Origin: Macrostomum lignano | Lineage: Eukaryota | Reading direction: 5' to 3' | DNA length: 64,000 bases | Assembly (NCBI GenBank): GCA_002269645.1 | Contig: NIVC01001010.1 | Location: 62,001-126,000 of the forward strand | Shown: one piece after another, positions 1 through 64,000 of the stretch | How positions within the stretch are numbered: the first letter of the stretch is position 1 | Layout of the letters: every line of letters begins with the position of its first letter | The notes under the pieces: model-generated | The model's database searches: none | The model's input: only the letters and a program-made list of their open reading frames with translations | Told to the model about the DNA's origin: nothing | Position numbers and translations under genes: made by a program

Positions 1-118
1 TCTTCGTAGCCGCCTTCTCTACACTCGACTCATCGCGAGATGCACACGGTTCGCTGTCGCCAGCGTCAGCATCAGCAGAAGATCCCTCTGCTTGTGGGAT
101 GGTCACGTCGCTGCCCAT
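1..118 (-). CDS. Repeated exon copy 0 (truncated by the window edge) of the chromodomain gene exon array
   Basis: Same sequence as 711-1097; acceptor ttgtgcag|ATG with ATG at 118; continues off the left edge. Confidence 0.55.
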   Translation of the reverse strand, partial: MGSDVTIPQAEGSSADADAGDSEPCASRDESSVEKAATK

Positions 119-164
119 CTGCACAATGATTGATTTTGATGAACTAATGTAAACATATTATGAC

Positions 165-521
165 TCAATGAGGATTCAGCTGGATCCCATGTCTGAAAGT
201 CTGTTTGGCAGTCGGTGCTTGAAGCACCCACAGTCAATGTGAAACATTCAATGAGGGTTTAGCTGGACCCCATGTCTGAAAGTATGTTTGGCAGTCGGTG
301 CTTGAAGCACCCACAGTCAATGTGAACGACAATCAATGAGGGTTTAGCTGGACCCCATGTCTGAAAGTATGTTTGGCAGTCGATGCTTGAAGCACCCACA
401 GGCAATGTGAAACATTCAATGAGGGTTTAGCTGGACCCCATGTCTGAAAGTATGTTTGGCAGTCGATGCTTGAAGCACCCACAGTCAATGTGAAACATTC
501 AATGAGGGTTTAGCTGGACCC
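165..521. repeat. 89-91 bp satellite block (about 4 units)
   Basis: Unit aatgagggtttagctggaccccatgtctgaaagtatgtttggcagtcgRtgcttgaagcacccacagtcaatgtgaaacattc read directly. Confidence 0.95.
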
Positions 522-710
522 GCGACAAATATGCTGAAATTTGATTGATTGTGCTGACTTGGCATACGTCATGATAAAGTTTGCTTTTTTACAATCGAAA
601 CTAAGACATTGAAAGCTGCAGCATATTTTTGGCCCAATAAAAATGATATTCATTAAGTAAAGCGAATGCACTTTTCCAGCGTTAGTGTAACTCAACTCAG
701 CAATGCTCAC

Positions 711-1097
711 CGATTCAAAATGCTGACGCTGTGGGGACGGTTTCCGGTCTTGTATTTTGTTAGCAGATGACGTGATCATGAGATCAGCAGCACTTGAGTC
801 GGATTCCTCAACCATAGCATTCTCCTTCGATGACTGGAGCGCCAAGGTACTAGGAGAGCTCTTCTTGTCTCCAGGATGGTTTTTCCGGGTTTGTCCAGCA
901 GCCGCTGCCTCTTGAGTAGCTCTCGACACCCTGGCCGATGCTGAGAGCTGTTCACGCGACTTATGAACGGAAGTCGTCTTCTTCGTAGCCGCCTTCTCTA
1001 CACTCGACTCATCGCGAGATGCACACGGTTCGCTGTCGCCAGCGTCAGCATCAGCAGAAGATCCCTCTGCTTGTGGGATGGTCACGTCGCTGCCCAT
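711..1097 (-). CDS. Repeated 387-nt phase 0-0 exon copy 1 (MGSDVTIP...QRQHFES, Ser/Ala/Lys-rich low complexity)
   Basis: Acceptor aatcattgtgcag|ATG, donor TCG|GTGAGC, 129 codons open; the 197-aa track ORF is this exon plus intron read-through. Confidence 0.6.
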
Positions 1098-1143
1098 CTG
1101 CACAATGATTGATTTTGATGAACTAATGTAAACATATTATGAC

Positions 1144-1417
1144 TCAATGAGGATTCAGCTGGATCTCATGTCTGAAAGTCTGTTTGGCAGTCGGTGCTTG
1201 AAGCATCCACACTCAATGTGAACGACAATCAATGAGGGTTTAGCTGGACCCCATGTCTGAAAGTATGTTTGGCAGTCGATGCTTGAAGCACCCACAGGCA
1301 ATGTGAAACATTCAATGAGGGTTTAGCTGGACCCCATGTCTGAAAGTATGTTTGGCAGTCGATGCTTGAAGCACCCACAGTCAATGTGAAACATTCAATG
1401 AGGGTTTAGCTGGACCC
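1144..1417. repeat. 89-91 bp satellite block (about 3 units)
   Basis: Same unit as 165-521. Confidence 0.95.
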
Positions 1418-1606
1418 GCGACAAATATGCTGAAATTTGATTGATTGTGCTGACTTGGCATACGTCATGATAAAGTTTGCTTTTTTACAATCGAAACTAA
1501 GACATTGAAAGCTGCAGCATATTTTTGGCCCAATAAAAATGATATTCATTAAGTAAAGCGAATGCACTTTTTCAGCGTTAGTGTAACTCAACTCAGCAAT
1601 GCTCAC

Positions 1607-1993
1607 CGATTCAAAATGCTGACGCTGTGGTGACGGTTTCCGGTCTTGTATTTTGTTAGCAGATGACGTGATCATGAGATCAGCAGCACTTGAGTCGGAT
1701 TCCTCAACCATAGCATTCTCCTTCGATGACTGGAGCGCCAAGGTACTAGGAGAGCTCTTCTTGTCTCCAGGATGGTTTTTCCGGGTTTGTCCAGCAGCCG
1801 CTGCCTCTTGAGTAGCTCTCGACACCCTGGCCGATGCTGAGAGCTGTTCACGCGACTTATGAACGGAAGTCGTCTTCTTCGTAGCCGCCTTCTCTACACT
1901 CGACTCATCGCGAGATGCACACGGTTCGCTGTCGCCAGCGTCAGCATCAGCAGAAGATCCCTCTGCTTGTGGGATGGTCACGTCGCTGCCCAT
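1607..1993 (-). CDS. Repeated 387-nt exon copy 2
   Basis: Identical splice signals; differs from copy 1 by a synonymous TCC/TCA change. Confidence 0.6.
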
Positions 1994-2039
1994 CTGCACA
2001 ATGATTGATTTTGATGAACTAATGTAAACATATTATGAC

Positions 2040-2395
2040 TCAATGAGGATTCAGCTGGATCCCATGTCTGAAAGTCTGTTTGGCAGTCGGTGCTTGAAGC
2101 ATCCACACTCAATGTGAACGACAATCAATGAGGGTTTAGCTGGACCCATGTCTGAAAGTATGTTTGGCAGTCGGTGCTTGAAGCACCCACAGTCAATGTG
2201 AAACATTCAATGAGGGTTTAGCTGGACCCCATGTCTGAAAGTATGTTTGGCAGTCGATGCTTGAAGCACCCACAGGCAATGTGAAACATTCAATGAGGGT
2301 TTAGCTGGACCCCATGTCTGAAAGTATGTTTGGCAGTCGGTGCTTGAAGCACCCACAGTCAATGTGAAACATTCAATGAGGGTTTAGCTGGACCC
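2040..2395. repeat. 89-91 bp satellite block (about 4 units)
   Basis: Same unit as 165-521. Confidence 0.95.
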
Positions 2396-2584
2396 GCGAC
2401 AAATATGCTGAAATTTGATTGATTGTGCTGACTTGGCATACGTCATGATAAAGTTTGCTTTTTTACAATCGAAACTAAGACATTGAAAGCTGCAGCATAT
2501 TTTTGGCCCAATAAAAATGATATTCATTAAGTAAAGCGAATGCACTTTTCCAGCGTTAGTGTAACTCAACTCAGCAATGCTCAC

Positions 2585-2971
2585 CGATTCAAAATGCTGA
2601 CGCTGTGGTGACGGTTTCCGGTCTTGTATTTTGTTAGCAGATGACGTGATCATGAGATCAGCAGCACTTGAGTCGGATTCCTCAACCATAGCATTCTCCT
2701 TCGATGACTGGAGCGCCAAGGTACTAGGAGAGCTCTTCTTGTCTCCAGGATGGTTTTTCCGGGTTTGTCCAGCAGCCGCTGCCTCTTGAGTAGCTCTCGA
2801 CACCCTGGCCGATGCTGAGAGCTGTTCACGCGACTTATGAACGGAAGTCGTCTTCTTCGTAGCCGCCTTCTCTACACTCGACTCATCGCGAGATGCACAC
2901 GGTTTGCTGTCGCCAGCGTCAGCATCAGCAGAAGATCCCTCTGCTTGTGGGATGGTCACGTCGCTGCCCAT
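2585..2971 (-). CDS. Repeated 387-nt exon copy 3
   Basis: Identical splice signals; one E to K change (DSKPC). Confidence 0.6.
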
Positions 2972-3017
2972 CTGCACAATGATTGATTTTGATGAACTAA
3001 TGTAAACATATTATGAC

Positions 3018-3881
3018 TCAATGAGGATTCAGCTGGATCCCATGTCTGAAAGTCTGTTTGGCAGTCGGTGCTTGAAGCATCCATACTCAATGTGAACGAC
3101 AATCAATGAGGGTTTAGCTGGACCCCATGTCTGAAAGTATGTTTGGCAGTCGATGCTTGAAGCACCCACAGGCAATGTGAAACATTCAATGAGGGTTTAG
3201 CTGGACCCCATGTCTGAAAGTATGTTTGGCAGTCGATGCTTGAAGCACCCACAGTCAATGTGAAACATTCAATGAGGGTTTAGCTGGACCCCATGTCTGA
3301 AAGTATGTTTGGCAGTCGGTGCTTGAAGCATCCACACTCAATGTGAACGACAATCAATGAGGGTTTAGCTGGACCCCATGTCTGAAAGTATGTTTGGCAG
3401 TCGGTGCTTGAAGCACCCACAGTCAATGTGAAACATTCAATGAGGGTTTAGCTGGACCCCATGTCTGAAAGTATGTTTGGCAGTCGGTGCTTGAAGCATC
3501 CATACTCAATGTGAACGACAATCAATGAGGGTTTAGCTTGACCCCATGTCTGAAAGTATGTTTGGCAGTCGATGCTTGAAGCACCCACAGTCAATGTGAA
3601 ACATTCAATGAGGGTTTAGCTGGACCCCATGTCTGAAAGTATGTTTGGCAGTCGATGCTTGAAGCACCCACAGTCAATGTGAAACATTCAATGAGGGTTT
3701 AGCTGGACCCCATGTCTGAAAGTATGTTTGGCAGTCGGTGCTTGAGGCACCCACAGTCAATGTGAACGACAATCAATGAGGGTTTAGCTGGACCCCATGT
3801 CTGAAAGTATGTTTGGCAGTCGGTGCTTGAAGCACCCACAGTCAATGTGAACGACATTCAATGAGGGTTTAGCTGGACCCC
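3018..3881. repeat. 89-91 bp satellite block (about 10 units)
   Basis: Same unit; ends at ggacccc|acctc. Confidence 0.95.
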
Positions 3882-3983
3882 ACCTCTCAGATTGGAATGC
3901 TTTCGAATGAAATCGTGCCTTAAGATTCGATTGCGGAATGAAGTGGCATACATCTAAGTAACAGTTAAGTCAGGAGTTCCTAC

Positions 3984-4024
3984 CGTCATCGTTTTCTGCT
4001 GCTCGTTCGGCGGGAAGCATTTTT
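3984..4024 (-). CDS. Chromodomain gene linker micro-exon (EKCFPPNEQQKTMT), phase 1 to phase 0
   Basis: tctaac branch-like motif plus ctctctttc...ttccag acceptor; donor ACG|GTAGGA; restores frame between the chromodomain exon and the repeated exons. Confidence 0.5.
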
Positions 4025-4145
4025 CTGGAATGTTTTGAATTTGGTAGATTTTGAAAGAGAGTTAGATTGTCATTTTTTATCTGACACAAGTTAGACGGTC
4101 AATTATTTAATAAGATTATTACACGTGATGACTAAAAATTCTTAC

Positions 4146-4216
4146 CGCAAGATGAATGCAGACTTTGAATCACACTTGTTGGTATGTTGCTTCGTGGCTC
4201 CCAAGACTTTTGATTG
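4146..4216 (-). CDS. Chromodomain C-terminal half exon (SNQKSWEPRSNIPTSVIQSLHSSC)
   Basis: Acceptor catattttag|, donor TGCG|GTAAGA; SWEPRSNI matches the chromodomain TWEPxxNL motif; phase matches the upstream exon. Confidence 0.75.
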
Positions 4217-4327
4217 CTAAAATATGAAAGCACTGTTTATTAGCCGAACCGATATGGCCGTATGGAAACAACTCTTAGTATATATAATAAATAGAGTGCA
4301 GTGGTGAATAAGTCTTCTGAAACTCAC

Positions 4328-4421
4328 CTTGAATATCCTTTCCACTTTATGTAGAGCTTCTTTTTCGTGCACTTGATAATCCTTTCAACGTAGAAACGCC
4401 TACTAGCTTGGGGCTTTTTTT
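4328..4421 (-). CDS. Chromodomain N-terminal half exon (KKPQASRRFYVERIIKCTKKKLYIKWKGYS)
   Basis: Donor TCAAG|GTGAGT; FYVERII...YIKWKGY matches the chromodomain YxVExI...YLVKWKGY motif. The 5' boundary (gcatgcag|) is less certain. Confidence 0.75.
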
Positions 4422-5559
4422 CTGCATGCTGGCGTGTTAAGGACAACCAGTTGGCAGAACCAACTTGTGAGGCCAACTAATTCAAGTTGAAGTCTTGTTT
4501 GAGGTTGGAAATTGGTCTGTTTTTGTGATTAGGAAGATGTTTACGTTGACCCTCTATTTCAGACCCTCGACCTTGATGATTAAGCCAGCTACAGACCAAT
4601 AAGAGCCCTTCGGAGGGAGAGAGGGAAATGACCAACGTTCAAACGGACGGACAGTAAGGAATGAAAGTTAAACCACCCCATTCTTGACTGTCCGTTTAAG
4701 CACAGGATTGGCTGATGAGCTTTGGGGTTTGCTTGGACCTCAGTCAGGATGGTTCGGCTTTTAAAGTTTCATTATTCAGCCCTATCCTATCGGTTGCCGA
4801 AGCTGTAAACGTTTGAATATAAAGCACACAAACTATTTTAGGAGTCCGTGCTGTAAGCAAGGCTCTTGTCTTTATGTCTCCTTAAATTAAGCAATGCTGC
4901 AAATGCAGCATGAGAAATGCATAGCATGCATAGCCTTCAATCTAGGTTCTCTAAAATCAACACTTGATGAAGCATTTATTCCAAGCATGATAGCGACAGG
5001 AATATTAGTGAACAGTTTTGTTTCAGAAACCACAAGTAATAAATAAAACCATCTCGTGAATTTTTAGTTATTATGGGCTACATCGGAGCTTCGTTTGTAG
5101 CAGAAACTTCAATTTTATTTTACATTCCAATCACTTCGGCCTGTTTAGTAAGCTTGCTTCTGCAACTCAAAAATGCCCCAATGTGCTTAAACACGCATTT
5201 TAAAGAGCTATATCATAAAAAAATAAGTTTTCATACATACAAAACATACACTATGTATGTGTGAAATTTGTCTGTTTTCGGGTTAGGTGGACCTTAGCGA
5301 TGTGGTTTGGGTGGACTGTGTTAAAGGTCCTTGTAAACTAAAATACTCAATACTTAAAATCTAAACTACTTTAAGTAGAGGGACTTTGGCCACAGTAATG
5401 GCTGCCTTTCAGACTATGCAGTCAGTCAAGATAAACCCTCTCTGTACTTCCCATCAAGGAAATTTAAAGTGGTCCACTTAAAGGGTCCATGTAATCGAAA
5501 GGTCCCGCTAACGAGGCTTTTAAACCGACGGAGAGTCTACGCAAACACACATACACTAA

Positions 5560-5560
5560 C

Positions 5561-5629
<69 letters not shown>

Positions 5630-5660
5630 GACAGACAGACAGAGAGACAGACAGACAGAC

Positions 5661-5703
<43 letters not shown>

Positions 5704-5758
5704 GACAGACAGACAGACAGAGAGACAGACAGACAGACAGAGAGACAGACAGACACTA

Positions 5759-5839
<81 letters not shown>

Positions 5840-5868
5840 GGCAGGCAGGCAGACAGACAGACAGACAG

Positions 5869-5919
<51 letters not shown>

Positions 5920-5946
5920 GGGACACTCTGACTGACAGACACTCTA

Positions 5947-6007
<61 letters not shown>

Positions 6008-6044
6008 GAGACAGACAGACAGACAGAGGGACAAACAGACAGAC

Positions 6045-6079
<35 letters not shown>

Positions 6080-6081
6080 GG

Positions 6082-6115
<34 letters not shown>

Positions 6116-6125
6116 GACAGACAGA
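5560..6125. repeat. (ACAG)n/(AGAC)n microsatellite
   Basis: Direct reading. Confidence 0.95.
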
Positions 6126-6305
6126 CTCTCTGTGGCTTGGGGGGGGGGCGGGGTTGGCCCTCATGGCTGTGAATCGAACGACAACTCCAAGCCCCAAATG
6201 CATGTGTTTGCGCACCGAATCGAACCAGGGGCTGTCGTGGGCGTTCACCGCTATCGAAGCTGAGCACTCCGCCCCTTCTTCGAGACACGTTCGTATGAGT
6301 GCCCA
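6126..6305 (-). mobile_element. Possible short dispersed (SINE-like) repeat
   Basis: 24/25-nt identity with 18901-18925 plus scattered downstream matches; B-box-like GGTTCGATTC on the minus strand at 6217-6226; abuts a microsatellite. Confidence 0.3.
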
Positions 6306-6605
6306 ATTTTTGGATTGGAACACATGAGTCTACGACAATCCACCAATCCACGCATCCTTGATACTTTTATACTAGTTTAGCCCTGCTAGCTGTACTCGCC
6401 CATGCGAGAAGAACATTTTTCTTAAGCTCTCTCTCTCCTGTCACAGCTTAGCACTCCGACCTGTGTTTCTCCATGCCTTGTACATGTAAATTCCTCCCCG
6501 TCTTTCCCTTCACTAACAACTCTCTTAGTTTACTATGCATGTAGTTGCATTTTATAAACGGATCCTATAGCCAATAATTTTATAACTCAATACGCCGTGG
6601 GGCCG

Positions 6606-7876
6606 TCACCTCTACTCTCTCTCTCCTCTCTCTCCCCTCACTCTTTACCTCTCTCTCCCTCTCTCTCTCTCCTCTCTCTCCTCTCACTCTTTACCTCTCT
6701 CTCCCTCTCTCTCTCCTCTCTCTCCTCTCACTCTTTACCTCTCTCTCTCCCTCTCTCTCTCCTCTCTCCTCTCTCCCTCTCTCTCCTCTCACTCATTACC
6801 TCTCTCTCTCCCTCTCTCTCTCCTCTCTCCTCTCTCCCTCTCTCTCCTCTCACTCATTACCTCTCTCTCTCCCTCTCTCCTCTCTCTTCCTCTCTCTCCT
6901 CTCACTCTTTACCTCTCTCTCTCCCTCTCTCTCTCCTCTCTCCTCTCTCCCTCTCTCTCCTCTCACTCATTACCTCTCTCTCTCCCTCTCTCCTCTCTCT
7001 TCCTCTCTCTCCTCTCTCTCTTTACCTCTCTCTCTCCCTCTGTCTCTCTCCCTCTCTCTCTCTCCTCTCTCTCCTCTCTCCCTCTCTCCTCTCTCTTCCT
7101 CTCTCTCCTCTCTCTCCCCTCACTCTTTACCTCTCTCTCCCTCTCTCTCTCCTCTCTCTCCTCTCACTCTTTACCTCTCTCTCTCCCTCTCTCTCTCCTC
7201 TCTCTCCTCTCTCCCTCTCTCTCCTCTCACTCATTACCTCTCTCTCTCCCTCTCTCCTCTCTCTTCCTCTCTCTCCTCTCTCTCTTTACCTCTCTCTCTC
7301 CCTCTGTCTCTCTCCCTCTCTCTCTCCTCTCTCTCCTCTCTCCCTCTCTCTCCTCTCACTCATTACCTCTCTCTCCCTCTCTCCTCTCTCTCCCTCTCTC
7401 TCCTCTCTCTCTCTTTACCTCTCTCTCTCTCCCTCTCTCCTCTCTCTCCCTCTCTCTCCTCTCTCTCTTTACCTCCCTCTCTCCCTCTCTCTCTCTCCCT
7501 CTCTCTCCTCTCTCTCTCCTCTCTCTCTCCTCTCTCTCCTCTCTCTCTTCCTCTTTCTCCTCTCTCCCTCTTTCTCCTCTCACTCTTTACCTCTCTCTCT
7601 CTCCCTCTCTCTCCTCTCTCTCCCTCCCTCTCTCTCCTCTCTCTCTCCCTCTCTCTCCTCTCTCTCCCTCTCTCTCCTCTCTCTCTTTACCTCCCTCTCT
7701 CCCTCTCTCTCTCGCTCTCTCTCCTCTCTCTCTCCTCTCTCTCCCTCTCTCCTCTCCCTCTCTCCTCTCTCTCTCCTCTCTCTCTCTCCTCTCTCTCTCC
7801 CTCTCTCTCGTCTCTCTCTATCTCTCCCTCTCTCCCTCTCTCTCTCGCTCTCTCTCCTCTCTCTCCCCCTCTCTCG
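6606..7876. repeat. CT-rich polypyrimidine satellite
   Basis: Degenerate (CT)n with recurring ctcactctttacct/ctcactcattacct motifs. Confidence 0.95.
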
Positions 7877-8451
7877 ATTTAGTTCGTCGATCGCGTCCAG
7901 TCAGAATCGATAGCGCGCAGTCCATCGGGAGTCCGGGCCATGCTATGCATGCTCGCATACGCTTGAATAGTGAAGCTTGAGTTCTGCCTGGCAACGAGGT
8001 GCTGGCTTTGCTCGAGCCTGTCAACTTGAGTTTTTGCGTGGCAATCGGGTCACAGATTCCTGGATTCGATTATCTATATAGCAAATTGAGCTGTGCTCAT
8101 GCGACGCCTCTCTTAATTCTCAATTGCTCTTTCAAAATAGTTGCCGAGGAAGCCGCTAATCTAATTGTGCAGCTGTAACTCATCAATGATGCAGCTGACA
8201 TCTCTTGTTAAACAACTGGGATAGGAGTCACTTTAAGCGTAGGAGTTGAGATTAAAGCAAGGCTATTCTTTAGCTAAATTTTTGAGTCGTGTCAGTTAAT
8301 CCCTTCCTAATGAGCACGGACTGAGAACTTAAGCTAATCAGAAAATATACTGACGCTGGGCCGGCCTCGCTAGTCACCGGACTTTTTCATCTCGGAGCGT
8401 CGTAACTCCTCGTCTCTGCCGATTCTAAGACCCCCCCCAGCATTTTGCCCG

Positions 8452-9027
8452 CTGCTTACCCTCTCCGGCCCTTCATCAGCTGCCAATGCTACCCTCTCCG
8501 GCCCTTCATCAGCTGCCACTGCTACCCTTTCCGGCCCTTCATCAGCTGCCACTGCTACCCTCTCCGGCCCTTCATCAGCTGCCACTGCTACCCTCTCCGG
8601 CCCTTCATCAGCTGCCAATGCTACCCTCTCCGGCCCTTCATCAGCTGCCACTGCTACCCTTTCCGGCCCTTCATCAGCTGCCACTGCTACCCTCTCCGGC
8701 CCTTCATCAGCTGCCACTGCTACCCTCTCCGGCCCTTCATCAGCTGCCACTGCTACCCTCTCCGGCCCTTCATCAGCTGCCACTGCTACCCTCTCCGGCC
8801 CTTCATCAGCTGCCACTGCTACCCTCTCCGGCCCTTCATCAGCTGCCACTGCTACCCTTTCCGGCCCTTCATCAGCTGCCACTGCTACCCTCTCCGGCCC
8901 TTCATCAGCTGCCACTGCTACCCTTTCCGGCCCTTCATCAGCTGCCAATGCTACCCTCTCCGGCCCTTCATCAGCTGCCACTGCTACCCTCTCCGTCCCT
9001 TCATCAGCTGCCACTGCTACCCTCTCC
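8452..9027. repeat. 33-bp minisatellite (about 17 units)
   Basis: Unit ctgccactgctaccctctccggcccttcatcag. Confidence 0.95.
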
Positions 9028-9779
9028 AGTCTTTCTGAAGCAGCTAAAATTGAAAGTAGAAAAAGTTTCAAAGCCGAAAGCAGCAGAAGACAGTGTTTGT
9101 TTCTATTCCGCTAAATTAACAGCGGAAAGCAGCAGCCGAGAGAACTCTCTTGGGCGTCGCACGCAACACAGCAGCACAAGGGGCTCTCTCGTAGAATCCT
9201 CAATTCCTTGACAAGTGCGAGCCTCAGCTGCCTTCATCGGAACTCGATAAATCATTCGACACTTGAGACTTCATTCGGCCATCTCTCCCAGCAGAGATTC
9301 TCTTGCACTGCTCCCTCATCATCTACTTCCTTCCCTTGCTTCACTCCTCCGCTGCCTCGCGCATCGCCATATTTTATTGCCCGCAACCCCCCCCCCGGCT
9401 CCGACTCGCCCCGCCCCGAAGTCATAAATTAGATTCGAGCTCAAGCTGCCATTTCTCCATCCTCCCCTTTACTGGCTGAAACCATAGATGGGAAAACTGA
9501 ATGCACTTTTCCCAGCGACGACCGCCTGCTTTGGGCTCTCTGACTCAATTTCCCTCTGCCATTTCATTACCGCAAGTGAGGACTGTGAGTTATTATCTCC
9601 AAGGCCTGCTAGTCTGCGGTGAGCAATGCGCCCGTAAAACTTTCCGAGAAATAGTTCCGTTCTGTTCTTAGCTGGGAAGCATTGGTTTGAGTTCATAGCG
9701 CGGGACCGGCTGAGATCTGATGAGAGTAGGTGTGAGTAGGTGAGTCTAGGCTGAGTCTGTCTTAAACTGAGGAATTGGG

Positions 9780-10410
9780 AAGGATCTTGGTAGATTGTAA
9801 AGGATCTTGGTAGATTGTGAAGGATCTGGGTAGATTGTAAAGGATCTGAGTATATTGTGAAAGATCTGGGTAGATTGTGAAAGATCTGGGTAGATTGTGA
9901 AGGATCTGGGTAGATTGTGAATTATCTGGGTAGATTGTGAAAGATCTGGGTAGATTGTGAAGGATCTGGATAGATTGTGAATTATCTGGGTAGATTGTGA
10001 AGGATCTGAGTAGATTGTGAAAGATCTGGGCAGATTGTGAAAGTTCTGGGTAGATTGTGAAGGATCTGGGTAGATTGTGAAAGATCTGGGTAGATTGTGA
10101 AGGATCTGGGTAGATTGTGAAGGATCTGAGTAGATTGTGAAAGATCTGGGTATATTGTGAAAGATCTGGGTAGATTGTGAAACATCTGGGTATATTGTGA
10201 AGGATCTGGATAGATTTTGAAGTATCTGGGTAGATTGTGAAGGATCTGAGTAGATTGTGAAAGATCTGGGTAGATTGTGAAAGATCTGGGTAGATTGTGA
10301 AGTATATGGGTAGATTTTAAAGGATCTGGGTAGATTGTGAAGGATCTGGGTAGTTTGTGACGTATCTGGGTAGTTTGTGACGTATCTGGGTATATTGTGA
10401 AGGATCTGGA
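9780..10410. repeat. 20-bp minisatellite
   Basis: Unit gtagattgtgaaRgatctgg. Confidence 0.95.
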
Positions 10411-10721
10411 TCACATTTACTGAATTTACTTCTGCACTGACGGGCTTACCACTCTGTCTTTTCTACTTTCAGTAGCCAGTTTAGTTCAAAACAAGCTTAG
10501 TGCGAAAGTTCGACGATAAGGCAGATGGCAGATGGCCAAGCTCTCAACTAATTTCCCAGCAACTTTTCTTGGGAGAAAATAGCGGACCGCGTCACGCATA
10601 TTGGCGACTAAATTGACCGAACTTTCTCAATCTTTGGCTCTGGATAATTGAAGTGGCGGTGGATGCTGCAGATGACTGATCGGGTGCGGGGTGCGTAGGC
10701 GGCCAGCGTTTGTGCGACGGA

Positions 10722-10804
10722 GTACTAGTATTAGTAATAGTAGTAGTAGTAGTAGTAGTAGTGGTAGTGGTAGTAGTAGTAGTGGTAGTAGTAGTAGTAG
10801 TAGC

Positions 10805-10896
<92 letters not shown>

Positions 10897-10924
10897 TAGT
10901 AGTAGTAGTAGTGGTAGTGGTAGC

Positions 10925-10971
<47 letters not shown>

Positions 10972-10988
10972 TGGTAGTAGTAGTAGTG

Positions 10989-11064
<76 letters not shown>

Positions 11065-11143
11065 TGGTAGCAGTAGTAGTAGTAGTAGTAGTAGTGGTAG
11101 TGGTAGCAGTAGTAGTAGTAGTAGTAGTAGTGGTAGTGGTAGC

Positions 11144-11223
<80 letters not shown>

Positions 11224-11225
11224 TG

Positions 11226-11271
<46 letters not shown>

Positions 11272-11273
11272 TG

Positions 11274-11325
<52 letters not shown>

Positions 11326-11362
11326 TAGTAGTAGTGGTAGTAGTAGTAGTGGTAGTGGTAGC
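10722..11362. repeat. (AGT)n/(GGT) trinucleotide repeat
   Basis: Direct reading. Confidence 0.95.
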
Positions 11363-12029
11363 AGTCCCGGTCGAACAGGTGTGCTCATTCCCGTCCCGCT
11401 AGGTTGTCGGATTCTGATCTGTTTGAGTGCAGCCCACCGATTTATTTTATTTATCCGTCCTCATCACCAGTTTAGCCGCAGCATCCCAGCCCCAGCGCTC
11501 ACTTTCGCCTTCATATCCACCCCGAGTTGGGCAAATTCCGGGAGGTCGATTTGCCTGATTGCATCCGCTGGCCGATGCCCCCCCCCAGCCCACCCGTGGG
11601 ACCCCTATACATTACAGCAGAGTGAAGTAAGCGAGAAGGCCAAGTTGAAGAAAGGGAAAAGGGATAAAAATAGGGGGTGAGTCTAGAACGGGAACAGTTC
11701 CGGACAAAAGTTCGCGCACTTGGAAAAGAAATTCCAATATGCAAGATTATACTTCATCAGCCTCCTGAAGATAAAGCTGTCCAGTCTTCTCTAGTTCTCC
11801 GTCTGTCAACCGTCCGAGCTGTTGAAGGAGACGCTGAAGGCGCTTCACCCAGCAACAGGGCTTGTGCGGTGCGCTCGGCTGCATCTGCAGTGTGGTCGTA
11901 GCGAAATGCACAAAGCCCTGGCCGGAGCGGCTTACTCGTAATCTGACAAAACACGCCCGAGCTTAATGTGACATGCAAAATAGCCTGCTGGTCGCAGCTG
12001 CCATAGACTGCGCTTGGCTGGCCGACTTG

Positions 12030-12205
<176 letters not shown>

Positions 12206-12579
12206 CCGGGCTAATTCCGTGAACACCAGTTCTACGACTCGAGTTCGTCCTTGGAGTCCGCCAATTATCGCTAGCCGGTTAACCAGGAGCTGCTGAAAGG
12301 CGTTTTAAGCCAATTCCGATCAGCCGAGAACCAGTTCTCAGCCATAATTAGAGCCTTCTAACGACTTTTTGAGTCCTTGCACGACGATTTGGTGCCTGTC
12401 CCGTGGGATCAATTTTTATTTCACAAAATTCTTGCCGAGATCCAATTTGTCGCCAGGGATCGCTGACTGGCGGTGGTGCTTCTTTATGGGGTGACTGCGG
12501 CGAAAGTTTTTAAATTAAATTTTCATTTCAAATCTTTTTTATTAGCTGGTTCTTCGGCAGTCTCAGCAAGACTCGCCTC

Positions 12580-13737
12580 TCACCGACACTCACAGACACT
12601 CATAGCAAGTCACCAACACTCACAGAGACTCACCGACACTCACAGAGACTCACAGAGACTCGAAAAAGACTCACCAACGCTCACAGAGACTCACCAACAC
12701 TCACAGAGACTCACCGACACTCACAAAGACTCACAGAGACTCACAAAGACTCACCAACGCTCACAGAGACACACCAACACTCACAGAGACTCACCGACAC
12801 TCACTGAGACTCATCGACACTCACAGAGACTCACCGACACTCACAGAGACTCACCAACACTCACAGAGACTCACCAACACCCACAGAGACTCACCAACAC
12901 CCACAGAGACTCACCAACACTCACAGAGACTCACCAACACCCACAGAGACTCACCAACACTCACAGAGACTCACCAACACTCACTGAGACTCACCGACAC
13001 TCACTGAGACTCACCGACACTCACTGAGACTCACCAACACTCACTGAGACTCACCGACACTCACTGAGACTCACCGACACTCACAGAGACTCACCAACAC
13101 TCACAGAGACTCACCAACACTCACTGAGACTCACCGACACTCACTGAGACTCACCGACACTCACAGAGACTCATCGACACTCACAGAGACTCACCAACAC
13201 TCACTGAGACTCATCGACACTCACAGAGACTTACTGGCACTCACAGAGACTCACCAACACTCACAGAGACTCACCAACACTCACAGAGACTCACCAACAC
13301 TCACAGAGACTCACCAACACTCACAGAGACTCACCAACACTCACAGAGACTCACCAACACTCACAGAGACTCACCAACACTCACAGAGACTCACCAACAC
13401 TCACAGAGACTCACCAACACTCACAGAGACTCATCGACACTCACAGAGACTTACTGGCACTCACAGAGACTCACCAACACTCACAGAGACTCACCAACAC
13501 TCACAGAGACTCACCAACACTCACAGAGACTCACCAACACTCACAGAGACTCACCAACACTCACAGAGACTCACCAACACTCACAGAGACTCACCAACAC
13601 CCACAGAGACTCACCAACACTCACAGAGACTCACCAACACTCACAGAGACTCACCAACACTCACAGAGACTCACCAACACTCACAGAGACTCACCAACAC
13701 TCACAGAGACTCACCAACACTCACAGAGACTTACACA
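12580..13737. repeat. 20-bp minisatellite
   Basis: Unit cactcacagagactcaccaa. Confidence 0.95.
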
Positions 13738-14112
13738 GTCTGGCCTAGTGGTTAACAGGAAAGATGATATTTTCAAGCACGACCTAGCACTTATGATGAA
13801 GGAAGCTGTGTGGAGCCTTGAGAGCCTGTCGCAGATTGTTTGGCCGCAGTTCCTGAGTAGCATTTTAACAAAGCCCGTGATGGACAGGCAAAGGTCTGAG
13901 CAGCAGGAAGCTGCGAGTGCTCGGCTGGAGTGACTGTGAACGAAATGGCTTGATTGGCGGCAGTTTATCACACAGTGGAATGATCGTGGAAAGCAGGTAC
14001 GAAAAGAACTGAAAATGCATCGAATCTGTTCAGGATTTATTGCTTGCAATGTTAGACAGGTAAAGGCAGAGTAACGAAGCGGTGGCAACACTTTCCAGAA
14101 AGATTTAAATGC

Positions 14113-14294
<182 letters not shown>

Positions 14295-14839
14295 AGGCCC
14301 AGCCAGAGAAGCAGCTCCATATGTCCAGCAGGCCTGCATTAGCCAGGGTTATCCCCATTATCTCCATCAGTTGCCCTTGGGCTGGCAGGTAATTGGCGCT
14401 AGCAGACAGTCTGCATGGCTACAGAAAGCAGTCAAATGAAAGAGTTCCTTTGCCAGTGAATTCGTGGGACAGCTAGGGGGTCGTTTTGAATAAAATTAGA
14501 GATCCCCGAGCAATCAGGACTTGCTTGGTCACCCCTGCTGTCCCGGGGCCAGCCGCAGGCGGAGGCGGCAGTGAATGGGAGACCCACCGTGTCTCTGTAT
14601 GATGAAAGACTCGAGCAGAAAGGGGCCCTCGAGTTGGCTTATCCGTCCGGGATCTGAAATTGAAGGTCGAGGATTAACACACTTGGTCTCGCCGTGCACT
14701 TGAGGCTGAAAGACGTGAATAGGGGTTGTTCAATGAAGAGGGAGATAGAGGACTGGGTGGATAGTGGAAACCAGGGATAATGCAGAAATTATTCTTTCAC
14801 AACGAAGAGCAAAAAGTGGGTTAAGTCGAGTTAGAAACG

Positions 14840-15290
14840 GAGAGGTAGGCGAATGGGCGATTGAGAAGTAGAGTGAAGGAGATGGAGAAGTAGGATGGGG
14901 GAGACGGAGGAGTAGAGAGGGGGTAGAGAATTAGAGAGCGAGATTTGAGTAGTAGAGTGAAGTAGACGGAGAATAGAGTGAGGGAGTCAGAGAAGTAGAG
15001 AGACGGAGAAGTAGAGTGGGAGATGGAGAAGTAGTGTGAGGGGATGGAGAAGTAGAGAAAAGTAGAGTGAGGGAGAGATGGAGAAGTAGAGTGAGGGATG
15101 AGGGAGAGATGAAGAAGTAGTGTAAGGGAGAGATGAAGAAGTAGAGTGAGGGAGGGATTGAGAAGTAGAGTGAGGGAGAGATGGAGAAGTAGAGTGAGAT
15201 TGAGAAGTAGAGGTGAAAGAGCTGAGAGACAGAGAAGTAGGGTGGGTAGATAAAAACAGAGGAAGAGACAGAAGTCGAAGAGTAGGGTAA
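14840..15290. repeat. Degenerate purine-rich minisatellite
   Basis: Recurring gagaagtagagtgagggagagatg motif. Confidence 0.8.
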
Positions 15291-15603
15291 GAATTCGAAG
15301 CAAATAGAAGCCAAAAGTGATGGGTAGGGGAAAGCAGTGAGCACGGAGCTCAGCCAGGGAGTGGCCAGAGACTGCTCAAGGGCCTCAGCCTATCCAATCT
15401 GCAGCCAGGAGCTGAAAAAAACAACAGAGAGAAAGCGCATCGGTACAAAAGACGCGACCGGCCCTCCCGCTGCGATTCTCTCCGCTTCTCCGCTGGCCAC
15501 AATATTTCCAAAGGCTTGTTCAATTCGATCAGGAGAAACTGCAAACAGCATCGTAATTAACTGTTAAACCAGCAATCAGTGCAGAAAGCCACCCCAGCCC
15601 GCC

Positions 15604-15708
15604 ATGCCAGCTGCCCGTCTGCAGATTCTTCTATTGGCCGGCTCGATGCTTCTGGCTGCCGCCAGCCTTGCCCAGCTTCTTCCAGGAGCCGAGGCCGCGC
15701 CGCACTCC

Positions 15709-15741
<33 letters not shown>

Positions 15742-15927
15742 GAGCTACTCGAGCGACTCCTCTGCGCCACCGAGGCTGCGCCCTGCCGATGGCCCCGACG
15801 CCTCCAGCCCATCGTCGACGACGACCAGGTTGGCGGCGGCGAGGAGGCGGCGACGGTGAGCGACGGCGTCCCGCTGTTCCGCCGAGGCAAGAAGCAGCCG
15901 CCGAGGAAGCCGCCGGGCATCTGGTGA
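15604..15927 (+). CDS. Candidate secreted peptide / neuropeptide precursor, 107 aa
   Basis: GCCGCCATG start context; hydrophobic N-terminus MPAARLQILLLAGSMLLAAASLA; RR, G-KK and RK processing-like sites; AATAAA at 16033-16038. Confidence 0.6.
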
Positions 15928-16032
15928 AGCAGCGGACCGAGCGGCCGGCCGAGCTCCGCGAATTGACTGAGCACCTGTTTGGACGCAGCCCCTGCCAGCG
16001 CTGACTGTTAGCGCAATGACCCACTGATGGCT

Positions 16033-16038
16033 AATAAA
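16033..16038 (+). promoter_or_regulatory. Putative polyadenylation signal of the peptide-precursor gene
   Basis: AATAAA about 105 nt after the TGA. Confidence 0.45.
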
Positions 16039-16259
16039 TATAAAACCACAGCTAAAATAGCCTGAGAGATCGCTCACCATATTGCTTCTCTTTAATTTGT
16101 TGCTGATGTCTTCGAGTTGCAACTTACTACTGTTGGTAGCTACTAGTGATCTATAAACTAAATATTTGCGCCAGTACTGTACGCAGAGGCAGGCTCTCAT
16201 ACACACGCTCGGGCTCGTGTACAGCGGCCCGGGCTTTCTAATCGTCAGGCATGTACACT

Positions 16260-18890
16260 GTCTGTGCCTTGGTGCTTCCTCAGTAAAGAGAGCCGACGGC
16301 TCGCTCACTGAGAACCCAGGAGAAACACTGGAAGCAATGCTAACAGCGTTTTTCCCGAACGAGCCAGCCAGGCCCGACCCCTTGATCACTCAGTGGTTTC
16401 GGCTGACTCAATCATCACGGAGGACCGCGTCACTAAAGCAGTCTCCTCCTTCAAACCCTTCAAATCCACAGGACCGGACGGCGTTGTGCCAGTCTTCCTG
16501 CGTGAGGCGGTGAAATGCACCGGTTTCCTGCGGAACCTTTGCCGGCTCCTGGAAGCTTGCATTGTACTCGGCTTTGTTCCGAAAACCCTGGACCGAGGCC
16601 AGGGTGGTTTTTATCCCCAAGCCCGGCCGACCGGACTACCGGTCCATTAAATCCTTCAGACCAATCAGCCTCACCTCCTCACTGGTGAAGCTGTTGGAGA
16701 GACTGGTGCTTTGGCGCCTCCTCTCTGTAGAACTGAAGAACAAGCCGCTCAGTGAGAACCAGCACGCCTTTCGGGCAGGCAGGTCCACGGAGAGCGCGCT
16801 TCACGTCTTGGTCGACATGCTGGAGAAAGCCGTTCTTGGTAATGGCTACGCTCTCGCTGTCTTCCTCGACATTGTTGGAGCCTTCGATAATGTCCTCTTT
16901 GAGGCTTTTGACAGAGCTCTACGTGCTAGAGGAACCCACTCGCACCTCACCCGGTGGATCGTGTAAATGATCAGCCACCGCGCACCTGCGGGGCCACCAA
17001 CGGACGGTAACCGTCTGCAAAGGCAGCCGCCAAGGCGGTGTTCTCTCTCCAGTTCTCTGGAACATGGTCATCGATGAGCTCCTTCAGGACAGCCATCTTG
17101 ACCCCATCCTCAAGGTCGGTTACACCGATGACGTCATAGCCATAGCATCCGGACCGTCACCCGAAAGCCTTAGGGATCTTCTGCAAAACTTTATTCGCTC
17201 TGCTGAACAATGGGCGGACAGGTGCGGCCTCAGGCTCTCCGAGACAAAAACTGTCGCGATCATGTTCACCAGCAGGGTCAACTGGCGTATTCGCCCACTA
17301 AAGCTTTACGGGGTGGAAATCCCATCCTTCAAGCGAACCAAGTGTCTCGGCATTACGCTGGACCACCGGCTGAGCTGGTCCACCCACGTCCAGGCCAAAA
17401 CCAAAAAAGCCCTCGCGATTCTTGCGCAGTTGCGCAGAGCCGTCGGCACCACCTGGGGCCTCACCCCGAAGCGACTCTGTTGGATCTATACCGCAATGGT
17501 CCGGCCGGCCGTTACTTACGCCGGCCTGGTCTGGACCTGCGCCTTGCAGATTAAAACATGCCACGAAGCCCTTAAAAAGGTGCAGGGACGCGCGTGCTGC
17601 ATGATTCTGAATGCCCCGCTCTCTGCTCCCTTTGACGGCCTCAACGCCTTTCTCTGCCTCCCGCCTCTGGACATCTTCGTCGGTCGCGAGGCAGCTAAAA
17701 CCACCCGCCGGCTCGTCGAGGCTGGTGTTAACTTCAAGCCACAAAGAGCGATGGCGAAGCGCAAGCTCCTGCCGCACTCTGACCTGTGCCTTAAAGTTCT
17801 GGAGGAGAGTGGGAGTGCGGCTGTCCTTTCGGACGCTGAGCCGCGCTCCCTCAATCTCTACCAACGCTTCAAGGTCACTATCCCCTCTAGGGAGAACGCC
17901 AACGACAGCTGGGCCCCTCAGGAGGTTCACTGCTTCACTGACGGATCCTCCAAAGACGGTTTATCCGGCTTTGGAGTCTGCATCCTTAACGGCCGCGTGA
18001 TCGCCACTCACGCCCAACACACTGGCAGACTCTCCAGCGTCTTCTAGAACGAAGTCCTTGCCATCAGCTCCTGTGCAGCTGAGCTCCACTGCAGGGACTT
18101 CAAAGACAGAAGAATCTTCTTCCACTCTGACAGCCAGGCCGCCTTGCAGGCCCTGTGCCACACCACTACGAACTCCCGAACAGTCCGCGACTGTATCGGG
18201 CAGCTCAACAAGCTGGCTCGGAGAAACACCGTCCGGCTCCTGTGGATCCCAGGACACGCCGGCTTCAAAGGTAACGAGCTCGCCGACTCCCTCGCCAAGG
18301 CGGGTAGCTCCAGCTCGCTCCTTGACCCCGTGCCTCTGGCCCCCATCCCCGCCAGGGTCATTAATCGTCAGATTAACGACTGGGCGGACATCCTGCACTT
18401 GCGCAGATGGGATGGCATTTCCAATGCCGCCAATCCCATGCGGCAGTGCCCAATCCGTCCCTCAAGCAAAAATCTGAATCAAAATCGAAAAGATATCCGC
18501 GCTCTCACTATGGCCTTCACAGGTCACGGTTGCTTTGCCAGGCACTGTTTCCTCCGAAGTGTTCACCGGAGCGAACTCTGCCCTTTCTGCAACCTCGAGA
18601 ACAAAGACGCCAAGCCGAGTCCGGCTCAACCACCTCGGGCCCAACCCGTCCCTGGACGACGCTTGCCGGCCCGAGAACATCCCACGGCTCATCCGGTTCC
18701 TCCGGGCCACCAAGCGAGCCTCCGTCTTTCCCACCGAAGACAACGCTGCAGACAGGACCGGCAGACCTCCCTGACCGGCCCCGCGCCCTAGCCTATGCGG
18801 GACTTTCAGGGATTAGCGGAATGGGCGACGCTCGCCTCCCCGCTGCGTCTTCGGACCGCCCTGCAGCTAAGTCAAGTAAGTCAAGTAAGC
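16260..18890 (+). mobile_element. 5'-truncated, decayed non-LTR retrotransposon (RT + RNase H, LOA/Lian-like)
   Basis: SFKPFKSTGPDG, ARVVFIPKPG, FRPISLTS, QHAFRAGRST, FLDIVGAFD, GVLSPVLWN, YTDD; RNase H FTDGS, SDSQAAL, WIPGHAGFKGNELAD; partial C-terminal Cys/His knuckle; frameshifts near 16390 and 16590, stop/deletion near 16965, TAG at 18045; tail taagtcaagtaagtcaagtaag. The 5' boundary is approximate; no endonuclease is seen. Confidence 0.9.
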
Positions 18891-19329
18891 CTTGGTGCTT
18901 GGTTGGCCATCATGGCTGTGAATCGCGGGTCGTGGGTCGTGGCGCTGAGCTGATGTGCCCAGGTGCTAACGATGCTACTGACTTGAAATTATAAGCAGCA
19001 GCAATTAAGGAATTAAAAGACACAATCAATAAATCAGAATTTCAAGTGCTCAGAATAAAATTGTCCGAAGAGAGCGTATATAGTATATAATAATAATATT
19101 CAGCAGGCTCAAATAAATAGTAACTCGTATAATTCATTTCATAGATTAGATAAATTTATAGTAATTAGCATTGCTTGTGCAGAGTGGCATGCACTTTAGT
19201 TAATGACAGGGTTAGCGCACTAGATTGGTACACAGCAAGTGCCACGACTGAGTGACAGATTTACAACTTAGCATTGGTACAAGGCTGGGGTGCGGCTGAC
19301 ATGCGCAAGTGCGGGGTTTGAAGGGGGTC

Positions 19330-19838
19330 AATAGAGGGGTGAGTGAGGAGTAGATAGAGGGGTGACTGGGGAGTAGATAGAGGGGTGACTGGGGAGTAGA
19401 AAGAGGGGTGACTGGGGAGTAGATAGAGGGGTGACTGGGGAGTAGATAGAGGGGTGAGTGAGGAGTAGATAGAGGGGTGAGTGAGGAGTAGATAGAGGGG
19501 TGAGTGAGGAGTAGATAGAGGGGTGAGTGAGGAGTAGATAGAGGGGTGAGTGAGGAGTAGATAGAGGGGTGAATGGGGAGTAGATAGAGGGTGATTGGGG
19601 AGTAGATAGAGGGGTGATTGGGGAGTAGATAGAGGGGTGAGTGAGGAGTAGATAGAGGGGTGAGTGAGTGGAGAGTAGATAGAGGTGTGACTGGGGAGTA
19701 GATAGAGGAGTGAGTGGAGAGTAGATAGAGGTGTGACTGGGGAGTAGATAGAGGATTGAGTGGAGAGTAGATAGAGGGATGACTGGGGAGTAGATAGAGG
19801 GATGATTGGGGAGTAGATAGAGAGGTGACTGGAGAGTA
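19330..19838. repeat. 23-bp minisatellite
   Basis: Unit gagtagatagaggggtgagtgag. Confidence 0.95.
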
Positions 19839-20334
19839 GGAAGGCAGAGCAAAGGCAAGTGCATACAAGACACTCAACCATGAAGCGGTAATCGATATTT
19901 TTACTTGGAAAATTTCGCATGCAAAGAATGGGTTGATTTTTTAAAAATGATTAGATTGCACTGCAAGAATAACAGGTGCGGGAGCTGAGCTGGTGTCAGT
20001 GCGAGGTCAACGCCAAGAAGTACAAAGTGGGCAGGCGTAGTTAGTTAAATTGTAAATGGAATATTATTAATAAGGTCCAAAGTCGTCACAAATTGTTGAA
20101 AAAAATGATCCAATATCAAAGCGCAGAAACGAGCAAAGCAACAAATTTCAGAAGCGGTCAGTCTGACGTGAATAACAAATCTAGCAAATAATGTCAGTTG
20201 CCGCTAAAGAGCTGAAAACAAATCTGATTGAAATAAAAAATTGCCGGGAAAAACAAAGAGGAAATATTGGGAACAGCCCAAACAACAAATAGCTGAGCAA
20301 GACAGATATATAGGCTTACATCTGAGTCTACGTC

Positions 20335-21290
20335 TACATCATGAGCGCATCATGTCTGCATAGTCAGAATCATGTGTGCATCATGTCTGTATCATGTCTG
20401 CATTGTCTGCATCATGTCTGCATCATGTCAGAATCGTTTTAGCATAACGTCAGAAGCATGTCTGCAGCATATCTGCATCATGTCCGCATTATGTTAGAAT
20501 CATGCGTGCATCATGTCAGAATCCTGTGCATCATGTCAGAATCGTGTGCATCATGTCAGAATCATGCGTGCATCATGTCTGTATCATGTCTGCATTGTCT
20601 GCATCATGTCAGAATCGTTTTAGCATAACGTCAGAAGCATGTCTGCAGCATATCTGCATCATGTCCGCATTATGTTAGAATCATGCGTGCATCATGTCAG
20701 AATCGTGTGCATCATGTCAGAATCATGCGTGCATCATGTCAGAATCGTGTGCATCATGTCAGAATCATGCGTGCATCATGTCAGAATCCTGTGCATCATG
20801 TCAGAATCATGCGTGCATCATGTCAGAATCATGCGTACATCATGTCAGAATCATGCGTGCATCATGTCAGAATCATGCGTGCATCATGTCAGAATCATGT
20901 GTGCATCATGTCAGAATCATGCGTGCATTATGTCAGAATCATGTCAGAATCATGTGTGCATCATGTCAGAATCATGTGTGCATCATGTCAGAATCATGTG
21001 TGCATCATGTCAGAATCATGCGTGCATCATGTCAGAATCATGCGTGCATCATGTCAGAATCATGTGTGCATCATGTCAGAATCATGCGTGCATTATGTCA
21101 GAATCATGTCAGAATCATGTGTGCATCATGTCAGAATCATGCGTGCATCATGTCAGAATCATGTGTGCATCATGTCAGAATCATGTGTGCATCATGTCAG
21201 AATCATGCGTGCATCATGTCAGAATCATGTCAGAATCATGTGTGCATCATGTCAGAATCATGTGTGCATCATGTCAGAATCATGTCTGCA
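20335..21290. repeat. 22-bp minisatellite
   Basis: Unit atcatgtcagaatcatgYgtgc. Confidence 0.95.
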
Positions 21291-21543
21291 TCGTGCTTGA
21301 CTTATCCAGTTTCTCAACCAAACCGCAGTCAGTTCGCGAACGCACGCAATCGAATGAAGTTGCATTTATAGCGAGATTGTCCAAATGACACGTGCAGATT
21401 GGAGATTCATGGGGAAGGGATATAACAAACAACTCCTACTCCTACCCTAAGCACAAAGCCGTTGCACCTTGCCAACAAAGACAAAGACACAAGGACACAA
21501 CAAAGACACAAGGGGAGGATAAAAAAGAAACTAACAAACAAAG

Positions 21544-21899
21544 TCACAGGCCGGGCAGCTGGCGGAACATTGGCGGATAGCCGGGCAGCAGCTGGGCCGG
21601 GTGATGAGGCGGCAGCTTCAACTGCGAATGCGGCGGAGGCTGCGGCGGCGAGGGAGAACAGCTGGCAGCCTTGGCGGAGTCCCCGGGCTGTCGCTGCTGA
21701 TGGTGCAGCTTCACGTGGTGATAGTGCTCCTCGGCACTCTTTGTAGTATGGCCGCAGTCTTCGCACACGTGCAGTTTCTCCCGACGCTCCTTGTGCGCGT
21801 AGGTGAACACCCGGTGGTGCACCTTCTTGCTGTGCGACTCCAGCGAGCAGCGCTGGGTGAACGCCTTGCCGCAGTCTTCACATTTGTAGGGTCGGACGC
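21544..21899 (-). CDS. ovo: ovo/shavenbaby last exon, zinc fingers 3-4 and C-terminus
   Basis: cccacag|GC GTC; GVRPYKCEDCGKAFTQRCSLESHSKKVH...YAHKERREKLHVCEDCG is diagnostic of the Ovo family; TGA at 21544-21546. Confidence 0.93.
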
Positions 21900-22964
21900 C
21901 TGTGGGTGATGCATGTTAAGTTTCGACTGCAATATTCGCTACTAACCTACTTGTGTCAGTAGTAACATAATGAACTTGAATCAGTAGGGAAATTCTTATA
22001 TATTGTTTCTTAAATCGTAAAGAATTTTTCGAACCAAATTTCAGACTCAAAGCACAGTTCTGGAACCGATTGCTGAGAGAGAAAACGGGATGAACAAGCA
22101 AAATGAAAGCTAGATTGAGTACCTTAAATAGATTCCTAAATTGAGTCACAATTGAAATTGAATTTGCAATATTCAGCATAAACTATGGATGGTTGCAATG
22201 CGTGTTCGTGAACGATGGTCTCAGTTGGATGCCCCCGCATCAGGTGGGCTGGCGCCGGAGCCGCGGGGCCGCTGCCGGCCGCTATTAAGAAGACACGCAA
22301 TATCGAGGCGGCTCAGCTCTCACGGTCGGGTATCCCTCCCCTCTATACCTTTAGCCCTCTGAATAGAAGCAATCAAAGTTGATAGGAGAAGCGAAGCAGT
22401 TTACTGTTTACTTTCAGTTTGCTATTTTTCAAAAAAGAAAGAGTTTTACAGTTTCACTGATTCATTACAGGGGCCTCATAAAGACAAAAAATGGTTATGA
22501 GCAGGGTCCAGCACCCGCGCGGCGTCTTGGCATGCATGTGAGCACAGGCGGCAATAAGGCGGCAAGCAAGGCAGGCCCCCGCTGCCCGAGGCACCCCACC
22601 GCAGCAATATAAAGGTTTTATAGTTCGGGCTTCTCGAATTCATCTATTATTTGTATGCATTGCGCTCGACGCCATTAACTATCTTGATACGGCCGTGACA
22701 GTTGCAGATATGGACAACAGTGCACCATAAATAGTGGGCGGCGGTGTGCTGCAGAAATACTTTCAAGAATTTTATTGTCCCAAGTTGTTCTCTATATTCC
22801 CGGTGCATCGTGTTTCTTTACAGCTGCGATTGTGCGTGCTTCTCTGCTGCACAATTCTACTCGTAAGCTACTTGTTCCATGCTGCATCACCTCATTATTG
22901 TATGCTCTATCCTAGGTGCATTGTGAATATGTGTAGGTTGCAATTTTCCGAAATGGCGAGACAG

Positions 22965-23870
22965 GTGCGAGTGAGAAGGGTGAAAGTGACAAGGGTGGGA
23001 GTGACAAGGGTGATAGTGACAAGGGTGATAGTGAGAAGGGTGATAGTGACAAGGGTGGGAGTGACAAGGGTGGGAGTGACAAGGGTGGGAGTGAGAAGGG
23101 TGGGAGTGAGAAGGGTGGGAGTGAGAAGGGTGAGAGTGACAAGGGTGGGAGTGACAAGGGTGGGAGTGACAAGGGTGATAGTGACAAGGGTGGGAGTGAC
23201 AAGGGTGGGAGTGACAAGGGTGGGAGTGAGAAGGGTGGGAGTGAGAAGGGTGAGAGTGACAAGGGTGGGAGTGACAAGGGTGGGAGTGACAAGGGTGATA
23301 GTGACAAGGGTGGGAGTGACAAGGGTGGGAGTGAGAAGGGTGGGAGTGAGAAGGGTGGGAGTGAGAAGTGTGGGAGTGACAAGGGTGGGAGTGACAAGGG
23401 TGGGAGTGAGAAGGGTGAGAATGACAAGGGTGAGAGTGACAAGGGTGGGAGTGACAAGGGTGGGAGTGACAAGGGTGATAGTGACAAGGGTGGGAGTGAC
23501 AAGGGTGGGAGTGACAAGGGTGGGAGTGAGAAGGGTGGGAGTGAGAAGGGTGAGAGTGACAAGGGTGGGAGTGACAAGGGTGGGAGTGACAAGGGTGATA
23601 GTGACAAGGGTGGGAGTGACAAGGGTGGGAGTGAGAAGGGTGGGAGTGAGAAGGGTGGGAGTGAGAAGTGTGGGAGTGACAAGGGTGGGAGTGACAAGGG
23701 TGGGAGTGAGAAGGGTGAGAATGACAAGGGTGAGAGTGACAAGGGTGGGAGTGACAAGGGTGGGAGTGACAAGGGTGGGAGTGAGAAGGGTGGGAGTGAG
23801 AAGGGTGGGAGTGAGAAGGGTGGGTGACAAAGGTGAGAATGAGAAGGGTGAAAGTCAAGAAGTGAGAAAG
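22965..23870. repeat. 15-bp minisatellite with 300-bp higher-order period (ovo intron 3)
   Basis: Unit gtgacaagggtggga; rare variant gtgagaagtgtggg at 23361 and 23661. Confidence 0.95.
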
Positions 23871-24487
23871 CAAAAATGACAGGTGAATATCAATTTTGAA
23901 TTTCCCTCCGATCCCCAGGTATACAGATTTCTCAGGCTGGTATCTCCCTATATTTTTAATAAGAATGCATAAAATTTGACACGAAACAAACAAAAGTGTA
24001 ATAGCCCGCAGTTTTGACTGGATGGCTGGTGATTTTGAGTGAGTACGGGCCTATATGGAGTATGCGAAGAAGTGTTCAATAAGATTGAGCAAAACACAAT
24101 GGTTCGCGTCAGCTAAGCACACTCGAGATAAACTATAAATAGCAGATAGAAAGTATAATTTTGTCTCGCAAAAAAAGATTTTTTTATAAAACTGTGGGCG
24201 TCACCCCTTTGTTATTTTTGTCGGATAGGAGGGGGGCTTAGGCCGGGATTTCCCAATTTGAGTTGGGCACGCACTTAGCACCCTGCATAGATGATGAAGA
24301 AGCCCACATACAGTCTCCAGGCGTGCTTTTGTCTCCGCACTACGCAACCGCCACCGCGTGGCAAAAGCTAGTCTTATTTATAGAAAAGCATCTATAGACT
24401 AGTGGCCATATAGGTTAAAAACCGATTACAAACTTGGAGTAAACAAGGTTGTGATGCAGACAACTTTTTTATTTTCCAAGAAACAGA

Positions 24488-25445
24488 TAGAAACTGAAAG
24501 CAATCTGAAAGAAACTGAAAGCGATCTGAAAGAAACTGAAAGCAATCTGAAAGAAACTGAAAGCAATCTGAAAGAAACTGAAAGCGATCTGAAAGAAACT
24601 GAAAGCAATCTGAAAGAAACTGAAAGCGATCTGAAAGAAACTGAAAGCGATCTGAAAGTAACTGAAAGCGATCTGAAAGAAACTGAAAGCGATCTGAAAG
24701 AAACTGAAAGCGATCTGAAAGAAACTGAAAGCGATCTGAAAGAAACCGAAAGCAATCTGAAAGAAACTGAGAGAAACTGAAATAAATCTGAAAAAACATC
24801 TGAAAGAAACTGAAAGCAATCTGAAAGCAATCTGAAAGAAACTGAAAGCAATCTGAAAGCAATCTGAAAGAAACTGAAAGCAATCTGAAAGAAACTGAAA
24901 GCGATCTGAAAGAAACTGAGAGAAACTGAAATAAATCTGAAAGACATCTGAAAGAAACCGAAAGCAATCTGAAAGAAACTGAGAGAAACTGAAATAAATC
25001 TGAAAAACATCTGAAAGAAACTGAAAGCAATCTGAAAACAATCTGAAAGAAACTAAAATAAATCTGAAAGAAACTGAGAGAAACTGAAATAAATCTGAAA
25101 AAACATCTGAAAGAAACTGAAAGCAATCTGAAAGCAATCTGAAAGAAACTGAAAGCAATCTGAAAGCAATCTGAAAGAAACTGAAAGCAATCTGAAAGAA
25201 ACTGAAAGCGATCTGAAAGAAACTGAGAGAAACTGAAATAAATCTGAAAGAAATCTGAAAGAAACCGAAAGCAATCTGAAATAAACTGAGAGAAACTGAA
25301 AGAAACTGAAAGCAATCTGAAAGCAATCTGAAAGAAACTGAAAGCAATCTGAAAGAAACTGAGAGAAACTGAAATAAATCTGAAAGAAACTGAAAGCAAT
25401 CTGAAAGACATCTGAAAGAAACTAAAATCAATCTGAAAGAAACTT
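24488..25445. repeat. 21-bp A-rich minisatellite (ovo intron 3)
   Basis: Unit aaactgaaagcRatctgaaag. Confidence 0.95.
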
Positions 25446-27179
25446 CAGTCGAAATCGGGTTGGCTGTTCTGCCTGTTCAGGACATTATGGAGACTTTTGT
25501 ACGGATAGTAAGTCTCTCTAACTGAGCCCTGCATTTCTGGAGAAAGTGTCACTTCCATGTCTCCAGTGGTCCTTGGGCTGCCTCTCGTTAACTAGCGAGT
25601 AAAACTGTTGCCAAGACTCAAACGTTAGTAGAAAAAAATTAGCTCACAAGGCACAGCAAAATAATCTAGATAAGAGAAAATGAACACCTGAAAATGCTAA
25701 TGAAGCAGGGCAGCAAAAATGAGAAATTGCGATTCAATGAGGTGTTTAGTATCTATAATAAATTTTGCGCGAGCACCCAAGCCTAATTAAGGATGCAGAA
25801 ATGTATAATAAGGCTGTTCATCTGCGCAAGTGCAAGACCATCTCTTTTACCTATACATATAGAGAGCAGTTTCTGTTCGAGCTCGCGGTCTCACGGTGCC
25901 AACTACTTTCGCTATTCAGACTAGTGAGAGTGGAAAATTTATGAGTTCGATATATAGCTTTGCAATTGCTGCTTTTAATTGTATATGGCTATACGCTGAG
26001 AGCCGGCTTCATCGCGTTGGTTTCTCATCTCTTTTTCTGCTTTTAGCACAGCCGCTTTTCATGGGTGGTCCCGCCGCCACGGCTGGGAGAAGAGAGCCGC
26101 TGTCTCAAGCAAGCGCGTTATGTAAACTATGAGGAGGCTGCGGAGACAGAACTCGCTACTATTTTAAGCGGCTGCATTCGCTATTTATTCAATTTGCAAT
26201 TGCTTCTGTTACCCTAACAGCCGGGGCCTCTGCGGTCTCGCCGACAGCCGGAGTGCGAGCGAGCTGAGGTAGAGGAGACAGTGAGTGAGAGAGAGAGAGA
26301 CAGAACATCTTTATAACAGAGAGAAGCCAGACACAGGAGAATAAAAAGGAAAAACTTTTACTTCAAACCGCGCCCGCCAAAACTGCGCCGCCTCATCCTT
26401 TGGCCAGCCTCAGCTCATCATCGCTCAGCATGAGGCCCGAGTTCACACAGCAGCTCAACACAATGCTCACTCTCTCTCTCTCCCTGACCCTGCCCTGTCC
26501 ATGCAGATGCCGAAGACCCACTTGAGTTATAATATATACTTACTGTAACTAACTGCGGTGGCAAGTATTCGAAGAATGGACCACCCAAACTAAGCAGAGC
26601 TAAAATGCTGAATTTATTGGGTTAACAAAGGCAATAGCTTGATTCAGTAGTTACTTAGCCAACTTCTAGCTCGTACTCTGCATATTTGCTCTGCCTCTTT
26701 GGTTTGAGCTGAAGAGGCTCTGCTCAAACAGCCGTTGAAACTGTGTTTTCTTCTGACTATCATTCTTTTATATTACGATATTATCTTTTCTTCTGCGGGC
26801 TTGGATCTTTGAGAACGCACTCAGCAGCAGTGTCTATAAGCCGTCAGACCGTTAGCGAGGGTGGAAGGACACGCGCCAAAAGAGACCCCCTAGCTGACAG
26901 TTTCGGACAGCCACACGCTCTGAGAAAGAGAGATCGAGCTGTCAAAAAAAGCTTTTTAAGACAAGATGAGCAGTAGTCTCAGGCTAAGATGAAGCAGAAA
27001 TGCGGTGAATGGGTACTGAATTCGGTAGAGAATGGGTAGAGAATGATAGATGAGACTGAGAGACAATTAACAAGGCCATGATGACCGTTTCTTACTGCCT
27101 GACGCTGCACTCAAACTCAACCAGATACAGAGATGCGTGCAGAGTAACTGCCGACTTTGCCATTCATGTGAATGGGAAC

Positions 27180-27828
27180 CGAGAGAGGGGAAGAAAGACT
27201 GGGAGAGAGGGAGACAGGCTGGGAGAGAGAGGGGGAGACAGGCTGGGAAAGAGGGAGACAGGCTGGGAAAGAGGGAGACAGGCTGGGAGAGAGGGAGACA
27301 GGCTGGGAGAGAGAGGGAGACAGGCTGGGAGAGAGAGGGGAGACAGGCTGGGAGAGAGAGGGAGACAGGCTGGGAGAGAGAGGGGGAGACAGGCTGGGAG
27401 AGAGAGGGGGAGACAGGCTGGGAGAGAGAGAGGGAGACAGGCTGGGAGAGAGAGAGGGAGACAGGCTGGGAGAGAGAGAGGGTGACAGGCTGGGAAAAGA
27501 GAGGGGGAGACAGGCTGGGAGAGAGAGGGAGACAGGCTGGGAGAGAGGGGGAGACAGGCTGGGAGAGAGAGGGGGAGACAGGCTGGGAGAGAGAGGGGGA
27601 GACAGGCTGGGAGAGAGAGAGGGAGACAGGCTGGGAGAGAGAGAGGGAGACAGGCTGGGAGAGAGAGAGGGTGACAGGCTGGGAAAAGAGAGGGGGAGAC
27701 AGGCTGGGAGAGAGAGAGGGAGACAGGCTGGGAGAGAGGGGGAGACAGGCTGGGAGAGAGAGGGGGAGACAGGCTGGGAGAGAGAGGGGGAGACAGGCTG
27801 GGAGAGAGAGGGGGAGACAGGCTGGGAG
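27180..27828. repeat. About 22-24 bp purine-rich minisatellite (ovo intron 3)
   Basis: Unit gggagacaggctgggagagaga. Confidence 0.95.
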
Positions 27829-28171
27829 GGCATCAGAAGGTTTAGAGTCGGTGAGCGGACTCAGAAAAAGTAGTGAACAGGCAGGCATAGCGAACTAGAA
27901 GCAGCAACAGGGAGTCAAATAAGTGGAGGTGAAGGGCCGCCCCTCCAGCCTGACAACTGACATTTTTGACGTCACGGCTGACTGGCTCTGACAAAATAAT
28001 CATTTTTTGGCCGCGCCGATGGAGGATGAAGGGGATCAGAATCCCGCCTCACTGCTCGGGGGAACAGTATCCGACTGGACTCGGCATGCTTGAGTCAGTC
28101 AGTCAGCCAGTTATGAAAGCGTGGCATGCGCGGGGTACAAGAGAGTCACGCTTGGCAGATTGCTGCTGCTA

Positions 28172-29105
<934 letters not shown>

Positions 29106-29220
29106 GGCGTCACGCTTCAAGCATGGAAAGGTGGCCAAATCAATAAATAATTGCATGCCGGTTAAAAGACATCAATTATTAGTTATTGCTTGAAAATCAG
29201 CCCTGCTGCTCAGTACTCAC

Positions 29221-29339
29221 CAAAATTATGCATAAAGTTGTCTCGTTGGCTAATTTTGGCTGCCGCGTGAGTCTCAACCAGCGGATTCCTGATGCCGTTG
29301 CCATTGTTTATAAAGTGCATATCCGATTGCTGGCTTGGG

Positions 29340-29371
<32 letters not shown>

Positions 29372-29464
29372 ATGACGCTGAAGGTGATGCTGGTCGTGCA
29401 GCTGGTGCTGCAGCTGGTGATGCGGACGGTGCAGGAAGGCACCATAGTGCGGCATAACGCCAAA
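29221..29464 (-). CDS. ovo: ovo exon 2 (His/Gln-rich)
   Basis: ttccaaccgcag|TTT, TTT G|GTGAGT; phase 0 to 1, in frame with exons 1 and 3. Confidence 0.75.
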
Positions 29465-30464
29465 CTGCGGTTGGAATTTGAAGGAGGCATGCGGAGGGAG
29501 TGCTTACCGAGTAACGATATACGTTGGCGGATGCAGATGGGCTCAAGCGGGGGGCATCTGACCTCTCCTTTCGAAAGGGACCAACTGCCTATATGCTATA
29601 TTTTTATCATCTTTCAAATTTTGGGAACAGCGATTTTGGGTCAGGGGGTGACCCTGCACCTCGAAAATTATTATTACGACTCAAATTGATTGCCTTGCCC
29701 AATTATATAGTCTTTAATTGAAGGGATTACAACCTTCTTGCGGATTGTCTATGGCTCAAACCCGCATATTCCTATGCCAGCTACAGACGGACAGGTTACC
29801 CCGGCCGTTCTCTGCTATATTTCTGTCGCCTTGATGACCTAACCTAAGCAGCCCATTTTAATCCCAGATGCAATAAATCGATAATATTAGGCATGCAGAC
29901 CCGCAACAATCCAGATCACTTACAGTGCAATTAAAGGCATTAAATGTGCAACTCTATTTCATATCTATAATCATACATGCGCAACCTCCGAAATTCGGTC
30001 GGCCATGCGACTTAGTTTTAACAAAAATGCGACGTAGTTTTTGGCCAAAAATGCGACTTAGATGTAAAAAAACCCTAAAGCTAAATTAACGCAACTTTGG
30101 GTAAACGGCAGGAGTAACTATGACTGTCTTATTAACTCAAAATGCCTCGTCAGCTACTTAGTACTACTACTTCGTTATTTTTTCGGGTGGCCGTTTTTGC
30201 GACTTCCTTGGTTGGCCGCCAAATCGGTCGACTCGGCCGACTGTTGCGCATGTATGTCTATAATGCGTGAACCGTGAATAGCTGGTAGATAATTGCCATT
30301 CTATAAAATCAAATTGAGGGACCTGTGCACTTGGAGATTCCAATGTACATGTATACATGCAAATATTACAAAATATATTAGGTATATTGTCAGACAGCAC
30401 CCTAAAATCAGTGAAAACTCTTCAACATTTTATAAAAGCAGCCCCAACAGACAGATGGACTCAC

Positions 30465-31019
30465 CAGAGCTGCAGCCGAGTGAGCAGGCAGCCATGGCGG
30501 CATGGAGGCGGCGGCAGCGGCTGCGGCGGCGGCAGCGGCAGCGGCGGCTTGGCACTGCAGCAGTGATGACATCGCGGCTGCTGGGTTGGTCGGAGGCTGC
30601 GGCAGCTGCGCCTGCGGCGGCTTCGGCGGCGGCAGCGGGCTGGATGATCTGACGATGGCCTGCGCGAATCCGCTGTCCTCGGCGACGCTGTAGCCGCACG
30701 AGCGTCGCTCCGCCTCTTCTTGGACATCGTCGGGTGCCGACGCGTCGACATCCTGGCGGCCACTGGTTTCAACCAAGCGATCGCCCAAGATGCTGCTGAT
30801 GCCGAACTTCAGCGCCGTTTGCGACTGACGCGGCTTCGCCGCCGAGGCACCGACGCTGCTGCCGCTCAAGTCGATCGGAGTCGCCGGCGAGTCCCTGCCG
30901 CCGACGCCGCGGCCGCGTCCGCGCGTGTCGCTGGCGGCTTCATCGGCAGTTTCCCGGCTCTCCTCTTCGGTGTCGGACCAGCTGCGCTGCAGATCGGCCG
31001 CTGTTTGCCGCAGCTGCAT
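30465..31019 (-). CDS. ovo: ovo coding exon 1 (acidic/Pro/Ala-rich, PIDLS and eh1 motifs)
   Basis: Acceptor ttctcgcctgcag|GC ATG; donor CTG|GTGAGT phase 0; total spliced CDS 1362 nt = 453 aa + stop. Confidence 0.75.
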
Positions 31020-31414
31020 GCCTGCAGGCGAGAAGCGAGCTGCATGCACTCAGCTCAGTGGAGATAATATTTGCTCTAGGAGCTAAATAAAAGAAACTGT
31101 TTTGAGCTGACCATATCTACGAGTATCTGATGGCATGTTTGCAGAGAGGAAGTCTTCATACATATTGCTGCGCAGATATGAAAGCCATGAAGGCTGAATA
31201 ATATAGAGGTGCAAGAAGCCGTTACAGAATGCAGTGGATTTGTTTTCACTGTCACCTTGGCAACCGAAATGACTTAGGCAAATAAGTATGCATCAAGCAT
31301 GCATTGGCAGCAGGCAGAAAACTGCATGCTCTATACACGTGCATACGAGCCAAATAATACCCACTGTGCATGACGAATCCAGCATTTTTTTCAGAGAGAG
31401 GGGGGTCGTCCGAC

Positions 31415-31887
31415 CTCCTTGACCCCCCCTGGATCCGCCACCTTGACCCCTTGGATCCTCAACCTTGACCCCTTGGATCCTCAACCTTGACCCCTTGGAT
31501 CCTCAACCTTGACCCCTTGGATCCGCCACCTTGACCCCTTGGATCCTCCACCTTGACCCCCTGAATCCTCCACCTTGACCCCCTGAATCCGCCACCTTGA
31601 CCCCCATGGATCCTCCACCTTGACCCCCCTGGATCCTCCACCTTGACCCCCCTGGATCCTCCACCTTTGACCCCTTGGATCCTCCACCTTGATCCCCTGG
31701 ATCCTCCACCTTTGACCCCTTGGATCCTCCACCTTGACCCCTTGGATCCTTCACCTTGACCCCCTGGATCCGCCACCTTGACCCCCTGAATCCGCCACCT
31801 TGACCCCCTGAATCCGCCACCTTGACCCCCTGAATCCGCCACCTTGACCCCTGGATCCTCCACCTTGACCCCCTGGATCCGCCAGTG
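31415..31887. repeat. 21-22 bp minisatellite resembling an amplified MITE terminus
   Basis: Unit ccttgacccccYggatccKcca; last copy ends ctggatccgccagtg. Confidence 0.85.
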
Positions 31888-32856
31888 AGTTCAAGCTCCA
31901 AGCTTGAGAACTTTTAAGCAATATAACTTCGAAGGGCAAACAGAAATTTTGTTCAGTTTCACGGAGGGTCATGACACTTTTGACACTTTCTCGGGGGGGG
32001 GGGGTCGCCCTTGACCCCCTTGGGCAGTGAATACCGAAGGTGATATAGAACAGAGTGTTGCATCAGTTTCATAGACAACCTCGACCAGATGCATATGGAA
32101 ACTATGTTGAGTAGAACTGTGTGCTATATATGAATTTAATCAACTTTGCCGCCTGAGGGTCGGATCAGGTGACCTGGGATTAGGAGCTGGAACTCTTAGA
32201 AGCTTTATCTGATAGATAGCAACAGTTGCTATGGCGACTAGATAGGCTAATTACGCAACCGTTAAGCTCAGAAATACTCGTAGTATCTACCGAACTGACC
32301 GATCTTGACCCTCCTCAAAAAAATCTTAAGGTCTTAAACGCTCTCCCATTGCGTTCTCGATATACCCTGAAGGTGATTTTTTTAAAACCAAACTTATCAA
32401 ATAGGCTTTTATTGCCCTTGGCATGGGCTGAGCCTGAGGTCTTTGACTCGGTGACTTCCTCACTTTTCGAATGCGGAGGATGGCTAACTATACTCGAGCT
32501 AAATAGTAGTAAATAACATGAATACTCGAGTATTTAGCTTAGATTATTATCGATATACATTTTGCTTAACTAAGTATAGGGCCATAGTTACTCAACAAAC
32601 TCGGAATACATATATTATTAATTTTGTTTGTCTCCTCTATGTACTAGGAACCGAGTTGTTGTTTGTAACAAAAAAGGAAACGCACTGGAAGCAACTTAGT
32701 TGTAATAAATAACTAAAATCTCTATGACTATTGAGTTTTAGAGCCTATTATGAGTTATGACGCAACAACAAAGAAACAGCTGAATACCTTTATAACTTCA
32801 AGTTCAATGTAACAATGAGATAAGAAAATAAGCGTGAGACAGATAGAAAATCTTAC

Positions 32857-33110
32857 CTTGACTGCCTTGGCAACTAATTACACAATACTAATTATTATCT
32901 AGTGAGGCAATTAATAAAAAGTCGTTTTGCTTTTTCAATTATCCAGATATCTCGGCTAAAATTGAAACTTGGTGAGAGGGCCGAGCGCTATAAAAACAGT
33001 TGAATATTCTGCTTGAGAAGCTGCTGAGGCGTTGGCTGCGGGGCGTCTGTCGTCCTGTCGTTGTCTGGCTGCGGTCTTCGCTATTTCAATTTAAAAACTG
33101 ACTGAACTGA
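32857..33110 (-). other. ovo: Putative non-coding first exon (5' UTR) of ovo
   Basis: Strong donor CAAG|GTAAGA; no ATG in about 250 nt; TCAGTT initiator-like motifs near 33096-33110. Confidence 0.35.
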
Positions 33111-33175
33111 CTGCACGGGGTTGGGGGGCCGCAACCCCCCCCGCGTCAACACCCCCACCACAGATCTCAGCGGGA

Positions 33176-33205
33176 CCAATGCGGGCCCAGGCGGGCTCTG
33201 ATTGG
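33176..33205. promoter_or_regulatory. Two oppositely oriented CCAAT boxes in a GC-rich patch, putative ovo promoter
   Basis: ccaat at 33176-33180 and attgg at 33201-33205, 70-100 nt upstream of the putative start. Confidence 0.3.
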
Positions 33206-33483
33206 CTGGCCGCGAACCACACGCAATTTTAGCAGTCAAACCAAATCCACCCCCACTGTCTATGCTGAGGCGGCCGCTAAATCAGCCCCCCCCCCTACCG
33301 CAAGTGGATTTCTTTATTTCTCCATTTTTAACCGCCCCCCCCCCCCCGAGATACGTTCTCGCCTGCCACCACCGTCTGTTTCAAATCGTAATCGTTATCA
33401 GCGGAATCATCAATACCCCACAGTTGCAATGTATGTTATCCAGTAGCCTATGATAACTGTACATCAATCATGAAACTCTAGAA

Positions 33484-33550
33484 CAGGGGTGTCCACAAAC
33501 TTTTTTACCTTAAGGGCCAGCTCATGGCCGCGTGAGCGGGCGGGCCTGAT
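33484..33550 (+). mobile_element. hAT/Charlie-like terminal fragment
   Basis: caggggtgtccacaaactttttt...gggcca resembles CAGGGGTGTCCAAACT termini; partner end not found. Confidence 0.35.
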
Positions 33551-34607
33551 GAGAGAGGAAAGGAGAGAGGAGAAGGGAGATGAGAGGATAGTTGAGATGA
33601 GAGATGAGTTGGGAGATGACAGGTGAAAATATGAAAGAAGGGAGAGAAGAAATTGAGATGGGAGTATAGAGAAACATTCAGGGCGGGCTATCTGTCTGCT
33701 GATCTGTCTGTTTTCAGTTTTTACGTATCAAAATATGACCCATCGATGATGGAGGGTCTGCCTGACAGGTAAAGCGGAAGGTAATAGGTGTTTCCTATTT
33801 TAAAAAACTCTCGCTTTGCAAAACAGTCTCGGCTGCACTGAGGCGGGACCAAAGGCATGGAAGGGGAGGAGTTTAGAGGGAGTAGCTGCATGGGATTTTC
33901 ACACAATAAGCTTCAGGATGCAAGGGAAGAGGAAGTCTCAATTGAGAAGCCTAATTTTTTGTTTGACCCCCACCCCCAGCCCTCTGTTTCTGTCATTCTT
34001 CTCCTCAATTGAGCTGCAAACCTACCCAGCTTTCCGAGACGGAGCTGTAGAGTCTCTCGCTTAACACCCACCCTCACCCGCGCAAAGCAGCAAAACCACT
34101 TTCTTTTTTTTTAAATCTGGAATATAAAAGATTCCTCCATTCACTCTTCAAACTCTTCACCCAATTCGCTGTATATATATATAAATATGGCTTATTAACT
34201 ATTATGAATATGCCCGCATACTCGATGCAATGATTTGCTAAGGCAACCATCATGCCACTTTCCCCGCGCACGCGCTGCTTAGACCGCCCGCCGGGATTGT
34301 TTCGTTCTGTCTCGACTTTGATGCACATCTTAAAACGTTTCTTCTTTTCATATTTTTTATATTTGAGTGATAAAAGTTTGCCTGCCTGCATGACAAGCTG
34401 CCTAAATTCGTCATGCAGGTGGTATAACGAGTAATATTGATTGTCTATATATACTCAGCATATAGCATGGGGCTCGATAGAAAGTTTGCTAAATGCAAGA
34501 ATTGATGTGAGAAGATTTTATTCATTTTAATGCAGGTGTGGATATGTGCTTGCATGAGTGAATAATTGTAGATATATTGATTGAACTATACTTTTAGCTG
34601 TGGGAGG

Positions 34608-36525
34608 GTCAGAGATGAGTGAGACATGGGTGAGAGTGAGAGGGCCAGAGATGAGTGAGACATGGGTGAGAGTGAGAGGGTCAGAGATGAGTGAGACATG
34701 GGTGAGAGTGAGAGGGTCAGAGATGAGTGAGACATGGGTGAGAGTGAGAGGGCCAGAGATGAGTGAGACATGAGTGAGAGTGAGAGGGTCAGAGATGAGT
34801 GAGACATGGGTGAGAGTGAGAGGGCCAGAGATGAGTGAGACATGGGTGAGAGTGAGAGGGCCAGAGATGAGTGAGACATGGGTGAGAGTGAGAGGGCCAG
34901 AGATGAGTGAGACATGGGTGAGAGTGAGAGGGTCAGAGATGAGTGAGACATGGGTGAGAGTGAGAGGGTCAGAGATGAGTGAGACATGGGTGAGAGTGAG
35001 AGGGCCAGAGATGAGTGAGACATGGGTGAGAGTGAGAGGGTCAGAGATGAGTGAGACATGGGTGAGAGTGAGAGGGTCAGAGATGAGTGAGACATGGGTG
35101 AGAGTGAGAGGGTCAGATGAGTGAGACTGGGTGAGAGTGCGACAGTCAGATAAGTGAGACATGGGTGAGAGTGCGAGGGTCAGATGAGTGAGACATGGGT
35201 GAGAGTGCGAGGGTCAGATGAGTGAGACATGGGTGAGAGTGCGAGGGTCAGATGAGTGAGACATGGGTGAGAGTGCGAGGGTCAGATAAGTGAGACATGG
35301 TGAGAGTGAGAGGGCCAGAGATGAGTGAGACATCGGTGAGAGTGAGAGGGTCAGATGAGTGAGACATGGGTGAGAGTGAGAGGGCCAGAGATGAGTGAGA
35401 CATGGGTGAGAGTGAGAGGGTCAGAGATGAGTGAGACATGGGTGAGAGTGAGAGGGTCAGAGATGAGTGAGACATGGGTGAGAGTGAGAGGGTCAGATGA
35501 GTGAGACTGGGTGAGAGTGCGACAGTCAGATAAGTGAGACATGGGTGAGAGTGCGAGGGTCAGATGAGTGAGACATGGGTGAGAGTGCGAGGGTCAGATG
35601 AGTGAGACATGGGTGAGAGTGCGAGGGTCAGATGAGTGAGACATGGGTGAGAGTGCGAGGGTCAGATGAGTGAGACATGGGTGAGAGTGCGAGGGTCAGA
35701 TAAGTGAGACATGGTGAGAGTGAGAGGGTCAGAGATGAGTGAGACATGGGTGAGAGTGAGAGGGTCAGAGATGAGTGAGACATGGGTGAGAGTGAGAGGG
35801 TCAGATGAGTGAGACTGGGTGAGAGTGCGACAGTCAGATAAGTGAGACATGGGTGAGAGTGCGAGGGTCAGATGAGTGAGACATGGGTGAGAGTGCGAGG
35901 GTCAGATGAGTGAGACATGGGTGAGAGTGCGAGGGTCAGATGAGTGAGACATGGGTGAGAGTGCGAGGGTCAGATAAGTGAGACATGGTGAGAGTGAGAG
36001 GGCCAGAGATGAGTGAGACATCGGTGAGAGTGAGAGGGTCAGATGAGTGAGACATGGGTGAGAGTGAGAGGGCCAGAGATGAGTGAGACATGGGTGAGAG
36101 TGAGAGGGTCAGAGATGAGTGAGACATGGGTGAGAGTGAGAGGGTCAGAGATGAGTGAGACATGGGTGAGAGTGAGAGGGTCAGATGAGTGAGACTGGGT
36201 GAGAGTGCGACAGTCAGATAAGTGAGACATGGGTGAGAGTGCGAGGGTCAGATGAGTGAGACATGGGTGAGAGTGCGAGGGTCAGATGAGTGAGACATGG
36301 GTGAGAGTGCGAGGGTCAGATGAGTGAGACATGGGTGAGAGTGCGAGGGTCAGATGAGTGAGACATGGGTGAGAGTGCGAGGGTCAGATAAGTGAGACAT
36401 GGTGAGAGTGAGAGGGCCAGAGATGAGTGAGACATCGGTGAGAGTGAGAGGGTCAGATGAGTGAGACATGGGTGAGAGTGAGAGGGCCAGAGATGAGTGA
36501 GACATGGGTGAGAGTGCGAGAGTCA
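34608..36525. repeat. 34-36 bp minisatellite with 688-bp higher-order duplication
   Basis: Unit gagatgagtgagacatgggtgagagtgagagggtca; identical track ORFs offset by 688 bp (35248/35936, 35351/36039). Confidence 0.95.
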
Positions 36526-37637
36526 GCTGATTGAGCCAACTTGCTGAGAGAAGGGAAAACAAAGGGGAGAATTTAGGACTGAGACTCTTAAGAGTTCCAC
36601 AAGGTTAGTGATTAGCAAGGCAGGCTTAAATTCAGCAAGTCTGCATGCTGCATGCAGCGAATTAGCCTCACACAATCTTATGCCATCAGACCATATGCGA
36701 CTGCACCCGCATGACGCGGTGCTGCAAGAGCAGAATCGATGAAGCATAACCGCATGGCATGAGCTCTGCTCACACATGTGGTCGCTTCAACCCCCCCCCC
36801 CCTTGTTGCAGACCAGCAAGAATTGCTTCTATTTTCTTGTAAAGCATAGAGGTGTAGCAGCCACCGTATACCGTATATGAGTGAACGGCCCAGTGCAAAG
36901 CAAAGTGAATCCTCAAGCAAGCAATGCTTTCGCTCCCCGCTAATACAGTTGGCCTAGCAGCAGCAGCAGAAGCAGTTCTATATGCTACACATGCATGCGG
37001 AATTCTATTCAAGCCATGGTAAGCAGCAGCTCAAGACAAATCCAATTCTCTTCTTTGCAAGCAGCAAGCAATTAGCTGACAATGAATTGAGTTGTCTCCT
37101 CTCTGCTATACTGTCCAAAAAAGTTCCATCATCACAGTGCAACATGGCATAGCCATACAATGCCGGGCAGATTTCACACCTGTTGTTAAGATTGAGTCTT
37201 CCCTTAACTCGGTGCACAATAAGCCGTCTAGCGTGGCAAGTGGCATCCTATACACCGCATGCTGTTGAATAGTGAAGACTCCTTGAGGCTTTAACTATAT
37301 AACTGTTCTGAATCCTGCAGCTTAACAATGCCAACCATATGCGGCCTCTTCGAAGAGTCAGTCATCCCCCCCTATTCAATCCTGAGACCTGCAGCGGCAT
37401 GCGCGCATTGACAATATCCCCATCCCAACTATCGACCGTTGGCTGCATGCATGGAATGGAAGAAATCTCCATCATTTGTGTGCGTGGGATTTGAGCAGGT
37501 TTTTTCTAATGTGCTGAGACGGATGCTTTATAAAATTTCTTGTATGGTCTGACAATTTATTGTATTGTATTTTGTGAAGTGTGTTACTAAAGTTTCTGGC
37601 AAACATGACATTTCATATTTTGCGCCTCAATATTCTA

Positions 37638-39063
37638 GCTGGCGCCTCAATCATGGTCTGTTTTGGCGCCTCCATCATGGTCTGTTTTGGCGCCTCCATC
37701 ATGGTCTGTTTTGGCGCCTCCATCATGGTCTGTTTTGGCGCCTCTATAATGGTCTGTTTTGGCGCCTCCATCATGGTCTGTTTTGGCGCCTCTATAATGG
37801 TCTGTTTTGGCGCCTCCATCATGGTCTGTTTTGGCGCCTCCATCATGGTCTGTTTTGGCGTCTCTATAATGGTCTGTTTTGGCGCCTCCATCATGGTCTG
37901 TTTTGGCGCCTCCATCATGGTCTGTTTTGGCGCCTCCATCATTGGTCTGTTTTGGCGTCTCTATAATGGTCTGTTTTGGCGCCTCAATAATCTAGTTGGC
38001 GCCTCTATAATGGTCTGTTTTGGCGCCTCCATCATGGTCTGTTTTGGCGCCTCAATAATCTAGCTGGCGCCTTTATCATAGTCTGTTTTGGCGCCTCCAT
38101 CATGGTCTGTTTTGGCGCCTCAATCATGGTCTGTTTTGGCACCTCCATCATGGTCTGTTTTGGCGTCTCTATAATGGTCTGTTTTGGCGCCTCAATAATC
38201 TAGTTGGCGCCTCTATAATGGTCTGTTTTGGCGCCTCCATCATGGTCTGTTTTGGCGTCTCTATAATGGTCTGTTTTGGCGCCTCCATCATGGTCTGTTT
38301 TGGCGTCTCTATAATGGTCTGTTTTGGCGCCTCAATCATGGTCTGTTTTGGCGTCTCTATAATGGTCTGTTTTGGCGCCTCAATCATGGTCTGCTTTGGC
38401 ACCTCCATCATATGGTCTGTTTTGGCACCTCCATCATATGGTCTGTTTTGGCGCCTCCATCATGGTCTGTTTTGGCGTCTCTATAATGGTCTGTTTTGGC
38501 GCCTCCATCATGGTCTGTTTTGGCGTCTCTATAATGGTCTGTTTTGGCGCCTCAATCATGGTCTGTTTTGGCACCTCCATCATATGGTCTGTTTTGGCAC
38601 CTCCATCATATGGTCTGTTTTGGCGCCTCCATCATGGTCTGTTTTGGCACCTCCATCATGGTCTGTTTTGGCGCCTCCATCATGGTCTGTTTTGGCGCCT
38701 CCATCATGGTCTGTTTTGGCGCCTCCATCATACGGTCTGTTTTGGCGCCTCCATCATGGTCTGTTTTGGCGCCTCCATCATGGTCTGTTTTGGCGCCTCC
38801 ATCATACGGTCTGTTTTGGCGCCTCATTAATCTAGCTTAAAAATTTAATATAACAAGAACCATACAGTAGTTTTCGATGTTGTGAAATTTCGACCTTGTG
38901 AAAGTGGTTGCTTTTTGAGTTTTCGACGTTATGAAATTTCGACCTAGTGAAATTTCGATCTTGTGAAAGAAGGTGCATTCGACGTTGTGAAATTTCGAGT
39001 TTGTGAACCCCCCCCCCATCATGGTCTGTTTTGGCGCCTCCATCATGGTCTGTTTTGGCGCCT
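37638..39063. repeat. 24-bp minisatellite (main array 37638-38825, two more units 39017-39063)
   Basis: Unit ggtctgttttggcgcctccatcat. Confidence 0.95.
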
Positions 39064-39122
39064 TTCAAAGTCCGTTTTGATTTGGCGATCCTGAAGTCTC
39101 ATTCGTTTAACTTTGTACTGAG

Positions 39123-39340
39123 CCAGGAGCGTCGTCAGGGACTTTATGGTGGAGTGACAAAGCCAAGAATTCTACATGTATACATTTTTGGCACTCATTT
39201 TGGAGTCCTTGAGCGCAATTATTGATTTCAACAACGGGTCACAAGGTGGGGTGAGGGACAAAGAATTGGCATGTCCCCCATAGCTTTTACTGGGGGGGGG
39301 GGGGCATGTCCCCCAGTCCCCCCTGGTGACGGCGTCCCTG
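39123..39340. mobile_element. MITE-like element, about 218 bp, 8-bp target duplication (hAT-like)
   Basis: gtactgag at 39115-39122 and 39341-39348; imperfect TIRs ccaggagcgtcgtcaggg / ccctggtgacggcgtccctg. Confidence 0.55.
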
Positions 39341-40334
39341 GTACTGAGAGCAGCATTATTGGAGCAGAAGGATAAGGACGAGCAGTACAAGTCTCGACTC
39401 CGTTACTTCTGCTAGCTACAATTGAGTGAAAAGTGTTGGCAAAGGTTCAACTACTCATAAAGAGAAAGATATTGAAATTGTCGGGCTCAAAAAAGTAACT
39501 TTTTTCTTGCTGCCATCTAGCTGCTTTTATTAGCATCGATCAGTATATGGCAATAGGGAGCCCTATATGGCTCATAAATGTGTTTTATGCATATCTATCT
39601 GCTTTCTTACATGCCCCGATAGTTATACTGGCCCCGGGGGTAGTTGACCGCGGAATTAAGTATTAAACTGTGCTTCTTCGCTGCTTATATTGAATCGAAT
39701 TGAAAGTTAAGAAGTTACAAAACTAATCATTTACATAACTGTTGTGCATGGCCTGCAGTCTGCAGGGGGGGGCGTGTTGCTACGCGCTATTAACTATTAA
39801 GTCTCCATGAGTTAGTGGGTGGGGGTGGTGCATAGAGGGTTTAAAGTTTGCCACTCTTTCCCTTTTCTTACCCCCAAGACTATATGAAATTAAAAGCTGC
39901 AGAATTCTTACAGCACACGCCAATTGTGTAACTGGATTATATTGGTGGGGAATTATGAAAACTGTTTGGCTTAGAATTATCCCCTTAACAACTATAGCAA
40001 CAACTGAAGCCCCCGGAACCCCACCTCCCCCTGCTGCACTGCCTCTATTATTGTGACTATAGTAGCTTATCAATACTTATAAACTATGTATAATGCAGTT
40101 TGAGCTGACACAGACAGTGTTGTGCAGTATAAGTGTCTTTGCGAAGGCAAAATATAACTGGACAACCGCATAGCGTGTAAAAATGCTTGTCTGATCACCG
40201 AATATGCAAGGGTTTGCAAGCTATTGGACTTCCTTCTAATCTAACTGTATTGTATTAGACTGGGAACCGAGTGTAAACTCATTTGTGAGCTGAAAGTTTA
40301 AGAAGTTTGGTTTTGTGAATTTGGGGTACTTGTC

Positions 40335-41232
40335 AAGTTAGAGTGTTGTAAAGTTGGGATGTTGTAAAGTTGGTGTGTTGTGAAGTTAGGGTGTTGTGAA
40401 GTTAAGGTGTTGTGAAGTTAAGGTGTTGTGAAGTTGGTGTGTTGTGAAGTTAGGGTGTTGTGAAGTTAGGGTGTTGTGAAGTTGGGGTGTTGTGAAGTTG
40501 GGGTGTTGTGAATTTGGGGTACTTGTCAAGTTAGAGTGTTGTAAAATTGGGATGTTGTAAAGTTGGGATGTTGTAAAGTTGGTGTGTTGTGAAGTTAGGG
40601 CGTTGTGAAGTTAGGGTGTTGTAAAGTTGGTGTGTTGTGAAGTTGGTGTGTTGTGAAGTTGGGGTGTTGTGAAGTTGGGGTGTTGTGAATTTGGGGTACT
40701 TGTCAAGTTAGAGTGTTGTAAAATTGGGATGTTGTAAAGTTGGGATGTTGTAAAGTTGGTGTGTTGTGAAGTTGGGGTGTTGTGAAGTTAAGGTGTTGTG
40801 AAGTTAAGGTGTTGTGAAGTTGGTGTGTTGTGAAGTTAGGGTGTTGTGAAGTTAGGGTGTTGTGAAGTTGGGGTGTTGTGAAGTTGGGGTGTTGTGAATT
40901 TGGGGTACTTGTCAAGTTAGAGTGTTGTAAAATTGGGATGTTGTAAAGTTGGGATGTTGTAAAGTTGGTGTGTTGTGAAGTTAGGGCGTTGTGAAGTTAG
41001 GGTGTTGTAAAGTTGGTGTGTTGTGAAGTTGGTGTGTTGTGAAGTTGGGGTGTTGTGAAGTTGGGGTGTTGTGAATTTGGGGTACTTGTCAAGTTAGAGT
41101 GTTGTAAAATTGGGATGTTGTAAAGTTGGGATGTTGTAAAGTTGGTGTGTTGTGAAGTTAGGGGGTTGTGAAGTTGGGGTGTTGTGAAGTTGGGGTGTTG
41201 TGAAGTTAGGGTGTTGTGAAGTTGGGGTGTTT
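40335..41232. repeat. 16-bp minisatellite with higher-order blocks
   Basis: Unit gtgttgtgaagttRgg, punctuated by recurring gaatttggggtacttgtcaagttagag. Confidence 0.95.
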
Positions 41233-42139
41233 ATGAATGAGGGTATTGTAAAGTTTAGGCTTTTGGGCCAATTCAGAATCGGTATAGCTTTTAGTGCAAA
41301 TGCATGCCGTGGTGATGGAATGATTTTATGCAAATGCCGTTACTCTAGCATTTCAGATAGCAGTAGAAGCATGGGTTTTATAGCAGCATAGGCAGCACAG
41401 GCAATCGCAGGTGGTGGTGAGCATTCACGTCTCACGGAAATCTCTCGGCTGCACCTTTACATACGTTCCTGTATAATACAATATAACCCAGATCCCGTTT
41501 CCTGTTAGGACAAGCGGGAACTTGACAATTCGCGCACCCTTCTTTATAGTCGAACTCGAATAGCAATTTTGGTTGCCAAGGTGGAAACACAAGCTGCGGT
41601 ATATGGTTGGGTGGGTGCAAGCGTTATAGCCGGGTCCTCTTTGAACTGGTCTTTGAGCTCAAGTTATACAACTAGCCGCCCGCTTATGCCCGGAATATGA
41701 GGCAATAAACTTGCTTGCTCTGCTCAACATGGGACACAAAGTCGACTCCGCTTTAGGCGGCTGGGCTGGGGAGAGAGACAAGCGGTCATAAAAACTATTT
41801 TATACCGGGAGGGGGGATCAAAGTTACTAAATACTTGAAGAAGACGCCCGGCAATTTCTGTCTTTCTTGCTCTGGGGGCATTCCATGGCTACAGCTGGGC
41901 CTCAACGCCTGCATAAGATCTTAGTCCTAACCCACTGCCCACTGACCGTTCTCATTAATTATTGCGGGCCCCTCCTCTGAATAGGTGCGCGCTCGGTTTG
42001 CATCTGTGAGCAACATGTGCGTGGGAGGAATTCCCGGGAATACAATTTTTATGAATTCGAACCTATAGTCGGATCTGTTAGCGTTAGCGTAAATGAAGAC
42101 TGCGTTGAGTAGGGGTGTCTGTGACCGACTGCTCATCCT

Positions 42140-42715
42140 ATTGTCGATGACTCAGTGCTCATCCTTTGTTACCGAGTGATCATCCTATTGTCTATGACCG
42201 AGTGCTCACCTATATTGTCTATGACCGAGTGCTCATCCTATTGTGTCTGTGACCCAGTGCTCATATCTATGACCAAGTTTGCATCCTTTTTTTATGTCCA
42301 ACGCTGATCCTAGTGTCTATGGCCAATGCTTATCCTAGTGTCTATGGCCAAAGGTTATTCTAGTGTCTATGCCCCATGCTGATCCTAGTGTCTATGGCCA
42401 ATGCTAATCCTAATGTCTATGGCCAATGCTAATCCTAATGTCTATGGCCAGTGCTGATCCTAGTGTCCATGGCCAATGCTGATCCTAGTGTCTATGGCCA
42501 ATGCTAATCCTAGTGTCTATGGCCAATGCTAATCCTAGTGTCTATGGCCAATGCTGATCCTAGTGTCTATGGCCAATGCTAATCCTAGTGTCTATGGCCA
42601 ATGCTAATCCTAGTGTCTATGGCCAATGCTGATCCTAGTGTCTATGGACAATGCTGATCCTAGTGTCTATGGCCAATGCAAATCCTATTGTCTATGGCCA
42701 AATGCTGATCCTATG
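42140..42715. repeat. 25-bp minisatellite
   Basis: Unit ctatggccaatgctRatcctagtgt, degenerate at its left end. Confidence 0.9.
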
Positions 42716-43224
42716 CGGTAAACTACTGCAGTCACGACAACTCAAGCGATAATGCTCGCAGCTTTCAGTGTGGGAGTGGCTCGCCTCATTTCCCCAGTCT
42801 CAGCAGCGATGATTGATGCGCACAGCAGGCCACACCCAGCGCCAAGTGTAAAGTGAAAGGTAAAAAAATTGACAGCTATTTCCATCGGTTTCCAGTTTCC
42901 TGCAGTATCCACTCATTTGATCGCTTCATTCAGGATTATTAAAGCTCGAAAATTATTTGCGTGACTTTGAGGATCCGAACTTAGATAGATGATTTTCGCT
43001 GAGATCTGTCACTGAGTTAATGCATACTCATCTTTGCTTGCTTGGACATGGATCAACTTTCAGCAGAAACTGCTAATCCTGTACTCACGCTTCTTCAGCT
43101 ATGCATGCCCTCGGGTCTAAGCTAAGCCTATCCGTATTGATAGGCGTTGGCGGAGTTCAGATCTTGTGACAAAACTGTGCAAAGAATAAAAGGCTGCCAA
43201 GCTTCCACCACATATTGCTTTGGA

Positions 43225-43672
43225 TGAGAGGTGAGCGAGGCAGAGTGAGAGGGGGAGTGTAAGAGGAAAGAAAGTGAGAGGGGAGAGAGTGAGAGGGGAG
43301 AGTGAGAGGGGAGAGAGTGAGAGGGGGGAGAGTGAGAGGGGAGAGTGAGAGGGGGGAGAGTGAGAGGGGAGAGAGTGAGAGGCGAGAGTGAGAGGGGAGA
43401 GAGTGAGAAGGGAGAGTGAGAGGCGAGAGTGAGAGGGGAGAGAGTGAGAAGGGAGAGTGAGAGGCGAGAGTGAGAGGGGAGAGAGTGAGAAGGGAGAGTG
43501 AGAGGCGAGAGAGTGAGAAAGTGAGAGGGGAGAGTGAGAAAGTGAGAGGGGGTGAGAATGGGAGAGTGAGAGGGGTGAGAATGGGAGAGTGAGAGGGGGT
43601 GAGAATGGGAGAGTGAGAGGGGGTGAGAATGGGAGAGTGAGAGGGGAGTGAGAGGCGAGAGGCGAATGAGAA
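43225..43672. repeat. GA-rich satellite
   Basis: Recurring gagtgagagggga motif. Confidence 0.9.
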
Positions 43673-46651
43673 TTAGAGTAGAAAGTAGAATTCTCAAGAA
43701 GAAGATGGAGCAGGAAGATTGACAACTTAGATAAAAGCTCTCTTTTTAAAAGAAGAGAGTACAATGGCACATCAATAAGGGAAGAATTGAGTTACGAATC
43801 CCCCCAAAAAGTGAGAGCCGGAAGGCTTGAAATCTAATAAATAAATCTAATAAATTTTCACAATTCGAAGGAAATACATTTATCATCGAATTCTGTTTCG
43901 AATGTTACAGAGGCTTTGAACCTGGTATTTTGAACCTGCTCTAACTCTATATCTATGCTGTATTTCAGACCCCGATCGGATTTCAATGCGGTCACGCCCA
44001 CAGCCTGAAGTGTTATGGAACTTCACTCTATCGCTGTCTCAGCTCCGCCAAGGTGCGCTCACTGGAATGTCAGCTTTGACAGGTTCGCTTCGACGGATCG
44101 GTTCGGTTTGACGGGGCCCGTCGCTGCATTATAGAGGGTAGGCGTGGCCCTGCCGCAATCTTTAGCTAATAGCAGCTGCGGCTGACGGGCCCGCGCACCT
44201 GAAATCTGAGCTGGAAATAATCGCCATATCACACATTTAGGTGTGGGCGAATATATGGAGGCGAGGAAAAACTGGTGCTATAGCTTAGCACAAGGCCATA
44301 TGCAACAGCCATTGATGTTTGAAATATGCGATTTTGAAGCGAAAGGTGTACGCGGGGCGGCGCATTTCTAATAATTACCTACCATCTAATTAATTTCGAG
44401 AAAATCCACATGTTTCCCGATATTGGCTCCCCCATGTCCCTGGATACTATACATTGGCATTTGAGAGTAGGGCATGCTGTTGTCAAGATGCTTCGGTAAG
44501 TCTTAATTTCCACGTCTTCTTAGAGCTATTAATTATAACTTTCATCAGCGATCGAGGCTCTTCTTTATTTGGGAACAAATGCATGCAATTGGATTTTTGC
44601 TAATCAATCTCCTTTTAGATACATTTGTCAATATGGTAGACTAGAATCGAAGTTTTTGGGGTCGTAATTCGTGTATCTACACTATTAATAAAAGTATACG
44701 CTACATGTACATATAGCCATTTATACTGCGCATTGCCACTTTATTATTTATAGTTAATTGCACGTACATAAATATGCATTTAGTAGTCAGCATGGAGTGT
44801 AGAAGATTACAGACAAAGCCGAAGCTTACGGATTTATACTCAAAGACTACAATACAACCATAAAAGTAATGAATGAAAAAGCGTTTAATGATCAACATGT
44901 TCTTACTAGCAGTAGCAATTAAGCATTCGTAATAATAACTTAAGGGTGAACAGCCTTATTTGATCCTTGTCTATTTGACAAACGACAAGGACTACTAGAA
45001 CCTTGTATTACTATTGTATTACTATTGTTGTATTACTATAAGTATTACTATTGTTAGACTGAATTTGATTTTCTAATGTTTAGCACACGAGATTTCAGCT
45101 GCAAGTTGGATCAACGTCGCTAAAGCTTCAGAGCTATATATACACGATGCTCAGCTTGATTATGCGCACGAAATACTGTTGCTGCAGCATCAATTTGAGG
45201 AATTTAAAGTTAATAAAAATAATATGTTGTTTAAGTGCACTTAAGGTATAAGGTTGTATTGTAATCAAAATTGAAAACTTATAAATAAAACGGTTAAAAC
45301 GAACCCGGTACTTTACTAAAACAAAACTGTCAAATCATATGAGAATGATATTTCTTTATTTGTTCAAAATTTAAAGTTTTGAAAATTTGTTAGTTTTTCT
45401 GCCTAATATGCTATTTTGGTAAAAAATTGTTTGTCAAACTAAATTTAAAATTGGAAATATAAAAACTACTTATTAGAATTCCAAGAATCTCTCTGTAATC
45501 GCGAATTCATCTTTAACCTAAATTATTGACTTCAATTCTTAAAAAATAAATATTGATTGTCACGGGTATCGCTAGCTATACTATACTTATACTACACCTC
45601 TATAATCGCTCTCCATTATTTGCTGTGTTGAAAAATATTGTCGATATTCTAAAATTAATTTTCAATTGAGATTGACAAGAAACCTGGTGAAACCAGATCT
45701 CTGGCAGGATGAGTCTTTTGAAAAGCATATTTGGCATTTTGATAATCATCTTTTTTGTTTTCACTTCCTGCACGAAATCAATCGATTCATCTCCAAAGTG
45801 CACTGAGCAACAAAAAAATATTAAAGAAAAACTTTCATCTGCTGCTGTTCAATCAAAGTTTGTTTCAGAGGTTAGTTAATTTTTTTTGGTTTAAAAAGTA
45901 CCTTTTATTGATCAGGGGCAGCAGAGCCTAATATTTTAGGGCCAATTAGGGGGGAGGGCTCTAGGCATGGGGCACAGGGGCATGGGTGTCCTTATAGCTA
46001 TAATAAGCTACTAGGGGGGCTTAATCCTATATACTAAAAATGAGTTGTCTGTATATGGGTATGCAATTGATTTCAGAAAAATTGGCTCAACCGATTTTCT
46101 TCAAACTTGCACCATTTGATCAGAAATTTTCCTGGGACAGTACATGCATCTTGGCTAAGAAATTGCTCAATGTTAAAGGGATTAAATATTCAAAAAACAT
46201 GCTTTTTTGCAAAGGTCAAGCCAAATTTTCGACTTGAATTGTATTATAAGAATGCTAGAGAAAAAACTGATTGACTGAATTTTGATTCTGATAAATATTA
46301 CATCACAACAAGTTGAAAACAGTGTCGAAGAAATGCGCACAAGACTTGATTAAAATTGCATAATTATATTGCTAACTTCAATTGAGACAGATACTGACTG
46401 ACTGAGAAATTGATTATGTCATACACCTTTTTACACTAAACGACTTGCTATAAGTATTGAATTATAAGGGCCAAAATTCATGTTCTCCAATTGAAAAGAG
46501 ATAGTCTAGATGCGAACAGACTGGACTGCTAATGTAGCAACCTGGGTTCGAATCTTAGTAGTGCAAAATAATTTTTTTATTAAAATACCTTAAAAACACA
46601 AAATGCTAAACATAAAAGAGCCACCATGTCAAACATTACAGAGCCACCATA

Positions 46652-47960
46652 CGAGGGTCACTCAGAAAGTTCTTAGCTTGAACACGAAAACAGCAACAAA
46701 TGAACTAAAAAACGACTACAAGTGCTCAAAATACTCTCCACCGGCATTGATACAGGCTTGCATCCTGTGAAACCAGCTGTTGAAGCACTGCCGCCAATCC
46801 TCATCCCGGAGCTCCTCGATGATGTTTTTAAACTCATTCACAGCTTCTTCCGGTGAAGAAAAGACCTGGCCCTTCAGAATCTCCTTGCACTTCGGAAACA
46901 GAAAAAAGTCGCACGGTGCCAGGTCTGGACTGTAAGCAGGGTGAGTCATCAGCTGGACCCCACAGTCAGCCAGAAACTCCAGAGTTTGAGCCGCCGTGTG
47001 CGCGCTGGCGTTGTCGTGGTGCAGAAGCACCCCACGCATTCCGCACCTTGGGCGCCTCTGGCTCACAGCAGAAAAGACCTTGGGCAGGCAAACCGTTGTG
47101 TACCAGTCAGCGGTGACTGTCTGGCGATCTTCAAGTGAAACGGAAGCCACATGCCCAGTGCGCATGAAGAAACAGGCCACCATCTGCTTGCCGACACTCC
47201 GGCTGCGTCGAAACTTGGTGGGGCTGTCCTCGTCTCCAAAGGTCCACATGGCTGACTGGCGCTTGCTTTCGGGGTCGTATTGATAAATCCAGGTCTCATC
47301 GCCCGTGAGGATGTCCCAGATACGCCGGCTGGTCCCGGATTCGAATTTCTGCAGCATGAATCGGCACCAAGCCACCCTGGTGTCCTTCTGCACGTCCGAC
47401 AGCTGATGGGGATCCACCGGGAAGCCAGCTTCCGCACTCCAAGGTGTTCGTGCATAATGGCGTGCACACTCCCCGATCCAATACCGATCTCCTGCTGGAT
47501 CTGCTGGTAGGTCACTCGCCGGTCAGCGGCAATCATGCTGGACACAGCGCAGATATTTTCTGGAGTCACTGCGTCACAGGGTCTCCCGGATCGATGTTCA
47601 TCTTCGAGGCTTTCTCGACCTCGGCGAAACTCAGCGAACCAGTTTTTGACGGTTGCGTATGAAGGACATACATGGGTGAAAACGTTCTGTAAAGTTTGAT
47701 ACGATTCGGCCGGCGACTTGCCTTGCTTGAAGTGCAGGTACATCATTGCTCTGAAGTCGCGATTTTCCAGCTTCATTGTTGAATTGAAGATCTCAGGGGG
47801 TGAACTGACTTTAACTCGCTGCAGTGGACTCAAAAGTGGCTGCTTCTGTTTGAAATTTTTGCTGCGATACTTTTAAAAGTTGGTCTTTACCATAGACAAA
47901 TTTCATGCTTCTACGTCTCGTGGATCCTACTCAGGCTAAAGACTTTCTGAGTGACCCTCG
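46652..47960 (-). mobile_element. Full-length mariner (DD34D) DNA transposon, 1309 bp
   Basis: TIRs cgagggtcactcagaaagttcttagcttga / cgagggtcactcagaaagtctttagcctga; TA duplication at 46650-46651 and 47961-47962; inserted in a satellite. Confidence 0.97.
46716..47776 (-). pseudogene. Mariner transposase with a single 1-nt deletion (353 aa if repaired)
   Basis: HTH region, WIPH, TGDETW, HHDNASAH, YSPDLAPCD with 34 residues between D2 and D3; frameshift in the G run at 47408-47411. Confidence 0.93.
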
Positions 47961-47962
47961 TA

Positions 47963-50200
47963 TTGAACATAAAAGAGCCACCATATTAAAAATAAAAGAG
48001 CTACCATGTAAAACATTAAAGAGCCACCATGTCAAACATTAAAGAGCCACCATGAAGAACATTAAAGAGCCACCATGTCAAACATTTAAGAGCCACCATG
48101 TAAAAAATATACGTGACTCCATGACAAACATATACGTGACTCCATTTCAAACATTAAAGAACCACCATGTCAAATATAAAAGATCCACCATGTCAAACAT
48201 TATTGAGCCACCATGTCAAACATTATTGAGCCACCATGTCAAACATTATTGAGCCACCATGTCAAACATAAAATAGTTTATTTTGTTTTGTTTTGTCAAA
48301 CATTAAAGAGCCACCATGTCAAACATATACGTGACTCCATGTCAAAGATAAAAGAGCCACCATGTCAAACATAAAAGAGCCACTATTTCGAATATTAAAG
48401 AGCCACCATGTCTAAATTAAAAAGCCACTGTGTCAAACATTAAAGAGCCACTATTTCGAACATTAAAGAGCCACCATGTCAAACATTGAGGAGCCACCAT
48501 GTCAAGCATAAAAGAGCCACCATTTTGAATATTAAAGAGCCACCATGTCAAACATTTAAGAGCCACCATTTCAAACATTTAAGAGCCACCATGTCAAAGC
48601 TAAAAGAGCCACCATGTCAAACATTAAAGAGCCATCATGCCAAACCTAAAAAAGCCACCATGTCTAACATATATGTGACTCCATGTCAAACATTAAAGAG
48701 CCACCATTTCGAACATTAAAGAGCCACCATGTCAAACATAACAGAGCCACCATTTCAAAAATTAAAGAGCAACAATGTCAAACATAAAAAAGCCACCATG
48801 TGAAACATAAAAGAGTTATCATGTCAAAAATATACGTGACTCTATGTCAAACATTTAAGAGCCACCATGTCAAACATTAAAGAGCTATCATGTTAAACAT
48901 AAAATAGCCACCATGTCAAACATAGAAGAGCCACCATGTCAAACATTAAAGAGCCACCATGTCAAACATATACGTGACTCCATGTCAAACATAGAAGAGC
49001 CACCGTGTCAAACATTAAAGAGCCACCATGTCAAACATAGAAGAGACACTATGTCAAACATATACGTGACTCCATGTCAAACATTAAATAGCCACCATGT
49101 CAATCATAACAGAGACAACATTTCAAATGTAAAATGGCTGCCATGGCGAACATTAAAGAGCCACCATGTCAAACATAAAAGAGACACCATGTCAAACATT
49201 AAAGAGCTACCATGTCAAACATTAAAGAGCCACCATGTCAAACATTAAAGAGCCACCATGTCAAACATTAAAGAGCCACCATGTCGAACATAAAAGAGCC
49301 ACCATGTCAAATATATACGTGACTCCATGTCAAACATTAAAGCACCATCATGTCAAACATATATATGACTGCATGTCAAACATAAAAGCGCCACCATGGT
49401 GAACATTAAAGAGCCACCCTCTCAAACATAAAAGAGCCACTATGTCAAACATATATGTGACTCCATGTCAAACATTAAACATAAAAGAGACACCATGTCA
49501 AAACATTATTGAGCCACCATGTCAAACATTAAAAAGCTTGTTTGTTTACTCATAAAAGAGATAAAACACATAAAAGAGCCACCATGTCAAACATATATGA
49601 CTCCATGTCAAACCTTAAACACAGAAAAGACACCATGTCACACATAAGGGAGCCACCATATCAAACATAAAAACATTATGTCAAAACATTATTGAGCCAT
49701 TATGCCCAATATAAAAAGACACAATTTCAAATGTAAAAGGGCCGCCATGTCAAACATAGAAGAGCCACCATGTGGAACATTAAGGAGCCACCATGTCAAA
49801 CATAAAAGAGCCACCATTTCAAACATTAAAAAGCTATCATGTCAAACACAAAAGAGCCACCATGTCAAACATAGAAGAGACACAATGTCAAACATAGAAG
49901 AGACACCATGTCAAACATAGAAGAGCCACCATGTCAAACAACTAAGCCACTATGTCAAACATAACAGAGACAACATTTCAAACGTAAAAGGGCCATCATG
50001 GCAAACATGGAGGAGCCACCATGTCAACATTAAAGAGCTACCATGCCAAATATAGAAGAGCCACAATGTCAAACATTAAAGAGCTATCATGTCAAACACA
50101 AAAGAGCTACCATGTCAAACATAGAAGAGCTACCATGTCAAACATTAAAGAGCCACCTTTTTAAACAAAAAAGAGACACCATTTCAAACAAAAATAAGTG
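47963..50200. repeat. Degenerate about 23-bp satellite (also 46600-46651, left of the mariner)
   Basis: Unit aaagagccaccatgtcaaacatt. Confidence 0.95.
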
Positions 50201-50254
50201 TCATGCCAAACAAAATGGAACCATTATAAAGCTAAGGAAATTGTTGCACTAGCT

Positions 50255-51110
50255 ACTTGTTCTCTGGTGGATGCTTGTTATTTAAGAATGGATACTTGCT
50301 ATCAGGGGGATGCTTGCTCTTGGGGGTGGAGAGTACTTGCTATCTGAGAGGGGGTTGCTAGATATCTATAAGGTCTCTTTGTATCCAGGTTATGCTTGCT
50401 ATCAGGGGTTGCTTGCTGTCTGGGGGATGCTTGCTATCTGGGGGATGCTTGCTATCTGGGGGATGCTTGCTATCTGTGGGATGCTTGCTATCTGGGGGAT
50501 GCTTGCTATCTGCGGGATGCTTACTATCTGGGGTCTGGGGGAATGCTTGCTATCTGGGGGATGCTTGCTATCTGGGGGATGCTTGCGATCTGGGGGATGC
50601 TTGCTATCTGGGGGATGCTTGCTATCTAGGGGATGCTTGTTCTCTGGTGGATGCTTGTTATTTAAGAATGGATACTTGCTATCAGGGGGATGCTTGCTCT
50701 TGGGGGTGGAGAGTACTTGCTATCTGAGAGGGGGTTGCTAGATATCTATAAGGTCTCTTTGTATCCAGGTTATGCTTGCTATCAGGGGTTGCTTGCTGTC
50801 TGGGGGATGCTTGCGATCTGGGGGATGCTTGCGATCTGGGGGATGCTTGCTATCTGTGGGATGCTTGCGATCTGGGGGATGCTTGCTATCTGGGGGATGC
50901 TTACTATCTGGGGTCTGGGGGAATGCTTGCTATCTGGGGGATGCTTGCTATCTCGGGGATGCTTGCGATCTGGGGGATGCTGGCTATCTTGGGTTGCTTT
51001 CTATCGGGGGGATGCTTGCTATCTGGGGGATGCTTGCAGTCTGGGGGATGCTTGCTATTTGGGGATCGATGCTTGAATGCTGTCTGAGGATGCTTGCTAT
51101 CTTGGGATGT
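50255..51110. repeat. 18-bp minisatellite inside a 380-bp tandem duplication
   Basis: Unit tgggggatgcttgctatc; identical unique spacer at about 50262 and 50642. Confidence 0.9.
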
Positions 51111-52783
51111 TTTGTTTTTAAGAGGGAATGTCTGTTGTTTTTTTATGAAGGCTTTATTTTGCTGTCTATTTGTTATTTGTAAAGAACAAGGATTCTATCC
51201 AGATGTCCCCCATCGGGGGGCAAATATTGCTAGTTAGAATCTAAAATTAGAAAAAGCACAAATATTATTTGATATTAGCTATTATTACTAAGCACCCAAA
51301 ATCAAATATCAAAAACTAAAAAGTCAAGGGAACAATGCATTGTGTGCTACCTAGACTCATTTTTTATTAGACACATGCTTCCAGTGCCACAAGTTCTTAT
51401 CACTTATAATCTTATTATATAAATTATATTGACTTTTTAAAACAACCTATGAAATTATATTGGCCATAAGACTTAGATTTACTTTGTTGCCAAAATTTGA
51501 TAACAAATCAAAGATTATATATTTTTACTTAATCTACTACTATATATTTTTAAATATATAGGCTTATCTACATTCAAATTCATTGCTAGTTGACAATTTT
51601 AACCTAATCTAATGGTAATGCATTTAAGCAATTTTATAAACATTAGAATGTTTTTAAAAAGTGGGAGATAGGGGTATGGCTCTTTTAAACCTCCATTCTA
51701 ATGCCTATAATCATTACTAATTGCTAATCTAATGCCAATGGATCTGATCCTAGATCTGACCCAATCTGATTTATTTTGTTTCTACCTTTTATTTAAAAAA
51801 GCAATTGCTTATATTATAAATAAATTAATTTTGAAAATAATTTTAGCACTTTATTTAGCAAAAAATATAGCAAGAGTTGCTAAAAAAAGGATGACAGGCA
51901 AGTACCATTGATGGTCCTCCTACTTTAAAAGTAAGAAGGCCATATCCCCTTTCCAACCCTTTCTCATTTTGATACCTATGCTAGGTTTTTTTTCGCCAGA
52001 GACCAGGTGCAAAATCGCACCTTGTGCCAAATTTCAAGGTGTGATTCTAAGGCTCAGAGTGCAATTTCTCTTGAGTCTTGTTTCAGACAACTGGGAATGT
52101 ATATTTTAATATCTTACATAAGGCTATAGCCATAGGCTATATCGCCTATATGACTTAATATGATTTAAAGAGTTATTTTGTTTCATATTTTAAGGCAGTG
52201 CATGAAAAATAGCTTAAGCATGGTTAAGCCTTTAAAGAAAAATGGTTATAAGACTGCACCTAAACTGCACCTACTTTTTTAATTTCAGGGTGCCATTTTA
52301 AAATTTAGGGTACATACGCACACTGTGCGCACAAAAAAACCCTGTACCTATGAGCAATTTTATATTTTAAAAGTTTTATAGCAATTTGAAAAGTAGCAAT
52401 TATAATAAAAATAAAAAAATAAAAAGGAAAGTATTAAGTAAAAAGGAGTAAAAATAAAAAAATATGAAGAAAAAGAAAAGGGAAAGATTAGAAAAGAGAA
52501 GGGGAAAGGAGAATTAAAAGTTGAAAAGAAAAAAAGAGTAGAAGAAAAAAGAACTAAGAAGAGATACAGAATTTGAGTAGGCTAGATTGCTTTTATTAAG
52601 TTGCAAAGGGCCTAAAAGCCAGATAGAGAGGCTTCATGGGCTAGAGTTTATCAACTGCTATTATATGTGCCAGTATAGTGAAAAGTGCATCAATTTGCTT
52701 TATACTAGTCATATTACAAATATCTTAGTGTTAGAAATCCTCAATATTTTTGTTAATTTTTTTAACTATTTCTAAAATTGTAG

Positions 52784-52840
52784 TTCATCTTCTCCAATGA
52801 GACTAAACCCAGCTTGCTGATGACTTGGGCAGGCAATCAG
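52784..52840 (+). CDS. sort1: Sortilin exon A (FIFSNETKPSLLMTWAGNQ)
   Basis: ttgtag| ... CAG|GTGAGT; corresponds to the first VPS10 strand (SLSWVG-like); upstream exon(s) with signal peptide not found. Confidence 0.65.
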
Positions 52841-52925
52841 GTGAGTTTTATCAGCAATTACTATTGAACTGTTCTGCTAAGGCTCATTAATAATGCTCAT
52901 ATATAATAAATGTAATTAATTTCAG

Positions 52926-53351
52926 ACGCTCATCATAGTGACTATTCGAACACAGGGTGTTCTAACCCGCGACTCCAGCGTCTACAGAAGCACCAACGAT
53001 GGCCGGACCTTTGTCAACATCACCGCCAAGATCCTTGAAGCCGGCGCTACCAGTTCCGCCCTTCTAGTGTCCCAATCGCTGGGCCTGAAGCGAAATCCAG
53101 CCCAGCCAGCCAGAATCTACCTGGCCTGCCACGACCCCGCTAAGCTGGGCGGCGCCACCGGACTTCTCTATTACACTCTGGATGGCGGTGCCACCTGGCA
53201 CTTGTCCAGCCCCGGGTTTCCGGTCCAATCTGCTCAGATTTTGTTTCACACTGACAAGCCCGATTGGCTGCTTGCCCAGGCCGGTGACAAGCTGTATTTG
53301 TCAGTTAATGCCGGTCAGGATTGGCGTTTGATTAAGAAGCGCGTGTTCAAG
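52926..53351 (+). CDS. sort1: Sortilin exon B
   Basis: Asp-box motifs YRSTNDGRTF, YYTLDGGATW, YLSVNAGQDW; tttcag| and AAG|GTGAAT. Confidence 0.88.
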
Positions 53352-53374
53352 GTGAATTAATTGGTTTGAGAGTG

Positions 53375-54200
53375 ACTGTCTAACAGGTTCTTGGAGCCTA
53401 GATGTCTAACAGGTGCTGGGAGCCTAGATGTATAGCAGGTGCTAAGAGAGGTGTTTAACAGGTGCTGGGAGCCTAGATGTCTAACAGGTGCTGGGAGCCT
53501 AGATGTATAGCAGGTGCTGAGAGAGGTGTTTAACAGGTGCTGGGAGCCTAGATGTCTAACAGGTGCTGGGAGCCTAGATGTATAGCAGGTGCTGAGAGAG
53601 GTGTTTAACAGGTGCTGGGAGCCTAGATGTCTAACAGGTGCTGGGAGCCTAGATGTCTAACAGGTGCTGGGAGAGTAGGTGTCTAGCAGATATGAGACTC
53701 CCGTCTAACATGTACAGACCAGTGTCGAACAGATGTCTAACAGATGAAGAATCCCCTGTCTAACAGATGTACAGGCCAGTGTCTAACAGATGCAGAATCC
53801 CCTGTCTAACAGGTGTACAGGCCATTGCCTAACAGATGCAGAATCCCCTGTCTAACAGATGTACAGGCCAGTGTCTAACAGATGCAGAATCCCCTGTCTA
53901 ACAGGTGTACAGGCCATTGCCTAACAGATGCAGAATCCCCTGTCTAACAGATGTACAGGCCAGTGTCTAACAGATGCAGAATCCCCTGTCTAACAGATGT
54001 ACAGGCCAGTGTCTAACAGATGCAGAATCCCCTGTCTAACAGGTGTACAGGCCAGTGTCTAACAGATGCAGAATCCCCTGTCTAACAGATGTACAGGCCA
54101 GTGTCTAACAGATGCAGAATCCCCTGTCTAACAGGTGTACGGGCCAGTGTCTAACAGATGCAGAATCCCCTGTCTAACAGGTGTACAGGCCAGTGTCTAA
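53375..54200. repeat. 23-26 bp minisatellites filling sortilin intron B-C
   Basis: Units gtctaacaggtgctgggagcctagat, then tctaacagatgcagaatcccctg alternating with tctaacaRRtgtacaggccagtg. Confidence 0.95.
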
Positions 54201-54264
54201 CACGGCAGTGAAGCGGCAGTCTGAAGTAATCAGTTGTAAAGATTCCCCACCTACTAAACCGCAG

Positions 54265-54531
54265 GCCTCCTGGGGCGTTAGTGCCGATGATAAGGACAGT
54301 ATCTACGCTGCATTTGATGGCGAAGCCAGCTTCGTATCTCTGCTGCGCGACGGCGTCGCTTCGAGCAATCACAGGCTGCCCGGCCGGCAACTCGCGAAGC
54401 TGACGGACTTCACTGCCGGGTCCAATAATTGGAAAACACTGGCTGAGAAAATCTACTCTTATAACAATAAGGACGGCTTTATTTTTATATCCAAATCGGA
54501 CGAGGGCAAGGCCGAGTCCAGGCATTTAGAG
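54265..54531 (+). CDS. sort1: Sortilin exon C
   Basis: ccgcag|GCC TCC TGG ... GAG|GTATCG; KTLAEKIYSYNNKDGFIFIS. Confidence 0.8.
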
Positions 54532-54589
54532 GTATCGTCTTTATTTTCACAGTCGCCTTAGTGGCTAAGCTCGCATTGATAAATTCTCT

Positions 54590-55360
54590 CTTTCACAACC
54601 ATAAGTCTCACTTTCACAACCATAATTCTCACTTTCACAACCATTATTCTCACTTTCACAACCATAATTCTCACTTTCACAACCATAATTCTCACTTTCA
54701 CAACCATAATTCTCACTTTCACAACCATAATTCTCACTTTCACAACCATAATTCTCACTTTCACAACCATAATTCTCACTTTCACAACCATAATTCTCAC
54801 TTTCACAACCATAATTCTCACTTTCACAACCATAAGTCTCACTTTCACAACCATAATTCTCACTTTCACAACCATAATTCTCACTTTCACAACCATAATT
54901 CTCACTTTCACAACCATAATTCTCACTTTCACAACCATAATTCTCACTTTCACAACCATAATTCTCACTTTCACAACCATAATTCTCACTTTCACAACCA
55001 TAATTCTCACTTTCACAACCATAATTCTCACTTTCACAACCATAATTCTCACTTTCACAACCATAATTCTCACTTTCACAACCATAATTCTCACTTTCAC
55101 AACCATAATTCTCACTTTCACAACCATAATTCTCACTTTCACAACCATAATTCTCACTTTCACAACCATAATTCTCACTTTCACAACCATAATTCTCACT
55201 TTCACAACCATAAGTCTCACTTTCACAACCATAATTCTCACTTTCACAACCATAATTCTCACTTTCACAACCATAATTCTCACTTTCACAACCATAATTC
55301 TCACTTTCACAACCATAATTCTCACTTTCACAACCATAATTCTCACTTTCACAACCATAA
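54590..55360. repeat. 21-bp minisatellite filling sortilin intron C-D
   Basis: Unit ctcactttcacaaccataatt, highly homogeneous. Confidence 0.95.
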
Positions 55361-55479
55361 TAGCAGTGACCTCTAACGTTTGACCTTCAACTTCCCTGCT
55401 TAATTGCTACTTTCATAGCTTCAATTCCCACTTGCACAATTGAAACCCTAAATCATATATTCACAATTATAATTGGCAG

Positions 55480-55872
55480 GTATCAACAGACTGCGGCAAG
55501 ACATTCGTTCGCACTCAGCTGCCTTCAGCTACTCCGGACAGATTCTTTGTCATCTTGGACACCAGCGATGGTCTGGCCTTCGTGCACATCGACGCTGGCA
55601 ACTACCTGGGCTACGGCACTCTGTACACCTCCAACAGTCTTGGCCAGGTGTTCTCCAAATCCCTGGAGAGGAATTTCTACCCTCCGCTTGGCGGCAGCAG
55701 CGACTTCTACAAGGTTGAGTCAATGCGCGGCGCCTTCCTGAGCACCGTGCTGCACTCTGACGCGTCCATGCACTCCGTGATCACGCATAATAGGGGCGCG
55801 GTGTGGCGGCACCTCAGTAAACCTGACGGTGTCACGTGTACGACTACTGATGGCGGCCCGTGCTATCTGCAG
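55480..55872 (+). CDS. sort1: Sortilin exon D
   Basis: VSTDCGKTF, GTLYTSNSLGQVFSKSLERN, DFYKVESMRG, SVITHNRGAVW closely follow sortilin. Confidence 0.92.
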
Positions 55873-55894
55873 GTGAGACCTCTGAGATAGAAGT

Positions 55895-56420
55895 TCTAAT
55901 CTCATGGGTGAGATCTCGGAGACAGTAGGTCTAATCTCATAGGTGAGATCTCGGAGACAGTAGGTCTAATATCATGGGTGAGATCTCGGAGACAGTAGGC
56001 CTAATCTCATGGGTGAGATCTCGGATACAGTAGGTCTAATCTCATGGGTGAGATCTCTTAGTAGTTAAATCTCATGGGTGAGATCTCGGAGACAGTAGGT
56101 CTAATCTCATGGGTGAGATCTCGGAGACAGTAGGTCTAATATCATGGGTGAGATCTCGGAGACAGTAGGTCTAATCTCATGGGTGAGATCTCTTAGTAGT
56201 TAAATCTCATGGGTGAGATCTCGTGAGACAGTAGGTCTAATCTCATGTGTGAGATCTCGTGAGACAATTTCTAATCTGATGGGTGAGATCTCTTAGTAGT
56301 GATATTTCATGGGTGAGATCTCGTGAGACAGTCGGTCTTATCTCATGGGTGAGATCTCGGAGACAGTAGGTCTAATCTCATAAGTGAGATCTCCGAGACA
56401 GTCGGTCTAATCTCATGGTC
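55895..56420. repeat. About 35-bp minisatellite filling sortilin intron D-E
   Basis: Unit ctaatctcatgggtgagatctcggagacagtaggt. Confidence 0.95.
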
Positions 56421-56447
56421 TAATATCACCGCCCAACCGCCTGTCAG

Positions 56448-56855
56448 GTGGCCTCCTATTACAGCATCAGCCGCAGTGTGCCGGCCGACCAGCCCAGATC
56501 AGCGCCTAGTGCCGTCGGCCTTCTTATCGTTCACGGCCACACCGCCGCCAAACTGCAGTCGAACCCAGCCGACGTGTACATCAGCAGCGACGGCGGCTAT
56601 TCCTGGTACCTGGCTTTGAAAGGCCCGCATCGCGTGCAGATTGGCAACAATGGCAATTTTCTTGTAGCGGTTGAGAAATCTGCTAACGGCAGCTCGCCGC
56701 AGGTTGTTAAATTTAGCACCGACGCTGGCCGGTGCTGGCACAGCCATCGGTTCACTACGGAGGACTACGTGTTCACTGGCCTGCTCACCGAGCCGGGCAA
56801 TCGGGCACTCACAGTTGCTATCTGGGGCTACGTTAGCGAGCTGCATCACTGGCGG
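56448..56855 (+). CDS. sort1: Sortilin exon E
   Basis: SAPSAVGLLIVHG, DVYISSDGGYSW, GPH, FSTDAGRCW, TGLLTEPG. Confidence 0.93.
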
Positions 56856-56924
56856 GTGAGCATTCAATTATCACCTGTTAAAACCATATGTGCGTGGTCT
56901 ACTGATTTCTGTTCTAGTGTTGTC

Positions 56925-57420
56925 AGCCGTAGTGTACTTTGGGGGGGGGTCGATTGACCCCTCTATTTAGCGTTGCCAGCCATTGTGTACATTAGGGGGT
57001 CGATTGACCCCTCTATTTAGTGTTGTCAGCCATAGTGTACATCGGGGGTCGATTGACCCCTCTATTTAGTGTTGTCAGCCATAGTGTACATCGGGGGTCG
57101 ATTGACCCCTCTATTTAGTGTTGTCAGCCATAGTGTACATCGGGGTCGATTGACCCCTCTATTTAGTGTTGTCAGCCATAGTGTACATCGGGGGTCGATT
57201 GACCCCTCTATTTAGTGTTGTCAGCCATAGTGTACATCGGGGGTCGATTGACCCCTCTATTTAGTGTTGTCAGCCATAGTGTACATCGGGGGTCGATTGA
57301 CCCCTCTATTTAGTGTTGTCAGCCATAGTGTACATCGGGGGTCGATTGACCCCTCTATTTAGTGTTGTCAGCCATAGTGTACATCGGGGGGTCAATTGAC
57401 CCCTCTATTGAAGTTGTCAA
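56925..57420. repeat. 49-bp hairpin-containing minisatellite (sortilin intron E-F)
   Basis: Unit tgtacatcgggggtcgattgacccctctatttagtgttgtcagccatag. Confidence 0.95.
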
Positions 57421-57834
57421 AAATTTAGTGGGGAAGTCAATTGACCTCTGTATAGGTTTGATTGCCCACTATTTAAGGTCTGAAAACAGCACGGGCCCAC
57501 TCTGTGCGCTCTCCTTTGCCTTTGCTAGCGATGATCAACAATATTATTTTTGCCTTCAGAGACCATGCGTGCACTGCGAACTTATGTTTCGCCAGGACCA
57601 GCTCTTGCTGTTATCAATATCAGTCTAACACTGACTTATGCAGTTAGCACTGGCCCTGACTAAAATTTATTCGCTCTTATCTCAGACATACTTTCTTGTT
57701 TGGTATCTGCGCATTGAGCATGGACTGGCCTTGCCATGCCGGAATGTGCAATCTGTATTTTATGTCTACTTGGGACTGCGTTAGTGTGTAGCTTTCGATT
57801 CTGTATATTGCGTCTCTCCGTTCTCTCCCAGTCT

Positions 57835-59945
57835 CTCCCCGAATCTCCATTCTCTCTGAATCTTTAATCTCTCCATTTTAATCACCAATCTCTCCTATGA
57901 ATCTCCATTCTCTCTGAATCTTTAATCTCTCCATTTTAATCACCAATCTCTCCTATGAATCTCCATTCTCTCTGAATCTTTAATCTCTCCATTTTAATCA
58001 CCAATCTCTCCTATAAATCTCCATTCTCTCTGAATCTTTAATCTCTCCATTTTAATCACCAATCTCTCCTATGAATCTCCATTCTCTCTGAATCTTTAAT
58101 CTCTCCATTTTAATCACCAATCTCTCCTATGAATCTCCATTCTCTCTGAATCTTTAATCTCTCCATTTTAATCAGCCAATCTCTCCCCGAATCTCCATTC
58201 TCTCTGAATCTTTAATCTCTCCATTTTAATCACCAATCTCTCCTATGAATCTCCATTCTTTCCATCTGAATCTCCATTCTCTCTGAATCTTTAATCTCTC
58301 CATTTTAATCACCAATCTCTCCCATGAATCTCCATTCTCTCTGAATCTTTAATCTCTCCATTTTAATCACCAATCTCTCCTATGAATCTCCATTCTCTCT
58401 GAATCTTTAATCTCTCCATTTTAATCACCAATCTCTCCTATGAATCTCCATTCTTTCCATCTGAATCTCCATTCTCTCTGAATCTTTAATCTCTCCATTT
58501 TAATCACCAATCTCTCCCATGAATCTCCATTCTCTCTGAATCTTTAATCTCTCCATTTTAATCACCAATCTCTCCTATGAATCTCCATTCTCTCTGAATC
58601 TTTAATCTCTCCATTTTAATCACCAATCTCTCCCCGAATCTCCATTCTCTCTGAATCTTTAATCTCTCCATTTTAATCACCAATCTCTCCTATGAATCTC
58701 CATTCTTTCCATCTGAATCTCCATTCTCTCTGAATCTTTAATCTCTCCATTTTAATCACCAATCTCTCCTATGAATCTCCATTCTCTCTGAATCTTTAAT
58801 CTCTCCATTTTAATCACCAATCTCTCCTATGAATCTCCATTCTTTCCATCTGAATCTCCATTCTCTCTGAATCTTTAATCTCTCCATTTTAATCACCAAT
58901 CTCTCCATGAATCTCCATTCTCTCTGAATCTTTAATCTCTCCATTTTAATCACCAATCTCTCCCATGAATCTCCATTCTCTCTGAATCTTTAATCTCTCC
59001 ATTTTAATCACCAATCTCTCCTATGAATCTCCATTCTCTCTGAATCTTTAATCTCTCCATTTTAATCACCAATCTCTCCTATGAATCTCCATTCTCTCTG
59101 AATCTTTAATCTCTCCATTTTAATCACCAATCTCTCCTATGAATCTCCATTCTCTCTGAATCTTTAATCTCTCCATTTTAATCACCAATCTCTCCTATGA
59201 ATCTCCATTCTCTCTGAATCTTTAATCTCTCCATTTTAATCACCAATCTCTCCTATGAATCTCCATTCTCTCTGAATCTTTAATCTCTCCATTTTAATCA
59301 CCAATCTCTCCTATGAATCTCCATTCTCTCTGAATCTTTAATCTCTCCATTTTAATCACCAATCTCTCCTATGAATCTCCATTCTCTCTGAATCTTTAAT
59401 CTCTCCATTTTAATCACCAATCTCTCCTATGAATCTCCATTCTTTCCATCTGAATCTCCATTTTCTCCATCTGAATCTCTATTATCTCCATCTGAATCTC
59501 CATTCTCTCCATCTGAATCTCCATTCTCTTTATCTGAATCTCCATTCTCTCCATCTGAATCTCTATTATCTCCATCTGAATCTCCATTCTCTCCATCTGA
59601 ATCTCCATTCTCTTTATCTGAATCTCCATTCTCTCCATCTGAATCTCTATTATCTCCATCTGAATCTCCATTCTCTCCATCTGAATCTCTATTATTTCCA
59701 TCTGAATCTCCATTCTCTCCATCTGAATCTCCATTCTCTCCATCTGAATCTCTATTATCTCCATCTGAATCTCCATTCTCTCCATCTGAATCTCCATTCT
59801 CTCCATCTGAATCTCCATTCTCTTTATCTGAATTTCCATTCTCTCCATCTGAATCTCTATTATCTCCATCTGAATCTCCATTCTTTCCATCTGAATCTCC
59901 ATTCTCTCTATCTGAATCTCCATTCTCTCCATCTGAAGCTCCATT
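57835..59945. repeat. 58-bp pyrimidine-rich satellite grading into a related 21-bp unit near 59425 (sortilin intron E-F)
   Basis: Units atctccattctctctgaatctttaatctctccattttaatcaccaatctctcctatga and tctccatctgaatctccattc. Confidence 0.95.
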
Positions 59946-59987
59946 CTCTACCTCTAACTCCCCATTGTGCCCTCCCATCCGCCGCAG

Positions 59988-60395
59988 GTGTTCGTAGTCG
60001 ACCTTGGCGTGCTTCTGAGCAGAAGCTGCACAGACAGCGACTACGAGTCCTGGCTGAGCAACGGGGCGGTGAACTACGACAACGCCAACCACCAGGCCTG
60101 TGTGTTAGGCGCCAAAGAGACAATCAAGCGGCTGAAGGCGGACAGCATGTGCGCCAGCACCTACAGTTACAAGCCGCAGACCAGCGTGACGCCGTGCGAG
60201 TGCACTAAAGACGATTTCGAATGCGAATTTGGCTACACCCGGCCGGTCAACAGCCTGGACTGCGTGCGCGACCCCGACGTGCCAACGCCTAGAATCTGCG
60301 ACGCCAACACGGTTAAGAAGATTATTACCGAGGGGTATAGGAAACTGCCTCGCAACCGTTGCCAGGGCGGATTTCAGCCAAATGTAACGCATCAG
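59988..60395 (+). CDS. sort1: Sortilin exon F (10CC cysteine-rich module)
   Basis: CTDSDYESW, CVLG, LKADSMC, CECTKDDFECEFGY, GYRKLPRNRCQGG. Confidence 0.93.
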
Positions 60396-60430
60396 GTGAG
60401 CGAGGCCATTTTGCTGAGGCCTATTCTGCA

Positions 60431-60900
60431 ACTGACTGACTGACTGACTGACTGACTGACTGACTGACTGACTGACTGACTGACTGACTGACTGACTGAC
60501 TGACTGACTGACTGACTGACTGACTGACTGACTGACTGACTGACTGACTGACTGACTGACTGACTGACTGACTGACTGACTGACTGACTGACTGACTGAC
60601 TGACTGACTGACTGACTGACTGACTGACTGACTGACTGACTGACTGACTGACTGACTGACTGACTGACTGACTGACTGACTGACTGACTGACTGACTGAC
60701 TGACTGACTGACTGACTGACTGACTGACTGACTGACTGACTGACTGACTGACTGACTGACTGACTGACTGACTGACTGACTGACTGACTGACTGACTGAC
60801 TGACTGACTGACTGACTGACTGACTGACTGACTGACTGACTGACTGACTGACTGACTGACTGACTGACTGACTGACTGACTGACTGACTGACTGACTGAC
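60431..60900. repeat. Perfect (ACTG)n, 470 bp, making up most of sortilin intron F-G
   Basis: Direct reading. Confidence 0.97.
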
Positions 60901-60922
60901 CCCCAATCTCACCCCCAACCAG

Positions 60923-61414
60923 GAGGTGCTGCACGAGGCCAGCTGTCCGCAGCCAACCGAGGATCCCAGGGCCCGAGACGGCCGCCTCCTCATCCAGAGC
61001 ATCGAGCAGCAGCGGCAGCAGGCCGAACTGGATAAAACCCGACGCACAGTTGGCCTGATGGTTCCCCTGGCCATCACCGTGGCAATCCTGCTCGCCATCG
61101 TGCTCAGCCTGGTGGTGCTCGCCCGGCACCGGGAGCGTCGACGTCGCCGACTCGCCTTCCACTATTCGATCGTGTCCGCGGCCGGCCGTCGGGGCGACGA
61201 AGCTGACGGCGAGGATGTCGAATATCAAGCCGCCGACGACATCCTGCAAGGCGGCGGCGGCAGCGGCGGATTCTACAACGCCACTGGTGCCACAGAGCGG
61301 CGCCCGACTAATGGCGGCGGCAAGATGAGGGCCAGCGATAAGCAGGCTTTGCTTGGCGGCGGCGAGGATGATGAAGCTGTGAGAGTCCCCAGCTGCCCCT
61401 TGGTTTATCTATAG
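60923..61414 (+). CDS. sort1: Sortilin terminal exon: juxtamembrane, TM helix and cytoplasmic tail
   Basis: TM GLMVPLAITVAILLAIVLSLVVLA, basic stop-transfer RHRERRRRR, YSIV (YxxPhi), DKQALL, acidic EDDE. The start could be 60923 or 60926 (NAGNAG); the end is uncertain. Confidence 0.8.
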   Translation, partial: EVLHEASCPQPTEDPRARDGRLLIQSIEQQRQQAELDKTRRTVGLMVPLAITVAILLAIVLSLVVLARHRERRRRRLAFHYSIVSAAGRRGDEADGEDVEYQAADDILQGGGGSGGFYNATGATERRPTNGGGKMRASDKQALLGGGEDDEAVRVPSCPLVYL

Positions 61415-61436
61415 TTTAGCGACGTGAACCTAGCAT

Positions 61437-63255
61437 TCTCCCATCAAACTAAACTCAACAATCTCCCATCAAACTAAACTCAACAATCTCCCATCAAACT
61501 AAACTCAACAATCTCCCATCAAACTAAACTCAACAATCTCCCATCAAACTAAACTTAACAATCTCCCATCAAACTAAACTCAACAATCTCCCATCAAACT
61601 AAACTCAACAATCTCCCATCAAACTAAACTCAACAATCTCCCATCAAACTAAACTCAACAATCTCCCATCAAACTAAACTCAACAATCTCCCATCAAACT
61701 AAACTCAACAATCTCCCATCAAACTAAACTCAACAATCTCCCATCAAACTAAACTCAACAATCTCCCATCAAACTAAACTCAACAATCTCCCATCAAACT
61801 AAACTCAACAATCTCCCATCAAACTAAACTCAACAATCTCCCATCAAACTAAACTCAACAATCTCCCATCAAACTAAACTCAACAATCTCCCATCAAACT
61901 AAACTCAACAATCTCCCATCAAACTAAACTCAACAATCTCCCATCAAACTAAACTCAACAATCTCCCATCAAACTAAACTCAACAATCTCCCATCAAACT
62001 AAACTCAACAATCTCCCATCAAACTAAACTCAACAATCTCCCATCAAACTAAACTCAACAATCTCCCATCAAACTAAACTCAACAATCTCCTATCAAACT
62101 AAACTCAACAATCTCCCATCAAACTAAACTCAACAATCTCCTATCAAACTAAACTCAACAATCTCCTATCAAACTAAACTCAACAATCTCCCATCAAACT
62201 AAACTCAACAATCTCCCATCAAACTAAACTCAACAATCTCCCATCAAACTAAACTCAACAATCTCTCATCAAACTAAACTCAACAATCTCCCATCAAACT
62301 AAACTCAACAATCTCCCATCAAACTAAACTCAACAATCTCCCATCAAACTAAACTCAACAATCTCCCATCAAACTAAACTCAACAATCTCCCATCAAACT
62401 AAACTCAACAATCTCCCATCAAACTAAACTCAACAATCTCCCATCAAACTAAACTCAACAATCTCCCATCAAACTAAACTCAACAATCTCCCATCAAACT
62501 AAACTCAACAATCTCCCATCAAACTAAACTCAACAATCTCCCATCAAACTAAACTCAACAATCTCCCATCAAACTAAACTCAACAATCTCCCATCAAACT
62601 AAACTCAACAATCTCCCATCAAACTAAACTCAACAATCTCCCATCAAACTAAACTCAACAATCTCCCATCAAACTAAACTCAACAATCTCCCATCAAACT
62701 AAACTCAACAATCTCCTATCAAACTAAACTCAACAATCTCCCATCAAACTAAACTCAACAATCTCCCATCAAACTAAACTCAACAATCTCCTATCAAACT
62801 AAACTCAACAATCTCCCATCAAACTAAACTCAACAATATCCTATCAAACTAAACTCAACAATCTCCCATCAAACTAAACTCAACAATCTCCCATCAAACT
62901 AAACTCAACAATCTCCCATCAAACTAAACTCAACAATCTCCCATCAAACTAAACTCAACAATCTCCCATCAAACTAAACTCAACAATCTCCCATCAAACT
63001 AAACTCAACAATCTCCCATCAAACTAAACTCAACAATCTCCCATCAAACTAAACTCAACAATCTCCTATCAAACTAAACTCAACAATCTCTCATCAAACT
63101 AAACTCAACAATCTCCCATCAAACTAAACTCAACAATCTCCCATCAAACTAAACTCAACAATCTCCCATCAAACTAAACTCAACAATCTCCTATCAAACT
63201 AAACTCAACAATCTCTCATCAAACTAAACTCAACAATCTCCCATCAAACTAAACC
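61437..63255. repeat. 25-bp G-free minisatellite (about 72 units)
   Basis: Unit ccatcaaactaaactcaacaatctc. Confidence 0.97.
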
Positions 63256-64000
63256 ACATGCAATATACCGGTAATCACCCGTAATAACAGCAAGCAAGAC
63301 AAAATCTATAAGAACCGCTCTTTAAGTGAACTGAGCTAGGAAGTTGTTGCAAAGATGCTAAATTCTCTCACCCCCTTGCTGACTGGCTGAATGCCAAGCG
63401 GGGTGCCCAACTGGCCCTGTGCCCAGCGTAGTTCACGTGACTAACAACTAAGGCTGTTATAAATGCACAACTTCTGTTTATCAGACCAGATTCACACATA
63501 GGCACTCACAGATGTGTAAGCCTAAGGCATAAGTTGCAGATACTGTCTGGCACTTAGAATTACAAATATAAGTCTTCAGTTAGTATCCGGTTTTATATTG
63601 GCCAGGAATCTGGAATAGATCTAGCCTACTATATCAATTTATCTATTCCAGCCAATCTTCTGAAGATGGAACCGCTTGCGCATTGAATTCTCATCGGTGA
63701 GGGCTATTAGCAACACATCTCCGCAGCACTGACAGCGTGTGCGCGTTTCATCTGTTTTCGAATCTTTACGTATTGGATTGTCCCAGCGTCATCATTCCTG
63801 TTTTGTTGAATTATCCTTTCTTCTTATACTATTATTATAAGTTTCGATGTTTTTACTGCTTATCCAAGTTTAGTTTCAAAAAAATAATTTCAATTTTCTC
63901 GCTTATTTAATTTTAATTAGCTAGCTAATTCTGCTTATTCGGATTCCTTATGATCTCTCTAGTCCACATCATTTGCTGTTTCCACTGAGCACAGAACTGA

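What the first reader, a model, noticed from the sequence alone, without database searches (positions are those of the whole stretch)
1..3984. Tandem array of a symmetric coding exon, each copy separated by its own satellite block
Seen: a ~620-bp block containing a 387-nt exon (cag|ATG...TCG|GTGAG, phase 0-0) recurs at least four times with periods 979, 896 and 978 bp; the spacing differs only through the number of 89-91 bp satellite units (about 4, 3, 4, then 10). Copies differ by single substitutions (one synonymous, one E to K). Inference: satellite-mediated unequal exchange is amplifying a 129-aa disordered module, giving a chromatin protein whose length can vary by copy number or by exon skipping without frameshift.
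Basis: partly seen in the sequence, partly recalled or inferred. Interest (0 to 1): 0.75.

Follow-up and report, generated by a model that had tools for sequence, protein, structure and literature searches.

The report
Tandemly amplified in-frame exon, flatworm gene
A 387-base exon coding for a floppy 129-residue stretch is repeated head to tail (9 copies here, 2 and 24 at two sister loci) inside a flatworm gene for a chromodomain plus recombinase-like protein, so the protein's length could change with copy number; this kind of repeat is already known from other genes.

Summary
The window is Macrostomum lignano (assembly Mlig_3_7, contig NIVC01001010.1). On the minus strand, a 622-bp block (46 bp, a 387-nt phase 0/0 exon, 189 bp) recurs with periods of 979, 896 and 978 bp. 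Blocks are separated by 3, 4 or 10 satellite units. The units are 82-85 bp, not 89-91 bp.

The contig continues left of the window and shows nine modules, then a longer exon whose first ~262 nt match the module. Upstream, still inside the window, lie two chromodomain exons and a 41-nt exon in frame with the modules. Two other loci hold the same gene with 2 and 24 modules.

They also skip some modules.

The rest of the protein has a tyrosine-recombinase-like fold. The ~9-kb unit sits in three unrelated contexts, each time between (GTCT)n tracts, so it is probably transposon-derived.

All 35 modules are at least 99% identical and show no sign of selection. As assembled, this locus has two 1-nt homopolymer frameshifts. 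How many modules reach the mRNA is unresolved.

Verdict: a new member of a known kind, an exon-bearing intragenic VNTR.

The parts
5561..6126 (.). (ACAG)n, read as (GTCT)n on the gene strand. It forms the upstream boundary of the unit shared by the three loci.
   Evidence: TRF. Homology among loci A, B and C begins at the inner edge of this tract, and the flanks beyond it are unrelated.
4428..5560 (-). About 1.13 kb of upstream region, conserved at 98-100% among the three loci.
   Evidence: Alignment A4; blastn.
4328..4427 (-). Coding exon 1: the ATG at 4427-4425 and the first half of the chromodomain. The A run at 4415-4421 has 7 A here against 8 in loci A and C, so the ATG is out of frame with the chromodomain as assembled.
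   Evidence: P0002 and P0004 begin MQKKKPQASRRFYVERII.
4146..4216 (-). Coding exon 2: the second half of the chromodomain (..SNQKSWEPRSNIPTSVIQSLHSSC), with sites ttttag| and |gtaaga.
   Evidence: Pfam Chromo scores 29.2 bits (cut-off 25.1) on P0002.
3984..4024 (-). Coding exon 3: 41 nt encoding EKCFPPNEQQKTMT. It ends in phase 0 at |gtagga and joins in frame to the modules.
3018..3882 (.). Satellite array in intron 3: 10 units of 83-85 bp plus a partial unit.
2585..2971 (-). Module exon B1 (387 nt, 129 aa, carries K23).
2040..2395 (.). Satellite array of 4 units plus a partial unit, inside the 591-nt intron between B1 and B2. It is flanked by the 189-bp segment (2396-2584) and the 46-bp segment (1994-2039).
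1607..1993 (-). Module exon B2.
1144..1417 (.). Satellite array of 3 units plus a partial unit, inside the 509-nt intron between B2 and B3.
711..1097 (-). Module exon B3 (synonymous variant at codon 121).
165..521 (.). Satellite array of 4 units plus a partial unit, inside the 592-nt intron between B3 and B4.
1..118 (-). The 5' part of module exon B4, cut by the window edge. The contig continues with B4-B9, the long exon and the last exon (L002 7210-16594).
   Evidence: L002 1-7327 equals window 7327-1 at 100% identity; module map.

Best explanation
This is a young, still-changing intragenic macrosatellite on the minus strand. Each 0.9-1.0 kb unit carries one complete cassette exon (387 nt, phase 0-0, consensus cag| and |gtgag sites), and most of its intron is an 83-bp satellite.

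The exon codes for a Ser/Ala/Lys/Glu-rich, predicted disordered 129-residue linker. The linker lies between an N-terminal chromodomain (three small exons at 4427-3984) and a large C-terminal core with a tyrosine-recombinase-like fold, which is encoded left of the window.

Shown:
- The gene order.
- Nine modules at this locus, 2 and 24 at two other loci.
- At least 99% identity among all 35 modules.
- Locus-specific variants and a 3-module higher-order repeat.
- Annotated RNA-seq-guided CDSs that join exon 3 to a module, a module to a module, and a module to the long exon at exactly these junctions, while skipping other modules.

Inferred:
- The first module arose by partial duplication of the 5' ~262 nt of the long exon, joined to 314 bp of other sequence that supplies the rest of the frame and a donor site. 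The reverse history (fusion of the last module with a downstream exon) is equally possible.
- The array then grew and shrank by unequal homologous exchange between misaligned units. Gene conversion kept copies alike, and separate gains and losses of satellite units changed the intron length.
- The protein's linker length therefore depends on genomic copy number and on how many modules the spliceosome includes.
- The host gene is probably the gene of a dispersed, transposon-like unit bounded by (GTCT)n.
For: Structure in the window.

Identity of the sequence and extension to the left.

Copy numbers at three loci.

Alignment of 35 modules with locus-specific variants.

Higher-order unit B2-B4 = B5-B7 (2770-bp shift, 99.74% identity).

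Exact reconstruction of annotated proteins: P0003 is B7 (partial) + B8 + long exon + last exon, skipping B9. P0002 is exons 1-3 + A2 + long exon + last exon, skipping A1.

The GenBank annotation derives from RNA-seq (StringTie/TACO/TBONE, de novo transcripts, TransDecoder; PMC5730564).

Splice motifs match the species consensus GT[G/A]AG and CAG (PMC8629364).

Disorder of the module in the AF2 model.

Chromodomain Pfam hit.

Recombinase-like fold: the top eight Foldseek hits are XerH, XerD, an integrase and topoisomerase IB (best probability 1.00, E 3.5e-3). XerA is on top for the other model.

Module and long exon are identical for nt 1-240, diverge over 241-262, and are unrelated beyond.
Against: No reads were examined here. 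The transcript support is second-hand, through the annotation pipeline. Short reads cannot count identical modules, and every annotated model contains at most two.

Models skip modules (A1, B9, and 23 of 24 at locus C). This may be real skipping or collapse of repeats during transcript assembly.

At this locus the assembled sequence has A7 instead of A8 after the start codon and a CCC-to-CC deletion in module 7. A chromodomain-to-recombinase ORF through all nine modules therefore does not exist as assembled; this is either a PacBio homopolymer error or a decaying copy.

Variable sites give no sign of constraint. The exon has 6 sites in 387 nt (5 non-synonymous, 1 synonymous), against 3-4 in 235 nt of flanking intron.

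Copy numbers in long identical arrays of a 2017 PacBio assembly may be inexact.
Confidence: 0.72

Rival explanations
1. The array is essentially intronic. The modules are pseudo-exons that are mostly skipped, so mature mRNA carries none to two of them whatever the genomic copy number. The amplification would then be neutral satellite dynamics with no effect on the protein.
For: All annotated proteins hold one or two modules plus the long exon, even at the 24-module locus. There is no sign of purifying selection. One module has a weaker TAG acceptor and one has a frameshift.
Against: Models do include modules and a module-to-module junction. All 35 copies keep consensus splice sites and, but for one, an open frame. 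Short-read transcript assembly is expected to collapse identical repeats, so a low count in the models is not evidence of skipping.
Confidence: 0.3
2. Each cag|ATG is used as a spliced-leader trans-splice acceptor, or as an internal start. The locus would then yield N-terminally truncated proteins that begin at a module's Met and lack the chromodomain.
For: Every module starts with ATG directly after the acceptor. [quoted passage not shown] Older models P0005 and P0006 start at MGSDV. At this locus the upstream frame is broken, so only such starts would give a long ORF.
Against: The acceptor GTGCAG fits the trans-splice motif [T/C]TNCAG only in part. Models P0002 and P0004 join exon 3 to a module in cis. 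No SL-containing read was seen or could be looked for here.
Confidence: 0.12
3. The array, or its length, is an assembly artefact of a repeat-rich PacBio assembly.
For: The copies are near-identical and the assembly is known to be redundant and difficult (PMC5730564). Two homopolymer indels suggest local base errors.
Against: Three loci with different flanks each carry an array with its own diagnostic variants and its own period. Ordered variant patterns within the array are not what collapse or random expansion would give. Older independent gene models also contain repeated module fragments.
Confidence: 0.08

Closest known systems
LPA kringle IV type 2 coding VNTR (human apolipoprotein(a))
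   Same: Tandem genomic units each carry complete, in-frame exon(s) with their own splice sites. Copy number sets protein length. [quoted passage not shown]
   Different: Here the unit is 0.9-1.3 kb with a single exon. The intron is mostly an 83-bp satellite. The module is a disordered linker, not a folded domain. Variation is shown between three dispersed loci of one assembly, not between individuals. Multi-copy inclusion in mRNA is not yet shown.
Ordinary tandem exon duplication (including mutually exclusive exon clusters)
   Same: An internal exon is duplicated in tandem with symmetric phase, so inclusion or skipping keeps the frame.
   Different: Known cases usually have 2 to a few diverged copies that are used alternatively. 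Here there are 2-24 near-identical copies that are apparently spliced in series.
Crypton-type tyrosine-recombinase DNA transposons (Kojima and Jurka 2011, PMC3212892)
   Same: The gene contains introns and encodes a protein with a tyrosine-recombinase-like fold. Copies are dispersed in unrelated contexts without terminal repeats. Homologues are patchily distributed (flatworm, fish, metagenome and SRA contigs).
   Different: There is no sequence match to Phage_integrase or DUF3504, which animal Cryptons do match. The His of the HxxR motif appears to be replaced (STKLRKY). The protein has an N-terminal chromodomain. The unit is bounded on both sides by (GTCT)n.
Chromodomain-integrase fusions of chromoviruses (Ty3/gypsy)
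   Same: A chromodomain is fused to a DNA-recombining enzyme of a mobile element, which suggests chromatin-directed targeting.
   Different: There the chromodomain is C-terminal to a DDE integrase. Here it is N-terminal to a tyrosine-recombinase-like core, separated from it by the amplified linker.

Membership tests
Exon-bearing intragenic VNTR / macrosatellite | Head-to-tail genomic units, each with a complete exon and both splice sites | tested here: met
   Nine units at this locus, all with ..ag|ATG and TCG|gtgagc.
Exon-bearing intragenic VNTR / macrosatellite | Unit exon length a multiple of three, with the same phase at both ends | tested here: met
   387 nt, phase 0-0. Serial splicing gives one open frame. 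The exception is module 7, at 386 nt.
Exon-bearing intragenic VNTR / macrosatellite | Copy number varies between alleles or copies of the gene | tested here: met
   2, 9 and 24 modules at three loci of one assembly. Variation between individuals was not tested.
Exon-bearing intragenic VNTR / macrosatellite | Several units present in series in the mature mRNA or protein | tested here: inconclusive
   The annotated CDS P0003 joins B7 to B8. No long cDNA reads are available, and models hold at most two modules.
Chromodomain proteins (Pfam PF00385) | Significant match to the Chromo profile | tested here: met
   P0002 scores 29.2 bits against a cut-off of 25.1. The window encodes the same two exons with one residue changed. 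Exon 1 alone scores only E 0.48.
Tyrosine recombinases / Crypton transposons | Two-domain tyrosine-recombinase fold | tested here: met
   Foldseek on two AF2 models. XerH has probability 1.00 and E 3.5e-3, followed by XerD, an integrase and topoisomerase IB as the top eight hits. XerA is the top hit. The E-values are modest.
Tyrosine recombinases / Crypton transposons | Catalytic R-H-R-Y tetrad | tested here: inconclusive
   Conserved in ten homologues: R790 (NRRRxxE), K839, R911 (KLRK), H937, H942 and Y946. The His three residues before R911 is Thr. Residues were assigned by motif inspection, not by superposition.
Tyrosine recombinases / Crypton transposons | Sequence match to Phage_integrase or DUF3504 profiles | tested here: not met
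   No such Pfam hit, even at E up to 10. PDB sequence searches were empty.
Tyrosine recombinases / Crypton transposons | Several copies in unrelated genomic contexts with defined ends | tested here: met
   Three loci share only the stretch between two (GTCT)n tracts. Only three copies were seen, and empty sites were not examined.
SL trans-spliced first exon | SL-to-exon junction in RNA; acceptor motif [T/C]TNCAG | not testable with these tools
   The acceptor is GTGCAG, a partial fit (PMC8629364). No read data are available.

The most novel reading that the evidence does not exclude
The unit could be an active or recently active member of an undescribed lineage of tyrosine-recombinase elements. 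This lineage would carry an N-terminal chromodomain and integrate into (GTCT)n microsatellites. Its chromodomain-to-recombinase linker would be encoded by an exon-bearing macrosatellite that expands independently in each inserted copy (2, 9, 24). Each copy of the element would then make a recombinase with a different tether length between its chromatin reader and its catalytic core.
Probability: 0.25. Interest if true: 0.65.

Novelty: new member of a known kind. Interest (0 to 1): 0.45.

Why it matters
This is a clean, very young example of exon amplification caught in progress. Three copies of one gene in one genome carry 2, 9 and 24 in-frame copies of the same exon, with higher-order repeat structure that records the exchanges. 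That makes it a usable natural system for two questions: how the spliceosome handles long runs of identical cassette exons, and how disordered linkers grow.

It also flags a practical problem. Short-read-based annotation of this repeat-rich model flatworm under-represents such genes, since the models hold one or two modules or start in mid-exon.

Separately, the host gene points to a chromodomain plus tyrosine-recombinase-like unit lying between (GTCT)n tracts, which may be an undescribed mobile-element lineage.

No function for the amplification is shown, and the variation pattern looks neutral.

Tried and rejected
1. Rfam and tRNA scans of the window found nothing. Pfam on the module found nothing.

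2. First idea: cag|ATG marks the first coding exon, and the array is a repeated gene 5' end lying downstream of another gene copy. This was prompted by P0001, in which the module precedes the chromo exon. I rejected it for three reasons. P0002, P0003 and P0004 place the chromodomain first and the modules internal. The CDSs were reconstructed exactly from the DNA. The odd order in P0001 is explained by an internal restart of the 5' region inside the locus C array.

3. Possible homology between the 189-bp intron segment and the flank downstream of exon 3: local score 33, against 22 +/- 4 for shuffles (maximum 35). This is not significant.

4. Source of the module's last 125 nt plus the 189-bp intron segment: no match elsewhere in L001, L002 or the window.

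5. Synteny of the three loci was rejected. Flanks beyond the (GTCT)n tracts do not align, and probes from locus A are absent from locus C.

6. Sequence-level identification of the C-terminal core failed. Only fold comparison gave a coherent answer.

7. An exact look-up of P0001 in the assemblies found nothing on record.
Full report
**1. Observation**

The repeat search finds four copies of the block, at 1-243, 980-1222, 1876-2118 and 2854-3096, spaced by 979, 896 and 978 bp. On the minus strand each full copy reads atcattgtgcag|ATGGGC...GAATCG|gtgagc, is 387 nt long, and translates to MGSDVTIPQAEG...QRQHFES (129 aa). Only this frame is open; the other five frames hold 3-10 stops.

The non-satellite block is 622 bp: 46 bp, the exon, then 189 bp. 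The three full copies differ at three positions only: E23K, one synonymous change at codon 121, and one intronic change.

Between the blocks lie arrays of 4, 3, 4 and 10 full satellite units plus a 22-24 bp partial unit.

**2. Where the window comes from, and what lies to its left**

The module's only database relative was a Macrostomum lignano fragment. An exhaustive HMMER search then found a 1184-aa protein, P0002. Its cluster has members on three contigs of assembly GCA_002269645.1, Mlig_3_7.

Locus L002 (contig NIVC01001010.1) matches window 7327-1 at 100% over its first 7327 bases. The window is therefore part of that contig, and L002 shows the sequence to the left of the window.

There the array goes on. 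There are nine modules in all (L002 4357, 5335, 6231, 7210, 8106, 9002, 9981, 10876, 11940). They are followed by a 793-nt exon (13342-14134) and a last exon (14433-16594). The 793-nt exon matches the module at 239 of its first 240 nt, diverges over nt 241-262, and is unrelated after that.

**3. Gene structure in the window (minus strand)**

- Exon 1, 4427-4328: the ATG and the first half of a chromodomain.
- Exon 2, 4216-4146: the second half of the chromodomain.
- Exon 3, 4024-3984: it ends in phase 0 and joins in frame to the modules, giving ...NEQQKTMT|MGSDV....
- Intron 3 holds the 10-unit satellite array.

So the modules are internal exons of a gene whose 5' end lies to the right of the array, inside the window. 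The first idea, that the array was a repeated first exon, came from the odd order in the old model P0001 and was dropped (see section 10).

**4. Other loci**

- Locus A (L001, NIVC01000850.1) has 2 modules plus the long exon.
- Locus B (this window) has 9.
- Locus C (L003, NIVC01001364.1) has 24, spread over 32 kb.

The array periods are locus-specific: 1312 bp at A, 896 and 979 bp at B, and mostly 1232 and 1318 bp at C. The arrays therefore differ in satellite unit number as well.

Locus C also contains an internal restart of the gene's 5' region. About 640 bp of upstream sequence, both chromodomain exons and exon 3 recur between modules 4 and 5. This explains why P0001 shows a module spliced to the chromo exon.

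**5. Variation**

An alignment of all 35 blocks shows at least 99% identity.

- Variable exon sites: E23K, V44I, S58T, S99C, P120T and one synonymous site. That is 6 sites in 387 nt.
- Variable sites in the 235 nt of flanking intron: 3-4.
- The ratio of 5 non-synonymous to 1 synonymous, and the equal density inside and outside the exon, give no sign of purifying selection. The numbers are small and the copies are very young.

S99C occurs only at locus C. P120T, the synonymous change and the intron +35 change occur only at locus B. The arrays therefore expanded, or were homogenised, separately at each locus.

At locus B the variant pattern and the intron lengths repeat every three modules: B2-B4 equals B5-B7, a 2770-bp shift at 99.74% identity. 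This is the footprint of an unequal exchange three units out of register.

All arrays begin with the same distinctive satellite unit next to the acceptor and end with the same partial unit. The duplicated segment was therefore [satellite, 46 bp, exon, 189 bp].

**6. Transcript-level evidence (second-hand)**

The GenBank annotation of Mlig_3_7 is a genome-guided transcriptome. It was built with StringTie and TACO on STAR-mapped RNA-seq, with BLAT-mapped de novo transcripts, TBONE and TransDecoder (PMC5730564).

I rebuilt two annotated proteins exactly from the DNA:

- P0003 is B7 (from just after its frameshift) + B8 + long exon + last exon, and skips B9.
- P0002 is exons 1-3 + A2 + long exon + last exon, and skips A1.

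Short reads cannot count identical modules, so the true number per mRNA is open. If all were included, the proteins would be about 1313, 2216 and 4151 aa at loci A, B and C.

Donor GTGAG and acceptor CAG match the species consensus (PMC8629364).

**7. The protein**

- Pfam finds a chromodomain at residues 14-47 of P0002, at 29.2 bits.
- In an AlphaFold model the module region has pLDDT about 30 and no secondary structure. Residues 420-985 are confidently folded.
- That core has homologues in M. lignano (55% identity), in a fish (Xiphophorus, 33% over 98% of the query) and on environmental or SRA contigs.
- No Pfam or PDB sequence match was found for the core.
- Fold comparison of two models puts tyrosine recombinases on top. 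These are XerA and XerH (probability 1.00, E 3.5e-3), followed by XerD, a staphylococcal integrase and topoisomerase IB.
- Conserved motifs (NRRRxxE, GKR, KLRK, HLGHS..VH..FY) fit the recombinase pattern, except that the His before the second Arg is missing.

**8. Context of the unit**

The three loci share only the stretch between two (GTCT)n tracts. This stretch comprises about 1.13 kb upstream of the ATG, the gene, and about 1.1-1.3 kb downstream. All flanks beyond the tracts are unrelated.

This pattern, together with the recombinase-like fold and the patchy distribution of homologues, suggests a transposon-derived unit that sits in (GTCT)n microsatellites. That is an inference from three copies. 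It fails the sequence test for Crypton membership, since there is no DUF3504 match (PMC3212892).

**9. State of this particular copy**

As assembled, locus B has A7 where loci A and C have A8 directly after the start codon (window 4415-4421). It also has CC instead of CCC in module 7.

Either change breaks the chromodomain-to-core frame. The annotated CDS P0003 begins just after the second frameshift.

Both changes are in homopolymers of a PacBio-based assembly. They may be sequencing errors, or this copy may be decaying.

**10. Explanation, rivals and verdict**

Best reading (confidence about 0.7): this is a real exon-bearing intragenic macrosatellite that grows and shrinks by unequal exchange. 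It lengthens a disordered linker in a chromodomain plus recombinase-like protein.

Rivals:

- The modules are mostly skipped, so the amplification has no effect on the protein (0.3; it overlaps with the main reading on the genomic side).
- Each module's acceptor takes a spliced leader and yields truncated proteins (0.12).
- The array is an assembly artefact (0.08).

Nothing shows that the exchanges take place in the satellite rather than in the 622-bp block, and nothing shows a function.

The closest known analogue is the LPA KIV-2 coding VNTR (PMC11462820). I therefore file this as a new member of a known kind, of moderate interest. The possibly new element lineage is the more novel lead.

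Noticed in passing
window 4415-4421 (minus-strand A run after ATG CAG): The run has 7 A here and 8 A at loci A and C. The annotated start codon is therefore out of frame with the chromodomain at this locus. This is either a homopolymer assembly error or a real frameshift.
   Followed up: partly
L002 9981-10366 (module 7, left of the window): A 1-nt deletion (CCC to CC) makes this module 386 nt long. The GenBank CDS P0003 starts right after it. Module 8 has a TAG acceptor instead of CAG.
   Followed up: partly
window 5561-6126; L001 8830-8866 and about 17770-17990; L003 8658-8870 and 47288-47467: The whole gene unit lies between two (GTCT)n tracts at three loci whose outer flanks are unrelated. 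This suggests a mobile unit associated with this microsatellite.
   Followed up: partly
L003 15398-16600: Inside the 24-module array of locus C, the gene's 5' region restarts between modules 4 and 5: upstream sequence, both chromodomain exons and exon 3. This is a larger unequal exchange, and it explains the odd UniProt fragment A0A1I8JL65.
   Followed up: yes
window 1-64000: 45 tandem-repeat arrays cover 44% of the window. The published genome-wide figure for simple and tandem repeats is 15%. Nearly every array has a different unit (4-58 bp), and many fill introns.
   Followed up: partly
window 16562-18791 (+): Retroelement remnant: reverse transcriptase (RVT_1, E 4.5e-16) and RNase H (E 5e-8) ORFs, split over several frames.
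   Followed up: partly
window 46716-47833 (-): Mariner/Mos1-like transposase (HTH_48, Transposase_1/DDE_3) split into two overlapping ORFs, so it is frameshifted.
   Followed up: partly
window 52938-61414 (+): Exons of a sortilin/VPS10-domain receptor gene (Sortilin-Vps10 and Sortilin_C, E down to 2e-29). Its introns are largely filled by minisatellites.
   Followed up: partly
window 28169-28600 (-): C2H2 zinc-finger coding exon whose open frame runs on into a 21-bp minisatellite (28560-29105).
   Followed up: no

What the first reader, a model, noticed from the sequence alone, without database searches (positions are those of the whole stretch)
3984..4421. Hidden spliced chromodomain gene invisible to the ORF track
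Seen: three minus-strand exons (94, 71, 41 nt) with canonical GT-AG ends and matching phases give ...RRFYVERIIKCTKKKLYIKWKGYSSNQKSWEPRSNIPTSVIQSLHSSCEKCFPPNEQQKTMT, ending in phase 0, the phase of the repeated exons. Known: F/Y, W and Y/F at these positions form the methyl-lysine aromatic cage, and all three are present. A chromodomain followed by an expandable repeat tail does not match an architecture I recognise.
Basis: partly seen in the sequence, partly recalled or inferred. Interest (0 to 1): 0.75.

Follow-up and report, generated by a model that had tools for sequence, protein, structure and literature searches.

The report
Chromodomain start of a recombinase transposon
The three small exons are real and encode a chromodomain. 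It is the front end of a long flatworm gene for a probable tyrosine recombinase, carried on what looks like a mobile element sitting in CTGT microsatellites, so a DNA transposon seems to have acquired a chromatin reader.

Summary
Minus-strand exons 4421-4328, 4216-4146 and 4024-3984 have AG/GT ends and give a peptide above Pfam's Chromo cut-off. Its predicted fold matches only chromodomains, and F/W/Y align with the HP1 aromatic cage.

The window is Macrostomum lignano contig NIVC01001010.1. Two other loci, about 98% identical here, carry 1184-aa gene models from a transcriptome-derived annotation. These use exactly these junctions and the join to the 387-nt exon.

- **Start:** translation starts at ATG 4427-4425, not at an exon near 4545-4607. 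This copy has A7 where the three other copies have A8, so the ATG is out of frame. That is either a real frameshift or a PacBio homopolymer error.
- **Repeats:** the repeats are not a tail. They are phase-0 cassette exons, 3, 10 and 25 copies at the three loci.
- **Rest of the gene:** left of the window come two zinc fingers and a conserved module of about 560 aa. Its motifs and predicted fold point to a tyrosine recombinase.

The unit has 24-bp inverted ends, (CTGT)n on both sides and unrelated flanks at all three loci. My best reading is a Crypton-like transposon with a chromodomain. Mobility and histone binding are inferred, not shown.

The parts
5561..6126 (.). (ACAG)n, which is (CTGT)n on the gene strand. 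This microsatellite abuts the 5' end of the unit and is the presumed insertion-site flank.
   Evidence: TRF period 4, 143 copies. The same microsatellite flanks both ends of the unit at all three loci.
5535..5558 (-). 5' terminal inverted repeat, TAGTGTATGTGTGTTTGCGTAGAC. Its partner lies left of the window, at L002 17632-17655.
   Evidence: 13 of 13 and then 8 of 11 bases are complementary to the 3' end. The ends are identical at L001, L002 and L003. There is a single copy in the window.
4428..5534 (-). 5' non-coding part of the unit, presumably promoter and 5' UTR.
   Evidence: 98% identical to the L001 paralog from the inverted repeat onwards. Homology stops at the microsatellite.
4425..4427 (-). 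ATG that starts the protein (MQKKKPQ...) in the paralogs. It is out of frame by one base in this copy.
   Evidence: P0001 and P0208 start MQKKKPQASRRFYVE. The L001 sequence at the start is shown. Frames in the window are shown.
4415..4421 (-). A7 homopolymer. It is A8 in the three other chromodomain blocks, and the missing base breaks the frame between the ATG and the chromodomain.
   Evidence: The assembly is PacBio CLR assembled with Canu and polished with Pilon, so a residual homopolymer error is possible.
4328..4421 (-). In the paralogs the coding part begins six bases upstream, at the ATG. The cag| acceptor at 4422 may also be used (see P0028).
4217..4327 (-). Intron 1 (GTGAGT ... TTTTAG).
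   Evidence: The same junction is used in P0001.
4146..4216 (-). Chromodomain exon 2 (third strand, WEP motif, helix).
4025..4145 (-). Intron 2 (GTAAGA ... TTCCAG). It contains the alternative acceptor near 4080, which the annotated models do not use.
3984..4024 (-). Exon 3 (EKCFPPNEQQKTMT), ending in phase 0.
2972..3983 (-). Intron 3, holding an array of the 83-bp minisatellite at 3018-3882.
   Evidence: The join ...QQKTMT|MGSDV is in P0001.
2585..2971 (-). 387-nt cassette exon, copy 1 (129 aa, phase 0 to 0, acceptor cag|, donor |GTGAGC).
1994..2584 (-). Intron with the 83-bp minisatellite at 2040-2395.
1607..1993 (-). 387-nt cassette exon, copy 2.
1098..1606 (-). Intron with the 83-bp minisatellite at 1144-1417.
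711..1097 (-). 387-nt cassette exon, copy 3.
119..710 (-). Intron with the 83-bp minisatellite at 165-521.
1..118 (-). Start of cassette exon copy 4, cut by the window edge. The gene continues left of the window with five more copies, a 795-nt variant exon and a 2160-nt last exon. Those last two exons encode the zinc fingers and the recombinase-like module.
   Evidence: Window 7327..1 equals L002 1..7327 at 100% identity.

Best explanation
The three exons are the N-terminal, chromodomain-coding exons of a long gene. In paralogs the gene models are 1184 aa.

The order along the protein is:
- a chromodomain;
- a variable run of near-identical 129-aa cassette exons, low in complexity and probably disordered;
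- two zinc fingers;
- a module of about 560 aa, conserved in many animals, with a tyrosine-recombinase-like fold and motifs;
- a short C-terminal helical domain.

This gene is the only gene of a unit of about 8.8 to 38 kb with 24-bp imperfect inverted ends. In the Macrostomum lignano assembly the unit occurs at three or more unrelated sites, each time embedded in a (CTGT)n microsatellite.

The most likely mechanism is inferred, not shown. It is a Crypton-like DNA transposon:
1. The recombinase binds the inverted ends and excises the unit as a circle, in which the two ends face each other across a CTGT-type spacer.
2. It re-integrates by strand exchange with a genomic (CTGT)n tract, which leaves CTGT repeats on both sides.
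3. The chromodomain, with an intact F/W/Y cage, would tether the enzyme to methyl-lysine-marked chromatin, as in chromoviruses.
4. The cassette-exon array grows and shrinks by unequal exchange, helped by the 83-bp minisatellites in its introns.

The copy in the window has all the parts, but two one-base homopolymer deletions break its frame. One is A7 at the start codon. The other is CC for CCC in cassette copy 7, outside the window. Either this copy is inactive or these are PacBio consensus errors.
For: **Chromodomain**
- Pfam Chromo hit above cut-off.
- PDB sequence matches to chromodomains and cage alignment.
- Predicted fold and Foldseek matches.

**Gene model**
- P0001 and P0208 use the same junctions.
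- The GenBank annotation of NIVC01 was made from a genome-guided transcriptome assembly with TransDecoder ORFs.

**Same locus**
- Window 7327..1 equals L002 1..7327 at 100%.
- L002 continues with cassette exons and intact 3' exons.

**Recombinase module**
- 36 animal homologs share 22-30% identity with P0001 in the full-length alignment (27-35% over nearly the whole 558-aa query).
- Conserved motifs are RRRxGE, RGKRGxxVP, TxxLRK, GH and xFYR, with R911 to H937 26 residues apart and H937 to Y946 9 apart.
- AlphaFold pLDDT is mostly 80-97 over residues 425-990.
- The nine best Foldseek matches in the PDB are all tyrosine recombinases: XerA, lambda Int, Cre and IntI, probability 0.95-1.00.
- One homolog hits Pfam Phage_integrase at E 7e-4.

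**Unit and its ends**
- Homology between L001 and L002 starts and stops at the same two points.
- The 24-bp inverted ends are identical at all three loci.
- (CTGT)n lies on both sides at all three loci.
- Flanks beyond the microsatellites do not align.
- The coding region spans about 6.6 kb of the 8.8-kb unit at L001, leaving about 1.1 kb at each end, so there is no room for a reverse transcriptase.

**Copy number of cassette exons**
- 3, 10 and 25.

**Links to transposons and chromatin domains**
- Among the more identical single-domain chromodomain relatives inspected is one at the end of a Ty3/gypsy integrase (about 53% identity).
- Two relatives of the recombinase module, one of them from zebrafish, carry a SET domain instead.
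Against: - No Foldseek match reaches E 0.001, and TM-scores are only 0.35-0.44.
- Sequence searches of the PDB, Pfam on the gene itself and PHROGs find no recombinase.
- The position of the usual histidine of the HxxR motif is an invariant threonine, so catalytic competence is not assured.
- My mapping of catalytic residues rests on motif order and spacing, not on a superposition.
- Mobility is inferred from three copies. I found no empty site, no circular junction and no polymorphic insertion.
- Cryptons are described as lacking inverted terminal repeats, whereas this unit has them.
- Microsatellite-rich contigs could in principle be misjoined.
- RNA-seq reads cannot be assigned among copies that are 98-99% identical, so expression of this particular copy is unknown. 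As assembled it is frameshifted.
Confidence: 0.6

Rival explanations
1. It is a stationary host gene family. An old recombinase-derived gene was domesticated as a chromatin protein and fused to a chromodomain. Polyploidy and segmental duplication in this neopolyploid genome then copied it, with microsatellites merely marking the duplication breakpoints.
For: - The genome has extensive duplicated blocks at 95% identity or more.
- There are only three full copies in the protein cluster.
- The gene has introns and appears in a transcriptome-derived annotation.
- The histidine of HxxR is replaced by threonine across the whole family, as happens in domesticated, inactive Crypton derivatives.
Against: - Homology between copies ends at exactly the same bases on both sides, at a pair of inverted repeats. 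The flanks are unrelated at all three loci. Polyploid copies would share flanks.
- Relatives of the module are patchily spread over fish, insects, molluscs, crustaceans and flatworms. Some clusters hold 78-104 near-identical members, which is a transposon-like pattern.
Confidence: 0.25
2. The copy in the window is a dead copy. The A7 run and the CC deletion in cassette copy 7 are real mutations, so no chromodomain protein is made from this locus, whatever the paralogs do.
For: - A7 here against A8 in the three other blocks.
- There is a second frameshift in copy 7.
- The annotated coding sequence at this locus is 5'-partial and begins just after that frameshift.
- This copy also carries the only substitutions among the four chromodomain blocks.
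- A gene model in UniRef (P0206), not placed on any contig, shows the same IHKQR reading.
Against: - Both changes are one-base deletions in homopolymers, in near-identical multi-copy sequence. The assembly is PacBio CLR polished with short reads, which is where residual errors are expected.
- All splice sites and the 3' 985 codons are intact.
Confidence: 0.4
3. This is the reader's architecture: a stand-alone chromatin reader of the HP1 or Polycomb type, consisting of a chromodomain and an expandable repeat tail.
For: - The chromodomain is closest in the PDB to HP1, CBX and SUV39H1 chromodomains.
- Within the window nothing but repeats follows it.
Against: - The gene continues beyond the window into zinc fingers and a recombinase-like module, both at this locus and in the paralogs.
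- Pfam finds no chromo-shadow or other HP1 or Polycomb feature.
Confidence: 0.03

Closest known systems
[quoted passage not shown]
   Same: - One gene for a tyrosine-recombinase-like protein, and no reverse transcriptase.
- Direct repeats with a 4-bp unit at both ends, which fits integration by recombination with a matching target sequence.
- Accessory domains differ between lineages.
   Different: - It has 24-bp inverted ends, whereas Cryptons are described as lacking them.
- The flanking repeat is a whole (CTGT)n tract, not a single 4-6-bp repeat.
- There is no Pfam DUF3504 or Phage_integrase hit on this protein.
- The N-terminal chromodomain and the internal array of cassette exons are not among the Crypton accessory domains listed in the two papers I read.
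Chromoviruses (Ty3/gypsy retrotransposons with a chromodomain at the end of the integrase)
   Same: - A mobile-element enzyme that inserts DNA is fused to a chromodomain.
- The chromodomain here is about 53% identical to one on a gypsy-type integrase.
- The chromodomain as the hallmark of chromoviruses is stated in PMC3605345 (abstract listed).
   Different: - The enzyme class differs: a tyrosine recombinase rather than a DDE integrase.
- There are no LTRs and no reverse transcriptase.
- The chromodomain is at the N-terminus and is split by two introns.
HP1, Polycomb (CBX), SUV39H1, CDYL and MPP8 chromodomains
   Same: - The same fold.
- Cage residues align to HP1.
- The KWKGY and WEP motifs are present.
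   Different: - The loop between the first two strands is four residues shorter than in Drosophila HP1.
- There is no chromo-shadow, SET, ankyrin or other partner domain of those families.
- The rest of the protein is unrelated to them.
Domesticated Crypton-derived genes (WOC/ZMYM2-4, QRICH1, KIAA1958, KCTD1; DUF3504)
   Same: - A recombinase-derived module joined to zinc fingers in an animal nuclear-type protein.
- One catalytic-tetrad position is altered.
   Different: - There is no DUF3504 hit.
- Arg, Lys, Arg, His and Tyr are conserved here.
- Near-identical copies sit at unrelated sites with defined ends.

Membership tests
Chromodomain (Pfam PF00385) | Profile match above the curated cut-off. 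| tested here: met
   32 bits against a cut-off of 25.1, E 1.2e-7, profile positions 3-41 of 53. P0001 scores 29.2 bits.
Chromodomain (Pfam PF00385) | Three-stranded sheet packed against a C-terminal helix. | tested here: met
   AlphaFold gives strands 11-17, 21-26 and 35-38 and helix 44-51, with core pLDDT 89-95. All 50 best PDB matches are chromodomains.
Chromodomain (Pfam PF00385) | Three aromatic cage residues at HP1 positions 24, 45 and 48. | tested here: met
   F9, W26 and Y29 align with those positions in Drosophila HP1 (the best alignment is to the Y24F variant, 6asz).
Chromodomain (Pfam PF00385) | Binds methylated lysine of a histone tail. | not testable with these tools
   Needs peptide-binding assays.
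HP1 family | Chromo-shadow domain after a hinge. | tested here: not met
   Pfam on the 1184-aa paralog finds only Chromo.
Tyrosine recombinase superfamily | Two-domain fold: core-binding domain plus catalytic domain. | tested here: inconclusive
   The nine best Foldseek matches are XerA, lambda Int, Cre and IntI at probability 0.95-1.00. However, E is only 5e-3 to 5e-2 and TM-scores are 0.35-0.44. There is no match by sequence.
Tyrosine recombinase superfamily | Catalytic Arg, Lys, His-x-x-Arg, His/Trp and Tyr in order. | tested here: inconclusive
   R789, K839, R911, H937 and Y946 are conserved in 90-100% of 37 sequences, with spacing like lambda Int. The His of HxxR is an invariant Thr, T908. 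The mapping rests on motifs, not on a superposition.
Crypton transposons | Encodes a tyrosine recombinase and no reverse transcriptase. | tested here: met
   At L001 the coding region spans about 6.6 kb of the 8.8-kb unit, leaving about 1.1 kb of non-coding sequence at each end. This holds only if the recombinase assignment above is right.
Crypton transposons | Short (4-6 bp) direct repeats at both ends and no inverted terminal repeats. | tested here: not met
   The repeat unit is 4 bp, but it is present as long (CTGT)n tracts on both sides. The unit also has 24-bp inverted ends.
Crypton transposons | Several copies at different sites with the same ends, as evidence of transposition. | tested here: met
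   Three loci have identical ends and unrelated flanks. There are only three copies, and no empty site was seen.
Crypton transposons | Recombinase groups with known Crypton recombinases in a phylogeny. | not tested
   No Crypton reference sequences were at hand. Pfam DUF3504 gives no hit.
Chromovirus (Ty3/gypsy) | Reverse transcriptase, rve integrase and LTRs. | tested here: not met
   None of these is in the protein or in the unit.

The most novel reading that the evidence does not exclude
This is one member of an undescribed group of animal DNA transposons that move by a tyrosine recombinase. The group would use a pair of inverted arms around a microsatellite-type crossover region, and so insert into (CTGT)n tracts. 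Its recombinase would have picked up chromatin modules more than once: a methyl-lysine-reading chromodomain in the flatworm and a SET domain in zebrafish. Insertion would then be steered by chromatin state. That would parallel chromoviruses, but in a different transposon class. In addition, an in-frame exon array expands and contracts inside the transposase gene.
Probability: 0.4. Interest if true: 0.75.

Novelty: new variant of a known kind. Interest (0 to 1): 0.6.

Why it matters
Chromodomains on retrotransposon integrases are the textbook case of a mobile element reading chromatin to choose where to land. A chromodomain on a tyrosine recombinase would show the same solution arising in a different class of element, and would give a second system in which to test it. 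M. lignano has working transgenesis.

The apparent use of a common microsatellite as the crossover sequence would explain how such an element finds many targets. It could also be of practical interest as an integration tool.

The 3, 10 and 25-copy exon array inside one gene is a clear example of coding copy-number change driven by intronic minisatellites.

For annotation, the case shows how a single homopolymer difference in a long-read assembly hid the first three exons of a gene at this locus.

Tried and rejected
- **Upstream start exon.** I listed every ATG-to-GT exon in the right phase between 4422 and 9000. None had a good donor outside simple repeats.
- **First word-indexed protein search.** Searching with the chromodomain plus one cassette exon gave no hit at E 0.001. 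The exhaustive search was needed.
- **Other chromodomain copies or self-similarity in the window.** None found.
- **Rfam on the window.** Nothing.
- **Sequence-only tests of the recombinase idea.** No recombinase appeared in the PDB search with one sequence, the PDB search with a profile, Pfam on the gene or PHROGs. The viral structure library was uninformative.
- **Exact scan of metagenome contigs for the 5' end.** No match.
- **Genomic places for P0028, P0206 and P0151.** Not on record.
- **Ends of a relative in another species (L004).** A single copy does not allow the ends to be defined.
- **Selection from differences among cassette copies or chromodomain blocks.** There are too few differences to say anything.
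- **Spliced-leader trans-splicing at 4422 as a rescue.** The leader ends in ATG, but the frame would again need A8.
- **Chance or ORF artefact.** Rejected, given the profile score, the fold and the identical annotated models.

Full report
**1. What is in the sequence**

On the minus strand, three segments are bounded by canonical AG acceptors and GT donors: 4421-4328 (94 nt), 4216-4146 (71 nt) and 4024-3984 (41 nt). Joined, they read KKPQASRRFYVERIIKCTKKKLYIKWKGYSSNQKSWEPRSNIPTSVIQSLHSSCEKCFPPNEQQKTMT, ending in phase 0.

Downstream lie near-identical 387-nt exons that are phase 0 to phase 0. Each has a cag| acceptor and a |GTGAGC donor. They sit at 2971-2585, 1993-1607 and 1097-711, and a fourth begins at 118. 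Their introns hold variable arrays of an 83-bp minisatellite.

Exons are richer in G+C than the introns next to them: 38-54% against 28-36%.

**2. It is a chromodomain**

- The peptide scores 32 bits on Pfam Chromo, against a cut-off of 25.1 (E 1.2e-7).
- A sequence search of the PDB finds Drosophila HP1, SUV39H1, CBX2/8, CDYL and MPP8 chromodomains. The HP1 alignment puts F9, W26 and Y29 at positions 24, 45 and 48. That these are the cage positions is my own knowledge of HP1.
- With an alignment of 32 relatives, AlphaFold gives three strands and a helix. Mean pLDDT is 81.6, and 89-95 in the core.
- All 50 best Foldseek matches in the PDB are chromodomains.
- The loop between the first two strands is four residues shorter than in HP1. 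Several relatives share this shorter loop.

**3. Independent support for the gene model**

An exhaustive search of 1.84 billion representative proteins found P0001. It is 1184 aa and 99% identical to the peptide over residues 4-71.

P0001 reads MQKKKPQASRRFYVE...QQKTMT|MGSDVTIPQ...

P0001 and its twin P0208 are encoded on contigs NIVC01000850.1 and NIVC01001364.1 of GCA_002269645.1. NIVC01 is the Macrostomum lignano Mlig_3_7 assembly. Its deposited annotation was derived from a genome-guided transcriptome assembly with TransDecoder ORFs (PMC5730564). A related UniRef entry is named 'Chromo domain-containing protein' of M. lignano.

The junctions therefore come from a transcriptome-derived annotation. 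Reads cannot be assigned among copies that are 98-99% identical, however, so expression of the window's copy is not shown.

**4. Where the window sits**

Window 7327..1 is 100% identical to L002 1..7327, which is NIVC01001010.1. L002 extends left of the window.

The locus holds:
- the chromodomain exons;
- nine 387-nt exons. The seventh has a one-base deletion (CC for CCC) and the eighth has a TAG acceptor;
- a 795-nt variant exon;
- a 2160-nt last exon.

The only annotated coding sequence here is P0207. It is 5'-partial and starts directly after the frameshift in copy 7. Nothing is annotated over the chromodomain exons. In that sense the gene's front end really is hidden at this locus.

**5. 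The start**

The chromodomain frame has no ATG upstream before a stop. I found no credible upstream coding exon.

In the paralogs the ATG that is 4427-4425 here is followed by CAG and A8, which gives MQKKKPQ. The window has A7 (4421-4415). The three other chromodomain blocks all have A8.

The assembly is PacBio CLR assembled with Canu and polished with Pilon. Residual one-base homopolymer errors in multi-copy sequence are therefore plausible, and I cannot tell error from mutation.

In L003 a 6,051-bp internal duplication places a second chromodomain block after four cassette exons. The UniRef model P0028 joins ...HFES to KKKPQ. That join is likewise in frame only with A8.

**6. The rest of the protein**

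Residues 427-984 of P0001 have relatives over their full length. A second M. lignano protein is 55% identical. Others at 27-35% identity come from zebrafish and other fishes, gastropods, an isopod, an aphid and beetles. Some clusters hold 78-104 near-identical members.

Alignment of 37 sequences conserves two zinc fingers and the motifs RRRxGE (R789), RGKRGxxVP (K839), TSTKLRK (T908, R911), GH (H937) and FYR (Y946). The order, and the 26- and 9-residue spacings, resemble those of lambda integrase as I recall them. The usual His of HxxR is an invariant Thr.

AlphaFold models residues 425-990 mostly at pLDDT 80-97. The nine best Foldseek matches in the PDB are all tyrosine recombinases: XerA, lambda Int, Cre and IntI. 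Their probability is 0.95-1.00, but E is only about 5e-3 to 5e-2 and TM-scores are 0.35-0.44.

One homolog touches Pfam Phage_integrase at E 7e-4, and two carry a SET domain. Sequence-only searches otherwise fail. I rate the recombinase assignment likely but not proven.

**7. The unit looks mobile**

- Between L001 and L002, homology begins and ends at the same two points.
- At those points lie TAGTGTATGTGTGTTTGCGTAGAC and the reverse complement of TAGTGTATGTGTGGTTACATAGAC. These form 24-bp inverted ends, 13 bases perfect and 21 of 24 overall, identical at all three loci.
- Outside them, every copy has (CTGT)n on both sides.
- Beyond the microsatellites the flanks do not align.
- The units measure 8,778 bp and 15,886 bp and about 38.4 kb. 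They differ by the number of cassette exons: 3, 10 and 25.
- In the window, the 5' end is at 5558-5535 and the flank microsatellite at 5561-6126.

One recombinase gene, no room for a reverse transcriptase, and direct repeats with a 4-bp unit all fit the Crypton model of excision as a circle and integration by recombination with a matching target (PMC3212892, PMC13465315). The inverted ends and the long microsatellite flanks do not fit the usual Crypton description.

**8. How it most likely works**

Shown:
- the domain content;
- the exon structure;
- the copy-number differences;
- the common ends and the unrelated flanks.

Inferred:
- the recombinase binds the two arms;
- in a circular form the arms would face each other across a CTGT spacer, which is the layout of a typical recombinase core site;
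- strand exchange with a genomic (CTGT)n tract would leave the repeat on both sides;
- the chromodomain would tether the enzyme to methylated histone tails, as proposed for chromoviruses (PMC3605345, abstract; PMC2832683, abstract);
- the cassette array would change length by unequal exchange.

I found no published description of a chromodomain on a Crypton-type element. The search was limited.

**9. Verdict**

It is wrong about the start and incomplete about the architecture.

I file the feature as a new variant of a known kind: a Crypton-like recombinase element with a chromodomain. Confidence in the whole picture is about 0.6. That the exons encode the chromodomain of this gene I regard as close to certain.

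Noticed in passing
window 1-64000: The window is almost wall-to-wall tandem repeats: TRF gives 98 rows, with dozens of unrelated minisatellites of period 11-380 and several tetranucleotide arrays. This fits the published description of the M. lignano genome as rich in simple and tandem repeats.
   Followed up: partly
window 52938-61414 (+): Exons of a sortilin/Vps10-type receptor gene (Pfam Sortilin-Vps10 and Sortilin_C). The gaps between them are filled by minisatellite arrays.
   Followed up: partly
window 16562-18791 (+): A non-LTR retrotransposon remnant: RVT_1 and RNase_H spread over three ORFs in different frames.
   Followed up: partly
window 46716-47833 (-): A Mos1/mariner-type transposase split over two overlapping ORFs (HTH_48, then Transposase_1/DDE_3), so it is frameshifted.
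   Followed up: partly
window 28169-28888 (-): C2H2 zinc-finger coding segment at the 3' end of an ORF that otherwise runs through a 21-bp minisatellite.
   Followed up: partly
window 30408-31049 (-): An ORF with no Pfam hit. It contains FGISSILGD, which to my eye resembles an engrailed-homology repressor motif, and it sits next to GC-rich triplet repeats. It is possibly the first exon of a transcription-factor gene.
   Followed up: no
L003 9250-15300 and 15300-21350 (NIVC01001364.1): A 6,051-bp tandem duplication inside that copy of the unit repeats the 5' region, the chromodomain exons and four cassette exons. One pre-mRNA could therefore encode two chromodomains. The UniRef model P0028 shows a cassette exon spliced onto the chromodomain exon.
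   Followed up: partly
L002 9981-10366 (left of the window): Cassette exon copy 7 has a one-base deletion in a CCC run. The annotated coding sequence P0207 starts right after it. A UniRef model (P0206), not placed on any contig, shows the same IHKQR reading.
   Followed up: partly
window 4422-4430 (-): The genome reads GCATGCAG| just before the A-run, and the M. lignano spliced leader ends ...TTGCATG. Trans-splicing onto this acceptor would supply an ATG in the same frame as the genomic one.
   Followed up: partly
homologs P0156 and P0178: Two relatives of the recombinase-like module carry an N-terminal SET domain in place of a chromodomain: a zebrafish protein (P0156) and a protein of unstated origin from ENA (P0178).
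   Followed up: partly
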